NCBI GenBank assembly: GCA_022792395.1
Contig: JAAWAX010000046.1
Span: 4,513-68,512 of the forward strand
Source of the DNA: Clostridia bacterium
GTDB taxonomy: Bacteria > Bacillota > Clostridia > TANB77 > CAG-508
Direction of reading: 5' to 3'
DNA: 64,000 nucleotides
In this document: piece by piece, positions 1-64,000 of the stretch
How the letters are laid out: every line of letters begins with the position of its first letter
Numbering within the stretch: the stretch's first letter is position 1
Translations under genes and position numbers: made by a program
Notes under the pieces: model-generated
What the model was told of the DNA's origin: nothing
Seen by the model: only the letters and a program-made list of their open reading frames with translations
Database searches by the model: none

Positions 1-1002
1 ATAAAAACAAAGGAAACAAAACAAATTCAAAGACAAGAACAACAGAAAAAAGTAGAAAAGGAAGTATTACAAAAGCAACAAAAATCACCAGAAAAAATAG
101 AAAATAAGCAAAAGGATATCAATATTAAACAAGAAGTAGATATGGGAACAAGGGTTACAGATATGAGTAATCTAGAGCAAGTTTTACAAAAAAATGGTAA
201 AATGCCAGAATTGGAACATGGTGATGAACCTTTAAAAATGGGGATTGTAGAATCTGATGATTTGAAGGATTTAAAGAATGAAAAAGGACAAAAAGAGCAA
301 GGGCATAGTTCTAGGTATGAAGCAGTAATTATGACAAAGCAAGGTAAAATAAAAACATTAGATTTAGAGAATGATACACAAGAGGGTACGAATCCATTAG
401 AAAAAAATTATCAAGTAAAACAAAATGATACCGTAAAAAATGGAGATGTATTAACTAGATTAAAAGTAGGAGAAGGAACGATTGGAGTTGAAAAAGGACA
501 ATATGGAGAGGTAGAAGTTTATCATTCGCCAAGAAAAACAATTGGAGGAAAGGGCGTAGAAGGGAATAAAAGTTTAGATAGACAATTAGAAACATCGAAT
601 GCCAAAAATACATTAGAAGGAACTGATATAGAATCTTTAAAATTAGCACAAGAATATAATGATGGATATCGTTCAGTGGAAGAAGGATATCAAGAGGTAA
701 AAGAGCATCAAGAGAAACACTCGGAATGTGAACCGAAAAGTGCAAAAGATGTAGATGGCGATAGGAATACAGTTTCACATACACATGATACAGAAGATTT
801 TGTGGAATTATCTTCAGGAGAAAAAGTTACTTATGATGAATTAGCGAGTAGATGGGGATTTTATAAAGATGGCAAACCAGATGCTACTTATGTGAAAGAA
901 AAATTCACGGAAAAAGAACAAGGAGATAAGAAGCCTGAAGATGTGATAGAGGAATTGGATGAAGAATATGAAGATCCAAGGGTAACAAGGAGAGATAGAT
1001 AA
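1..1002 (+). CDS. hypothetical highly charged (K/E/D/Q-rich) protein, 5'-truncated by the window edge
   Basis: The frame of the listed ORF 142..1002 stays open back to nt 1 (I K T K E T K Q I Q R Q E Q Q K K V E K ...) with no stop. Composition is extremely Lys/Glu/Asp/Gly-rich, with no recognisable catalytic motif. Confidence 0.5.
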   Translation: MKTKETKQIQRQEQQKKVEKEVLQKQQKSPEKIENKQKDINIKQEVDMGTRVTDMSNLEQVLQKNGKMPELEHGDEPLKMGIVESDDLKDLKNEKGQKEQGHSSRYEAVIMTKQGKIKTLDLENDTQEGTNPLEKNYQVKQNDTVKNGDVLTRLKVGEGTIGVEKGQYGEVEVYHSPRKTIGGKGVEGNKSLDRQLETSNAKNTLEGTDIESLKLAQEYNDGYRSVEEGYQEVKEHQEKHSECEPKSAKDVDGDRNTVSHTHDTEDFVELSSGEKVTYDELASRWGFYKDGKPDATYVKEKFTEKEQGDKKPEDVIEELDEEYEDPRVTRRDR

Positions 1003-1012
1003 AAGTTTCAAG

Positions 1013-1089
1013 AGTTTCCCCACCAGTTCCGGGTTTAAATGGGGAAATCTAATAAATTTCCCCATTTAAACCCGGAACTGGTGGGGAGA
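1013..1089. repeat. palindromic intergenic repeat, copy A (arms GTTTCCCCACCAGTTCCGGGTTTAAATGGGGA / revcomp, loop AATCTAATAAATTT)
   Basis: A perfect inverted repeat of about 32 bp visible in the sequence. The same element recurs at 7481, 8514, 21269, 52089 and 56514. It lies between convergent genes, so it likely also acts as a bidirectional terminator. Confidence 0.85.
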
Positions 1090-1121
1090 AATAAACTTGT
1101 TCTAATTTTTATTTATAAAAA

Positions 1122-2003
1122 TTAGATAATTTCTAATGTTCCCCAATTTTTTAAAATACTTTTTGGAATATTTAAGTTTCCTCTACCTATGCCTAGTTTA
1201 ATTCCTGGCTTGTTATTAGCATGGTAGTCTGTGCCACCAGATATAAGTAGATTATTTTCTTTGCAATAATTTAGTAAAAATTGAGTTTGAGAATTAGTAA
1301 AAGAATTATAATAACATTCTATACCATCTATTGGATAATTTTTTGTGAAGATTTCAAAAAATTTTATAGAATTATCACCATACATATAAATATGAGGTAT
1401 AAAAACTAAACCACCAGCACTTTTTATCAAATTAATAACTTCACTAATGGAAGGATAAAAATTAGATTTATCGATAAAAAATTTACTTTTAGAATTTGTC
1501 ATACATCTTCTGTAAAAAGTATTACTATTTTGCCAAGAATCTACATCATCAAAGAATTTTTTATTTTCGGAATTTTTAATAATTTCTTTCCAAATAACAT
1601 CGCCACAAAATTCATTATCAAAATTAATTTGTATCTTATCATAGTTAATTTTGACTCCTAATTTTTTGCATATTTGTAGCAACTGTTCATATTGATATTT
1701 ATTATCTTCAGATTCACTTTGATATATTTTAGGAAGTTTATCATTAAAAATTTCAGTGTCTATATTATAAGCTAATAATTCGACTGTTTGTCCTTCTATA
1801 GATGTATAAAGTTCACAGCCCTTGATAATTTTTCCAGAGAAGTATTGCTTTACATCTAAAGTTTTAAGTTCATTGTATCCTTCACATGTGACATGGTCTG
1901 TTATAGATAATACTTCTATGTTCGATTTTTCAGCATTTTTAAGAAGGGTTATTAGATTATCAGTACCATCTGAATAGGTAGTATGTGTATGTAAATCAAT
2001 CAT
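1122..2003 (-). CDS. PHP-domain phosphoesterase, TrpH/YciV-like (nucleotide/pAp-type phosphatase)
   Basis: N-terminal MIDLHTHTTYSDGT and C-terminal GGTDYHA are the His/Asp metal-binding motifs of the PHP fold. The length of about 290 aa matches the TrpH family. Confidence 0.7.
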   Translation of the reverse strand: MIDLHTHTTYSDGTDNLITLLKNAEKSNIEVLSITDHVTCEGYNELKTLDVKQYFSGKIIKGCELYTSIEGQTVELLAYNIDTEIFNDKLPKIYQSESEDNKYQYEQLLQICKKLGVKINYDKIQINFDNEFCGDVIWKEIIKNSENKKFFDDVDSWQNSNTFYRRCMTNSKSKFFIDKSNFYPSISEVINLIKSAGGLVFIPHIYMYGDNSIKFFEIFTKNYPIDGIECYYNSFTNSQTQFLLNYCKENNLLISGGTDYHANNKPGIKLGIGRGNLNIPKSILKNWGTLEII

Positions 2004-2147
2004 ATTGACACATCATCCTTTCGCTACAATATAAATATAATATATCATAGTAAGAAAAAAAAGGCAATTCTACATAATGTGTTGAAATTTGGTAAAAAAT
2101 GTAATATAATATTGTACAGATAATAAATAGAAAGGGCGATATAGGAA

Positions 2148-3200
2148 ATGGAAGAAAAAACTGGATTATTTGTAGATAGCTTCCCTATACTACATTCTGG
2201 ATATGAATTATGTATAAAATATGCGTTGCAACAAGTAGATAGATTAATAGTAATTGTTTATGATAATAATGAAACAAAAGTGCCATTAACAATTCGAGCT
2301 AACTGGATTAAAGAATTATATCCAAGTGTCGAAGTATTTGAATCATGGTCTACAATGGAGGGAAAAGATTTAACAGCAACAGGATTTCAAAAAAAAATTA
2401 TTGATAAAGCATTAAATGGAAGTCAATTAAACAAATTTTATTCAACACAACCAAATATGGGGCATTTAACAAATACTTTAGAGTGTAGAAATGAAATAAT
2501 AAGTAGTATAGCTGAAAAAATGAGAAAAAAGACTATGGATATTCAAGCAAATAATTATAAAAATATATCAAGAATGAGCCCAAATGTATATAAAGATTTG
2601 ATAACAAGAGTAGCATTTGTTGGAGCACAGTCTACAGGAAAATCAACAATAACAGAGGCTATTGCGAAGAAGTATAACACGGAATATATGTTTGAATATG
2701 GAAGATATCATTGGGACATTTATGAGCAAGATAGAATAGAAACATTGGAGCAAATTTTAGAGATAACACAAAGACATTTACAAATGGAAGATGAAAGAGT
2801 TATAAAAGCTAACAAATATTTATTTAGTGATACATGTCCATTTGTAACACTTAGATATGCATATGATTGGCATGGAAAAGCGAATCCAGAAATTCTAAAA
2901 TTAGCTCAAGAGGCACAGTCAAGATATGATATTATATTTTTATGTGGAGATGACATTCCTTATGCAGATACACCTGAAAGAGATGGGATTGAGCAAAGAG
3001 ATAGTTTTCAAAGACAGATAAAATATGAGTTAGTATCAAGGAAAATACCGTATATTGAACTTAATGGTTCACTGGAAAAAAGAATAGAAAAGGTAGATAC
3101 AATATTAAATCACTATGAAAAATATTCAAGTTTAAGTCAAACTATTAAGAAAATTGAACAAGAGAAAGTGAAAAAAGAAAAATTAGATATTGAGAGGTAA
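2148..3200 (+). CDS. NadR-like bifunctional protein: nucleotidyltransferase-like domain plus P-loop nucleoside-kinase (RNK/AAA_28) domain, no HTH
   Basis: Collinear with E. coli NadR residues about 60-400. FPILHSGYE corresponds to the NMNAT HxGH motif but reads H-S-G-Y. VAFVGAQSTGKST corresponds to the RNK Walker A GGESSGKST, followed by EYGR. Confidence 0.6.
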   Translation: MEEKTGLFVDSFPILHSGYELCIKYALQQVDRLIVIVYDNNETKVPLTIRANWIKELYPSVEVFESWSTMEGKDLTATGFQKKIIDKALNGSQLNKFYSTQPNMGHLTNTLECRNEIISSIAEKMRKKTMDIQANNYKNISRMSPNVYKDLITRVAFVGAQSTGKSTITEAIAKKYNTEYMFEYGRYHWDIYEQDRIETLEQILEITQRHLQMEDERVIKANKYLFSDTCPFVTLRYAYDWHGKANPEILKLAQEAQSRYDIIFLCGDDIPYADTPERDGIEQRDSFQRQIKYELVSRKIPYIELNGSLEKRIEKVDTILNHYEKYSSLSQTIKKIEQEKVKKEKLDIER

Positions 3201-3202
3201 AA

Positions 3203-4336
3203 ATGTTGGAAAAGTATGATATAGTAATTATTGGTGCAGGTATTTATGGAATGCATATTGCATTAAATAATCTTTTTCATAATAAAAAAGTATTAATAAT
3301 AGAGAAAGATAACGAAATGTTAACAAGAGCATCTTTTGTAAATCAAGCTAGACTTCATAATGGTTACCATTATCCGAGAAGTGAAATAACAGCAAGAAAT
3401 TCAGCTAGATATTTCGAAAAATTTTATAAAGATTACCAATTTGCTATCAATAAAGAGTTTAAAAGCATTTATGCTATATCTAACCACGATAGTTATACGA
3501 CCAAAAAAGAATTTGAAGAATTTTGTAACAATGTAAATATTCCATATAAAGAGATTGATAGTAGCACCTATTTTAATGAACAAGAAGTAAGTGCAACTTA
3601 TGAAACCAAAGAATATGTTTATGATATTAATTTAATTAAAAACAAATATGAAAAAGAAATATCAGAAAGAAATAATATTGATATTTATTATAATACATAT
3701 ATTGAAACTGCAAAAATACAAGGAGAGGAATATTTATTAGAATTAAGTAGTTTCGATGAAATAAAAACAAAACGTGTAATTAACACAACTTATGCAAGTG
3801 TTAATCAAGTAAATGAAATATTTAATATAAAAAAATTTGATATTAAATATGAATTAGCGGAAGTTGGAATTGGAAATGTAAGTGAGAATTTAAAAAATAC
3901 AGCAATTACAATAATGGATGGACCTTTCTTTTCAATAATGCCATTTGGAAAAACAGGAAAATATTCGATTACATCAGTTTGTCATACACCACATGAGACT
4001 TCTTATAGAGAGTTGCCAGAATTTAAGTGCCAAGAAAAAAATCTCAAATGTACTAAACAACAATTGGAAAATTGTAATAAGTGTGAATATAAGCCAAAAT
4101 CAAAAGTTGATAGCATGCTGAAATTATATAAGAAATTTGTGAAAGATGAGTATGAATTTTTATATAAAGAGAGTTTATTTGCTATAAAACCAATATTGAA
4201 AATGGCTGAAAACGATGATGCAAGACCAACGATTGTAATTAAACATAGAGAAAAGCCCGATTTTATATCTTGTTTATCAGGAAAGTTTAATACAATCTAT
4301 ATTTTAGATGAGTTTATAGAGAAAAATTTAAAATAA
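3203..4336 (+). CDS. FAD-dependent oxidoreductase, DAO/GlpO/LhgO-like
   Basis: N-terminal Rossmann GxGxxG (IVIIGAGIYG). EKDNEMLTRASFVNQARLHNGYHYP resembles the EKxDxxSGTSSRSxKLIHGGLRY motif of glycerol-3-phosphate/2-hydroxyacid oxidases. The start overlaps the upstream stop. Confidence 0.6.
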   Translation: MLEKYDIVIIGAGIYGMHIALNNLFHNKKVLIIEKDNEMLTRASFVNQARLHNGYHYPRSEITARNSARYFEKFYKDYQFAINKEFKSIYAISNHDSYTTKKEFEEFCNNVNIPYKEIDSSTYFNEQEVSATYETKEYVYDINLIKNKYEKEISERNNIDIYYNTYIETAKIQGEEYLLELSSFDEIKTKRVINTTYASVNQVNEIFNIKKFDIKYELAEVGIGNVSENLKNTAITIMDGPFFSIMPFGKTGKYSITSVCHTPHETSYRELPEFKCQEKNLKCTKQQLENCNKCEYKPKSKVDSMLKLYKKFVKDEYEFLYKESLFAIKPILKMAENDDARPTIVIKHREKPDFISCLSGKFNTIYILDEFIEKNLK

Positions 4337-4352
4337 GAGGAGAAAAAGTAAA

Positions 4353-5435
4353 ATGATTGAATGGGAAGATTTAAGTAAATTAAATAAAAAGTATTTTAAA
4401 TTATTACATAAAGATATTGATGTACTTGATAATAGTGGTCATTATTCAATGGGAGAATATGTGAAAAAATTTGAGGAAAAATGTAAACAATATTTTAATT
4501 CAAAATATGCAATAGCTTGTGGAAATTGTTTAGATGGATTAACAATTAGTTTAAGAGCTTTAAATCTTCCTAAAAATTCAGAAGTAATTGTTCCTTCTAA
4601 TACATTTTATGCAACTGTTTTAGCAATATTACGAAATAACTTAATACCCATATTTTGTGAACCTAATATAGATACTTTTAATATAGATGAAAACAAATTG
4701 GAAGAGAGGATAACAGAAAAAACAAGTGCAATTGTTTGTGTGCATTTATATGGTAAGCCTTGCAATATGAACAAAATAAATGAAATTGCCAGAAAGTATA
4801 ATATAAAGGTTGTTGAAGATTGTGCACAATCCTTTGGAGCAATTTACGAAGGAAAAAAAGTAGGAAATTTATCAGATGTAGGAGTGTTTTCGTTTTATCC
4901 AACTAAAAATTTAGGAGGTATAGGAGATGCTGGAATCATAATTACTGACAATGACAAAGTTCATAATTTCTGTGTAAAAGCTAGGAGTTATGGTGGATAT
5001 AATTATAAATATGAAGTTAATGGAATTAATAGTCGTATGGATGAAATTCAAGCAATGTTTCTGTTAAATAAATTTGAAGATATTGAGGAAATTAATAAAA
5101 GGAAAATAGAAAATGCTAATTTATATCTAAAATATATCCAGAATGAAAAAATTGTTTTGCCCAAGATAGACAATAATGAAAAGCATGTATTTTACATATT
5201 TGCTATTAGGTGCAAAGAAAGAGATAAATTGCAGAAATATTTAGAAAGAAATGAAATACAAGCATTAGTACATTATCCAATTCCATTAAATAAACAGCCT
5301 ATATTAGACATTAAAAGGAATGGATTTGAAATAGCTACAGAAATAAGTGATACAGAGTTAAGCTTGCCATGTTCAGCTATGCATACAGAGGGAGAGATAA
5401 TGAAAGTAATAAAAGTTATAAATCAATTTAGATAA
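4353..5435 (+). CDS. DegT/DnrJ/EryC1/StrS-family PLP-dependent (sugar/nucleotide) aminotransferase
   Basis: DCAQSFGA ... GNLSDVGVFSFYPTKNLG carries the PLP-lysine motif of the DegT family. The 360-aa length is typical. Confidence 0.8.
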   Translation: MIEWEDLSKLNKKYFKLLHKDIDVLDNSGHYSMGEYVKKFEEKCKQYFNSKYAIACGNCLDGLTISLRALNLPKNSEVIVPSNTFYATVLAILRNNLIPIFCEPNIDTFNIDENKLEERITEKTSAIVCVHLYGKPCNMNKINEIARKYNIKVVEDCAQSFGAIYEGKKVGNLSDVGVFSFYPTKNLGGIGDAGIIITDNDKVHNFCVKARSYGGYNYKYEVNGINSRMDEIQAMFLLNKFEDIEEINKRKIENANLYLKYIQNEKIVLPKIDNNEKHVFYIFAIRCKERDKLQKYLERNEIQALVHYPIPLNKQPILDIKRNGFEIATEISDTELSLPCSAMHTEGEIMKVIKVINQFR

Positions 5436-5450
5436 TAATTAGGAGAAAAA

Positions 5451-6500
5451 ATGAATTTATATGAATATTTAGAAAAAAATATTGATAAGGCGAAAATTCA
5501 AGAATTTAATGATGATGAATATGAAATCGCTTTAGTCAGATATGTGCTAATGCAAACTGCTAGGATTTTTTATAGAAATAGATTATTTTTTTTAGATGAG
5601 GAACAAATTAAAATTAGACATTTAATATACAATGAACAAATAGATATTAGAAATATAAATTCGTATGATATAGTTTGCTCAAGTTATTGTAGGATTTTAC
5701 AAGAAGTTTTGAAAAACAAATACACAATACAAACAGAATTATTAGAAGCGGATAGAGATGAATTTAAACATATTGTAATGAGATTGATAACTTCAAAAGG
5801 GAATAGATATTTAATTGATCCATTAATGGATTTAACAAATATGAAGACTAGAATGAAAACACATAATTTTGCAACAATTGAAAAGGATAGCAATAATCCT
5901 TATATAAGAATTCAAATTGATGGATTAAAATATATAGATGACGGAACAATTAGGAGAATTGATGAAAAAATTGGATATCTTGAAAATAATAAATATAAGG
6001 ATGATATACAAGACAAAGAAATATTAAATGCTTTAGAAAAAATACAAAATAGAAATAGAGGATTATTAATTGAATGTGGTGATATAGTTATAGCATTTTT
6101 TATGAATAGCATGAGATATTTAAAGATAGATAAAGTTAAATGGAAGAGATTGGAAAAAAATAATAAGATATTTGTAAAAAGAAAGATATTAATTAATGAA
6201 TATAAATATCTGAATGAATTAGAATTGGAAACGAATATTTTAGATCATAAGGAATTTTTAAAGATATTTAAAACAATAGAAGAAAAAGCAATAAAAAATT
6301 CTGATAATATAGGAGAATTCATAGATGTTAGTAAAAAGAGAGATAGCATTGCCATTAATTATGATAAATTATTGGAATTTAAGATTGAAAATAATTTTTT
6401 AGTTGTGTTTAATAAAACAGATTCTATTAAGACAATAATTGAATTTACAGATGAAGGAAGAAAAGTTCAATATCATACTAGTAAGTTTTTAAATGGTTAA
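5451..6500 (+). CDS. hypothetical protein (orphan, no recognisable motif)
   Basis: A long ORF with an RBS, in an operon-like arrangement with the three upstream genes. No family could be assigned by eye. Confidence 0.45.
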   Translation: MNLYEYLEKNIDKAKIQEFNDDEYEIALVRYVLMQTARIFYRNRLFFLDEEQIKIRHLIYNEQIDIRNINSYDIVCSSYCRILQEVLKNKYTIQTELLEADRDEFKHIVMRLITSKGNRYLIDPLMDLTNMKTRMKTHNFATIEKDSNNPYIRIQIDGLKYIDDGTIRRIDEKIGYLENNKYKDDIQDKEILNALEKIQNRNRGLLIECGDIVIAFFMNSMRYLKIDKVKWKRLEKNNKIFVKRKILINEYKYLNELELETNILDHKEFLKIFKTIEEKAIKNSDNIGEFIDVSKKRDSIAINYDKLLEFKIENNFLVVFNKTDSIKTIIEFTDEGRKVQYHTSKFLNG

Positions 6501-7323
6501 TTTGCATAAATTCAATAAAGGAAGAATCCCATAATTCATTTGGAATATGAGGTTCTATTTTAATATTTTCCTTTTTGGCTTTGTTTTGTACAAAGGTAAT
6601 AAAATCACAAACATAGTCTTTTCCTGTTTCATTTGTGTGAATTAGAAGGTTGCACCATTGATTATTATTGAAAAAGAAATCATGGTTAGTATAATAATTT
6701 CTCATATTTTCTAAATTATAAGTAATACTTCTCGGGGTATAAGTTAATGTATTTAAATCAAGTAAACCATATTTTGAAGAAGGGCTATCAGCAGGTAATA
6801 TTAAACTACCTGGATTAATAAATATTTTATTTTTATATAATGTGCAAAAAGCTTCATGGGTATGTGCAAATAAATAGACATCACAATTATATGCTTTGAT
6901 TAAGCTATCAAAGATATTATAACTATTGAAAAATACAGATTGCCTTGGATTATTAGGTGTTCCATGAGATAAACAAATTCTTTTATTATTTAAATTAATA
7001 ATTTCATAGTGTTTTAAAGTTTTTAAATATTCTATATTATCTTTAGTTAAAGAATTATAAGTATAAAGCAAATTTTGAAATTGTTTTACTTGATTCCAAG
7101 AATAACCATCATAGTTACAAATAGAAAGTTCACGATTTCCAGCAATTACATACTTGTATTTCTTTATCAAATTTAAAACTTCATTATTTTCAAAACCATC
7201 ACTAATGTAGTCACCTAAAAATAAAACAGTATCAATCTTTGTTACAGATAATTCATCTAATATAGTTTTTAATAATGGATAATTTGAATGTACATCAGCT
7301 ATAATAGCAATATTTTTTGACAT
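6478..7323 (-). CDS. calcineurin-like metallophosphoesterase (Icc/YfcE/ApaH-like)
   Basis: IAIIADVHSN ... LFLGDYISDG ... GNRE are the canonical MPE motifs I-III (DxH, GDxxD, GNHE-like). The 3' end overlaps the convergent gene by 23 bp. Confidence 0.75.
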   Translation of the reverse strand: MSKNIAIIADVHSNYPLLKTILDELSVTKIDTVLFLGDYISDGFENNEVLNLIKKYKYVIAGNRELSICNYDGYSWNQVKQFQNLLYTYNSLTKDNIEYLKTLKHYEIINLNNKRICLSHGTPNNPRQSVFFNSYNIFDSLIKAYNCDVYLFAHTHEAFCTLYKNKIFINPGSLILPADSPSSKYGLLDLNTLTYTPRSITYNLENMRNYYTNHDFFFNNNQWCNLLIHTNETGKDYVCDFITFVQNKAKKENIKIEPHIPNELWDSSFIEFMQINHLKTY

Positions 7324-7480
7324 ATTTTCATATTCCTTTCTGTGTTTACAATTATATTACCATGAAATGGAAAAAGAAGCAAGAAAATATAAACAAAAAC
7401 AGATGTTTATATTATAAATTAGATGAAATTTTAAAGTCAGTTAATTATAAAGGATGTATTTTTTTTGAAAATCAAGAATT

Positions 7481-7547
7481 AGTGGGTATGGTTTAAATGG
7501 GGAAATCTAATAAATTTTCCCATTTAAACCCGGAACCGGTGGGGAAA
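7481..7547. repeat. palindromic intergenic repeat, copy B (left arm degenerate; loop AATCTAATAAATTTT identical to copy A)
   Basis: GTTTAAATGGGGAAATCTAATAAATTTTCCCATTTAAACCCGGAACCGGTGGGGAAA. Shares the loop with copy A, which lies at the other end of the 1122-7323 gene block. Confidence 0.8.
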
Positions 7548-7562
7548 TTAGTTAGGGGATTT

Positions 7563-8423
7563 TTAGATAGGATTAACATGGACAATTGTTTTATAAATTT
7601 TATCTAAAGCATTTATATTATTTTCCAAACTATCTGCTAATTCATGACTTTCAAAGGTAGATAGATTGCCATCTAAAAAAATAGTTAAAAATACAAGATA
7701 TTTATCTCCAACAGGAGTAGAAATAACCTCTTCTACATTTTTAATTTCTTTATAGCTATGAGCAATATCTAAAATTAAATCTTTGGTTTTATCATCTACA
7801 CTAATATCCATTAAAACATTATAGCTTTCGATAAAAATAGTAATACCTGTATAACAAATCCAAATAGAAATACCAACACCAACGATACCATCTAACCAAT
7901 AAATATTAACTAAAGTAAGTAAAATAGAAACTAAAGTACAAATAGTTACGATGCAATCATTTTTATGATCCTTCATATTAGCTTGTAATAATATATTGGG
8001 ATGTTTTGAATAGGCTTTTTTTGTATATAAGAAAAGGCATAATTTTATAAAAATAGTTGCGATACAAACAAAAACTAAAAACCAAGAGAATTGAAGTTCA
8101 CTTCCAAAGATTAGTGTCATAACAGAATCATATAGCAATTTACTAGCTATTAAAATCATAGAAATACTGATAAACATAGAAAAGATATATTCTGCTTTTC
8201 CATGTCCTAAATTATGATCTTCATCATTAGGAACACTTGCTATCTTATTACCAATAAAAGTCATTAAAGAAGCAAAAATATCCCCTGCACTATTGAAACT
8301 ATCTGCTATCATAGCTTGACTATGACTAACAAAACCAACAATAGCTTTTGTGATTAATAAAAAGATGTTTCCAAGAATTCCATAGATACCAGCTTTTTTT
8401 GTCATGACAAATTTCTTATCCAT
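7563..8423 (-). CDS. cation diffusion facilitator (CDF) family metal efflux transporter
   Basis: N-terminal TM region with SHSQAMIADSFNSAGD, a CDF signature (HxxxD), six predicted TM helices and a C-terminal cytoplasmic domain. Confidence 0.7.
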   Translation of the reverse strand: MDKKFVMTKKAGIYGILGNIFLLITKAIVGFVSHSQAMIADSFNSAGDIFASLMTFIGNKIASVPNDEDHNLGHGKAEYIFSMFISISMILIASKLLYDSVMTLIFGSELQFSWFLVFVCIATIFIKLCLFLYTKKAYSKHPNILLQANMKDHKNDCIVTICTLVSILLTLVNIYWLDGIVGVGISIWICYTGITIFIESYNVLMDISVDDKTKDLILDIAHSYKEIKNVEEVISTPVGDKYLVFLTIFLDGNLSTFESHELADSLENNINALDKIYKTIVHVNPI

Positions 8424-8513
8424 ACAATCAACTCCATTTTCCTAGTTTTTTACATTCTTATGATTATAACATAGTAAATAGAAATGATAAAGATAAATTT
8501 TGAAAAAATTCCC

Positions 8514-8631
8514 AACTGATTCCGACTTTTTTTTCACTGGTTTCCTAAATTTAAATGAGGATATACAACAAATGTCCCCATTTAATCCCAGAACCAGTGG
8601 GGAGAACTGATGAGGAAAACCGGAATCAGTT
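8514..8631. repeat. degenerate composite copy C of the palindromic repeat, with an extra outer inverted repeat (AACTGATTCCG ... CGGAATCAGTT)
   Basis: The right arm CCCCATTTAATCCCAGAACCAGTGGGGAG is nearly consensus. The left arm CACTGGTTTCCTAAATTTAAATGAGG is decayed. The outer 11-bp IR motif CGGAATCAG also follows copy D. Confidence 0.6.
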
Positions 8632-8717
8632 GAAAAGAAGTATTGCAAAAAAATGTTAAACATGGTATAATTTAAAAGTAGTACAAAAGGAAAGAACCAA
8701 AAAGAGGTGTAATAAAA

Positions 8718-9056
8718 ATGACAATATTCACAATTATATATATATTAATCTTTATCATATTTGCATTAGTAGCATATGCAATATTACAGATTAAATTATT
8801 TGGGATAAGGGTAAAAGATTTTTGGACATTTATCGAAGCCAACCAAATGTTAGACAAATTGTACAAATTTGCAAAACAATATGAGAATATGTCACCACAA
8901 GAACAATTAATTTATTTAGCAGAAGCAGAAAAAATATTTAAAGCTTTTGATAAAGTGCCAGATAGTTTGTGGGAAGAAGAATATGATAAATATAAAACAG
9001 TTGTATCAAAATATAAAGATATAAAAATGGTACGTTGGGTAGAAGAAAATAAATAA
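8718..9056 (+). CDS. small membrane-anchored hypothetical protein
   Basis: A single N-terminal TM helix followed by a charged soluble tail. A weak call. Confidence 0.35.
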   Translation: MTIFTIIYILIFIIFALVAYAILQIKLFGIRVKDFWTFIEANQMLDKLYKFAKQYENMSPQEQLIYLAEAEKIFKAFDKVPDSLWEEEYDKYKTVVSKYKDIKMVRWVEENK

Positions 9057-9063
9057 TGTTTAA

Positions 9064-9129
9064 TTGGGGACAGTTCTTTTTGCACATTTGGTGTAGTTAA
9101 CACTAATATGCAAAAAGAACTGTCCCCAA
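9064..9129. terminator. bidirectional hairpin terminator (21-bp perfect inverted repeat TTGGGGACAGTTCTTTTTGCA / TGCAAAAAGAACTGTCCCCAA)
   Basis: Seen in the sequence, between convergent genes. Confidence 0.7.
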
Positions 9130-9149
9130 TTGAATGACAAACCTAAATA

Positions 9150-9686
9150 TCAGATTCTAATAATTAACAAACTTAAGAATACATAAGCATAACGAAAAGC
9201 TTGTTTTCGAAATAGATGAGATTGAAAGACATCAAAAGATTCAGATAAGGCACAGTATTTATCAACTAATGTTAAGACAAATCCTTCGATTGATTTTGGG
9301 AATTCAATGGTAACTGGCCACATGTGTTTTATGATAATATCTTTTTCTTTTTCATTTAAATCAAATAATTTGCAGGCATTTTCACAAGCTTTTTTACCAT
9401 GGGTAAAGGCATGTAATCCTTTTCTATCTGGTTGTCTTACTCTCCAATCATATAAGAACAAATCATGTAGCATCGCAGCTCTTGTGGCAGAAAGATAATC
9501 TAAATGATACTTTTTACAAATTAAGTAACAGTAATAGGCTGCTGTATAGCAATGATCAAAACAAGTTGTTTCGTAGTGTTGTCTATAGTTTTTCATTTGT
9601 TGAACGGTTTCATTATTAATTAATTCTTTTATAATCATTTGAAATTCTTCATCTTTATTCGATAATTCTTTCATAAATGGTTTCAT
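9150..9686 (-). CDS. HD-domain phosphohydrolase (YueE/YqeK-like)
   Basis: H...HD metal-binding pattern (HCYTAAYY ... MLHDLFLYDW ... HAFTHG). Length 178 aa. Confidence 0.6.
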   Translation of the reverse strand: MKPFMKELSNKDEEFQMIIKELINNETVQQMKNYRQHYETTCFDHCYTAAYYCYLICKKYHLDYLSATRAAMLHDLFLYDWRVRQPDRKGLHAFTHGKKACENACKLFDLNEKEKDIIIKHMWPVTIEFPKSIEGFVLTLVDKYCALSESFDVFQSHLFRKQAFRYAYVFLSLLIIRI

Positions 9687-9774
9687 GTATATCCCTCTTA
9701 TTTTCCTATGTACTTCAAAATTAATTATAGCATAGAAGAAACAAATAATGCAAATTTCTACAAAAAATTAAGAA

Positions 9775-10764
9775 TTATTTAATAAGTTTTTCTAATATTT
9801 GGATGGCATTAGTTGCAGCACCTTTTCTCAAGTTATCAGCTACAACCCACAAATTCAAGCCATTTTTAATACTAAAGTCACGGCGAATTCTTCCTACAAA
9901 AACTTCATCATTTCCATTGGATTTACTAGCTAATGGATAATAATTTTTTTCAGGATTGTCTACTACAACAATTCCTGGAGAATTTTCTAATAATAAACGA
10001 ATATCATAAATATCAAATTCTTTTTCTAGTTCTATATTGATAGATTCTCCATGGCAGTTTACAATAGGAACTCTAACCGCGGTTGCTGTGATTGGTAAAT
10101 TAGGATGATGTAATATTTTTCTGGTTTCTTCTATCATTTTGTATTCTTCCTTGGTATAACCATGCTCCATAAAAACATCAATATGAGGAATACAATTATT
10201 ATAAATAGGACAAGGGAATTTTTGTAGATGATTTTCATCTGCTCTATTTTCTAAATCTTCTATTCCCAATCGACCAGCTCCTGAAACAGCTTGGTAAGTA
10301 GAATATACAATTCTTTTGATAGAGTATTTTTGATCAATTGCTTTTAAAGGAAGCATAGCTTGTATGGTAGAACAATTTGGATTGCTAATAATTCCATTAT
10401 GTGATAACAAATCTTCTGGATTGACTTCTGGAACAACAAGAGGTACATCTTTATGCATACGAAAAACACTACTATTATCAATTACAATACATCCTTTCTG
10501 AACAGCGATAGGGATATATTTTTCGGAAACACTACTACCAGCACAAAAGATAGCATAATCAAAATGAGAGTCAAAAGATGTTTCATTCAATTCACAAATA
10601 ATGTAATCTTGGTTTAAAAATCGAATTCTAGAGCCTGCAGATTTGGCAGAAGAAAATAGGGTATAAGTGATGTGAGGTAAATTTTTTTCTTCTAAAACTT
10701 TTAAAACAGTTCTTCCGACTAATCCTGTGGCTCCAACGATGGCAACTCTATAATTAGTTGACAT
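9775..10764 (-). CDS. asd: aspartate-semialdehyde dehydrogenase
   Basis: N-terminal VAIVGATGLVG Rossmann motif, active-site context SNPNCSTIQ, 329 aa. Confidence 0.85.
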   Translation of the reverse strand: MSTNYRVAIVGATGLVGRTVLKVLEEKNLPHITYTLFSSAKSAGSRIRFLNQDYIICELNETSFDSHFDYAIFCAGSSVSEKYIPIAVQKGCIVIDNSSVFRMHKDVPLVVPEVNPEDLLSHNGIISNPNCSTIQAMLPLKAIDQKYSIKRIVYSTYQAVSGAGRLGIEDLENRADENHLQKFPCPIYNNCIPHIDVFMEHGYTKEEYKMIEETRKILHHPNLPITATAVRVPIVNCHGESINIELEKEFDIYDIRLLLENSPGIVVVDNPEKNYYPLASKSNGNDEVFVGRIRRDFSIKNGLNLWVVADNLRKGAATNAIQILEKLIK

Positions 10765-10923
10765 GAAAAGACCTCCTTATTTTAATACTATTATAAAATA
10801 TGCAAAATGAATTTGATTGCTACTTTTAAATGTGATAAAATGGTTTTGATGGTAAAATATAAAGAAGTTTAAGAAAAATAGAACCAAAAAATTCTTAAAA
10901 AACAATTAAATTTTGAAAAAACA

Positions 10924-10952
10924 TTGCATAAAATTAACAATAATAGTATAAT
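10924..10952 (+). promoter_or_regulatory. sigma-A-type promoter (TTGCAT-17-TATAAT) with an approximately 160-nt leader upstream of the GT2 synthase
   Basis: Near-consensus -35/-10 hexamers with 17-bp spacing. The leader contains the hairpin AGTGCTAAATAGCACT. Confidence 0.5.
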
Positions 10953-11111
10953 AAGAAATGAAGCATAATAAAATTAAATAAACAACAATAAAACGGACTA
11001 ACAAATTCTAAATACAAAGTTATTAAGAATTTGTAACGTTGGCATAATTTATTTCTATGTCAAGTGCTAAATAGCACTTTCCTAGAACTAAAATAAAAGA
11101 GAGGTAAAAAA

Positions 11112-12380
11112 ATGGATTATTTATACATACTACGAGAAGCACTTGTATGGGTAATAACCATATTTTGGTTATATCAAATCATGGTAAGTTTATGCTCATT
11201 AGTAAAAATTAAAGACAAACCATTAAAGGTAAACAAAGACCATAGATTCATGGCAATCATACCAGCACATAATGAAGAAGCTGTAGTGGGGAATTTAGTA
11301 GAAAGTTTAAAAAAGCAAAATTATAATAAAGAATTATATGATATCTATGTAATAGCAGACAATTGTACCGATGGCACAGCAAAAGTAGCAAAAGAAGCAG
11401 GAGCCATTGTATATGAAAGATTTAATAATACACAAAAAACAAAAGGATTTGCTTTAGACTGGTTCTTACAACAAAAAATCGAAGAAGAAGCTCCTTATGA
11501 TGCCTTTTTTGTATTTGATGCTGATAACATTGTAGATTCAAACTTCATTAAAAACATGAATAAAAAACTATGCCAAGGAGAAGATGTTGTACAAGGATAT
11601 AGAGATATCAAAAATCCAACCGATAGTTGGATAACTGCAGGATATGCTATTTTCTATTGGACAATGCATAGATTTTATCATTTGGCAAGATACAATTTAG
11701 GATTATCACCATTATTAAATGGAACAGGGTTTATGGTAAGATTTGATGTCGTTAAACCAGAAGGAGGACTAAAAACAGTCACTTTAACAGAGGACATTGA
11801 GTTTTCATTAAAAAGAATCATAAAAGGAAGAAAATTAGGATGGGCAACAGATGCTATTTGTTATGATGAACAACCAGTAGATTTTAAACAAAGTTGGTCA
11901 CAAAGAAGTAGATGGACAGTAGGTCACATGCAATGTATCAAAGAATATACGAAACAATTAGTAGTAGCTGCTAAAGAAAAGAAAACGATGATGAATTTTG
12001 ATGGTTTCCTATATATTGTAGGAAGTATACCAATATTTATTATTACATTAGTATTATTAGGAACAAATTTCTTGATGTATGCTGCTAATGGAATGACAGA
12101 AATGGAACTAGTTATCAATATTTTAAGATATTTAGTACCAACCTTTTTCTTACCGATTGGAACAGCAATTATTGTAATGCTATTAGATAGAAGACCAATT
12201 ACACCAATGTTAAAAGGATTAGCATGTTATCCATTATTTATGGGATCTTGGTTATTAATCAACTTTAAGTGTTTATTTAAAAGAGAAACGACATGGGAAA
12301 AAATCGAACATGTTAGAAACATCAAAATTGGTGAAACAGAAAAAACAGAAGAAACCGTAGAAATTTTAGAAAAAGTTTAA
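11112..12380 (+). CDS. processive family-2 glycosyltransferase, PgaC/IcaA-like membrane synthase
   Basis: N- and C-terminal TM segments. DxD (FDADN), YVIADNCTDG and the processive-GT2 Q-x-x-R-W motif (QRSRW). Confidence 0.7.
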   Translation: MDYLYILREALVWVITIFWLYQIMVSLCSLVKIKDKPLKVNKDHRFMAIIPAHNEEAVVGNLVESLKKQNYNKELYDIYVIADNCTDGTAKVAKEAGAIVYERFNNTQKTKGFALDWFLQQKIEEEAPYDAFFVFDADNIVDSNFIKNMNKKLCQGEDVVQGYRDIKNPTDSWITAGYAIFYWTMHRFYHLARYNLGLSPLLNGTGFMVRFDVVKPEGGLKTVTLTEDIEFSLKRIIKGRKLGWATDAICYDEQPVDFKQSWSQRSRWTVGHMQCIKEYTKQLVVAAKEKKTMMNFDGFLYIVGSIPIFIITLVLLGTNFLMYAANGMTEMELVINILRYLVPTFFLPIGTAIIVMLLDRRPITPMLKGLACYPLFMGSWLLINFKCLFKRETTWEKIEHVRNIKIGETEKTEETVEILEKV

Positions 12381-12397
12381 AAAAATATAAAAAATGC

Positions 12398-12426
12398 TTG
12401 CATTTCTGCCAAAAATTGGGTATAAT
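12398..12426 (+). promoter_or_regulatory. promoter of the rimP-nusA-infB operon (TTGCAT-17-TATAAT)
   Basis: Consensus hexamers with a 17-bp spacer. A structured leader of about 190 nt follows, with hairpins at about 12450-12476. Confidence 0.6.
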
Positions 12427-12616
12427 AATGCAAGAAACATAAATACAGCAAGAGTGGGAACGAATCCCACTCTTAACTTTTGAAAAAAAACGAATTTAAG
12501 AATTTTTAAGCGATGGCAATCGCAAAGAAATTCTAGAAATTCCCATATTTATCTTGTACAGAAAGTCCTCCTACTAGGAGAACTTTCCTACAATATAAAA
12601 ATAAAGGAGGAAAATT

Positions 12617-13075
12617 TTGGCAAGTATAGAAGAAAGAGTAGAAACATTACTGAAAGGTACCATTGAAAAAATAGGTTATGACTTATATGATGTAGAATAT
12701 GCCAAAGAAGGAAAAAATTATTTCTTAAGAATATTCATTGATAAGCCAGAAGGAATTGACTTGACAGATTGTGAAAAAGTAAATGATGCGATTAATGATT
12801 TACTAGATGAAGCAGATTATATAAAAGAACAATATTTTCTGGAAGTATCATCTCCAGGAATCGAAAGGATTCTAAAAAAAGATAAACATTTAGAACAAAA
12901 TATAGGAAAAGAAGTTCAAATCAAGTTATTTCAAAAAGATGAAAAAGGAAAAAAAGAACAACAAGGAATTTTAGAAGAATATACAGAACAAACCATAACG
13001 ATACAAAATGAAGTAGATAAAATAGAAATAGAACGTAAAAATGTAGCGCAAATAAAAACGGTATATCATTGGTAA
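12617..13075 (+). CDS. rimP: ribosome maturation factor RimP
   Basis: TTG start after AAAGGAGG. MASIEERVETLLKG ... is typical RimP/YlxS, in conserved position upstream of nusA. Confidence 0.8.
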   Translation: MASIEERVETLLKGTIEKIGYDLYDVEYAKEGKNYFLRIFIDKPEGIDLTDCEKVNDAINDLLDEADYIKEQYFLEVSSPGIERILKKDKHLEQNIGKEVQIKLFQKDEKGKKEQQGILEEYTEQTITIQNEVDKIEIERKNVAQIKTVYHW

Positions 13076-13094
13076 AAGGGAGGAATTGGAAAAA

Positions 13095-14216
13095 ATGAAG
13101 AAGGAAGCGATTAATAACAAAGAATTAATATTAGCATTGGAGGAATTAGAAAAAGAAAAAGGGATAAAAAAAGACTATTTATTAGAATCAATTGAAACGG
13201 CATTAGTAACAGCATATAAAAGAAATTTTGATTCTCTTGAAAATGTAAAAGTACAAATGGATCAAAAGACAGGAGCAACCCATGTATATGCTTTAAAAGA
13301 AGTAGTAAAAAGGGTTATGGACAAAGAAACACAAATTAATATTAAAGAAGCACAAAAAATAAATCCAGATTTTAAAGAAGGCGATATGGTTGAAATGGAA
13401 ATTGTACCAAGAGATTTTGGTAGAATTGCAGCTCAAACAGCAAAGCAAGTTATTATACAAAAATTAAGAGAGGCAGAAAGAGAAGTTATTTATACAGAAT
13501 TTAATGATAGAAAAGGTGAAATTGTTTCTGGTTTAGTGCAAAAAGCGGATCATAATATTGTGATAATGGATTTAGGGAAATTAGAAGGAGTAATGCCTTC
13601 GAAAGAACAAATTCCTACAGAACACTATCATGTAAATGATAAAATAAAAGGATATGTAGTAGATGTAGAAAAAGGAGCCAAAGGAGCACCACAAGTAATT
13701 GTATCAAGAAGTCATCCAGATTTTGTAAGAAAATTATTAGAATTTGAAATACCAGAAATTTATGAGGGAGTAATTGAAATTAAAAGTGTTTCAAGAGATG
13801 CAGGATATAGAAGTAAAGTAGCTGTCTATTCACCAGATCCAAACATTGATCCAGTTGGTTCTTGTGTAGGACAAAAAGGTGTTAGAATTCAAAATGTAAT
13901 TAATGAACTAAATGGAGAAAAAATTGATGTAATTGAATGGAATGAAGACCCATCTATTTATATTGCATCTAGCTTATTACCAGCACAAATTTTAGCAGTT
14001 GACATCAAAGAAGAAGAAAGATTTGCACAAGTAATTGTTCCAGATGATCAATTGTCATTAGCGATTGGAAAATCAGGTCAAAATGCAAGATTAGCAGCAA
14101 GACTAACCAATTGGAAAATAGATATTAAATCAGAAACACAATTTAGGGAAATGTTAATGAATTCACAAAATGAAGAAGAACAAGTAAGCGAAGAGATAGA
14201 ACCAGAAGCAGAATAA
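13095..14216 (+). CDS. nusA: transcription termination/antitermination factor NusA
   Basis: S1 and KH domains, acidic C-terminus. ATG at 13095 preferred over TTG at 13086 on RBS spacing. Confidence 0.9.
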   Translation: MKKEAINNKELILALEELEKEKGIKKDYLLESIETALVTAYKRNFDSLENVKVQMDQKTGATHVYALKEVVKRVMDKETQINIKEAQKINPDFKEGDMVEMEIVPRDFGRIAAQTAKQVIIQKLREAEREVIYTEFNDRKGEIVSGLVQKADHNIVIMDLGKLEGVMPSKEQIPTEHYHVNDKIKGYVVDVEKGAKGAPQVIVSRSHPDFVRKLLEFEIPEIYEGVIEIKSVSRDAGYRSKVAVYSPDPNIDPVGSCVGQKGVRIQNVINELNGEKIDVIEWNEDPSIYIASSLLPAQILAVDIKEEERFAQVIVPDDQLSLAIGKSGQNARLAARLTNWKIDIKSETQFREMLMNSQNEEEQVSEEIEPEAE

Positions 14217-14299
14217 AAAACAAAGATAAACATACAATGAAAAGAGGACAACATTAAAAATAACCATTCTTTAAAGAAATCGCAAAGAAAGGAAGAAAC

Positions 14300-14560
14300 A
14301 TGAAAAGTCAACCACAAAGAACATGTATGGGATGTAATAGTAAAAAGGATAAAAAAGAATTGATTCGAATTGTAAAAAATAAAGAAGGAAAGATTAGTAT
14401 AGATAAAACGGGAAAACAAGAAGGAAGAGGAGCTTATCTATGTGATAATAGACAATGTTTAGAAAAAGTAATTAAATCCAAAAGACTAGAAAGAGTATTA
14501 GATACAAAAATATCAGAAGAAATATATGAAGATTTAAGAGGTGTCATTCTTGAGCAATAA
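14300..14560 (+). CDS. ylxR: YlxR/DUF448 family RNA-binding protein
   Basis: QRTCMGCNSKKDKKELIRIV signature. Conserved position between nusA and infB. Confidence 0.8.
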   Translation: MKSQPQRTCMGCNSKKDKKELIRIVKNKEGKISIDKTGKQEGRGAYLCDNRQCLEKVIKSKRLERVLDTKISEEIYEDLRGVILEQ

Positions 14561-14870
14561 GAAAATATTAGGTTTAATAGGGTTAGCAGCTAGAGCAAGA
14601 AAAATCTATTTTGGAGCCGATAGTGTAGAGCTAGCGATAAAAAAGAAAAAAGTTCAATTGGTAATAATAGCAATTGATGCATCTGATAGAACGAAAGATA
14701 AATTTAAGAAGATATGTGAAGAACAAAAAATACCAATTATGATAGAGGGGGAAATAGTAATTTTAAGCAAAGCAATTGGAAAGTCCAATAAAGCAATTAT
14801 TGGAGTAGAAGATATTAATTTAGCAAAGGAAATACAGAAAATAAAAAATGGGGGTGAACTTATTGGGTAA
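14541..14870 (+). CDS. ylxQ: L7Ae/L30e-family ribosomal-protein-like protein (YlxQ)
   Basis: About 100-aa K-turn-binding-like protein immediately upstream of infB. The start codon (GTG or TTG) is uncertain. Confidence 0.65.
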
Positions 14871-17811
14871 GGTAAAAATACATGAAATAGCAAAAAAAAT
14901 AGGCTTAGCCAGTAAAGAAGTGTTAGATGTGGCAAACAAACTAAAAATTGAAGTAAAAAGTCATATGAGTGGAGTGAGCGAAGAAGAAGCTGAACAAATA
15001 GAAAAAAAATTAAAACAAAAAGAAGAAAATAAAAAAGAAGAGAAGAAAAAAGATAAGGAAAAAGATGTGAAAAAAGAAGAAAAAGCACCAGTTATTATTA
15101 GAAGAGAAGTTATTATAGCAGAAGAGAATGAACCAGAAAAGAAAAAAGAAGAAGTAAAAAAAGAAGAAAAGAAAAACAATGTTGGTTTTGTAGAAAGAAA
15201 ACAAAACAAAGATTATAATATTGTTTATCGTAATAAACCCAATAAGCCAATGACAGTAAGCGAGTTATTTGGTCTTAAAAAAGATACGCCAAAACCAGTA
15301 GAACCAGAAGAAAAAGTAGAAGAAAAAATAGAGGTAGTAGAAGAACCAAAAGAACAACCAAAAGAACCAGTAAAAGAAGAGACAATAAAAGAAGTTGCAC
15401 CAAAAATGAATAAGCCAGAACCTCAAACTAATAATACACCACAAAGACAAAGAAATTTCAACAACCAAAATAGAGATAGCAGAAATAATAACTATAACAA
15501 TAATGGAAATTATAATAATTATAATAACAACAGAAATAGAAATCAAAATAGCCAAAACAATAATAATTTTAGGAACAATAATTTTAATAGAAACCATAAT
15601 AATAATGACAATAGAGGAAATAATAATCATTATAATAACAACAATAATGGCAATAATAATCGATTTAACAATAATAGAAATAATGGTGGTGGAGATCGAT
15701 TTGGAAAAAGACCATTAGATGAAAAGGGAATTGAGAAAAACATTAAAAATATCATGGCAGTAGAGACAACTGAAAAAGAAAGTGTAAGAGAATATAACAG
15801 AGGGCAAGACAAACAAAGAAATAATAATAAATTTGATGAAAATAAAAATAAGAAAAATAAGACAAGAAGAAATAATACAGAAAATAATTTTGATGAGGGA
15901 AAATTAAAAACACTAAAACAAGCCAATCGATTATCCAATATGTTTGATGAACAAGATGGAGGAATGCTTGATTATTACGATTTAACAACAGAACGTGGAA
16001 GAAGAGGAAAGAAAAGAAATAACAAGAATCAAGAAGAGAGAGTAAAACAAAAAATCTTCCAATTAACAGAAATTGAAATTCCAGAAAATGTAACGGTAAA
16101 AGATTTTGCGGCTGAAATGAAGAAGACAACAGCAGAAGTAATCAAAAAGTTATTAGGTTATGGTATTATGGCTACCATTAATAATGAGGTGGATTTTGAT
16201 ACCGCTTACCTAATTGCACAGGAATTTGGAATTAATGCCGTTAAGAAAGAAACTGTAACAGAAGAAGATATCTTGTTTGATGATTCAGAAGATAGAGAAG
16301 AAGATTTAACAACAAGACCACCAGTTATTGTTGTAATGGGTCATGTAGATCATGGAAAAACATCATTATTAGATGCCGTTAGAAAAACCAATGTAATAGA
16401 AGGAGAAGCAGGAGGAATTACACAAGCAATTGGTGCCTATAAAGTAAAAGTAAAAGACAGAGAAATAACTTTTTTAGATACACCAGGACATGAAGCATTT
16501 ACTGCGATGAGAGCAAGAGGGGCACAAGTAACCGATATTGCTATTTTAGTGGTGGCTGCTAATGATGGAGTAAAACCACAAACGATAGAAGCAATTAACC
16601 ATGCCAAATCAGCAGAAATTCCAATCATTGTAGCAGTTAACAAAATGGACTTACCAGACGCTAATATTGATAAAGTAAAACAAGAATTGATGGCATATGA
16701 ATTAGTACCAGAAGAATGGGGAGGAGATACTATTTATGTACCAATTTCTGCTAAGAAAAACGAAAATATTGATCAATTATTAGAAATGGTATTGCTAGAA
16801 GCAGATGTTTTAGAGTTAAAAGCAAATCCTAATAAACAAGCCAAAGGAACTGTAATAGAAGCTAGATTAGATAAATCAAAAGGTGCAATTGCTACAATGT
16901 TAGTACAAAGAGGAACTTTAGATGTAGGAGACACCATTGTAGTAGGTTCATCCATTGGTAGAATAAGAGCTATGAAAGATGATAAAGGCAAAGTAGTAAA
17001 AGCTGCTGGACCTTCTACACCAGTAGAAATTATGGGATTAACAGAAGTACCATCAGCAGGAGATACTTTCTATGAAGTAAAAAATGAAAAAATGGCAAAA
17101 CATTTAATTGAAAAGAGAAAACATCAAGAAAGAGAAAAAGCAATCAATGAAACAACAAAAGTAACATTAGATAACTTGTTTAGTCAGATGGAAGAAGGAA
17201 AGCTAAAAGTATTAAATCTAATTGTAAAAGCAGATGTACAAGGGTCAGTAGAAGCGGTAAAACAATCATTAGAAAAATTAGCCAATGAAGAAGTTAGAGT
17301 AAAGGTTATTCATGCAGCAGCAGGAGCAGTTAATCAATCTGATGTTACACTTGCTAAAGTGTCAAATGCTATTATTATTGCGTTTAATGTAAGACCAGAC
17401 AATATGGCAAAAGAATTAGCAGAAAAAGATGAAGTAGAAATTAAGCAATATTCTATCATTTACCAAGCAATTGAAGATGTAGAAGCTGCTATGAAGGGTA
17501 TGTTAGATCCAGAATTTGAAGAAAAAGTAATAGGAAATGTAGAAGTAAGACAAACTTTCAAAATATCAAATGTTGGAACAATTGCGGGAAGCTATGTATT
17601 AAGCGGAAAGGTAGAAAGAAATGCTGGAGTAAGAGTGATTCGTGAAAATGTTGTAATTCATGATGGCCATTTAGCAACTTTGAAGAGATTTAAGGATGAG
17701 GTTAAGGAAGTTGGGAAAGGATTTGAGTGTGGTATTCAAATTGAAGATTACAACGATATTAAAGAAGGCGATATGATTGAGGTCTATATTATGGAAGAAA
17801 TCAAAAGATAG
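14848..17811 (+). CDS. infB: translation initiation factor IF-2, with an unusual Asn-rich low-complexity insert
   Basis: GTPase motifs [17 protein letters not shown] and NKMD. C-terminal domains conserved. The N-terminal region holds about 90 aa of poly-Asn ([16 protein letters not shown] ...). Confidence 0.9.
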
Positions 17812-17828
17812 TAAAAACGAATTAAGTT

Positions 17829-17966
17829 AGCTGTTCGAACGAAAGTGAGTTACAGATAACTTATGCAATCGACCAAAGAGAGATTGTAAACAATAAAAGC
17901 TGTTCGAACGAAAGTGAGTTACAGATAACTTATGCAATCGACCAGAGGGAGATTGTAAACAATGAA
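17829..17966. repeat. 2 x 69-bp direct tandem repeat in the infB-rbfA intergenic region
   Basis: Units 17829-17897 and 17898-17966 are about 95% identical (AGCTGTTCGAACGAAAGTGAGTTACAGATAACTTATGCAATCGACCA ... GATTGTAAACAAT). Confidence 0.85.
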
Positions 17967-17996
17967 AGCATCTGAACGAAGTAGGGAGGAAAGAGA

Positions 17997-18356
17997 ATGC
18001 CAGAAAATCAAGCACGATTAGGTCGTATCGAAGAAGAATATAAAAAGGAACTTAGTCAAATTATTGGTTATGAATTAAAAAATCCAAATGTAACAGGTTT
18101 AATTAGTGTAACCAAGGTAAAAGTTACGAATGATTTAAAATATGCGAAAGTATATGTTAGTATATTAAATTCCAAAAACCAAAAAGAGACATTAGCTGGG
18201 TTAAAAAAATCAGCAGGTTTTATTAGAAGTGAATTAGCGAGAAGAGTTAATTTAAGAAATACACCAGAATTAATCTTTGAATTAGATGATTCTCTAGAGT
18301 ATGGAGCAAAAATTGATACTATATTAAAGGAGATTATGCCTAAAAAAGAGAATTAA
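17997..18356 (+). CDS. rbfA: ribosome-binding factor A
   Basis: 119-aa protein, ARLGRIEEEYKKELSQII ..., KH-like. Conserved position after infB. Confidence 0.85.
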   Translation: MPENQARLGRIEEEYKKELSQIIGYELKNPNVTGLISVTKVKVTNDLKYAKVYVSILNSKNQKETLAGLKKSAGFIRSELARRVNLRNTPELIFELDDSLEYGAKIDTILKEIMPKKEN

Positions 18357-18512
18357 ATTTGAAAAATAATTATCATTTGGCATTGTTGCACTTCATTTTC
18401 AATTTAATCAACGTACCAATGTACACCTCATAAATTGAAAATTTGTGCACATAGCCCAATAACAATTCTTTTACAAATTGAAGAGAAGAAATTTTAGGAG
18501 AAAGGAAAGAGA

Positions 18513-19469
18513 ATGACATTAGATGAAATTTTAGAAGAAATAAAAAATGCTGAAAAAATAGTAATTTTAACACATGAGTCACCAGATGGGGATGCGATTG
18601 GTGGAAGTTTAGCCATGAAGCTTATGGTAGAACAATTAGGAAAAAAAGCAGATGTAATCATTCCAGAATATCCTAGAATGTTTCAATTTTTACCATCAGC
18701 AAAAGAAATAAAAATTGAATCTGAAATGGAAGGAAACTATGATTTGACCATTTCAGTTGATTGTGCTAATTTTAAAAGATTAGCTAAAAATGAATATTTT
18801 GAAAATGCTAAAAAGACCATTGTAATTGATCATCATGGAAGCAATAACATGTATGGAGATTTAAACTATGTCAATCCAGTTTCACCAGCTTGTTGTGAAA
18901 TATTAGCAAGTATGGCAGAGTATTTTAAAATCAACATTTCAAAAGAAATAGGAACTTGCCTTATGACTGGAATTATAACAGATACAGGTGGATTTCGATA
19001 TATGGGAATTACACCAGATACTTTTGAGTATACAGCCCAATTACTTCGATTAGGAGTAGACATTCCAGATATTTATAAAAGAACCATGGGAACGAAAACA
19101 AAAGCTAATTTTGCATTAACCAAAAAAGTGATTGAAAGAATGGAATTATTAGAGGATGGTAAGGTTGCATTTTCTTATATTAGCACGCAAGATGAATTGG
19201 AAGCAAATGCAGAGCCAGGTGACCATGAAGGATTAGTAAATATAGGAAAAGATATTGAAGGTGTTTTAGTTTCTATCTTCATTAGACAAAAAGAGGAGGA
19301 AGAAGCATATAAAGTATCGCTACGTTCAGAAGATGGAATTAATGTGTCTGATATATGTTTGCTGTTTGGTGGAGGAGGTCACGCAAGAGCAGCAGGAGCT
19401 TTAATTCAAGGGAATGTCCAACAAGTAAAAGAAAAATTGATGAAAGAAATAAAAAAATGGATGGAATAA
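18513..19469 (+). CDS. nrnA: DHH/DHHA1 family phosphoesterase, NrnA-like nanoRNase/pAp phosphatase
   Basis: DHH motifs HESPDGDAIG and DHHGSN, DHHA1 GGGGH. Conserved rbfA-nrnA-truB synteny. Confidence 0.8.
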   Translation: MTLDEILEEIKNAEKIVILTHESPDGDAIGGSLAMKLMVEQLGKKADVIIPEYPRMFQFLPSAKEIKIESEMEGNYDLTISVDCANFKRLAKNEYFENAKKTIVIDHHGSNNMYGDLNYVNPVSPACCEILASMAEYFKINISKEIGTCLMTGIITDTGGFRYMGITPDTFEYTAQLLRLGVDIPDIYKRTMGTKTKANFALTKKVIERMELLEDGKVAFSYISTQDELEANAEPGDHEGLVNIGKDIEGVLVSIFIRQKEEEEAYKVSLRSEDGINVSDICLLFGGGGHARAAGALIQGNVQQVKEKLMKEIKKWME

Positions 19470-20314
19470 TAATAATTAATAAACCAAAAGATTGTACATC
19501 TCATGATGTGGTACATAAAGTAAAAAAAATAACTGGTGAGAAAGTAGGTCATACTGGAACACTAGATCCAATGGCAACAGGAGTGTTGCCATTATTAATA
19601 GGAAAAGGAACATTATGTTCAAAATATTTGATGAATCATAATAAAATTTATGAAGTTCAATTAACATTAGGAAAAAAGACAGATACAGCAGATGCAGAAG
19701 GAACGACAATAGAAGAGAAGGAAATTCCTCAAGAGGTCTTTCAAAAGGAAAAAATAGAAAAAGTTTTAGCTTCTTTTTTAGGAATACAGGAACAAATGCC
19801 ACCAATGTATTCAGCGATTAAAGTAAATGGGAAAAAGCTATATGAATATGCTAGAAAAGGGCAAACAGTAGAAGTTAAGCCAAGACAAATTGAAATTTAT
19901 GAGATACAGTTATTACAAATAAAAAAGGAACAAAAACAAATTAAATTTCAAGTTCATTGTTCGAAAGGCACTTATATAAGAAGCTTGTGTGAAGATATCG
20001 CTAAAAGGTTAGGTACAATTGGTTATATGTCAGCATTAAATCGAACACAAGTGGGAAGGTTTTCTATCAAGCAAGCAATTGCTATTGAACAAATAAAAGA
20101 AGGAAATATACCTTATATTACGATTGAGGAGTTATTTCAAGGGAAACCAAGAATAGAATTAGAAGAAAAAAGGTTACAACCGTTTTTAAATGGAGTAAAA
20201 TTGACAATGAAAAAGCCAGATGGTGTTTATCGAATTTTTGTTAAGGAAAGATTTATTGGGATTGGTGAACTAGAGAAAGAATTTTTAAAGAGGGATATTG
20301 TGTTAGATTTTTAA
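19458..20314 (+). CDS. truB: tRNA pseudouridine(55) synthase TruB
   Basis: MDGIIIINKP ... HTGTLDP catalytic Asp motif. Start chosen at the ATG after the nrnA stop region; the upstream extension in the ORF track overlaps nrnA. Confidence 0.85.
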
Positions 20315-20408
20315 GCTTTACTTATGCTATGAAATAAAAATGAAATTTATGATAGGAACAAAATAATCATAAAGAAAAATCACTTTCATATACTTAAATA
20401 GAAAAGGA

Positions 20409-21269
20409 ATGAAGGTGATTTTATTGTATTATATTCAAGAAGCTGACAAGCCTAGCTTTCTCTTTAAAATATTTCATATTATAAAATTAGAAGGAAATAA
20501 GATTATACTACCCATTGATGAAAAAACAACAGAAAGTAAAAAGTTACAAAAGTTAGCACGAAAGACTAAAAGAATATTTGAAAAAACGAGAAGTAAAAAA
20601 ATAGTTTTAAGTAAAATTGTACAAAAACAAGAAGAATATGCTAATTTATTATATACTTATGGTTTGGATATTATAGAAGGGAAATGGCTATTTGAAGTGC
20701 TTTCTAATCAAGTATTAGATTATATTTTAGAGAAAAAAGAAATGAAAAAAGAAGAAACGAAAATATCAATTTTAGTAAATGATTTATCAGAAAATATGTT
20801 GGCTAATGTAAGAAAAATTGCTCAAGAATATAAATTGGTGAATATTATAACAAATCATAGAGAAAAATTTAAAAAAATAGAAGAGCAAATATTAGAAGAA
20901 GATGGCATTATGATAACAATTGGAAATAATAAACAAAAGGGTTTAGCAAAAGCAGAACTTATTTTAAATGTTGACTTTCCATCCGAATTGATAAATCTTT
21001 ATCAGATTTATGAAGAAGCAATTATCGTAAACTTAAGAGGAAATGTAAAAATAGAAAAAAAGAGATTTAATGGAATTACTATCAATGATTATGAGATAGT
21101 AGTTGAAAACGAAGAAGAGTTTGATTATGACAAAAAAACAAAATATAAGGCACATCAAATTTATGAAGCCAAAATAAATAAGCAACAACCATTTGAGCAA
21201 ATTATGAAACAAATAAAAAAAGATAAAGTAAGAATTACACAACTGATAGGAGCAAATACAAAGCTTTAG
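20409..21269 (+). CDS. hypothetical protein (occupies the position where ribF usually follows truB)
   Basis: Clean ORF with an RBS. No recognisable motif. Confidence 0.45.
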   Translation: MKVILLYYIQEADKPSFLFKIFHIIKLEGNKIILPIDEKTTESKKLQKLARKTKRIFEKTRSKKIVLSKIVQKQEEYANLLYTYGLDIIEGKWLFEVLSNQVLDYILEKKEMKKEETKISILVNDLSENMLANVRKIAQEYKLVNIITNHREKFKKIEEQILEEDGIMITIGNNKQKGLAKAELILNVDFPSELINLYQIYEEAIIVNLRGNVKIEKKRFNGITINDYEIVVENEEEFDYDKKTKYKAHQIYEAKINKQQPFEQIMKQIKKDKVRITQLIGANTKL

Positions 21270-21355
21270 AGTTTCCCCACTGGTTCCGGGTTTAAATGGG
21301 GAATTTGTCCCCATTTAAACCCGGAACCAGTGGGGAAACTCGGAATCAGTGGGGG
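21269..21355. repeat. palindromic intergenic repeat, copy D (full palindrome plus trailing CGGAATCAGTGGGGG)
   Basis: GAGTTTCCCCACTGGTTCCGGGTTTAAATGGGGA-ATTTGT-CCCCATTTAAACCCGGAACCAGTGGGGAAACT. It overlaps the stop codon of the upstream gene. Confidence 0.85.
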
Positions 21356-21459
21356 AAAAGATTTAATTCTTAAAAATTTCTAAAAAACCTTTTCTTTTTA
21401 TTTCAAATATAATATAATGTATTTGTCAAATTTTAAAGAATTGACGAGGAGGTAATAAA

Positions 21460-24240
21460 ATGCCAAATAACAATGGAAGAAATAATCCAAATGATAGAGG
21501 AAAAGCAAAATCACATAATGTAGGAAATAATAGAAAAGGAATGCCAACACAAAGAAAGAGACCAACAAATGGGACAGCAAGCAGTAATAAAAAGAGACCA
21601 ACAACGAATGGGGCTACAAATAGCAACCAAAAGAGACCAACACCTAATAAAAGTGTTAATAGAAAGAGACCAACAACTGGAAATTCTAGTAATATTAAAA
21701 AAAAGCCAACAACTAGTAATAGCATAAATACTAGAAATAATTTTAGTAATACCAATACGAAAAGACCAGAAAATAAAAAGATGAAAAAAGACCCAAAGAA
21801 TAAATTTTCAAAAAGACATCCTAAATTAATGCTAGCTATAAAAATCATGATGGTATTATTCTTATTGTTATGTGTAATTGGAGCAGGAATTATTGCAGGA
21901 ATATTCTTTGGACTATTCGGAGATGACTTTGAAATCACAAAAGAAGAATTAAAAATTGGAGCTTCTAATTCTGTTATAGTAGACAGTAATGGAGCGGTAA
22001 TTGCTAATTTAAGTGGAGATGAAAAAAGAAAAGTTATAACTTTAGAAGAGATGTCAGAGTATCTACCAAAGGCTTATGTAGCGATTGAAGATGAAAGATT
22101 TTATAAACATAGCGGTGTAGACTTAAAAAGAACAGCAGGAGCGATTGTTAATACCGTATTTGGAAAAAGTTCTTATGGAGGAAGTACCATAACACAACAA
22201 TTAGTAAAAAATATCACCAAAGATGATGAATCATCAGGAATGGAGGGTATTTTTAGAAAAGTAAAAGAATGGGCAAAAGCCTACCAAGTAGAAAGAATGA
22301 TATCCAAAGATCAAATACTAGAATTATATCTAAACATTTTATTTATAGGCTCTAATAATTTACATGGAGTAGAACTAGGAGCAGAATACTATTTCAATAA
22401 AAGTGCAAAAGATTTAGATTTAGCAGAATGTGCCTTCATGGCAGGAATTAATAGTTCACCAAATGCCTATGATCCATTTGATGAAAACAAAGACAATACA
22501 GAAAAAATTAAAAAGAAAACGAAAACGGTTTTGACTAAAATGCAAGAACTTGGCTATATTGAAAACCAAGAAGATTATGATGCAGCCATGGCAAAGGTAG
22601 AAGAGGGATTACCATTCCAAAAAGGAGAAACAGCAACAGCTTCTGGTTATTCTTATCATACTGATGCAGTTATTGAACAAGTAATTAGTCAAGTAATGGA
22701 GGAAAAAGGTATTTCTCGTGAACTTGCACAAAACTATGTATATAGTAGTGGACTTACTATTTACTCAACAGTAGATGCAGGAATTCAAGCAAGAGTGGAA
22801 GAAGAGACACTAAAGGAGAAATACATAAAAAATGGAAGAGAAAAAGATTCGAAAACAGGAGAATTAATAAATGACCATACACAAGCTGCCATAGTTATTA
22901 TTGACCACAAAACAGGAAATGTTTTAGGTGTTTCTGGTGGATTAGGAGCAAAAACAGGATCAAATCTAAATAGAGGAACACAAAGCTTAAGACAACCAGG
23001 TTCTTCGATTAAACCAATTGCCGATATAGCACCAGCATTACAAGAAAAGGTAATAACAGCTGCTACAGTATATGATGATGTATTAACTGATTTTAATGGA
23101 TATCAACCAAAAAATGATGGGCATGTTTATAGAGGATTAATTAATATTAGAGATATTATTGCTTATTCACAAAACATACCAGAAATTAAAATTATGAAAG
23201 AATTAACACCAGGAAAATCCATTGACTATATGAGGAATTTTGGTGTATCCACTTTATATAAAACGGGAGATGATCCTGAAAATAAAAAGAATGATGAGGG
23301 GCAAGCACTTGCTATCGGAGGGATTTCAGATGGAATTAGCCCATTAGAAATGGCGGCAGCATATGCAGCAATTGCCAACAATGGAGAATACATTGAGCCA
23401 ACATTCTATACAAAAGTGGAAGATTCAAATGGCAATGTAGTACTAACACCAAATCAAGAAAAGAGAAGAGTGATATCTGAACAAAATGCCTATATTGTAA
23501 AATCTATTTTGCAAGAACCAGTAAGAAAAGGAACCGCAACCTATTGTGCTATATCTGGAATGGATGTAGCAGCTAAAACAGGAACAACAGATGGAAGTAA
23601 AGATAGATGGTTATGTGGATTTACACCATATTATGCAGCAGCATGTTGGTTTGGATACGACCAACAAGAGGAAGTAATTTGGAGTGGAACGAATCCAGCA
23701 GGAATGATTTGGGATGAGGTAATGACATCGATTCACAAAGGATTACAAAATGCAAGTTTTACAAGACCAAGTGGAATAGTAGAACAAACCGTATGTAAAA
23801 AAACAGGATGTATAGCAACAACAGGATGTACAGAAACTTACATGGAGATATTTACAGCTGACAATTTACCAGGAAAATGTGAAGGACATGGCTCACAAAT
23901 TTTATGTTCAGAATCTGGAAAAGAAGCAACCGAATATTGTTCACAATATGTAGAAACTACTGTCAATAATTTTGGTGCAGTTGTACCAAAAGAAAGATTA
24001 CAATTGTGGAAAGCAGTGGGTAGAGTTACTTCATCAACCACATTAGGTAAAATAGAAGAGACTTGTCCAATCCATACTAAACCAAAAGAAGAAGAAAAAC
24101 CAAAACCACCAGCAACAACGAATACAACCAATACAACAAACACAACTAATACAACGAACACAACCAATACAAGTAACACCACAAATGCCACAAATGAAAC
24201 AAATACAAGTGGTGACAATAATACTACTACAACACAATAG
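21460..24240 (+). CDS. class A penicillin-binding protein (PBP1A-type transglycosylase/transpeptidase) with low-complexity N- and C-terminal tails
   Basis: GT51 motif EDERFYKHSGVD, TM helix, transpeptidase domain. The N-terminal cytoplasmic tail has 5 KRPT-type repeats. The C-terminus has (TTN)n repeats. Confidence 0.85.
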   Translation: MPNNNGRNNPNDRGKAKSHNVGNNRKGMPTQRKRPTNGTASSNKKRPTTNGATNSNQKRPTPNKSVNRKRPTTGNSSNIKKKPTTSNSINTRNNFSNTNTKRPENKKMKKDPKNKFSKRHPKLMLAIKIMMVLFLLLCVIGAGIIAGIFFGLFGDDFEITKEELKIGASNSVIVDSNGAVIANLSGDEKRKVITLEEMSEYLPKAYVAIEDERFYKHSGVDLKRTAGAIVNTVFGKSSYGGSTITQQLVKNITKDDESSGMEGIFRKVKEWAKAYQVERMISKDQILELYLNILFIGSNNLHGVELGAEYYFNKSAKDLDLAECAFMAGINSSPNAYDPFDENKDNTEKIKKKTKTVLTKMQELGYIENQEDYDAAMAKVEEGLPFQKGETATASGYSYHTDAVIEQVISQVMEEKGISRELAQNYVYSSGLTIYSTVDAGIQARVEEETLKEKYIKNGREKDSKTGELINDHTQAAIVIIDHKTGNVLGVSGGLGAKTGSNLNRGTQSLRQPGSSIKPIADIAPALQEKVITAATVYDDVLTDFNGYQPKNDGHVYRGLINIRDIIAYSQNIPEIKIMKELTPGKSIDYMRNFGVSTLYKTGDDPENKKNDEGQALAIGGISDGISPLEMAAAYAAIANNGEYIEPTFYTKVEDSNGNVVLTPNQEKRRVISEQNAYIVKSILQEPVRKGTATYCAISGMDVAAKTGTTDGSKDRWLCGFTPYYAAACWFGYDQQEEVIWSGTNPAGMIWDEVMTSIHKGLQNASFTRPSGIVEQTVCKKTGCIATTGCTETYMEIFTADNLPGKCEGHGSQILCSESGKEATEYCSQYVETTVNNFGAVVPKERLQLWKAVGRVTSSTTLGKIEETCPIHTKPKEEEKPKPPATTNTTNTTNTTNTTNTTNTSNTTNATNETNTSGDNNTTTTQ

Positions 24241-24246
24241 AAAAAA

Positions 24247-24276
24247 GAGATGTGAAGGATTTCACATCTCCTATTT
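24247..24276 (+). terminator. rho-independent terminator after the PBP gene (GAGATGTGAA-GGAT-TTCACATCTC, then T-rich)
   Basis: Perfect 10-bp stem seen in the sequence. Confidence 0.7.
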
Positions 24277-24311
24277 AAATAAGACAAGAAAAAGGGAAAG
24301 AAGGAAAGAAT

Positions 24312-25700
24312 ATGGACATTTATTTTTATAATACATTAACCAAGAAAAAAGAGATATTCAAACCAATTCATCAAAAAGAGGTAAGAATTTATTCTTGTGG
24401 ACCAACTGTGTATAAAGATGCTACGATAGGGAATATGAGAACCAATCTATTTCAAGATGTATTAAGAAGGGTCTTACGATATAATGGTTATGCTTTAAAA
24501 CATGCTATGAATATAACGGATGTTGGGCATTTAGTTTCAGATGGTGATGAAGGAGAAGACAAGATGTTAAAATCAGCAAGGGAAGAAAAGAAAACACCAA
24601 TGGAAATTGCGAAACATTATACCAAACTGTTTTTTCAAGATTTAGAAGCTTTAAATATCGAAACACCAGAAATTGTTTGTAAAGCAACAGATCATATCCA
24701 AGAAATGTTAGAATATGTAAAAAAATTACTAGAAAATGGTTATGCTTATGAAACCTCAACTGCTATTTATTTTGATATAGCTAAATTAAATCAATATCCA
24801 ATTCTTTCAAATGTTAATATAGAAGAACAAAAAGCAGGTGCTAGGGTCGATGTAGATTCAGAAAAAAGAAGTCCTTATGATTTTGCTTTGTGGATAAAAG
24901 CACCCAAAAATCATTTGATGAAATGGGATAGCCCTTGGGGAGAAAGTTATCCAGGATGGCATATTGAATGCTCTAGCATGGGACAAAAATATTTAGGGGA
25001 ACAATTTGATATTCATACAGGAGGAATTGATTTAATACCAACTCATCATGAAAACGAGATTGCACAAAGTAAAGGAAATTGTGGAAAAATACCAGCAAAT
25101 TATTGGATGCACGGGGAATATTTATTAATCGATGGTGGGAAAATGTCAAAAAGTTTGGGCAATGTTTATTTAATCAAAGATTTAGTAGAAAAAGGATATG
25201 ACCCATTAGTATATCGATTATTCAGTTATTCTTGCCATTATAAAAACAAATTAAACTTTACTTGGGATGGAATGGAAGCAACTGCTAAATCATTAGAAAG
25301 GCTAAAAAATGGATATCAGTTGCATTTAGAAGGAAAAGAAGAAGTAGAAAATGATTTGGTAGAAGAATTAGAAGAGAAATTTCATCAAGCGATTAATGAT
25401 GACCTAAATATGCCACTTGCTATGGGAGTGGTTTGGGAAGTGGTAAAACAAGAGAAGAAATCTTCCAAATGGGCAGAGTTGTTAGCGAAATTTGATACCG
25501 TTTTAGGTTTGAAAATACAAGAACCGATACAGAAAAAACAAGAAGAAATACCACAAGAAATATTAGAATTAGTAGAGCGAAGAAAAGAAGCAAGGCTGAA
25601 TAAAGATTGGGCTAAATCAGATGAATTGAGGGATTTGATTCAAAGCAAAGGTTATGAAATAAAAGATACCAAAGAAGGAGTAGAAGTTCGCAAGATATAA
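24312..25700 (+). CDS. cysS: cysteine--tRNA ligase
   Basis: Class I HIGH-like region (CGPTVYKDATIGNMRT) and KMSKS. Confidence 0.9.
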   Translation: MDIYFYNTLTKKKEIFKPIHQKEVRIYSCGPTVYKDATIGNMRTNLFQDVLRRVLRYNGYALKHAMNITDVGHLVSDGDEGEDKMLKSAREEKKTPMEIAKHYTKLFFQDLEALNIETPEIVCKATDHIQEMLEYVKKLLENGYAYETSTAIYFDIAKLNQYPILSNVNIEEQKAGARVDVDSEKRSPYDFALWIKAPKNHLMKWDSPWGESYPGWHIECSSMGQKYLGEQFDIHTGGIDLIPTHHENEIAQSKGNCGKIPANYWMHGEYLLIDGGKMSKSLGNVYLIKDLVEKGYDPLVYRLFSYSCHYKNKLNFTWDGMEATAKSLERLKNGYQLHLEGKEEVENDLVEELEEKFHQAINDDLNMPLAMGVVWEVVKQEKKSSKWAELLAKFDTVLGLKIQEPIQKKQEEIPQEILELVERRKEARLNKDWAKSDELRDLIQSKGYEIKDTKEGVEVRKI

Positions 25701-25716
25701 TTTAAATTTTGTGTTT

Positions 25717-26130
25717 GGTAAAGTTAGTTCTTCTACCTCTTGGAGCATGAAATACCTTTCCTTTTATGATTACCGCTTGATTGAAACGAGAAATAGAGAT
25801 TGTTAGATAAGAAAATGAGGAATGTTCAAGGCAAGACAGCATTTTATCTTTTTTCATAAATTTAGCGACTCCCTACATAAATCAAGAAATTCTAAAATCA
25901 TTTTATGGCACCCTTCCGTGTCAAGCACGAACTCTTTCCATAAAATGATTTAAGAATTTCTAAATTTACTTCAGTCATACACTTCATTTATTCAAAAAGA
26001 TAAAATACTGTCTTGAACGTGAAAGAGGCTCATTTTCTTACCATACAATTTCTTTTTCAAGTGGAATGAACAAGGTAATCATAAAAGGGAAGGTATTTCA
26101 TGCTCCAAGAGGTGGAAGAACTAACTTTGT
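25717..26130. repeat. 414-bp imperfect palindrome with near-perfect 57-bp terminal inverted repeats (MITE-like or invertible-segment-like element)
   Basis: 25717-25774 (GGTAAAGTTAGTTCTTCTACCTCTTGGAGCATGAAATACC ...) is the reverse complement of 26074-26130 with 2-3 mismatches. The interior is about 70% self-complementary and centred near 25923. Confidence 0.8.
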
Positions 26131-26154
26131 AAAAAAGCAAACTGCAAAGAACAG

Positions 26155-26183
26155 TTGACTTTTAAATTTAAGAGGATTATAAT
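26155..26183 (+). promoter_or_regulatory. galE promoter (TTGACT-17-TATAAT)
   Basis: Consensus hexamers immediately downstream of the palindromic element. Confidence 0.6.
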
Positions 26184-26212
26184 AAAAAAAACGAAAGAAA
26201 GGTGGAATCAAA

Positions 26213-27224
26213 ATGGCAATCTTATTACCAGGAGGAGCAGGATATATAGGAAGTCACACAGCAATAGAATTATTAGAAGAAGGAAAAGAAATTGTAGTCA
26301 TAGATAATTTTTCAAACAGTAGTCCAAAAGTCCTAGAAGCAATTAAGAAAATAACAGGAAAAGATTTTAAATTTTATGAAATGGATTATATGGATAAAGA
26401 AAAGCTAGAAAAAGTATTTGAAGAAAATGAAATAGAAGCAGTTATCAATTTTGCTGGATTTAAAGCAGTAGGAGAATCGGTTCAAAAACCAATTGAATAC
26501 TATACCAATAATATTTCAGGAGCATTGGTATTATTAGATACTATGCGAAAATATAACTGTAAAAAATTTATCTTTAGTTCATCAGCAACTGTATATGGTG
26601 AACCAGAAAGAATCCCTTTAACAGAGGATTGTAGAACAGGAGGAACAACCAATCCTTATGGAACCACTAAATTGTTTATTGAACAAATTTTAAAAGATAT
26701 CTATGCATCAGACAATACATGGGATATATGCATTTTACGATATTTCAATCCAGTAGGAGCACATGAAAGTGGACTAATTGGAGAAGAACCACAAGGAATT
26801 CCTAATAATTTGATGCCATATGTGGTAAGAGTAGCAAGTGGACAATTAAAAGAATTGTCAGTATTTGGGAATGATTATGATACGCCAGATGGAACAGGTG
26901 TGAGAGATTATATTCATGTAGTAGATTTAGCAAAAGGACATTTAAAAGCATTAAATAAAATAGACAAAGAAGAAAAAGGTCTATATATTTACAATTTAGG
27001 TACAGGAACTGGATATAGTGTGTTAGATATGGTAAAAGCCTTTGAAAAGGCAACTAATAGGAAAGTAGCTTATAAAATTGCACCAAGAAGAGCAGGAGAT
27101 ATTGCAACTTGTTATGCGAATCCTCGGAAAAGCTAAAGAAGAATTAGACTGGGTAGCTACTAAAACATTAGATGATATGTGCCAAGATTCTTGGAATTAT
27201 ATTGTTACACAATCAAAGAAGTAA
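26213..27224 (+). CDS. galE: UDP-glucose 4-epimerase, reading frame interrupted by a 1-nt insertion near 27125
   Basis: N-terminal [10 protein letters not shown], YxxxK region. The ORF stops at 27136, but the conserved GalE C-terminus ([25 protein letters not shown]) continues in the +1 frame to 27224. Confidence 0.8.
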
Positions 27225-27298
27225 GATATTAGTCGAATCGATAAAAATACGGATTAAGGAGAGAATTTCCTAAATCCGTATTTTTGTTTAAATTGTAA

Positions 27299-28651
27299 TC
27301 AAGTTATTTTTTTTCTATAAAATTTAAAGTATTCAAATATGAATAAAGCAGTTGTAATAACAAAAGATAAAAAGTCAGAAAGAGGACAAGCATACAAAAT
27401 ACCATCCATTTGCCAGAAATGAGAGAAAAGTAAAATAAGTGGGCCTAAAATCAAAATTTGTCTTGACAAATTTAAAATGATAGCAATCTTATATTTTCCA
27501 ACAGCTTGAAAATAATTAGCACCAACAATTTGCATGCCAACTATTGGAACTGCCAAAAAGTAAATTCTAATTGCATAGGTGGTAAAATCAATTAAATCGC
27601 TTTCTTGATTGAAAATACTAATCAAAGGATAAGTAAAAACATTAGCAATAATAAAACAAGCAATCATAATTAGCGTAGCAATTAACATGCTAATTTTAAC
27701 AGTATCCATAATTCTATCGTTATTTTCAGCACCATAATTATAGGAAATAATAGGTTGAGAACCTTGCACTAATCCTAATACAGGTAAAACCAATAAAGTA
27801 GAGATACTGTTGATAATTCCCATACCAGAAATAGCGATATCACCACCATATTTTACCAAAGACTTATTTAGTATAATTGTAACAAAACTTCCAGCTACTT
27901 CAATGATAAAAGCAGATAGTCCATAAGTAAAAATTAATTTAAAAGATTTCCAATCTGGTTTCATATATTTATGTTCTAGTTTATAAGTACAATGTTTACT
28001 TGTAAAATGTAAAATCACCCATAAGCTAGAGAAAAATTGACCAATAATTGTTGCGATAGCTGCCCCAGCCATTCCCCATTTAAAGACATAAATAAAAATA
28101 GGGTCTAAAATAATATTAATAATAGCACCTAAAAGCATCGTAATCATAGAGGTTTTTGGATGACCATCAGCTCTAATAAAATTATTTAAGCCCAAAGCAA
28201 GACATTGGAAAATACTACCTAACAAAATTATTAGAATGTATTGTTTTGAATAATCAAATAAGATGCCTTCTGCTCCAAAAACTTTTAAAACTGGGTCAAT
28301 AAAAATAATACCAATTATAGTAATTGCAAAAGCACTAATTATAATGAGAGAAGTTGAGATTCCTAGCATTTTTTTTGCAGTTTCATCTTGTTGTTTTCCT
28401 AAATGAATAGAAAATAAAATTGAACCTCCATTTCCAAATAATAAAGCAATTCCCATAATAACAATGTAAATAGGAAAGGTAATGGTTAAAGCTCCAATTC
28501 CCATAGAACCTAAATCAGGACTCTGACCAATAAAGATTCGGTCAACAATATTATAGATAGCATTAATTAACATACCTACAATAGAGGGAATTGAATATTT
28601 TAAAAGTAATTTTAATAACTTTTCGGTTCCTAATTTTTTCGTTTCATCCAT
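27299..28651 (-). CDS. MATE family efflux transporter
   Basis: 12 TM helices, N-terminal LLKLLLKYSIPSIVGMLINAIYNIVDRIFIG typical of MATE/NorM. Confidence 0.75.
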   Translation of the reverse strand: MDETKKLGTEKLLKLLLKYSIPSIVGMLINAIYNIVDRIFIGQSPDLGSMGIGALTITFPIYIVIMGIALLFGNGGSILFSIHLGKQQDETAKKMLGISTSLIIISAFAITIIGIIFIDPVLKVFGAEGILFDYSKQYILIILLGSIFQCLALGLNNFIRADGHPKTSMITMLLGAIINIILDPIFIYVFKWGMAGAAIATIIGQFFSSLWVILHFTSKHCTYKLEHKYMKPDWKSFKLIFTYGLSAFIIEVAGSFVTIILNKSLVKYGGDIAISGMGIINSISTLLVLPVLGLVQGSQPIISYNYGAENNDRIMDTVKISMLIATLIMIACFIIANVFTYPLISIFNQESDLIDFTTYAIRIYFLAVPIVGMQIVGANYFQAVGKYKIAIILNLSRQILILGPLILLFSHFWQMDGILYACPLSDFLSFVITTALFIFEYFKFYRKKIT

Positions 28652-28807
28652 GTTGTTTTCTCCTTTTTTATCATATAAATTCTATTATAGAATAAGCAAA
28701 AATAAAAAGCAAGTAGGAACAATAGAACTTATGAAAACTTATTATTGTAATAGAAATGTATTATTATTACAAAAAAATTACAATTAAGTTACATGCTGTG
28801 AATTTCG

Positions 28808-28836
28808 TTGACTTTTGTAGATAGCAATAATATAAT
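28808..28836 (+). promoter_or_regulatory. argS promoter (TTGACT-17-TATAAT)
   Basis: Consensus hexamers. No T-box leader is evident. Confidence 0.5.
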
Positions 28837-28874
28837 GAAACTAGCAGAATGAAAAAGTCAAAAAGGAGAGGAAA

Positions 28875-30581
28875 ATGGTGAATTTCAAGCAAGAAATAGC
28901 AAATGTAATTGGAAAAATAATCAATTTAGATACAAAAGAATTAGAAAGTTATATAGAAATACCAAAAGATGTAAAAAATGGAGACTATGCTTTTCCATGT
29001 TTTCGACTTGCCAAAGAATTAAAAAAGGCACCTATGCAAATAGCAAGTGAAATAAAAGAAAAAATAGAAATAAATAATGAAATAATAGAAAAAGTAGAAG
29101 TATTAGGAGGATATCTAAATTTCTATATTAGTAAACAATTATTAACCAAAGATGTACTAACACAAATAGAAACAGAAACATATAAAAAAATAAAGATAGG
29201 AGAAGGAAAAAACATTGTTATCGATTATTCTTCCCCTAATATAGCAAAACCTTTTCATATAGGGCATTTACGTTCTACAGTAATAGGAGGGGCTTTATAT
29301 AATATCTACCAGTTTTTAGGTTACCATATAACGGGGGTAAACCATTTAGGAGATTATGGTACACAATTTGGAAAATTGATTGAAGGATATAAACTTTGGG
29401 GAGAAGAATATGAAATTGAAAAAGACCCCATCAATGAACTAACTAAAATTTATATTCGAATTAATCAAGCATGTAAAGAAGATGAAGATGTATTAAATCG
29501 ATGTCGAGATAACTTTAAAAAGCTAGAAGAAGGAGATAAGTATTGTACAGAAATTTGGGAAAAATTTAAAAACTTAAGTTTAAAAGAGTTCCAAAAAGTA
29601 TATGACTTGTTAGGAAGTCACTTTGATTCATGGAATGGAGAGGCTTTCTATTCTGACAAAATGCCAGAAGTAATAGAAATATTAGAGAAAACAGGAAAGA
29701 TAATAGAATCACAAGGAGCAAGAATTATTGATTTAGAAGAACAAGGAATTAATACACCATGTATCATTGAAAAATCAAATGGTTCAACCACCTATGCAAC
29801 AAGGGATTTAGCAGCTATTTTATATCGAGCAAGAACGTATGATTATGATAAATCTATTTATTTGACTTCTTATGAACAAGTATTACACTTTAAGCAAGTA
29901 TTTGAAGTAGCTAAACTATTAGGATTAGATGAAAAATATATCAAAGGGTTAACGCATATATCATTTGGAATGGTACTATTGCCAACTGGTAAGATGTCAA
30001 CTAGAGAAGGAAACATCATTAAATTAGAAGAATTACTAGAAGAAGCTGTTCAAAGGGCAGAAAAAATTATAGAAGAGAAAAGTCCAGATTTAGAAAACAA
30101 AAAAGAAGTTGCTAAAAAGGTAGGAATTGGAGCAGTTATTTTCAATGATTTAGCTAATAGTAGAATTAAAGATGAAATATTTGATTGGAATCAAATATTA
30201 AACTTCCAAGGAGAAACAGGACCATATATCCAATATACCTATGTAAGAACCAAAAGTGTACTAGAAAAAGTAGGATATTTACCAAAAGTAGAAGAAATAA
30301 AGATAGAAAATTTATTAGATGAATATTCACAAAATGTGATAAAAATAATTGATTCGTTTCAAGATACATTAGTACAAGTAACGAAAAAAGATGAACCATC
30401 TATTTTAGCAAGGTACTTAATTGATTTAGCCAAAGCTTTTAGTAGTTTTTATAATGAAAATAAAATTATGACAGAAGAAAAAGAGGTACAAGATGCAAGA
30501 ATTTATTTAACTTATAGTGTTAGCAAAATTTTAGAAATAGGGGCAAGATTACTAGGAATGGAAATGCCAGATAAAATGTAG
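28875..30581 (+). CDS. argS: arginine--tRNA ligase
   Basis: HIGH motif (PFHIGHLRST), anticodon-binding C-terminal domain, 568 aa. Confidence 0.9.
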   Translation: MVNFKQEIANVIGKIINLDTKELESYIEIPKDVKNGDYAFPCFRLAKELKKAPMQIASEIKEKIEINNEIIEKVEVLGGYLNFYISKQLLTKDVLTQIETETYKKIKIGEGKNIVIDYSSPNIAKPFHIGHLRSTVIGGALYNIYQFLGYHITGVNHLGDYGTQFGKLIEGYKLWGEEYEIEKDPINELTKIYIRINQACKEDEDVLNRCRDNFKKLEEGDKYCTEIWEKFKNLSLKEFQKVYDLLGSHFDSWNGEAFYSDKMPEVIEILEKTGKIIESQGARIIDLEEQGINTPCIIEKSNGSTTYATRDLAAILYRARTYDYDKSIYLTSYEQVLHFKQVFEVAKLLGLDEKYIKGLTHISFGMVLLPTGKMSTREGNIIKLEELLEEAVQRAEKIIEEKSPDLENKKEVAKKVGIGAVIFNDLANSRIKDEIFDWNQILNFQGETGPYIQYTYVRTKSVLEKVGYLPKVEEIKIENLLDEYSQNVIKIIDSFQDTLVQVTKKDEPSILARYLIDLAKAFSSFYNENKIMTEEKEVQDARIYLTYSVSKILEIGARLLGMEMPDKM

Positions 30582-30815
30582 TAGTTTTCATTTACTGTGT
30601 TGAGAGTACTTAAATAGTAATTAATCGACATTGACTCTAGAGAAGATTCTTATGAAAAAGGAAACAGAAGTGATTCAAATAATTAGTAATGACATTGTTT
30701 ATGAAAACAGGATATAACCAATAATATAGCTGGAAAATGAGAAAACAAGATACACATAAAGTAAGACATAATTAATAAATGAAACATAAAACTAAAAAAA
30801 TAGAAAAAGAAAAGG

Positions 30816-30844
30816 TTGCAAAAATTAACATAAAATGGTATAAT
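30816..30844 (+). promoter_or_regulatory. promoter of the polysaccharide locus (TTGCAA-17-TATAAT) with AGGAGG RBS at 30888
   Basis: Seen in the sequence. Confidence 0.55.
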
Positions 30845-30905
30845 GATAATGTTCGAAAAAAGAGGACAAGATATCATTCTAAAAAAATAGGAGGAAATAG
30901 AGAAA

Positions 30906-31552
30906 TGTATGTTAAAGTAAAAAGAGTAACAGATACAATATTAGCTATTATTCTATTAGTCATTTTTGCAATTCCAATGTTAATCACAGCAATTGCGATA
31001 AAAGCAGAAGATGGAGGGCCTATTATTTATAAGTCAAAACGTATGGGAAAAAATTTGAAAGTATTTAATGTTTATAAATTTAGATCGATGAAAACGCACA
31101 GAAAAGAACTTGAAAGTAAATTAAACCATGAAGATATGGTTACAAAAGTAGGAAAGTTTATTAGAAAGACCAGTTTAGATGAATTACCACAATTATTTAA
31201 TATTTTAAAAGGGGAAATGAGTTTTATTGGTCCTAGACCTTGGATACCAGAGTATTATGAATGGTTTACAGAAGAACATAAAAGAAGAGCAGAAGTATTG
31301 CCAGGAATTTCTGGTTTAGCACAAGTAAAAGGAAGAAATGGAATTAGTATTTTTAAAAAGTTAGAATATGATTTAGATTATGTAAAAAATGCTAGTTTAA
31401 AACAAGATGCAAAACTATTTTTTGAAACCGTAAAAGTAGTAGTAACGGAAGCAAATGCAGAAATTACAGAGACTGGAATCAAAGAGGAAATTAATGAGTT
31501 AAAAGAAAATCATTATTTATACATAACACACCCATATAAAGAAGCTATATAA
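30906..31552 (+). CDS. undecaprenyl-phosphate sugar phosphotransferase (bacterial sugar transferase, WbaP C-terminal-domain type; initiating enzyme)
   Basis: Single TM helix followed by KRMGKNLKVFNVYKFRSM ... GPRPW. The ORF-track N-terminal extension (from 30779) lacks an RBS and is rejected. Confidence 0.8.
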
Positions 31553-31566
31553 GGGAAAGATAAAAG

Positions 31567-32760
31567 ATGAAGAAAATAATATTTTTAATACATACTTTAG
31601 GTGTTGGGGGAGCAGAGAAAGTATTAGTGAATTTAGTGAATAATATGGATGCGACTAAATATGATATTACAGTAATGACAGTAATAAATACAGGAGCTTT
31701 TATTGAAAAACTAAATCCAAATATAAAATATAGATACATGTTTAGCTTGCCGAATTTTTTTAAGGGAAAAAAATCTCAAAAGGAAAATTCGGGAAGCTTA
31801 TTGAATAAAGAAAGTATATTGAAAAGTGTACTTTCTAAATTGTATACTTTTATATGGAGACATTTACAATGTAAAAAAATATATCAAAGATATATCAAAG
31901 AAGAATATGATTATGAAGTTGCTTTTTTAGAAGGAATACCTGCTAAAATTATTTCACAATCTACGAACCAACAATCTGTTAAAATTAGTTGGATTCATGT
32001 TGATTTAATAGAAGAAACAAAAAGTGAAAAATTTTTTAGAAGTTTACAAGATGAAAATGATACTTATCAGAAGTTCAATCAAATTGTTGCTGTATCAGAA
32101 ATTGTAAGAGAACAATTTATTAAAAAGTTTTTATTTGATAAAGAAAAGGTAATTATAAAATACAATCCAAATGATGATAGGGAAATTAGAAAAAAAGCAC
32201 AAGAAACTGTTGATGATAAGAAAAATGAAAAACAGTTTTTAATTTGTACAGTAGGAAGACTAACAGCACAAAAAGGCTATGATAGATTAGTAAGAATTGC
32301 AAAAAGACTAGCAGATAACAATATAAACTACAAATTATGGATAATTGGAGTTGGTCCCAATGATGAAACCTTAAAAAAGTATGTACAAGACAATAAACTA
32401 GAGGGTAGAGTTAAATTTTTAGGATATCAAGAAAATCCATATAAATATATAAAACAAGCAGATTTATTTGTTTGTTCTTCTAGAGCAGAAGGATATAGTA
32501 CAGTAGTTTCAGAAGCATGTATTTTAGGAGTTCCTACCGTTACTACTAATTGTTCTGGAATGGAAGAGATTTTGGGGAAAGAAAATGAATATGGAAAAAT
32601 TGTAGAGAACAATGAAGAAGCTTTATATAAAGGAATTTATGAAATGATAACCAATAAACAATTATATGAAACTTATAAAAATAAAATTATGATTCAACCT
32701 GCATTTGTTCAAAATTTATCAGAATCAGTTAAACAAATAGAAGAGATTTTTAATAAATAG
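31567..32760 (+). CDS. glycosyltransferase family 4 (GT-B)
   Basis: C-terminal EGYSTVVSEACILGVPTVTTNCSGMEEIL carries the GT4 E-x7-E motif. Confidence 0.8.
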   Translation: MKKIIFLIHTLGVGGAEKVLVNLVNNMDATKYDITVMTVINTGAFIEKLNPNIKYRYMFSLPNFFKGKKSQKENSGSLLNKESILKSVLSKLYTFIWRHLQCKKIYQRYIKEEYDYEVAFLEGIPAKIISQSTNQQSVKISWIHVDLIEETKSEKFFRSLQDENDTYQKFNQIVAVSEIVREQFIKKFLFDKEKVIIKYNPNDDREIRKKAQETVDDKKNEKQFLICTVGRLTAQKGYDRLVRIAKRLADNNINYKLWIIGVGPNDETLKKYVQDNKLEGRVKFLGYQENPYKYIKQADLFVCSSRAEGYSTVVSEACILGVPTVTTNCSGMEEILGKENEYGKIVENNEEALYKGIYEMITNKQLYETYKNKIMIQPAFVQNLSESVKQIEEIFNK

Positions 32761-32768
32761 GAGAAAAA

Positions 32769-33800
32769 ATGAAAAAAGAACTTGTGAGTATAATTGTTCC
32801 TGTATATAATGGAGAAAAATATATAGAAAAATGTATTGAATCTATCAATAAGCAAACTTACAAAGAGATAGAAATAATTGTCATTAATGATGGTTCAACA
32901 GACAAAACAAAAGAAATATTAGAAGAGATTAGTATGAAACAAAAAAATATGACTATTCTTAATAAAAAAGAAAATAAAGGAACCGCAATATGTAAGAATA
33001 TAGGAATACAACATAGTAAAGGAAAGTACATTTTTTTTGTAGATTCAGATGATACTATAACGGAAGATGCGATAAACAAAATGTTAAATTTATTGAAAAA
33101 GAATAATGGAGATGCTATCAGAACAACATATAGATTTGATTATAATGGTAAAATTGTTAAGGGAAATGAAAAGATTGAAAATATAGCTTTTGCACAAAAT
33201 AGGAAAGTAGAGTTAATACAAAAATTTTTATTAGATCAAATACATGGATTTTGTTCAGGAGTTTTCTTATTAAAAAAAGATATTATCATAAAAAATAATA
33301 TAAGATTTAAAGAAGATATGACAATTATGGAGGACTTTATTTTTTTATTGGAAATCATAAAAAATAGCAATGTTATAGTCACATCAGATTTAGTAACTTT
33401 ATATTATTATCAAAACAATGCTGGATTAACAAAATCTTACCAAGATATTGAAAAAAGATGGTATAATATAAAAGTAAGATTAGATTATACCATAAAAATA
33501 ATACAAAAATATAAATCTTTAGAAAAATATCAAGAGGATAGTATTCGATATTTAGTATCCATGTATATAAAATCTACAAAATATATTTTTCTAAAAAAAG
33601 TAGATATACAAGAAGAAAGACAAAACGTAAAGAACTTAAAAAAAAATGTGAATGATTTAATAAATGGGTATCAGATAGATACTAACAAATTTAATTTGAT
33701 TTGTAAAATAATTTATTATTTTTTAAATAAAGAGAAAACAAAAAGTTTGCATATTATGTTTGGAGTTTTAGATAAAGTAGAAAGAATTAGAAATAGATAA
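32769..33800 (+). CDS. glycosyltransferase family 2 (GT-A)
   Basis: VSIIVPVYNGEKYIEKCIESINKQTYKEIEIIVINDGSTD, DSDD (DxD). Confidence 0.8.
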   Translation: MKKELVSIIVPVYNGEKYIEKCIESINKQTYKEIEIIVINDGSTDKTKEILEEISMKQKNMTILNKKENKGTAICKNIGIQHSKGKYIFFVDSDDTITEDAINKMLNLLKKNNGDAIRTTYRFDYNGKIVKGNEKIENIAFAQNRKVELIQKFLLDQIHGFCSGVFLLKKDIIIKNNIRFKEDMTIMEDFIFLLEIIKNSNVIVTSDLVTLYYYQNNAGLTKSYQDIEKRWYNIKVRLDYTIKIIQKYKSLEKYQEDSIRYLVSMYIKSTKYIFLKKVDIQEERQNVKNLKKNVNDLINGYQIDTNKFNLICKIIYYFLNKEKTKSLHIMFGVLDKVERIRNR

Positions 33801-33811
33801 GAAGGATAATC

Positions 33812-34969
33812 ATGAAAAAAGTAAAAAAAGTATTGAAATTTATTTGGGCTTCTATCATGATGATAATAGCAAATATTATCAATTTGTTTTTCGAAAAAAA
33901 AAGGAAAAAAATTTGGTTGATAGCTGAACAAAGAAACATGGCAAGAGATAATGGAATAGCCTTTTATCATTATTGCAAAGAAAATACCAATCATGAAGTT
34001 TATTATTTGATTAACAAAAAGTCAAGTGATTATAAAGGTATTAAATATAAAGATAATGTGATACAATATGGAAGCTTAAAACATTATAGATACTATTTAA
34101 AAGCTAGTATATTAATAACTTGTTTTGAAGGAACTACTTGTCCAAGTTATTTATTAGAGAAAATATTACAAAAGTATAAAATATTAAAAGCAAAACAAGT
34201 ATTTTTACAACATGGTATTATCAAAGATTATATAGAGGAATTAACCTATTTGAATTATAAACCAGATCTTTTTATTACATCGACTAAACCAGAATATGAA
34301 TATATAGCCCATCATTATGGTCATCCTAAAGGAGTAGTTCAGTTAACAGGTCTTGCTAGATATGACCATTTAGTAAATTTAAGCAATCATAATAAAGTAA
34401 AAATATTAATTATGCCAACTTGGAGAAGATGGGTTACTAATAATTTTGAAACTACAGAATTCTATAAAAATTATATAGACTTAATGAAGAGAATCCAAGA
34501 AAAATATAATTCCCAATATACTATTTTATTTTATCTACATAGTAATTTTCAAAAATATAGTTGTTATTTTCAAAAATTCAAAAATATTAAAATTTTAATG
34601 GCGAATGATTACAAAGTAGATCAATTATTAAAAGAGAGTAATTTATTAATTACAGATTATTCTAGTGTTGCTTTTGATTTTGCCTATTTGTGCAAACCAA
34701 TTATTTATTTTCAATTTGATTATGAAAAAATAAGAAAGCAACATTATCAAGAAGGTTATTTTAATTATCAAAACAATGGTTTTGGACCTATTGTATTCCA
34801 AGCAAGAGATGTTGTGAAGGAAATTGAAAAATGTGAAGATAATAAATTCAATAATTCTGAACAATATATAAATAGGATTAACCAAACTTTTACATTTAAA
34901 GATAATCATAATTGTGAAAGAATTCTAAAGAAAATTGAAGAAATCGAAGGAGAAAAATACAAATGTTAA
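33812..34969 (+). CDS. CDP-glycerol glycerophosphotransferase family protein (TagB/TagF-like)
   Basis: LITDYSSVAFDFAYLCKPIIYF matches the TagF active-site region LITDYSSVFFDY ... . Confidence 0.7.
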   Translation: MKKVKKVLKFIWASIMMIIANIINLFFEKKRKKIWLIAEQRNMARDNGIAFYHYCKENTNHEVYYLINKKSSDYKGIKYKDNVIQYGSLKHYRYYLKASILITCFEGTTCPSYLLEKILQKYKILKAKQVFLQHGIIKDYIEELTYLNYKPDLFITSTKPEYEYIAHHYGHPKGVVQLTGLARYDHLVNLSNHNKVKILIMPTWRRWVTNNFETTEFYKNYIDLMKRIQEKYNSQYTILFYLHSNFQKYSCYFQKFKNIKILMANDYKVDQLLKESNLLITDYSSVAFDFAYLCKPIIYFQFDYEKIRKQHYQEGYFNYQNNGFGPIVFQARDVVKEIEKCEDNKFNNSEQYINRINQTFTFKDNHNCERILKKIEEIEGEKYKC

Positions 34970-36069
34970 AAGCTATGATTTTAGAACTAATATTCTATAT
35001 TATAGGGTATATTATATTTATTGCATGTAATTTATTGTTATATAAAATGATAAAAAATAAAAGAGTAGCAAGATTATTAATTATAGTGTCTCTTATTCTT
35101 TATGCTGCTATTAGATATAATGTAGGTTCTGATTATGATACTTATTATAAACAATACAATAATATTGAAAATTATTTTTCTTCGGTAGAAGAAGTTGTGA
35201 CTTCAGATATACAATTTGCTTTTACATTACTTATGTTTCTTACTAAAAAATATATTATCAACGAATTTGCTATTTTTACAGTAGTAGCTATTATGATTTA
35301 TCCAACTACTGTTAATGCCATAAAAAAATATACTACTAATTTTTTAGAATCCTTGTTTTTGTATTTTTCTTTAGGATTTCATTTAGTGTCCTTAAATATA
35401 TTAAAACAAGTAATATCTATGACAATATTGTTAGAAGGATTTAAAAATATTGTTGAGAAAAAATATTTTAAGATTATCATTATGACAACTATTATGATGA
35501 TTTTTCATATATCTGCCATTATACCAATTCTAATTTTTATGATAGCGCATTTTATAAAACCGACAAATAGAAAATTGTTTATTAGTGTTATCGTGTCTAT
35601 GTTGCTATTAGTTACCTATAAAAGTTTATTAAGTATTTCTATTTTTAGTAGATATGCGATTTATTTAACAGAAATTAATAAAGATTATTTTATTGTAATA
35701 ATAGGGGCAATTGGCTATTTTATATTTAACACAATTTTATTATATATGTTATTAAGGAAGAAAGAAAAGCTAATTAAAAATAATCCACAAAATAAAATAA
35801 TTTTATCGGCTTTAATATTGTCAATTCCAATAAAAGTATTAGGAATTGATAATTTCCCTATTTATAGAATGTCTTTATATATAGACCAATTTCTAATATT
35901 TGTTATACCAGATTTATTAAAGATACAGATAGAAGAAAAAGGAATTGAAAGATATAAAAAGAATTATTTAGTATATTTTTTAATTATGATAATGTGGTTA
36001 ATTTTCTCTATTGTATTTTTAGCACATAACAATTTTTATACTTATACTACCATATTTAATATTGAGTAA
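34963..36069 (+). CDS. EpsG-family polysaccharide polymerase (Wzy-like) membrane protein
   Basis: Multi-TM protein with the EpsG signature RYNVGSDYDTY near the N-terminus. Confidence 0.65.
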   Translation: MLKAMILELIFYIIGYIIFIACNLLLYKMIKNKRVARLLIIVSLILYAAIRYNVGSDYDTYYKQYNNIENYFSSVEEVVTSDIQFAFTLLMFLTKKYIINEFAIFTVVAIMIYPTTVNAIKKYTTNFLESLFLYFSLGFHLVSLNILKQVISMTILLEGFKNIVEKKYFKIIIMTTIMMIFHISAIIPILIFMIAHFIKPTNRKLFISVIVSMLLLVTYKSLLSISIFSRYAIYLTEINKDYFIVIIGAIGYFIFNTILLYMLLRKKEKLIKNNPQNKIILSALILSIPIKVLGIDNFPIYRMSLYIDQFLIFVIPDLLKIQIEEKGIERYKKNYLVYFLIMIMWLIFSIVFLAHNNFYTYTTIFNIE

Positions 36070-36082
36070 CAGGAGAGAATAA

Positions 36083-37618
36083 ATGAGAACAGAAAATTCT
36101 ATTAAAAATTTAATCTATGCATTTGTAGGGCAAGCGATTGGAATTGTCGTAAGCTTAATTACTAGATTTATATTTATTAGATTTTTGTCACAAGAATATT
36201 TAGGAATTGATGGGTTATTTACTAATATATTATCTATCTTAAGTTTAGTGGAACTGGGAATTGGACCAGCTATGACATTTAGTTTATACAAACCATTAGC
36301 AGAAAAAGATGAAAAGAAAATAAGTGCATTAATGAACTTATACAAAAATTCCTATAATATAGTCGGAGGATTAATCATTGTAATAGGTATTCTGATAATG
36401 CCTTTATTACCACTATTTATAAATGAAATGCCTAATATAAACAATACTAATGCTATTTATATTTTATTTGTATTAAATTCAGGATTTTCTTATTTTTATG
36501 CTTATAAAAGATCTTTGATTATTGCAGATCAAAAGAAATATGTAGCAACTTTTTATCGTTATTTATTTTATGTGATTTTAAATATTTGTCAAATTATTAT
36601 ATTAATAATTACGAAAAATTATATACTATTTTTAGTATTGCAAATTCTATTTACGGTAATAGAAAATATAGCAATATCAAAAAAGACACATAAATTATAT
36701 CCTTTCTTAAAAAATAACAAAAAGGAAAAAGTAGAAAAGAAAACAAGAAAAGAAATTTCTAAAAACATGACTGCTATGACAATACATAAAATAGGAGGAG
36801 TAGTAGTAAAATCAACAGACAACATAATTTTATCTAAATTTGTTGGACTAACACAAGTTGCTATTTACTCCAATTATTATTTAATTATTAATGCTGTAAA
36901 TACGGTTTTAATGCAAGTATTTAATTCTATAACAGCAAGTGTTGGAAATTTAAATGTAACAGGAAGTAAGAAAAAATTAAAGGAAGTATTTGACAAAGTA
37001 TTTTTTGTTAATTTTTGGATTTATAGTGTTTCTTCAATATGCCTATATATTTTATTAAATCATTTTATTAAATTATGGGTAGGAGAAAATTATTTGTTTA
37101 GTTGGGAGATTATAACAATCATTGTAATTAATTTCTATTTAACAGGGATGAGAAATACAGTTCTTACTTATAGAGATGCATTAGGACTGTATTGGCAAGA
37201 TAGATATAAAGCAATTTTTGAATCTATTATCAATATAATAGCTTCTATTGTATTGGTTAAAATATTTGATACATTTGGCGTGTTTTTAGGAACTTTTATA
37301 AGTTCTGTTACTACTTGCTTATGGATAGAACCATATATTCTATATAAATACGGTTTGAAAGAAAAGGTATCAAAATATTTTCTGAAATTTTTTGTATACA
37401 CAGTTATATTTATTATAGTAGGACTTATTACTTATAGTGTTTCAAATTTCTTGATACAGATACAAACAATAGGAGGTTTATTGGGAAAGATAATTATTTG
37501 TATATTAATTCCTAATATTTTATACATTTGTATATTTGCAAAAACAAGGGAATTTAGTTACTATCAAGATATGTTAAAAAATATTTTTGAAAAGTTTATG
37601 CACAACAAAGAATGTTAA
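36083..37618 (+). CDS. Wzx-type oligosaccharide flippase (polysaccharide biosynthesis protein, MOP superfamily), paralog 1
   Basis: About 12-14 TM helices. N-terminal SIKNLIYAFVGQ ... LGIDGLFTNILS motif shared with the downstream paralog. Confidence 0.7.
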   Translation: MRTENSIKNLIYAFVGQAIGIVVSLITRFIFIRFLSQEYLGIDGLFTNILSILSLVELGIGPAMTFSLYKPLAEKDEKKISALMNLYKNSYNIVGGLIIVIGILIMPLLPLFINEMPNINNTNAIYILFVLNSGFSYFYAYKRSLIIADQKKYVATFYRYLFYVILNICQIIILIITKNYILFLVLQILFTVIENIAISKKTHKLYPFLKNNKKEKVEKKTRKEISKNMTAMTIHKIGGVVVKSTDNIILSKFVGLTQVAIYSNYYLIINAVNTVLMQVFNSITASVGNLNVTGSKKKLKEVFDKVFFVNFWIYSVSSICLYILLNHFIKLWVGENYLFSWEIITIIVINFYLTGMRNTVLTYRDALGLYWQDRYKAIFESIINIIASIVLVKIFDTFGVFLGTFISSVTTCLWIEPYILYKYGLKEKVSKYFLKFFVYTVIFIIVGLITYSVSNFLIQIQTIGGLLGKIIICILIPNILYICIFAKTREFSYYQDMLKNIFEKFMHNKEC

Positions 37619-37651
37619 ATATACAAATAAAAAAATTAATGAGGAGATAAA

Positions 37652-39169
37652 ATGCGTTCAACCAACTCAATCAAAAATGTAGTAGTAGCAACAGTTATGA
37701 ATTTAGTAATTGTGCTAATAGGGTTTGTGGCACAAAGAATCTTTTTACAAACTTTAGGAACAGAATATTTAGGAATTAATGGCTTATTTACCAATATCCT
37801 TTCTATGTTAGGTATCATAGAATTAGGATTAGGTTCTGCTATTATTTATCATTTGTATCAACCAATTGCAGAAGATAACAAAAGCAAGATAAAATCCTTA
37901 ATGTTATTCTACAAAGTAGGTTATAGAGTAATTGGTTTTATCATTGCCATTCTAGGATTATTGCTAATTCCATTTTTACATTTCATAGTAGGAGAAGTTA
38001 GTATTCCAGAAAATATTATCTACATTTATCTATTATTTTTAATTGATATTGTAGCATCCTATTTGTTGACTTATAAAAGATCTATTCTTTATGCAAACCA
38101 AAAAACTTATGTTATAAATATAATACACATAGGCTATTTAATTGTAATGAATGTTACACAATTAGCTATATTAGTGCTAACTAAAAATTATATTGCCTAT
38201 TTATGGATAAAAATAATATGTCGCATATTAGAAAATGTTGTGATTACTTTAATTGCTAATTATATGTATCCTTATATTAAAGACAAACAAATAGAGCCAT
38301 TAGATAGAAAGTTAAGAAAAAGTATTTTTACAAAAGTAAAAGGATTAATCTATCACAAAATTGGTAGTTTTATTGTGTTAGGAACTGATAATATTCTTAT
38401 TTCTTCTTTTTTAGGCATAGTAACAGTAGGATTGTATTCGAACTATAATCTAATAATAGCAACTTTAAATAATTTGTTTTCGCAAGTATTTAATTCCATT
38501 ACAGCTAGTGTTGGAAATTTATTAGTAGAAAATGATAGAAAGAAATCTTACTTTATCTATAAAAATATTTTGTTTTTTAACTCATGGATATATGCTTTTG
38601 CTTGCACAGGATTGTTGTGTGTCATGGAACCATTTATTAAAGTATGGATAGGAAGCGAATATCTATTATCTTTTGGTGTTTTAATTGCATTAGTAATCAA
38701 TTTCTATTTTCAAGGAATGAGAAAAACATGTAATACCTTTAAAGAAGCGGCAGGAATTTTCTATGAAGACAGATATGTAGCTGTATTAGAATCCATTGTT
38801 AATATTGTGGCATCTATTGTTTTTATAAAAATATTTGGATTAATAGGGGTGTTCATAGGAACGATTATTAGTACATTTGTCTTATTCTTTTATGGTTATC
38901 CGAAATTTGTATATAAACCCTTGTTTGAAAGAACGTATTTACAATATATAAAAGATTACATTCCTTATATAATGGGAACTATTTTATCAGTAGTCATTAC
39001 TTATTTTGCTATTTCTTATATACACATGAATAATCCTATTTTACAAATTGTTATGAACATCATTTTGGTAGGTATTATTCCGAATACCATTCATACAGTA
39101 TTATTCTATAAAACAGAGCAATTTAAATATTATAAGGAATTATTTGTAAAAATGATAAAAAGAAAATAA
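37652..39169 (+). CDS. Wzx-type oligosaccharide flippase, paralog 2
   Basis: Collinear with the upstream gene (SIKNVVVATVMN ... LGINGLFTNILS ... ITASVGNL). Confidence 0.7.
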   Translation: MRSTNSIKNVVVATVMNLVIVLIGFVAQRIFLQTLGTEYLGINGLFTNILSMLGIIELGLGSAIIYHLYQPIAEDNKSKIKSLMLFYKVGYRVIGFIIAILGLLLIPFLHFIVGEVSIPENIIYIYLLFLIDIVASYLLTYKRSILYANQKTYVINIIHIGYLIVMNVTQLAILVLTKNYIAYLWIKIICRILENVVITLIANYMYPYIKDKQIEPLDRKLRKSIFTKVKGLIYHKIGSFIVLGTDNILISSFLGIVTVGLYSNYNLIIATLNNLFSQVFNSITASVGNLLVENDRKKSYFIYKNILFFNSWIYAFACTGLLCVMEPFIKVWIGSEYLLSFGVLIALVINFYFQGMRKTCNTFKEAAGIFYEDRYVAVLESIVNIVASIVFIKIFGLIGVFIGTIISTFVLFFYGYPKFVYKPLFERTYLQYIKDYIPYIMGTILSVVITYFAISYIHMNNPILQIVMNIILVGIIPNTIHTVLFYKTEQFKYYKELFVKMIKRK

Positions 39170-39193
39170 AAGTAATGAAGAGGGAGGCGAAAA

Positions 39194-39685
39194 ATGAAAG
39201 TAAATACGATAAGAATAGTGCTTCTGTTTCTCTTGTTAGCCAATTTTTCAATCATATTTATGTTTTCTAATCAAAATTCTGAAGAATCAGGGAATATAAG
39301 TAGTAAAATTGCAAGAATGGTGGAACAAAAAACAGAAAAAGCAATCGAAGAGAAAGAAGAAAGTGTAGGAAGAACAGAGAAGGTAATACGTAAAATAGCA
39401 CATTTTTCTATTTATACTTCGCTTGGTTTTTTATTAATGGCTTTTGTAAGCACCTATGCGTTAACACAAAGAAAAAGAATTTTAGTAAGTTTAAGTATTG
39501 GTGTTTTGTATGCCATTTCAGATGAAATACATCAAATATTTGTACCAGGAAGAGCTTCTCAAATAACAGATGTTATGTTAGATTCTATGGGAATTTTATT
39601 TGGAATATTGGTAGTTTTAATGATATTGAAAATCAAGCAAAAAATAAAGAATAAAAACAATAAATTAGTTGAAAAACATGGATAA
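39194..39685 (+). CDS. VanZ-family membrane protein
   Basis: ISDEIHQIFVPGRASQITDVMLDSMGILFG is the VanZ-like motif. Confidence 0.65.
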   Translation: MKVNTIRIVLLFLLLANFSIIFMFSNQNSEESGNISSKIARMVEQKTEKAIEEKEESVGRTEKVIRKIAHFSIYTSLGFLLMAFVSTYALTQRKRILVSLSIGVLYAISDEIHQIFVPGRASQITDVMLDSMGILFGILVVLMILKIKQKIKNKNNKLVEKHG

Positions 39686-39878
39686 ATATGTTAAAATACA
39701 AACATAATTTATCTATGTTTTTTGTTAGGAAGGATAGATAAAAATTTTATTCTAATTTGCGATTTTTATTCCAAACAATTTATATCATAATTTATTTTAT
39801 TTCCAATATTTTTATAAAGCAAAGAAGTATGATAGTAAATAGATATAAATAATCCATTAAAAGGAAGGAGAAAAACTT

Positions 39879-50376: not shown

Positions 50377-51225
50377 ATGACAATTAGAGAAGCTATAAGA
50401 AAAGCGACCATAAAATTAAAAATGCAAAATATTGATAGTCCAAAGTTAAAAGCTAGGTTATTAATGCAATTTATATTAGGGCAAACAAGACAATATATTA
50501 TGGTATATGATGAGAAAAAAATAACACAAGAGCAAGAAGAAAAATACTTTAAAAACGTAGAAAAAATAGGAAAAGGAATTCCTTTGCAACATATTACACA
50601 CCAACAAGAATTTATGAAAATGAATTTCTATGTCAATCAAGATGTATTAATACCAAGACCAGATACAGAAAATCTAGTAGAAGAAGTAATACAGATAGCC
50701 AACCAAATAAATGCAAAAAAAATTCTAGATTTATGTACTGGAAGTGGGGCAATTGCTATATCACTTGCTAAATATATAAAAGATAGCCAAATTACAGCAA
50801 GTGATATAAGTAAGAAAGCTTTAGAAATAGCAGAAAAAAATGCAAAAAATAATGAAGTAGATAAGCAAATTACATTTCTTACTTCTGATTTATTAGAAGG
50901 ATTGCCAAAAGAGAAATATGATATAATAGTATCCAATCCACCTTATATCAAAAGAGAAATCATAAGAACATTAGAGGAAGAAGTACAAAAAGAACCACTT
51001 ATGGCTTTAGATGGTGGATGGGATGGTTTAGACTTTTATCGAAAAATAATTCATCAAGCAGATGAATATTTGAAATATGGAGGATATTTATGTTTAGAAA
51101 TAGGATATGATCAAAAAATAGATGTGATTGAATTAATAGAACAAGAAGAAAAATATGTAGATACTTATTGCAAAAAAGATTTGTATGGGAATGATAGAGT
51201 AATTATTACAAAGGTAGGTGATTAA
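50377..51225 (+). CDS. prmC: peptide chain release factor N5-glutamine methyltransferase
   Basis: SAM-binding DLCTGSGAIAI and the catalytic NPPY motif (IVSNPPYI). Confidence 0.85.
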   Translation: MTIREAIRKATIKLKMQNIDSPKLKARLLMQFILGQTRQYIMVYDEKKITQEQEEKYFKNVEKIGKGIPLQHITHQQEFMKMNFYVNQDVLIPRPDTENLVEEVIQIANQINAKKILDLCTGSGAIAISLAKYIKDSQITASDISKKALEIAEKNAKNNEVDKQITFLTSDLLEGLPKEKYDIIVSNPPYIKREIIRTLEEEVQKEPLMALDGGWDGLDFYRKIIHQADEYLKYGGYLCLEIGYDQKIDVIELIEQEEKYVDTYCKKDLYGNDRVIITKVGD

Positions 51226-51226
51226 A

Positions 51227-52088
51227 GTGTCCTTTTCTTCTGACATAAAACAAGAATTAAATAAAAACAGTAGTTTATCCAATAAAGAGATTGTAAAAAA
51301 CGAATTGATTGGTTACTTAATATCTGGAAATACTAGTGTAATCGACCACAAAGAAATTAGATTTTCGACAGAAAGTGATTATAATATTAATCGATTTTCA
51401 AAACTTTTATCCAATTTAGATATCAACCATAAAATAGAAATCATACGGAAAAACATTTGTGATTACGGTAAAAATAAAAGAGATTAATATGATACCAATA
51501 CAAGACCAACAAATCTATTTTGTCATACCAAATCAGATAAAAGAAGAAAATTTGAAAGCCATTATTAGAGGTGCTTTTATGGGAGCAGGTTCTGTTAATA
51601 ATCCAGAAAAAGAATACCATTTAGAAGTTGATTTTGGAAATGAACAAAACTTACAAGAAATGAAAAAAGCATTACAACAATTGGGAATTTGCGTAAAAAC
51701 ATTACCATTAGTAATTTATATAAAAGAAGGAGAAGAAATTTCTAAATTTTTAGCATTAATAGGAGCCAATAAAGCTGTCATGCAATTTGAAGACATCAGA
51801 ATTCAAAAAGAAATGAGAGGAAAAGTCAATCGATTAGTAAATTGTGAAACAGCCAATTTAAATAAAACCATTAATGCCTCTATTGAACAAATTGCAGCGA
51901 TTAAAAAATTACAAGAAAACGGAAAATTTAAAAAATTAGAGGATAACTTAAAAGAAATAGCCATTTTACGATTAGAGAATCCAAATATATCGCTCATTGA
52001 ATTAGGAAAATTATTAAAAGAACCAGTAGGAAAATCGGGAGTTAACTATCGATTAAAGAAAATAATGGAAATAGCAAAAGGAGAATAA
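51227..52088 (+). CDS. whiA: DNA-binding sporulation/cell-division regulator WhiA, frame interrupted by a 1-nt insertion near 51467
   Basis: N-terminal SFSSDIKQEL, middle IRGAFMGAGSVNNPEKEYHLE and C-terminal NRLVNCETANLNK ... GKSGVNYRLKKI are collinear with WhiA. Split into 89-aa and 209-aa ORFs. Confidence 0.8.
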
Positions 52089-52120
52089 GTTTCCCCACTG
52101 GTTCCGGGTTTAAATGGGGA
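52089..52120. repeat. palindromic repeat family, half copy E (left arm only)
   Basis: GTTTCCCCACTGGTTCCGGGTTTAAATGGGGA sits directly after the whiA stop. Confidence 0.75.
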
Positions 52121-52148
52121 AAGGGATACTTAAAACAAGGAGTTTTGT

Positions 52149-53282
52149 ATGAAAAAAGAAGAATTAGGGATTTATATACATATTCCATTTTGCAAAAGCA
52201 AATGTTATTATTGTGATTTTACCTCTTATATCAATCAATGTGAAAAAATAGAAGGATACATACAAGAAGTCATAAAAGAAATGAATCAGCAAGATTTTAA
52301 CCAATATAATATTACTACTATTTATATAGGAGGAGGAACGCCTTCGTACATAGATGAAAAGTACATTAAATTGTTGGTAGAGAAATTAAAAGCTAAATTA
52401 ACTAAAAATCAAACCAAGTTTGAAGAAATAGAAATTACAATAGAAATAAATCCTGGAACAGTTACTAGGAAAAAGCTAGAACAATATAAAAAAGTAGGAA
52501 TTAATCGCATTAGTATTGGTTTACAAAGTACAAATGATAAATTGTTAAAACAGATAGGAAGAATTCATAGTTATCAAGAATTTTTAGAAGCCTATCAATT
52601 AGTAAAAGAAATAGGTTTTGAAAATATTAATATTGATTTAATGATTGGATTGCCAAATCAGACAATTCAAGATATAAAGCAAACACTGAAAGAAATAAAA
52701 AAATTAGAGCCAAATCATGTAAGTATCTATTCTTTAATCGTAGAAGAAGGAACAAAAATAGAATCGTTAATCAACAAAGGAGAATTGAAATTACCAGAGG
52801 AAGAAGTGGAAAGACAGATGTATTGGTATGTGAAAAACACTTTGGAATCAGAAGGATATCAGCATTATGAAATATCTAATTTTGCCAAAAAAGGAAAAGA
52901 GTCAAAACATAATAGGAATTGTTGGGAACAAAAAGAATATGCGGGATTAGGAGCAACGAGCCATTCTTATATAAAGGGTATTCGTTATTCCAATTCAGCT
53001 TTTACAGAAGATGGAAATTGGGATTTTACCAATAAAAAAATAGAAGAAAAACAAACTTTGGAAGACAAGAAAAAGGAATATATGTTATTGGGGTTAAGAA
53101 AAATAGAGGGGATAAGTATTCAAAAATTCAAAGAGAAGTATAGGGATAATCCTATTTTTCTGTTTCGAAAAGAAATAGATAAATTAGTAAAACAAGGATT
53201 ACTAGAAGTAGATGGGGATTGGATTCGATTGACAAGTAAAGGAATTGATTTTGCCAATTTAGTATGGCAAGAATTTGTGTGA
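52149..53282 (+). CDS. hemW: radical SAM heme chaperone HemW (HemN-like coproporphyrinogen oxidase family)
   Basis: YIHIPFCKSKCYYCDF CxxxCxxC radical-SAM motif at the N-terminus. About 377 aa. Confidence 0.8.
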   Translation: MKKEELGIYIHIPFCKSKCYYCDFTSYINQCEKIEGYIQEVIKEMNQQDFNQYNITTIYIGGGTPSYIDEKYIKLLVEKLKAKLTKNQTKFEEIEITIEINPGTVTRKKLEQYKKVGINRISIGLQSTNDKLLKQIGRIHSYQEFLEAYQLVKEIGFENINIDLMIGLPNQTIQDIKQTLKEIKKLEPNHVSIYSLIVEEGTKIESLINKGELKLPEEEVERQMYWYVKNTLESEGYQHYEISNFAKKGKESKHNRNCWEQKEYAGLGATSHSYIKGIRYSNSAFTEDGNWDFTNKKIEEKQTLEDKKKEYMLLGLRKIEGISIQKFKEKYRDNPIFLFRKEIDKLVKQGLLEVDGDWIRLTSKGIDFANLVWQEFV

Positions 53283-53311
53283 AATAAAAGAAAAAATGTT
53301 CGTAAAAAGTA

Positions 53312-53340
53312 TTGACAATTTGAAAAAATGGAGATACAAT
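53312..53340 (+). promoter_or_regulatory. recN promoter (TTGACA-17-TACAAT)
   Basis: Seen in the sequence. Confidence 0.5.
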
Positions 53341-53380
53341 AAAAGCGAACATTTTTTTAGTGAGAAAAGGAGGCAGTAAA

Positions 53381-55012
53381 ATGATAACAACATTACATAT
53401 CAAAAACATAGGAATTATAGAAGATATCACCATTGACTTTAATCAAGGATTAAATGTATTAACAGGAGAAACAGGAGCAGGAAAAACGTTAATTATAGAT
53501 TCTTTACAAATTATATCTGGGGGAAGATTTTCAAAAGAAATGATACGAAAAGGAGAAAATCAATCTTTTGTAGAAGTATGTATGTACGAACCAGAACATA
53601 AAAGTGCTATAGATGGTAACATTATTATTTCCAGAGAAATTAGTGTGAATGGTAAAAACTTATGCAAAATCAATGGAAGAATGGTAACCGTTAATGAACT
53701 AAAAGAATTTATGAATGAATTTATTGAAATACATGGACAAAATGACAATCAAAATCTATTAGAAAATAAAATGCACCTAAATTATTTAGATGGATTTATC
53801 GGAGATGGGATTTTAGATAAGAAGCAAAAATATATAGAACTATATGAACAATACTGTGAAATCAAACAAGAATTAAAGGCTAATTTTGGAGATGAAAAAG
53901 AAAGACAAAGGAAATTAGATTTATTACAATATCAAATTAAAGAAATAGAAGAAGCTAATTTGAAAGTAGAGGAAGAAGCGGATTTAGAAGAAAAAAGAAA
54001 AAGGATATTAAATGCAGAAAAAATAACAGAAAATTTACAAGAAGCAGATACCTTAATTTCAGAAAATAGCATTGATAGTATCAGTATGGCAATACGAGCT
54101 ATGGAAAAAATTGAGACCATTGATAGCAAATATGAAGAAGCTTCTAGTAATCTTAAAAATATCTATTATGAATTACAAGAATTAGCAAGAGATGTAAATA
54201 ACTATCGAAATGATATAGATTTTAGTGATGAAGAAAGAGATTTTATAGAAGAAAGATTAGATTTAATCTATACGCTAAAGAGGAAATATGGGAATACAAT
54301 AAAGGAAATCTTAAAGTACAAAGAAAATAGTAAAGAAGAAGTAGAACATATAGAAAATTTAGAAGAATATAATGAGAAATTAAGAAAAAAGCAAAAAGAA
54401 GTAGAAGAACAAATGAAAGTATTAGCAGACCAGATGCATCAAACAAGAAAGAAAAAAGCAAAAGAATTAAGTGATAAAATCAATCAAGAATTAGAAGAAC
54501 TAGAAATGAAAAATGCTAATATCCATGTAAAAGTTATGTATTTAGAAAACGAATACTTAAAAACAGGAAAAGATAGTGTGACTTTCTACATGGTAACTAA
54601 CAAAGGAGAAGAAGAAAAAGAATTATCTAAAATAGCATCAGGAGGAGAGATGTCAAGAACGATGCTCGCTATCAAGAAAGTTCTAGCAGATAGTGACAAA
54701 ATGCCAATCCTTGTATTTGATGAAATTGATACAGGAATTAGTGGAAAAGCAGCTAATTCAGTAGCTAATAAACTAAAAAGAATTGCCAATCGCCATCAAG
54801 TTATGTGTATTTCACATTTACCTAATATAGCAGCTATGGCAGATTACAATTATTTTATTAGTAAAGAAATTTATCAAGATAGAACGAAAACACAAATTAG
54901 ATTATTACAAGAAAAAGAAGTAATTGAAGAAATTGCAAGAATTTCTTCTGGAGAAATAAATGAAGTTAGCTTACAATATGCAAGTGAATTAAGGAACAAA
55001 AAAGCCTCTTAA
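53381..55012 (+). CDS. recN: DNA repair protein RecN
   Basis: N-terminal Walker A LNVLTGETGAGKT, long coiled-coil and a C-terminal signature/Walker B region. ATG at 53381 preferred. Confidence 0.85.
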   Translation: MITTLHIKNIGIIEDITIDFNQGLNVLTGETGAGKTLIIDSLQIISGGRFSKEMIRKGENQSFVEVCMYEPEHKSAIDGNIIISREISVNGKNLCKINGRMVTVNELKEFMNEFIEIHGQNDNQNLLENKMHLNYLDGFIGDGILDKKQKYIELYEQYCEIKQELKANFGDEKERQRKLDLLQYQIKEIEEANLKVEEEADLEEKRKRILNAEKITENLQEADTLISENSIDSISMAIRAMEKIETIDSKYEEASSNLKNIYYELQELARDVNNYRNDIDFSDEERDFIEERLDLIYTLKRKYGNTIKEILKYKENSKEEVEHIENLEEYNEKLRKKQKEVEEQMKVLADQMHQTRKKKAKELSDKINQELEELEMKNANIHVKVMYLENEYLKTGKDSVTFYMVTNKGEEEKELSKIASGGEMSRTMLAIKKVLADSDKMPILVFDEIDTGISGKAANSVANKLKRIANRHQVMCISHLPNIAAMADYNYFISKEIYQDRTKTQIRLLQEKEVIEEIARISSGEINEVSLQYASELRNKKAS

Positions 55013-55054
55013 ATTTTTGTTCCAATGTTAAGTGAAATAAATTTTATTTAAAAG

Positions 55055-55118
55055 AAAAAAGTGACATGCCTAAATTTCCAACCTTTTTGGATTGGTAATT
55101 TAGGTATGTCATTTTTTT
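55055..55118 (+). terminator. rho-independent terminator after recN (long stem, TTTTTTT tract)
   Basis: AAAAAAGTGACATGCCTAAATT ... AATTTAGGTATGTCATTTTTTT. Confidence 0.65.
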
Positions 55119-55224
55119 GTTTATATAATAGAAAAGTCATATAGCAATCAGTCCACTATTGTTCTTTTTTGCATAAAATAGAAAAAAATGGATAAAATGA
55201 AAAAGAAGAAGGGAGAGTATAGAA

Positions 55225-56500
<1,276 letters not shown>

Positions 56501-56513
56501 AAGAAATTAAAAA

Positions 56514-56589
56514 ATTCCCCACTAGTTCCGGGTTTAAATGGGGATAGTTATTTGAACTATCCCCATTTAAACCCGGAACTAGTGGGGAA
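56514..56589. repeat. palindromic intergenic repeat, copy F (perfect; the loop itself is palindromic)
   Basis: TTCCCCACTAGTTCCGGGTTTAAATGGGGATAGTTATTTGAACTATCCCCATTTAAACCCGGAACTAGTGGGGAA lies between convergent eno and the vWA gene. Confidence 0.85.
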
Positions 56590-56643
56590 AACGATTTGAA
56601 AGAAAAATGCCAATGATGTAAATTCATTGGCATTTCTTAAAAT

Positions 56644-57999
56644 TTAATTTGTTTTTTTATGAAAAACAAGTAATTGTAAAGCTGTGTAAATAAGTAATCC
56701 AATAGCTAAAATAACAAGACCGATAAAAGTAATATTTCCTGCTTTTGGTAATACAACTGGTGTATCTTCTAATAAAAGTTTTGGTGAAATATCAGATGTT
56801 TTAGTTTGTATTTTATCATCAACATCTGTATAATTAATATCAACTTTTTGGTTAGTATTTAGTACTTTATCAATAATAGAACTATCAAAATTTTCTTTTA
56901 GTTTCAATTTATATTGAACAGTAGCTGTTTGCCCACTTGCTAATTCAGGTATTGTCCAAGTAATAGAATTATTTGTAGTATCTATGGTAGAAGAGATATT
57001 TCCAATATTAGCTTTTGATACATAAGCAAATGCAAAGTTTTTAACAATTTCTTCTGGAAAATAATCCACAACAGTAATATCTTTTAAAGTTTTTTCAATT
57101 GGTACTAAATCATTGTATATATCATTTGTAATCGTTTGTTCAATGTCAGCATCTTTTGTATAATAGAATTTGCCAGCTGTTGGATTAGTAGGTGTACCAA
57201 ATATTTCTTCTATAATTTGGTCGAAAGTTTTATTAGTAGTATTAGGAACAGTAGAACCATTCTCGATTTCTGTTAGCATAGTAATTATTTCAATGCCTTG
57301 CTCATCTAAAGTTTTTAATTGCTGATTTGTTTTTTCAATTACATCATCAGAATAATAGGCAATTTGATAATCAATTGCTATATTAGGAACACCATCTGTT
57401 AAAACAATCATATACTTATTATTTTTTTCATTTGAAAATTGTTGGTTTGCTAAAACTAGACCAGATTGTAAGTCAGTTCTAACTCCTGTCATTTCTATAT
57501 TAGAAATAGCATTTGTTAAAGTAGCGACATTATTAGATAGAGGTAAAACTAAAGAGGCATCTTCAATAGTTCCTTCTTTATCATAATCAGTATTACTTGA
57601 AAAACTAACAACTCCTATTTTTAAAGCAGTATTATCTTTTAGAAGGCTAGAAATTAAGGAATTTGCAGATTCAACAATAGCATCTTTTCTAGTTTTATTT
57701 TCAGAAATATTAACAGTCATACTATCAGAATTATCTAACACTAACATAATTTCACCAGTTGGTTTATTGGCAATTTCTTCATTGGTAACTTGTAATTGTA
57801 GAGTTACCTCTTTATTCGCTAAATCTTTGCTTATCAATTTTTTCTCAAATTTAGAATTTTGTCCTAATCCAATCGTACAAATCGGTTCTTCTACTACACT
57901 CATGGTAACGGTACTATAAGAAGCAAACGAAACATGAGATATTAAAATAATCATTAAAAATAGTCCGATAAAAATTTTACTTTTCATATTAAAATACAC
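56644..57999 (-). CDS. cell-surface von Willebrand factor A (vWA) domain protein with a C-terminal LPxTG-like sorting signal
   Basis: N-terminal signal peptide. MIDAS motif LVLDNSDSM. C-terminal LPKAGN followed by a TM helix and a HKKTN positive tail. Confidence 0.7.
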   Translation of the reverse strand: MYFNMKSKIFIGLFLMIILISHVSFASYSTVTMSVVEEPICTIGLGQNSKFEKKLISKDLANKEVTLQLQVTNEEIANKPTGEIMLVLDNSDSMTVNISENKTRKDAIVESANSLISSLLKDNTALKIGVVSFSSNTDYDKEGTIEDASLVLPLSNNVATLTNAISNIEMTGVRTDLQSGLVLANQQFSNEKNNKYMIVLTDGVPNIAIDYQIAYYSDDVIEKTNQQLKTLDEQGIEIITMLTEIENGSTVPNTTNKTFDQIIEEIFGTPTNPTAGKFYYTKDADIEQTITNDIYNDLVPIEKTLKDITVVDYFPEEIVKNFAFAYVSKANIGNISSTIDTTNNSITWTIPELASGQTATVQYKLKLKENFDSSIIDKVLNTNQKVDINYTDVDDKIQTKTSDISPKLLLEDTPVVLPKAGNITFIGLVILAIGLLIYTALQLLVFHKKTN

Positions 58000-58181
58000 T
58001 TCCTTTTAATCAAAAATATACATAAGTATTTTAACACGATGACAAAGAAAAATACAAGTAATTTAGATTAAATATCATAAAAATTTAATCATATTACAAA
58101 AATGTTACAATCTTTCAATAATCTTATTTTTAACCGAAAGAAATAAGGTATAAAAAATATAAAAAAATTTTAGAAAAGGTA

Positions 58182-58210
58182 TTGACAAAAAATAAAATAG
58201 AAGATAAAAT
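58182..58210 (+). promoter_or_regulatory. promoter (TTGACA-17-TAAAAT) upstream of the YgjP-like gene
   Basis: Seen in the sequence. Confidence 0.45.
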
Positions 58211-58274
58211 AAGCACAACAAAAAAACGAACAACAATTCGAAGAACGAAAATTTGATGAAAAGTAAAAATAGGA

Positions 58275-58805
58275 GTGATGAAAATGAATCTAATAAAAAG
58301 AAATTTAAAAGTGAAAACAATAACAAACTGTAGTGTTGAAAGACATCCAGTTCCAGTATTAGGAATTGATTATAAAGTAAAAATAATTTACAAAAATATA
58401 AAAATTACAGAATTAGATGTTGAAAATACTACCATAAAAATATCACTTCCTAATCGTTATAAAAAAATGAATCATAAAGAAATGTTAGATTTAGCTATCG
58501 ATAAAATGTATGAACAAATTGCGAAAGTAGAAATTGAAAGAGCAATGGAAAAAACTAGAATCATGCTTGGATTTGCACCAGAAGAATTTGAAATAAAAAA
58601 GATGGCAAATCTAGGAAATTGTGAAAATAAAAAAATAACCATTCATCCAGAAATTGTTAAGTATAGCAGAAAAGTAATTGATTATGTGGTATTACATCAA
58701 TATTGTCACTTAAAACATAAAAATCATACAAAAGCATTTTTCAAAATGTTAGAGACATATTTCCCAGATTATAAAAAATGTGAAGAAATATTATTAAATT
58801 TGTAA
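58275..58805 (+). CDS. YgjP/DUF45-like (M48/WLM-type) putative metal-dependent hydrolase with an H-Q-x-x-H variant motif
   Basis: VVLHQYCHLKHKNHTKAFF corresponds to the YgjP HExxHL...H...F zinc-binding signature, with Glu replaced by Gln. Confidence 0.5.
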   Translation: MMKMNLIKRNLKVKTITNCSVERHPVPVLGIDYKVKIIYKNIKITELDVENTTIKISLPNRYKKMNHKEMLDLAIDKMYEQIAKVEIERAMEKTRIMLGFAPEEFEIKKMANLGNCENKKITIHPEIVKYSRKVIDYVVLHQYCHLKHKNHTKAFFKMLETYFPDYKKCEEILLNL

Positions 58806-58865
58806 AAGGAAAGAAAAAACTCCAGTTTATAAAATAATAAGCTGGAGTTTGAATCAATGTTACAA

Positions 58866-59327
58866 TTAGGACAATATTAGTTTAAGAATTTCTCTTTCCT
58901 TTGAAGATAATTTTGGAATAGCATTGTATAATTTTATTACCAGTTCTTTGTTTTCATTAGACATGTTAATTGTTTGTGCTAAAAGCTGATTGATGGTTTC
59001 TAAATCATTATTAGATAGTTTATCTAATAGAAAAAGCAGATAAGGAAAATCGTTAAAACTAGAAACTTTATCATATAGTTTTTTTGTTTCCAAATCTAAT
59101 TTTTCTTGAGTATATCCACCTAATTTTAATAATTCAAAGAAATTTAGCTCTAAAATAATACTCAATTTTAAAAAAATTTTCAAAGATGTTTTTCTGGTTG
59201 CTCCAGCCTCAAGTCGATTGATAATGGTTGGCGTACATCCTATTAATTCAGCAACATCTTTTTGCTTTAGACCTTTAGAAATCCGTGCATTTCTAATCAA
59301 AATTCCTAATTCGTTAGTATTCACCAT
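58866..59327 (-). CDS. XRE-family helix-turn-helix transcriptional regulator
   Basis: N-terminal IRNARISKGLKQKDVAELIGCTPTIINRLEAG is a classic HTH_3. Confidence 0.7.
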   Translation of the reverse strand: MVNTNELGILIRNARISKGLKQKDVAELIGCTPTIINRLEAGATRKTSLKIFLKLSIILELNFFELLKLGGYTQEKLDLETKKLYDKVSSFNDFPYLLFLLDKLSNNDLETINQLLAQTINMSNENKELVIKLYNAIPKLSSKEREILKLILS

Positions 59328-59535
59328 ATTAACCTCCTAGCAATTGCTTTATTTAGTTACTGTTTAATTACATTGTTACAATATTATTGATTTGTATGAT
59401 ATATTATCATAATTTTAATAAATTTACAATATTTTGAAATCAAATTGCAATTTATCTAGTTATTTTTACTAAAAAATTATCTTGTAAAAAATACAAAAAT
59501 TTGATATACTACGACTTGAGAAGTAAGGAGAAAAA

Positions 59536-61805
59536 ATGATAGCAGAAGTAATCATCAATCGAACAGCCAAAAAACTAAATAGAACTTTTGATTATCATGT
59601 CCCAACAGAACTAGAGGGACTTATTTTTGTTGGAAGCAAAATTTTAGTACCATTTGGAAGAGGAGAAAAATTAGAAGAAGCTTTTGTGGTAGGATTAAAA
59701 GAAAGAACAGATTATCCGAATAAAATGAAAGAAATAGCAAAACTAGAAGAACAACTAAAAGATGAACAAATAGAGTTAGCCAAATGGATGGCAAAGAGAT
59801 ATTTTTGTAACCTATCGGATTGTATTAAATTAATGCTAACACCAGGAACAAGAACCAAAAATAAGGAAAAAAGAATTCAAGAAAAAAACATTAATTGTGT
59901 ATATTTAGGAAAAGAGATAGAAGAGATAGAATTTGCTATTGAAATGGGAGAAATAAAATCAGATAAACAGAAAAAAATCATCTATTTTGTAAAAGATAAT
60001 GAAGGAGTAACCATACCAGAAATAGAAATGTTTACAGATTGCTCAAGGGCAATTGTTAACACCTTAATCAAAAATGGTTATTTAGAAATAATAGAACAAA
60101 AAGTAGATAGAAATCCGTTAGATTTAAAAGATGCAGAAACCATTAAGAAAACAGAAAAAACAGAAAAGTTAGAATTAACGGAAGAACAAGAAGATGCATA
60201 TCAAAAAATCAAAGAAAAAATAGAACAAAATAAGTATCAGTCTTTTTTATTATATGGCGTAACAGGTTCTCGGAAAGACAGAAATTTATTTACAATTGAT
60301 ACAACAAGTGATAGAACAAGAGAAAACAGCCATTTTATTAGTACCAGAAATATCTTTAACACCGCAAATGTTAGACCGATTTATTGCCCGATTTGGAAAA
60401 GAAGAGCTTGCCGTATTACATAGCAAATTATCGATAGGAGAAAGGCATGATGAATGGGAGAGAATCAAAGAAGGAAAAGCGAAAATTGTAATAGGAGCTA
60501 GGTCAGCCATATTTGCACCAATAGAAAAAATAGGAATTATTATTATAGATGAGGAACACGACAGTTCTTATAAATCAGAAGCAAATCCTAAATATGATGC
60601 CAAAGAAGTAGCCAAAAAAATAGCAAAGCAGAGTCAATGTCCTTTAATATTAGGAAGTGCAACACCAGATATCAGAACTTATTATGAGGCGATAAAAAAA
60701 GAGAATAAGGAAGTAGAATTACTAACTTTAACCAAAAGAGCCAATCAATCTTCTTTGCCAAAAGTACAAGTAGTAGACTTAAAACAAGAATTAGTGAATG
60801 GAAATCGATCCATGTTAAGCATGGATTTATATACAGCGATAGAAGAAAATTTGAAAGAAAAAAGACAAACAATTTTGTTTTTAAATAGAAGAGGATATTC
60901 TACCTTTATTATGTGTAGAAATTGTGGATATACCGTAAAATGCAAAAACTGTAACATTAGCATGACCTATCATAGTTATGAGAAAAAACTAAAATGTCAT
61001 TATTGTGGATACGAAGAAAAAATTGTAACAGAATGTCCAGAATGTCATAGTGATAAAATACGATATTTTGGAACAGGAACGCAAAAACTAGAACAAGAAA
61101 TTCAAAAGCAATTTCCAAAAGCTAGTACCATACGAATGGACATAGATACCGTAACCAAGAAAAACTCACATGAAGAAATTTTAAATCGATTTAGAAATGA
61201 AAATATTAATATATTAATTGGAACACAGATGGTGGTAAAAGGTCATCATTTCCCTAATGTTACATTAGTAGGGGTTATTGCTGCAGATAGTTCTTTAAAT
61301 ATAGATGATTATAGAGCGAATGAACGAACTTTCCAAATTTTAACACAAGTGGCTCGGTAGAGCTGGAAGAGAAAATTTACCAGGAAAAGTAATGATTCAA
61401 AGCTATAATCCAGAGAATTTTAGTATACAATGTGCAAAAAAACAAAAATATGAAGCATTTTATGAAACTGAAATAGCTTTGCGTAAACAGTTGAAATATC
61501 CACCATTTTGCGATATAATAGTAGTGAATTTTAATAGCTTGCTAGAAGAAGAAATCAAACAATCCAGTCAATGGATTTACGAGTATCTGAAAAATAATTT
61601 GGAAGAAGAGCAGTTTAGAGTGTTTAAACCAATGCCGGCACCAATTGATAAAATACAAAATAGAATACGTTATCGAATTATCATAAAAGGAAATATGACA
61701 CAGCAAGCTAACGAAATATGTAATCAATGTTTAAAAGAAATTTATCATAAAAATTTAAAAACAACTAGAATAACAATTGATGTAAATCCCAATAATATGA
61801 TGTAA
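59536..61805 (+). CDS. priA: primosomal protein N' (PriA helicase), frame interrupted twice (1-nt insertions near 60271 and 61355)
   Basis: N-terminal 3'-DNA-binding domain (MIAEVIINRTAKKLNRTFDYHVP). The Walker A GVTGS[G]KTEIY is broken by the insertion. DEEH helicase motif, Cys4 zinc motifs CRNCGY ... CKNC ... CHYCGY ... CPEC. C-terminal QVA[G]RAGRE is broken again. Three ORFs, together about 760 aa. Confidence 0.8.
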
Positions 61806-61817
61806 GGAGTAAAAAAG

Positions 61818-62297
61818 ATGGCAATTAGAAATTTAAGATTAGAAGGAGACGAAATTTTAAAAAAGAAATCGAGAGAAGTAGAAAATATCGATGAAAAGTT
61901 ACAAATCCTAATTGATGATATGATTGAAACCATGCATAAATACAATGGCGTAGGACTTGCTGCTGTACAAGTAGGAGTATTGAAAAGAGTGATTGTAATT
62001 GATTTGTATGATGACAAAGGACCAATTGTATTCATCAATCCAGTTATTATAAAAACCAAAGGAGAGCAAGAAGTAGAGGAAGGATGTTTAAGTTTTCCGA
62101 ATCAATTTGCCAAAGTGATAAGACCAGAAGAAGTAATAGCAGAGTATACAAATAGAGAAGGAAAGAGAATGCGAGTAAAAGCAAAAGAGTTATTAGCACA
62201 AGCAATCTGTCATGAAGTAGATCATTTAAATGGAGAAGTTTTCATGGATAAAATTATACCAGGAACTTTAGAATATGTAGAACCAGAAAAAGAGTAA
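61818..62297 (+). CDS. def: peptide deformylase
   Basis: GVGLAAVQVG, EGCLSFP and HEVDHLNG are the three canonical PDF motifs. Confidence 0.9.
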   Translation: MAIRNLRLEGDEILKKKSREVENIDEKLQILIDDMIETMHKYNGVGLAAVQVGVLKRVIVIDLYDDKGPIVFINPVIIKTKGEQEVEEGCLSFPNQFAKVIRPEEVIAEYTNREGKRMRVKAKELLAQAICHEVDHLNGEVFMDKIIPGTLEYVEPEKE

Positions 62298-62363
62298 TGT
62301 AAAGAAAAGAAGTTTTTTGTGATAGAGTCAAAAAACTTCTTTCAAAATAAAAGGAAGTTAGAT

Positions 62364-64000: not shown

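Follow-up and report, generated by a model that had tools for sequence, protein, structure and literature searches.

A conserved six-gene cassette in uncultured gut Clostridia that may convert a sugar hydroxyl to an amine

Six neighboring genes were examined in the window, the whole 64,000-nucleotide stretch of DNA that was analyzed. Their conserved arrangement indicates that they make up a unit, which is inherited together in a small number of uncultured gut Clostridia. We tentatively favor the view that they form one functional cassette, which would convert a secondary hydroxyl to an amine on a phosphate- or nucleotide-linked sugar and then process the product. Candidates for the sugar are an NDP-hexose and the ribose moiety of a nucleoside or nucleotide that resembles nicotinamide riboside. 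The ORF coordinates were checked, and all six genes were found where the original prediction had placed them, together with both copies of a palindromic repeat:

1017-1087, no strand: repeat copy A, a near-perfect hairpin with 35-nt arms and the centre AATCTAATAAATT
1122-2003, minus strand: PHP, a TrpH/YciV-like phosphoesterase of 293 aa, divergent from the operon
2004-2147, no strand: divergent intergenic region between PHP and the NadR-like gene, 144 bp, with a sigma-70-like site
2148-3200, plus strand: NadR-like bifunctional protein, 350 aa (Pfam AAA_28 and NCBIfam)
3203-4336, plus strand: DAO-family FAD-dependent dehydrogenase, 377 aa (Pfam DAO)
4353-5435, plus strand: DegT/DnrJ/EryC1 PLP aminotransferase, 360 aa (Pfam DegT)
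5451-6500, plus strand: the orphan, 349 aa, founding member of a small uncharacterized family, without a Pfam match
6478-7323, minus strand: calcineurin-like metallophosphoesterase (MPE), 281 aa (Pfam Metallophos_2)
7481-7547, no strand: repeat copy B, partial, with the same centre as copy A (AATCTAATAAATT)

The spacing is operon-like, with gaps of 2, 16, and 15 nt along the NadR-like, DAO, DegT, and orphan genes; the DAO ORF begins 2 nt past the NadR-like stop codon. A sigma-70-like site, TTGAAA-17-TATAAT, lies at 2082-2110 on the plus strand between PHP and the NadR-like gene, and no Rfam element was found in the 2004-2147 region. The orphan and MPE genes converge, with a 23-nt overlap of their 3' ends. 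The cassette contains no transporter, regulator, glycosyltransferase, or riboswitch. HMM searches against Pfam and NCBIfam bore out all of the domain assignments made earlier, and the orphan had no match in either collection. All six proteins fall short of the NCBIfam equivalog cut-offs.

Four other lineages show the cassette's order and orientation, with identities of 41-72%. All six genes are present as in the window in L012/L013 and L015. L014 has five genes on a contig that starts at the NadR-like gene, and L009 has four intact genes and a NadR-like remnant, with PHP lost. PHP is 69-72% identical in L012 and L015, and the MPE, likewise convergent, is 59-61% identical in L009, L012, L014, and L015. 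The flanks differ at least among the window, L012/L013, and L009: the cassette adjoins cotJABC in L012 and a prophage end in L009. Among 5.8 billion, the cassette-type NadR-like protein accounts for about 15 clusters and the cassette-type orphan for about 10, and in every locus examined both were found within the cassette. It is scarcely credible that six unrelated housekeeping genes simply came to be flanked on both sides by a common repeat. A dispersed repeat says nothing about function and every domain family here is common on its own, but that account is contradicted by synteny across four other lineages whose flanks differ where readable, and by NadR-like and orphan subfamilies that are confined to the cassette in the loci examined. 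The level of protein identity also argues against the five loci being one recently transferred segment.

The repeats themselves carry no weight in this argument. Copy A sits between a 527-aa upstream gene and the 3' end of PHP, and its arms are 97% complementary (free energy -63.8 kcal/mol, z = -12 compared to shuffles). Copy B keeps about 17 inner base pairs, has a degenerate outer left arm, and folds with a free energy of -25 kcal/mol. A 41-nt core pattern matches copies A and B only, with 0 matches expected by chance. The palindromic repeat belongs to a dispersed REP-like family, of which at least six copies or fragments occur within the window, and further copies have centres that differ from that of A and B:

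21269-21341: full copy
56515-56589: full copy
about 52104: half copy
about 8550-8600: degenerate copy
6126-6190 of L001, just 5' of the window's first gene: further copy

No copy was found around the cassette in the other lineages, no integrase is present, and no empty site was found. Since the element is dispersed and does not accompany the cassette in other lineages, the repeats define no island, and the idea of a repeat-bracketed island was abandoned. The question whether the hexad is co-inherited and repeat-flanked elsewhere is answered with yes for co-inheritance, given the conserved order in differing surroundings, and with no for the flanking repeats. These are ordinary dispersed intergenic elements, outside the mechanism.

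For the pathway outlined below, the protein families come from the searches and the chemistry is what we infer from them. The NadR-like protein (AAA_28, 97.9 bits; TIGR01526 nadR_NMN_Atrans, E = 3.5e-26) has an N-terminal HIGH-type nucleotidyltransferase domain and a C-terminal AAA_28 P-loop domain of the ribosylnicotinamide-kinase-like type, with the Walker A motif GAQSTGKST. In the alignment, the Walker A motif and kinase core are invariant and the second NMNAT motif, ISxTxxR, has decayed across the cassette subfamily. Because of this decay, and because HSGY replaces HxGH in the window's copy, the adenylyltransferase step may be lost. The nearest relatives (about 40-44% identity) are of the NadR type but lack the HTH domain; in the one neighborhood inspected (L060, Clostridium frigoris), the NadR-type gene overlaps the end of a PnuC-like transporter gene. 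By homology, the protein branches off from the PnuC-linked nicotinamide-riboside kinase/NMN adenylyltransferases as a subfamily specific to the cassette, and this origin points to a riboside substrate. In the first step, the intact kinase domain would phosphorylate a riboside or sugar, and the diverged HIGH-type domain would nucleotidylate, or merely bind, the phosphorylated product.

In the second step, the DAO flavoprotein would dehydrogenate a CH-OH group of the sugar, with C-3 or C-3' as the most likely site; a ketone intermediate is likely. The protein scores 35.2 bits with Pfam DAO. It has an NQARxHNGYHYPRS motif that is invariant, and an insert with four Cys residues (C276, C283, C291, and C294). 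Among curated and structural matches, it comes closest to alcohol dehydrogenases of the GlpO/GlpD and L-2-hydroxyglutarate type. The DAO fold also covers amine oxidases. We prefer dehydrogenase to the earlier label of oxidase since the hosts are anaerobic Clostridia. The protein belongs to a large uncharacterized family found near glycan genes. This family pairs with DegT in three further layouts (L008; L010/L011; L103), and in L010 and L103 both DAO and DegT are 53-55% identical to those of the window. Elsewhere it adjoins an SDR reductase, a TIM-barrel protein, and a polyprenyl-phosphate GT2, an oxidize-then-reduce arrangement; the SDR-type loci also hold a small SMR/EamA-type (flippase-like) membrane transporter. 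The pairing of the flavoprotein family with DegT or a reductase supports the oxidase-then-transaminase logic proposed at the outset.

In the third step, the QdtB-like DegT would transaminate the ketone to an amine. It matches Pfam at 323.9 bits and keeps the catalytic Lys within an FSFYPTKNLG motif. The best PDB match is 7n63 (1e-98), and further relatives are 5u1z/WlaRG, 3frk/QdtB, DesV, WbpE, and NtdA. By eye, about half of its residues are identical to dTDP-3-keto-hexose C-3 aminotransferases of the QdtB/WlaRG type. This points to C-3 amination, and a novel nucleotide-sugar is therefore favored at least as much as an aminonucleoside as the candidate product.

This likeness also fits a supply of glycan precursors, in which DAO and DegT would yield a kanosamine- or Qui3N-type NDP-3-amino-3-deoxy-hexose, the orphan would N-acylate it, and assembly enzymes encoded elsewhere would place it in a cell-wall, capsule, or spore-surface glycan. 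More distant DAO homologs do lie in polysaccharide loci, adjoining PgfS/ArnC-like GT2 enzymes, but genes for a glycosyltransferase, a flippase, RmlA/B-type enzymes, or an isomerase are missing from the cassette. The cassette lies outside glycan loci wherever its flanks are readable (the window, L009, and L012/L013), although the window does have a GT2 gene (11112-12380) and a polysaccharide locus of the Wzy type (about 30.8-39.2 kb), and cotJABC is the neighbor in L012. We consider this role unlikely: known NDP-sugar pathways lack a nicotinamide-riboside-kinase-like NadR and two nucleotide phosphoesterases, and the cassette is far rarer than is usual for surface-glycan genes.

Another possible explanation, which we find quite improbable, is an amino-alcohol head group. 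The flavoprotein would convert glycerol-3-phosphate to DHAP, DegT would convert DHAP to serinol phosphate, and the HIGH domain of the NadR-like protein, similar to TagD and LicC, would activate serinol phosphate as an NDP-amino-alcohol. Campylobacter Cj1437 is a known PLP-dependent transaminase for the conversion of DHAP to serinol phosphate, which counts for the idea, but the cassette's DegT is much nearer to NDP-hexose enzymes. The top Foldseek TM-score of the DAO protein is to GlpD, and its top curated match is a type-2 glycerol-3-phosphate oxidase, but that match is very weak (42.8 bits compared to a cut-off of 460). A TagF-like glycerophosphotransferase gene at 33812-34969 in the window and the methyltransferases and choline-kinase-like kinase of the sister DAO-DegT clusters are also in its favor; the kinase domain of the NadR-like protein, against it, is of the nucleoside-kinase type.

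In the favored pathway, the orphan would act fourth, making or cutting an amide at the new amine through an acyl-enzyme intermediate. Its structure model is moderately confident (pLDDT 66.6). The N-terminal domain resembles transglutaminases and arylamine N-acyltransferases and contains C76, H107, and D123/D127; the C-terminal part is beta-rich. Among 84 divergent family members, C76 never varies, and H107 and D127 almost never do. The window's orphan is without the central insert of about 80 aa carried by other cassette members. The modeled protein looks like a Cys-His-Asp acyl-enzyme catalyst with a transglutaminase/NAT-like fold, suggesting a further amide-forming or amide-cleaving step, which is new in this analysis.

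Outside the cassette, one orphan-family member carries a fused zeta-toxin kinase and adjoins a GT2 and a metallophosphoesterase, and another is fused to a weak, sub-threshold PRTase-like domain. One locus has a viperin-like radical-SAM protein (CxxxCxxC) along with an alpha/beta hydrolase, an orphan homolog, a gp30.3-like protein, and a weak PRTase-like protein, and it adjoins a PDC-S01 candidate defense gene. Viperins and zeta/AvrRxo1 kinases target nucleotide-linked sugars at the 3' or 3 position. These nucleotide-centered, defense-like contexts raise the possibility of a conflict system, in which the cassette would make a toxic analog of a nucleotide or nucleotide-sugar that carries its modification at the 3 position, such as a 3'-amino chain terminator or a 3-amino UDP-sugar. 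Phage or competitors would be the targets, and the two phosphoesterases would protect the producer or switch the system off. The C-3 type of DegT matches the position targeted by those enzymes, but the link is an association via one protein family and the viperin-like matches are weak (NCBIfam viperin, 1.8e-6; PADLOC pVip, 2.3e-8). The cassette is rare and patchy, in varied contexts that include the prophage end in L009; in the window, however, it is surrounded by housekeeping genes rather than a defense island, and orphan homologs were absent from the phage, plasmid, and viral-contig collections searched. PADLOC defense models also matched no cassette protein beyond generic P-loop matches. 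On balance, we regard such a system as doubtful.

Returning to the proposed sugar amination, in the fifth step the TrpH-like PHP and the Ap4A-hydrolase-like MPE would strip phosphate or nucleotide groups for product release, recycling, or detoxification. PHP matches Pfam PHP at 41.7 bits and the NCBIfam models for RNase RNM (E = 2.4e-22) and 3',5'-nucleoside bisphosphate phosphatase (E = 1.7e-20), both far under the equivalog cut-offs; its PDB matches are 3e0f, 9etk, 7ug9, and 2yb1. The MPE scores 65.2 bits with Metallophos_2, and its best PDB match is 3qfm.

The sister DAO-DegT clusters offer a parallel, in which other enzymes take roles equivalent to those of the cassette: an APH/CotS-like (choline-kinase-like) kinase, a GT-A nucleotide-sugar transferase, and, in L010, a HAD phosphatase. 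As originally thought, the gene combination is unlike described systems, since no described defense system in PADLOC matches it and literature searches returned no description. The six-gene combination has not been described previously. The enzymes that its DegT resembles use 1-linked dTDP-hexoses, a somewhat awkward fit to a 5'-linked ribosyl substrate of the nicotinamide-riboside type.

All six open reading frames of the original prediction are present where it placed them, and each of its family calls was reproduced by HMM search. The genes are organized as follows.

Genes of the cassette (position in the window, strand, family evidence)
1122-2003, minus strand: PHP protein; weak full-length matches to RNase RNM and 3',5'-bisphosphate nucleotidase
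2148-3200, plus strand: NadR-like protein; AAA_28 97.9 bits (cut-off, 27), TIGR01526 E = 3.5e-26, PHROG "nicotinamide-nucleotide adenylyltransferase" 9e-37
3203-4336, plus strand: DAO (FAD) flavoprotein; PF01266 35.2 bits (cut-off, 27.9)
4353-5435, plus strand: DegT aminotransferase; PF01041 323.9 bits
5451-6500, plus strand: orphan protein (349 aa); no Pfam, NCBIfam, PHROG, or PADLOC match
6478-7323, minus strand: metallophosphoesterase (MPE); Metallophos_2 65.2 bits

Within the plus-strand series of four genes, the gaps are 2, 16, and 15 nt, and the convergent orphan and MPE genes overlap by 23 nt. A good sigma-70-like site lies at 2082-2110, in the 144-bp region between the divergent PHP and NadR-like genes. 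Mouse-gut-type Clostridia MAGs (e.g., GCA_948661065.1) match the window, and spore genes, SpoIVB and SpoVG among them, lie upstream on its contig.

The same layout, with a divergent PHP gene, the NadR-like, DAO, DegT, and orphan genes in series, and a convergent MPE gene, recurs in other lineages at the fetched loci L012/L013, L015, L014, and L009. Identity to the window's proteins is 69-72% for PHP, 60-66% for the NadR-like protein, 62-65% for DAO, 69-72% for DegT, 41-55% for the orphan, and 59-61% for MPE. The L014 contig begins at the NadR-like gene. In L009, this gene is reduced to residues 248-332 and lies directly 3' of a prophage lysis cassette. Flanks are unlike between lineages wherever they can be read; in L012/L013, the cassette adjoins cotJABC. 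Co-inheritance of the six genes was therefore borne out by the neighborhood check, with partial loss in L009. Because the same layout recurs between different flanks, chance adjacency is excluded, and we regard six unrelated genes standing side by side as an extremely improbable account. The cassette is clearly a rare, real unit.

Several features around the cassette were also observed. At L009 (1-9963), the prophage ends exactly at the truncation point of the NadR-like gene, and the PHP gene is missing. This prophage carries baseplate, tail-fiber, holin, and endolysin genes, and the reverse transcriptase adjoining the tail fiber is possibly a diversity-generating retroelement. The L009 cassette seems to have been disrupted by the phage or to be located at its attachment site. 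In some same-species MAGs (L098, L099, and L102), the DAO, DegT, and MPE genes are fragmented or frameshifted. Since L099 has a split in asd as well, an essential gene, we treat these frameshifts as assembly noise, not pseudogenes; indel errors in AT-rich homopolymers probably explain them better than decay of the cassette does. A gene for a 527-aa protein lies upstream of the cassette (6217-7800 in L001, the extended same-contig locus; its 3' part is window 142-1002) between two copies of the repeat described below. The protein is highly acidic, rich in Lys and Glu, and without a family match, and its gene is broken into 171 and 348 aa in one MAG. A GT2 gene at 11112-12380 was considered as a cassette partner and rejected, as it is not kept beside the cassette in other lineages. 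A Wzy-type polysaccharide locus at 30779-39169 encodes a Bac_transf initiating sugar transferase, GT1 and GT2 transferases, a TagF-like CDP-glycerol glycerophosphotransferase, an EpsG polymerase, and a Wzx flippase; an NAD-dependent epimerase/dehydratase gene lies upstream of it at 26213-27136.

The original prediction read two palindromic repeats, copies A and B, as the borders of an island. Copy A (1017-1087) forms a hairpin with a 35-bp stem (-63.8 kcal/mol, z = -12). Copy B (7481-7547) shares its center, AATCTAATAAATT, with copy A, keeps only about 17 inner pairs, and has a degenerate outer left arm. Both belong to an intergenic, REP-like palindrome family with the arm sequence TTCCCCACYAGTTCCGGGTTTAAATGGGGA, in which the center differs per copy except for this pair.

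Further copies of the repeat family
21269-21341: full copy
56515-56589: full copy
~52104-52120: half copy
~8550-8600: degenerate copy
L001 6126-6190: further copy, directly upstream of the 527-aa gene next to the cassette

The center common to A and B is absent from every other copy examined and could reflect local duplication. We rejected the repeats as island borders, since copies with other centers are found throughout the window and upstream of the neighboring gene. No copy lies near the homologous cassettes of L009 or L012-L015. The cassette is at an identical site in seven of seven same-species contigs, found via the neighboring CDF transporter, so none of the contigs looked up offers an empty site. 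There is no integrase in or adjoining the cassette, and its GC content is only slightly lower (0.22-0.29 against 0.27-0.32). The island claim is not upheld by a dispersed family that is not at the cassette elsewhere, with no integrase and no empty site; the repeats are not a property of the cassette and do not demonstrate an island. A distinct palindrome with 30-nt arms lies at 9059-9134. The palindromes could be terminators, REP elements, or MITEs. A terminator scan detected none, and an RNA-family scan for riboswitches or other RNAs returned only spurious microRNA-hairpin matches on the palindromes.

The DegT protein carries its catalytic PLP lysine in FSFYPTKNLG, which aligns with the QdtB motif FSFYPAKNLG. 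About half of its residues match 7n63, counted by eye on printed alignments, and slightly fewer match WlaRG (5u1z, an identity we assume) and QdtB (3frk). The top named PDB matches, all of them C-3 aminotransferases, are WlaRG and QdtB, followed by DesV (presumably 2oga), WbpE, and NtdA. None of the equivalog cut-offs was reached. With its strong PF01041 score, the PLP lysine, and C-3 aminotransferases as closest relatives, the protein fits the C-3 subgroup.

The DAO flavoprotein has an invariant G11, G13, and G16 (GxGxxG FAD fold) and an AlphaFold model with a pLDDT of 90. The motif NQARxHNGYHYPRS is invariant, and a four-Cys insert is confined to one subfamily. Foldseek returned glycine oxidase, L2HGDH, and GlpD at E ~1e-17, which, with GlpO, share 12-16% identity with it; identity to the solved GlpO/GlpD structures is 12-15%. 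The GlpO type 2 equivalog level was not reached (NF033460, 42.8 bits against a cut-off of 460). Production of an NDP-amino-alcohol head group of the serinol type is, in our estimate, very unlikely for an oxidase this far from GlpO and GlpD, paired with a C-3-type DegT.

More than 6,000 homologues of DAO were detected, and they occur with two types of partner. Relatives with 47-50% identity (Paenibacillus, Ignavibacteriales, and others) and with 28-33% identity (proteobacterial plasmids) lie beside a PgfS/ArnC-like polyprenyl-phosphate GT2, accompanied by an SDR, a TIM-barrel protein, small SMR/EamA proteins, and a large membrane protein. This SDR/GT2 context is an oxidize-then-reduce (epimerization) arrangement. 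In the cassette and at L008, L010/L011, and L103, the partner is DegT. The two partner types, SDR and DegT, are the best evidence that DAO makes a keto-sugar. The GT2-linked relatives would fit a supply of surface-glycan precursors as the function of the cassette, which we think unlikely. A compact example of the SDR/GT2 context was noted on the 10.8-kb Psychrobacter plasmid pA22P4 (NZ_MN657058.1, L104), where an SDR, a TIM-barrel protein, an SMR transporter, a DAO-family flavoprotein, a GT2, and a 479-aa hypothetical protein are encoded at 2336-8624. By analogy, it looks like portable glycan modification through on-carrier sugar epimerization, with DprE1/DprE2-like logic and unrelated enzymes.

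The sister DAO-DegT clusters (L010 7381-17758 and L103 33-8709), in which both proteins are 53-55% identical to the window's, carry an APH/CotS-like kinase, a PF03407 GT-A transferase, an HAD phosphatase, a Na/alanine symporter, an MFS transporter, a GNAT acetyltransferase, and two SAM methyltransferases, one of them long and KsgA/Erm-like (368-377 aa). A QueC-YhhQ fusion lies upstream of the cluster in L010. With their resistance-like genes, they look like small clusters for the biosynthesis of an N-methylated amino-sugar metabolite. The roles found in the cassette (kinase, transferase, oxidase, aminotransferase, and phosphatase) are filled by unrelated proteins in the sister clusters, which supports reading the cassette as a pathway.

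In our alignment of NadR-like proteins (A3), the Walker A motif (GAQSTGKST) and the kinase core are invariant. The ISxTxxR motif is replaced throughout the cassette subfamily by a ..K.T..IQ.-like pattern, whereas NadR-type relatives with about 40% identity retain ISATxIR. The window's protein has HSGY in place of HxGH, which most cassette homologues retain. It has no match to PF01467 and does not reach the NadR equivalog level (TIGR01526, 92.2 bits against a cut-off of 341). Judging from these motifs, the kinase is probably active, since its core is invariant. With ISxTxxR gone and HSGY in place of HxGH, the nucleotidyltransferase may have been altered or lost. Close NadR-like clusters number only about 15 among 5.8 billion. 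Relatives at the next level, which share about 40% identity and account for 78 of the 80 fetched genome loci, were never found with DAO or DegT. In the sole neighborhood inspected from this group, Clostridium frigoris L060, the NadR gene overlaps the end of a PnuC-like transporter gene, as expected for nicotinamide-riboside salvage. No PnuC gene is present in any cassette locus.

The best solved relatives of both phosphoesterases are nucleotide phosphoesterases. The PHP domain scored 41.7 bits, and the weak full-length matches were to models of RNase RNM (79.5 bits; cut-off, 375) and pAp phosphatase (73.3 bits; cut-off, 400). Its best solved relatives are 3e0f, 7ug9, which was deposited as a 5'-3' exoribonuclease, and 2yb1, which we take to be the pAp phosphatase Cv1693. 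For MPE, the best is 3qfm, presumably the Ap4A hydrolase SapH.

In the 90% database, the orphan family has 10 clusters; the 50% library contains 173 representatives of it. Across 84 divergent members, C76 never varies, and H107 and D127 rarely do. In a modest AlphaFold model (pLDDT 66.6), a helix begins at C76 and is followed by strands bearing the His and Asp. This model suggests a new, putative transglutaminase/arylamine N-acyltransferase-like family with a Cys-His-Asp triad. The window's orphan lacks a central segment of about 80 aa (columns ~187-282 of the orphan alignment, A1) found in the other cassette homologues (395-443 aa), and it still has the beta-rich C-terminal part and the conserved Cys, His, and Asp. 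A sequence search with the orphan gave no match in the PDB or in phages, plasmids, and viral contigs; in JGI metagenomes, the window's own sequence was the only match.

Relatives of the orphan with 36-44% identity (L095-L097) lie with genes for a WG-repeat protein, a radical-SAM protein, an alpha/beta hydrolase, a PRTase-like protein, a gp30.3-like protein, and, in some, an HIT-like protein.

Orphan-family cassettes
L095, 6912-13059
L097, 7288-13597
L106, 744-6438

The radical-SAM partner (421 aa) has a CxxxCxxC motif, and its sole curated match is viperin (1.8e-6; PADLOC pVip 2.3e-8). For the PRTase-like partner, the match is weak and falls under the Pfam cut-off. A PDC-S01 candidate defense gene adjoins one of these orphan/viperin-like loci. 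A further orphan member carries a fused zeta-toxin kinase (Pfam 2.4e-31); its neighbors are a WG-repeat protein, an alpha/beta hydrolase, a GT2, and a distant MPE. There is thus a second orphan-based cassette family, made up of a WG-repeat protein, an alpha/beta hydrolase, the orphan, and a variable partner, which is either the viperin-like radical-SAM protein with the weak PRTase-like and gp30.3-like proteins or the fused zeta-toxin kinase with GT2 and MPE. It looks like an undescribed nucleotide-centered conflict system.

Through the viperin-like and zeta contexts, the orphan family is repeatedly found beside enzymes modifying nucleotide-linked sugars. The 3'/3 position is where viperins and zeta/AvrRxo1 kinases act, and it is also the one implied by the C-3-type DegT, an association and not a proof. 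These contexts would fit a conflict module producing a toxic analogue, which we consider an unlikely function for the cassette. PADLOC 2.0 gave only generic P-loop matches for the NadR-like protein (AriA, LeoA, etc., at E 2e-6 or weaker) and no match for the other five proteins; a known defense system was rejected for lack of a PADLOC match. Rather doubtful is the more specific proposal of a new chemical conflict module whose product is a 3'/3-aminated nucleotide or nucleotide-sugar analogue, acting as a chain terminator or as an inhibitor of cell-wall-precursor synthesis. By analogy, this product would parallel those of viperin (3'-deoxy-3',4'-didehydro-NTP) and of zeta/AvrRxo1 kinases (3'-phosphorylation). 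The transglutaminase-like family would then be the common partner of all three kinds of 3-position-modifying enzyme, and PHP and MPE would serve as an off-switch or immunity.

The best reading of the cassette, which we hold tentatively as plausible if short of probable, is a pathway of kinase, ketone, amine, amide, and phosphoester steps on a nucleotide-linked ribosyl or glycosyl substrate. The NadR-like kinase, possibly with its nucleotidyltransferase, would supply this substrate. DAO would oxidize a secondary hydroxyl to a ketone, probably at C-3/3', and DegT would convert the ketone to an amine. The orphan could form or cleave an amide at the new amine through its putative Cys-His-Asp triad, and PHP and MPE would trim phosphate or nucleotide groups. 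From the observed families, motifs, co-inheritance, and two partner contexts, we infer the chemistry of each step, the position modified, and the order of the steps. If this pathway is true, it would add a DAO-fold route to keto-/amino-sugars or aminonucleotides beside the NAD-dependent ones and give a first function to a very large, uncharacterized flavoprotein family with many members in glycan loci. It would also establish a new transglutaminase-like family as a recurrent partner of NadR-like kinases, zeta-toxin kinases, and viperin-like radical-SAM proteins. If the product is a bioactive nucleotide analogue from gut Clostridia, it could bear on phage defense, competition, and host interaction.

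The original prediction that the combination is not a described system agrees with our searches, which found no PADLOC model and no paper; literature queries on NadR-like + aminotransferase, AAA_28 + DegT, TglA, 7N63, and 9CRN returned nothing. The nearest relative of the first enzyme is NadR, with which the window's protein shares a two-domain architecture, matches to the PDB entries 1lw7, 8x7f, 6gye, and 9x6f, and 40-44% identity to NadR-type proteins that have no HTH domain. In contrast to NadR/PnuC salvage, the cassette protein has no PnuC neighbor and no HTH domain, and it is constantly linked to DAO and DegT.

The kanosamine routes run in the same direction as the proposed pathway, with oxidation of a C-3 hydroxyl, transamination, and then a phosphatase and a kinase. 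RifL, RifK, RifM, and RifN convert UDP-glucose to UDP-3-keto-glucose, UDP-kanosamine, kanosamine, and its 6-phosphate, and NtdC/NtdA/NtdB and KabABC are further examples. NtdA and a second chain of ~445 aa (7kz3), which we take to be KabA, are homologues of the window's DegT (E = 4e-49 and 7e-45). In these routes, the oxidant is an NAD-dependent Gfo/Idh/MocA enzyme and the phosphatase is an HAD protein, whereas the cassette has a DAO-fold flavoprotein and PHP or calcineurin-like phosphoesterases. Their kinase is not NadR-like, and they include no transglutaminase-like protein. The dTDP-Qui3NAc/Fuc3NAc pathways (QdtA/B/C, WlaRG) contain the C-3 aminotransferases closest to the window's DegT, followed by an N-acyltransferase, the role proposed for the orphan. 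They reach the 3-keto sugar via RmlA, RmlB, and a 3,4-ketoisomerase, all absent from the cassette, and their acyltransferase has a left-handed beta-helix fold, in contrast to the putative transglutaminase-like fold of the orphan.

The flavoprotein fold of DprE1 is FAD_binding_4, unlike DAO. In DprE1/DprE2, the ketone is reduced, whereas in the cassette it would be aminated. Distant DAO members resemble DprE1/DprE2 epimerization and the three-component glycosylation systems (Kelly et al. 2024, per the description in PMC11194591) in occurring with an SDR, a polyprenyl-phosphate GT2, and a small SMR/EamA-type transporter. Such a gene set implies that a phosphate-linked sugar is oxidized to a ketone in a flavin-dependent step. 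Since the cassette has no membrane proteins, its carrier is presumably a nucleotide.

The original prediction also drew a parallel to Pur10/Pur4, which make 3'-amino-3'-deoxy-ATP in puromycin biosynthesis. PumI/PumG and amide ligases act likewise in pseudouridimycin biosynthesis. By chemical logic only, these pathways and the one proposed for the cassette have in common the oxidation of a hydroxyl on a nucleoside or nucleotide sugar, transamination, and an amide at the new amine, and each includes accessory kinases and phosphatases. The Pur and Pum oxidoreductases and amide-forming enzymes belong to other families than those of the cassette, and their hosts are actinomycetes with full biosynthetic gene clusters that include resistance and export genes. 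The chemical logic is therefore known from RifKLMN, NtdABC, QdtB-type pathways, Pur10/Pur4, and PumI/PumG. What is new is the enzyme set: a DAO-fold oxidant, an offshoot of NadR, PHP and calcineurin-like phosphoesterases, and a putative transglutaminase-like family.

Follow-up and report, generated by a model that had tools for sequence, protein, structure and literature searches.

What is the long palindrome that lies between cysS and galE in this genome, and how has it been kept? The whole stretch of DNA analysed, 64,000 nucleotides long, is called the window here. A preliminary description had reported a 414-bp imperfect palindrome at 25717-26130, which is real and far above chance: reverse-strand self-BLAST of the window gave a single alignment of 409 nt with 76.5% identity at 25720-26128, its ends within 2-3 nt of those first given. 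The palindrome is an inserted non-coding hairpin element. The reading that we favour, with confidence only slightly above even, is that of a composite hairpin in which a lineage-specific family core, a ~296-nt unit and a private 55-bp outer stem are nested, which is maintained by template switching and which probably forms a large 3′ hairpin. The features of the locus are the following, in window coordinates.

24312 to 25700, + strand: cysS (cysteine--tRNA ligase; NCBIfam TIGR00435, 457 bits; ORF list)
25720 to 25774: outer left arm, 55 nt, private to the locus (53/55 complementary to 26074-26128; absent from L097)
25775 to 25835: left middle layer of the ~296-nt unit (homology to L075; arm comparison)
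25836 to 26014, + strand: family core hairpin, 177 nt (covariance model, 147 bits; nhmmer E = 2e-33; covariation)
26015 to 26073: right middle layer of the ~296-nt unit (homology to L075; end of the L097 palindrome)
26074 to 26128: outer right arm, 55 nt (complement of the left arm; present in L097 without a left partner)
26155 to 26183, + strand: galE promoter TTGACT-17-TATAAT (11/12 consensus positions; outside the palindrome)
26213 to 27136, + strand: galE (UDP-glucose 4-epimerase; TIGR01179, 414 bits; translations)

An inverted-repeat search resolved four pairs of nested inverted repeats (I1-I4) with a common centre at ~25924. The complementarity of the outer arms (96.4% over 55 nt) agrees with the 57-bp, ~96% complementary ends first described, and their two mismatches (25734/26114 and 25759/26089) are both T.G, corresponding to G.U on the + strand. 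Arm identity by sixths, from the outside to the centre, is 0.97, 0.74, 0.74, 0.76, 0.63 and 0.71. A 38-nt arm probe has two sites in the window, both of them the arms, where none is expected. The earlier suggestion that the segment can fold into one very long hairpin applies to either strand (about −195 kcal/mol): the RNA fold reaches −193.8 kcal/mol (z −24.4) for the + strand and −197.2 kcal/mol (z −19.2) for the − strand, each better than 100/100 shuffles. The ORFs overlapping the element are mechanical frames of 43-51 aa, in line with the earlier statement that it contains no ORF. They are not conserved across the members of the family described below, since loop lengths vary by non-multiples of three.

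The element begins 19 nt downstream of the cysS stop codon (25698-25700) and, as stated in the preliminary description, lies upstream of the galE promoter. The sequence TTGACTTTTAAA...TATAAT is also found upstream of galE in L016, L019, L024 and L026, all of which lack the element. Inside the element there are 4 promoter-like sites, against 2.8 ± 2.0 in shuffles. A scan of 25500-26300 detected nothing resembling a terminator. An intrinsic (Rho-independent) terminator was considered and rejected: this type needs a short G+C-rich stem and a U-tract, and the element has an AT-rich stem of ~200 bp followed by GTAAAAAAGC. As there is no U-tract, it is not a canonical intrinsic terminator. The attenuator role for galE that had been put forward is unlikely because the element lies upstream of galE’s own promoter.

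Several features of the surrounding genes were recorded in passing. The galE gene is frameshifted near its 3′ end (27100-27224): its frame stops at 307 aa, and the conserved GalE C-terminus (AKEELDW...MCQDSWNY) runs on in the next frame to 27224. One extra A in CGGAAAAGC explains the shift (GalE of L013 has 337 aa); the gene may be a pseudogene, be truncated or undergo recoding. Downstream of galE, a MATE gene and argS lies a large surface-polysaccharide cluster (30779-49292) with Bac_transf, GT1 and GT2 glycosyltransferases, Glyphos_transf, EpsG, two Wzz proteins with AAA_31 kinase, CpsB and phosphoglucomutase. The priA gene is apparently split in three ORFs (59536-60423, PriA_3primeBD; 60296-61360, Zn_ribbon_PriA and helicase; 61392-61805, PriA_C), a split also found in three MAGs. 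A ~480-nt tandem duplication with ~82% identity (62570-63399) lies in a 681-aa HTH-repeat ORF called in L113/L114; this gene has repeated HTH, sigma-70 region 4 and DprA-SAM-like matches, and the MAG L115 differs in repeat content.

Invertons are phase-variable invertible promoters of gut bacteria. The element resembles them in having inverted repeats of 55 bp around ~300 bp just upstream of galE, a surface-polysaccharide-related gene, with the polysaccharide cluster nearby, and a recombinase-invertible segment controlling galE and the downstream polysaccharide genes had been proposed. We give this very little credence. CysS or GalE is identical in seven MAG/Logan assemblies, in which the 512-bp spacer is base-identical and in the same orientation; with L097 added, a single orientation is observed throughout (these being assembly consensus sequences). 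Some contigs of the seven assemblies break within the palindrome. Unlike in invertons, the repeat does not enclose the galE promoter, which relatives lacking the element also conserve. Promoter-like sites in the interior do not exceed chance, and the Pfam/NCBIfam-annotated ORFs of the 64-kb window include no invertase or integrase, although a recombinase could act in trans. As the interior is itself a quasi-palindrome, inversion would in any case change little.

Among species representatives, the closest are uncultured low-GC Clostridia of the “Clostridium sp. CAG:343/389” type, whose CysS shares no more than 88% identity. The cysS-galE adjacency is usually kept among 80 orthologous loci and spacers are mostly 8-150 bp long (53 bp in L012, the closest relative). 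Since related species usually have 8-150 bp at this site, the element is an insertion. The spacers of some relatives hold only the conserved galE promoter and those of others have no promoter. The flanks (TTTGGT/AAAG ... CTTT/GTAAAA) show no clear direct repeat, and the empty spacers of relatives are too diverged to align with them. Comparison of filled and empty sites upstream of PBP1A meets the same limit: the PBP1A N-terminus is poorly conserved, which makes extrapolated coordinates unreliable, and the spacers are not alignable. Inserts of 1.2-2.6 kb were also observed between cysS and galE in L013, L034, L043, L061, L062 and L075; the one in L013 (5945-7270) codes for a protein of 441 aa whose N-terminus has a hydrophobic, prepilin-like segment. 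The cysS-galE spacer seems to be a recurrent insertion site.

The central part of the element is not restricted to this locus. Searches by blastn, nhmmer and a covariance model (R1; covariance search over 791 kb) identified a shared part of ~150-177 nt in relatives, where 10 non-redundant elements carry it at some five intergenic sites. The family members are listed below.

window, 25836-26014, + strand
L097, same locus as the window
L073, L059, L075 and L078 (two opposed copies), upstream of PBP1A
L077, downstream of a 223-aa gene
L087 and L082, after galE, occupying the gap to the convergent gene
L034, 113-291
L013 (second-closest relative), 150 nt after cysS

The copies follow at least five different genes, and most start within ~30 nt of the upstream stop codon. 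They are polar: the window core scores 147 bits against the covariance model in the forward (+) direction and 58 bits in the reverse (−) direction, and 11/12 members run in the same direction as the upstream gene, a count in which several copies share one locus and are therefore not all independent. The core has a conserved bubble (25862-25877 / 25969-25985) and an apical loop (25909-25937).

Conservation of the fold was assessed on 11 non-redundant members and 44 pairs, against 500 shuffles and slid partners. In the family, 91% of cells are paired (63% with shuffled partners, 35-47% with slid partners), double-sided changes occur in 42/44 pairs (25 ± 2.6 shuffled, 17-25 slid) and the covariation score is 0.69 (0.22 shuffled, about 0.15 slid). 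These values were reached by 0/500 shuffles. The stems thus covary, and conservation is higher in the unpaired bubble and loop columns (0.74) than in paired ones (0.66); the motifs ATTCCTCGGCT, GCACATTCGTCATTTCAT and GGCACCCTTCC...GAACTCTTTCC recur even in distant members. The core belongs to a previously undescribed, lineage-specific family of polar structured hairpin repeats of uncultured low-GC gut Clostridia, defined by conserved unpaired motifs (bubble, apical loop) in stems that vary in sequence yet stay paired.

Covarying stems, better conserved unpaired motifs, strand polarity and an orientation consistent with the upstream gene are also what favours a novel structured ncRNA gene or a cis-acting 3′-UTR motif whose loops bind protein or RNA and whose outer stems are incidental, and both outer-arm mismatches of the window are G.U on the + strand. 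We nevertheless think that this is rather unlikely. Arm mismatches in 21 long palindromes comprise 58 G.U and 62 A.C on the + strand, showing no strand bias, and one-sided G.U intermediates are rare in the family alignment (13 cells) relative to double-sided swaps (121 cells). Presence and placement vary among close relatives, and one spacer (L078) holds two opposed copies. The element has no excess of promoter-like sites over chance, and the terminator scan was negative. There was no Rfam 15 match at the gathering threshold (6S RNA, ribozymes and riboswitches included) in the window or in nine loci; permissive thresholds gave generic miRNA-hairpin matches only, all of them sub-threshold.

Polarity, size and conserved unpaired motifs are likewise shared with the ssoA single-strand origins of rolling-circle plasmids, polar hairpins of ~160 nt whose unpaired motifs are recognised once the single strand has folded (PMC5703833, PMC4598088). 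That the element is a relic of an ssoA-like origin from an integrated plasmid is scarcely credible, even if the hairpins have a common size of ~160-180 nt and the minus-strand bubble motif ATAAGCCGAGGAATGTA matches the RSB TTATGCCGAGAAAATTT (PMC4598088) at 11/17 positions. Motif identity and arrangement differ: the RSB-like motif lies on the 3′ side of the apical loop where an ssoA origin has it on the 5′ side, and CS-6 (TAGCGT) is missing from the loop. The element is chromosomal, without rep or mob genes nearby, and copies of the family lie behind housekeeping genes. Plasmid and phage blastn with the window element and with the consensus-like L073 copy found no similarity, and a core-motif scan of viral contigs found nothing.

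Around the core the element is layered. The middle layer is common to the window and L075 only, with homology spanning 25782-26057 and including an asymmetric internal loop (GAATG, 25820-25824, opposite AGAGG, 26024-26028). Core and middle layer make up the ~296-nt unit, which spans about 25778-26073 and ends at ATGAACAA (26066-26073); the palindrome of L097 ends at the matching TTGTTCAT / ATGAACAA. The unit boundary TTGTTCAT...ATGAACAA (end 26073) falls on the inner edge of the outer arms, which therefore form a layer of their own. Their sequence is private. Outer-arm 18-20-mers have 0 matches in 185,579 species-representative genomes, and outer-arm probes have 0 matches in viral contigs. A metagenome scan gave one true match, the same locus in L097; 18 other matches were rejected as chance 18-mers in unrelated higher-GC DNA. 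No further copy of the outer arm or of the core was found in ~79 kb of the same species (the window and ~15 kb of MAG contigs). The contrast first drawn between well-conserved ends and a diverged interior is right in that the ends are near-perfect complements of each other and is otherwise reversed: the ends are unshared and the interior is the conserved family part.

This layering bears on two further explanations. A classic MITE would be a non-autonomous transposon with 55-57-bp terminal inverted repeats (TIRs) bound by a DDE transposase encoded elsewhere; the element has long near-perfect TIRs, is non-coding and intergenic, and is missing at orthologous sites of relatives. Its TIRs are shared with no other element, its interior being the shared part, and L097 has the right TIR without the left. 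The ~79 kb hold no other copies, no transposase is encoded in the window, and the flanks have no clear target-site duplication. A MITE in this sense is quite improbable; what stands of the earlier suggestion is that of a repeat element, the closest of the options first listed because the centre belongs to a dispersed family. The second explanation is chance at this one locus, a single event of inverted duplication in spacer DNA with neither family nor function. The outer arms, unique to the locus and near-identical as for a recent inverted copy, would suit it. As an account of the whole element it is very unlikely: the central 177-296 nt are homologous to other loci and species and have covarying stems and conserved loops. 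This reading is refuted for the core and is viable for the outer 55-bp layer only. That layer could be a copied flank, by which the palindrome was extended, or a gene-end palindrome that was there before the unit and received it.

L097 provides a variant of the locus. It shares 97.6% identity with window 25799-26370 and has the same orientation. Left of the unit there is neither the outer left arm nor cysS; this side carries tRNA-Glu(CTC) divergent from galE and a terminator-like hairpin. In a four-way arm alignment the right outer arm is kept in L097 without its partner, and the L097 left arm follows the right-arm version over ~65 nt, with a few private differences and with loss of the GAATG/AGAGG loop. 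From the core bubble inwards L097 is identical to the window. One arm may have been overwritten from the other, together with a separate rearrangement at the unit edge. Alternatively, a paralogous ~296-nt unit beside tRNA-Glu may have become joined to the copy of the unit at galE, through recombination or during assembly. Should L097 be a recombinant or a chimeric contig, its support for arm extension would be weaker.

How are the arms kept complementary? Many of the double swaps in the family alignment are AU<->UA flips without a wobble intermediate. Together with the lack of strand bias among mismatches and the rarity of G.U intermediates, they fit templated copying from arm to arm better than stepwise compensation in RNA. 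Published work documents that template switching can make inverted-repeat arms more alike and longer, and that it both generates hairpins and preserves them (PMC8794818, PMC13100816). It would account for the multi-base “compensatory” changes, for a near-perfect outer layer round an older diverged interior and for the L097 tract. Quasipalindrome template-switch events in the literature are short, from a few to tens of nt (PMC8794818, PMC13100816, PMC7202029), whereas the tracts considered here are of 55-65 nt in a 400-nt palindrome, with a mechanism deduced from sequence patterns.

Taken as the favoured composite hairpin, the element could have formed as follows. The unit would have reached its several intergenic sites by means of a trans-acting function that recognises the folded hairpin and the motifs left unpaired in it, in a REPIN-like manner, and not by way of terminal inverted repeats. 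Copying between arms at the DNA level, by template switching during replication, would keep the arms complementary and extend the palindrome outwards; the near-perfect outer 55 bp would be its product. The outer stem could otherwise be an older gene-end palindrome whose loop received the unit. Transcription of cysS would place the ~200-bp RNA hairpin at the 3′ end of the mRNA, where it may act as a barrier, a stabiliser or an insulator between cysS and the separately promoted galE. Against spread count the single copy of the core, with no extra outer arm, in ~79 kb of the same species; moreover, four of the family copies are at one locus and possibly orthologues, so that they are not independent insertions.

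Among known systems, ERIC/IRU, Correia, RUP and BOX are imperfect palindromes, intergenic and co-transcribed, whose presence at orthologous sites varies and which can influence mRNA stability or termination. ERIC-type families and MITEs are defined by conserved ends or TIRs, often with target-site duplications. The element is alike in being an imperfect intergenic palindrome with variable presence at orthologous sites. Unlike ERIC-type repeats, it has ends private to each copy and a shared interior, and its stem is several times longer. REPINs are REP doublets of ~100 nt that form hairpins; RAYT tyrosine transposases mobilise them, and their copies, which number from tens to hundreds, come with an associated RAYT gene (PMC3116915). 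Like them, the family is non-coding, extragenic and near gene ends, it can form a hairpin as ssDNA or mRNA, and the hairpin is the conserved unit; the compensatory change between halves by which REPs and REPINs are recognised is found here too (91% paired, 42/44 double changes). Unlike them, the core measures 177 nt and complete hairpins reach 430 nt, conservation lies in internal loops and not in terminal REP sequences, and no transposase or HUH/RAYT-type gene is present in the window. One copy per ~70-80 kb sampled suggests a low copy number.

Other palindromes occur in the window and in its relatives. A shorter REP-like family, distinct from the core family, consists of near-perfect palindromes of ~70-75 nt (TTTCCCCACYRGTTCCGGGTTTAAATGGGGA...) at window 1017-1087, 21269-21341 and 56515-56589, with a partial copy at 7490-7530. 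Its copies are 82-89% alike, each lies directly 3′ of a stop codon, and none has a U-tract. At the site of window 21269, L073, L059, L075 and L078 carry the core family instead of the REP-like palindrome. Near-perfect palindromes of 40-76 nt are also found immediately 3′ of other stop codons in the window (76 nt at 9059-9134, 40 nt at 49293-49332). A 137-nt gene-end palindrome (44651-44787) has relatives at L028:36-181 and at L021:852-1069 and 8369-8528. A second dispersed intergenic family (L015:964-1211, L020:919-1207, L033:1064-1272, L019:~5400-5660 and, as reverse complement, L077:~8930-9070) has a higher-GC interior (GGTTGCTCCAATCGCACTCGC...GCTTACGCGGTGTTGCAAAAATAATAG) with AT-rich inverted repeats at both sides, and is often found inside GGGGAC-type palindromes; its L077 copy has no Rfam match. 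At the site after galE, L082:6488-6827 is a 340-nt hairpin (−193 kcal/mol) and L084:6524-6665 a 142-nt palindrome, 97.7% identical to the inner stem of L082 in the opposite orientation, apparently without the central ~100 nt and with different outer stems. Comparison of the two sequences suggests deletion of the centre and turnover of the outer stem. MAG contigs often end at or inside palindromes (end of L005, start of L009, ends of L111 and L112 at ~window 1004), which indicates that palindromes fragment short-read assemblies.

The element fits best among the bacterial interspersed hairpin repeats (REPIN/ERIC-like); its design is uncommon, in that conservation lies in the loops and the ends are private. 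We also entertain, tentatively and with rather more doubt than confidence, that the core is a new class of polar hairpin, acting as RNA or ssDNA, whose loops are read by a predicted dedicated protein that places it at gene 3′ ends, and that its palindromes grow in layers by template switching. The copy in the window would then be a three-layer “onion” of successive events. Palindromes longer than ~150 bp are generally held to be unstable in bacterial chromosomes; this lineage nonetheless carries many palindromes of 140-430 nt right behind genes. These break MAG contigs and may join unrelated loci, which is relevant to the assembly of these genomes. If the family is mobile, its recognition would go through internal loops and not through ends, unlike that of MITEs. 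If the layers arise by template switching, the locus would show this kind of mutation in nature at an unusually large scale and in an unusually readable form. If growth in layers is true, these bacteria would offer a natural system for the origin and tolerance of palindromes with ~200-bp stems in bacterial chromosomes.
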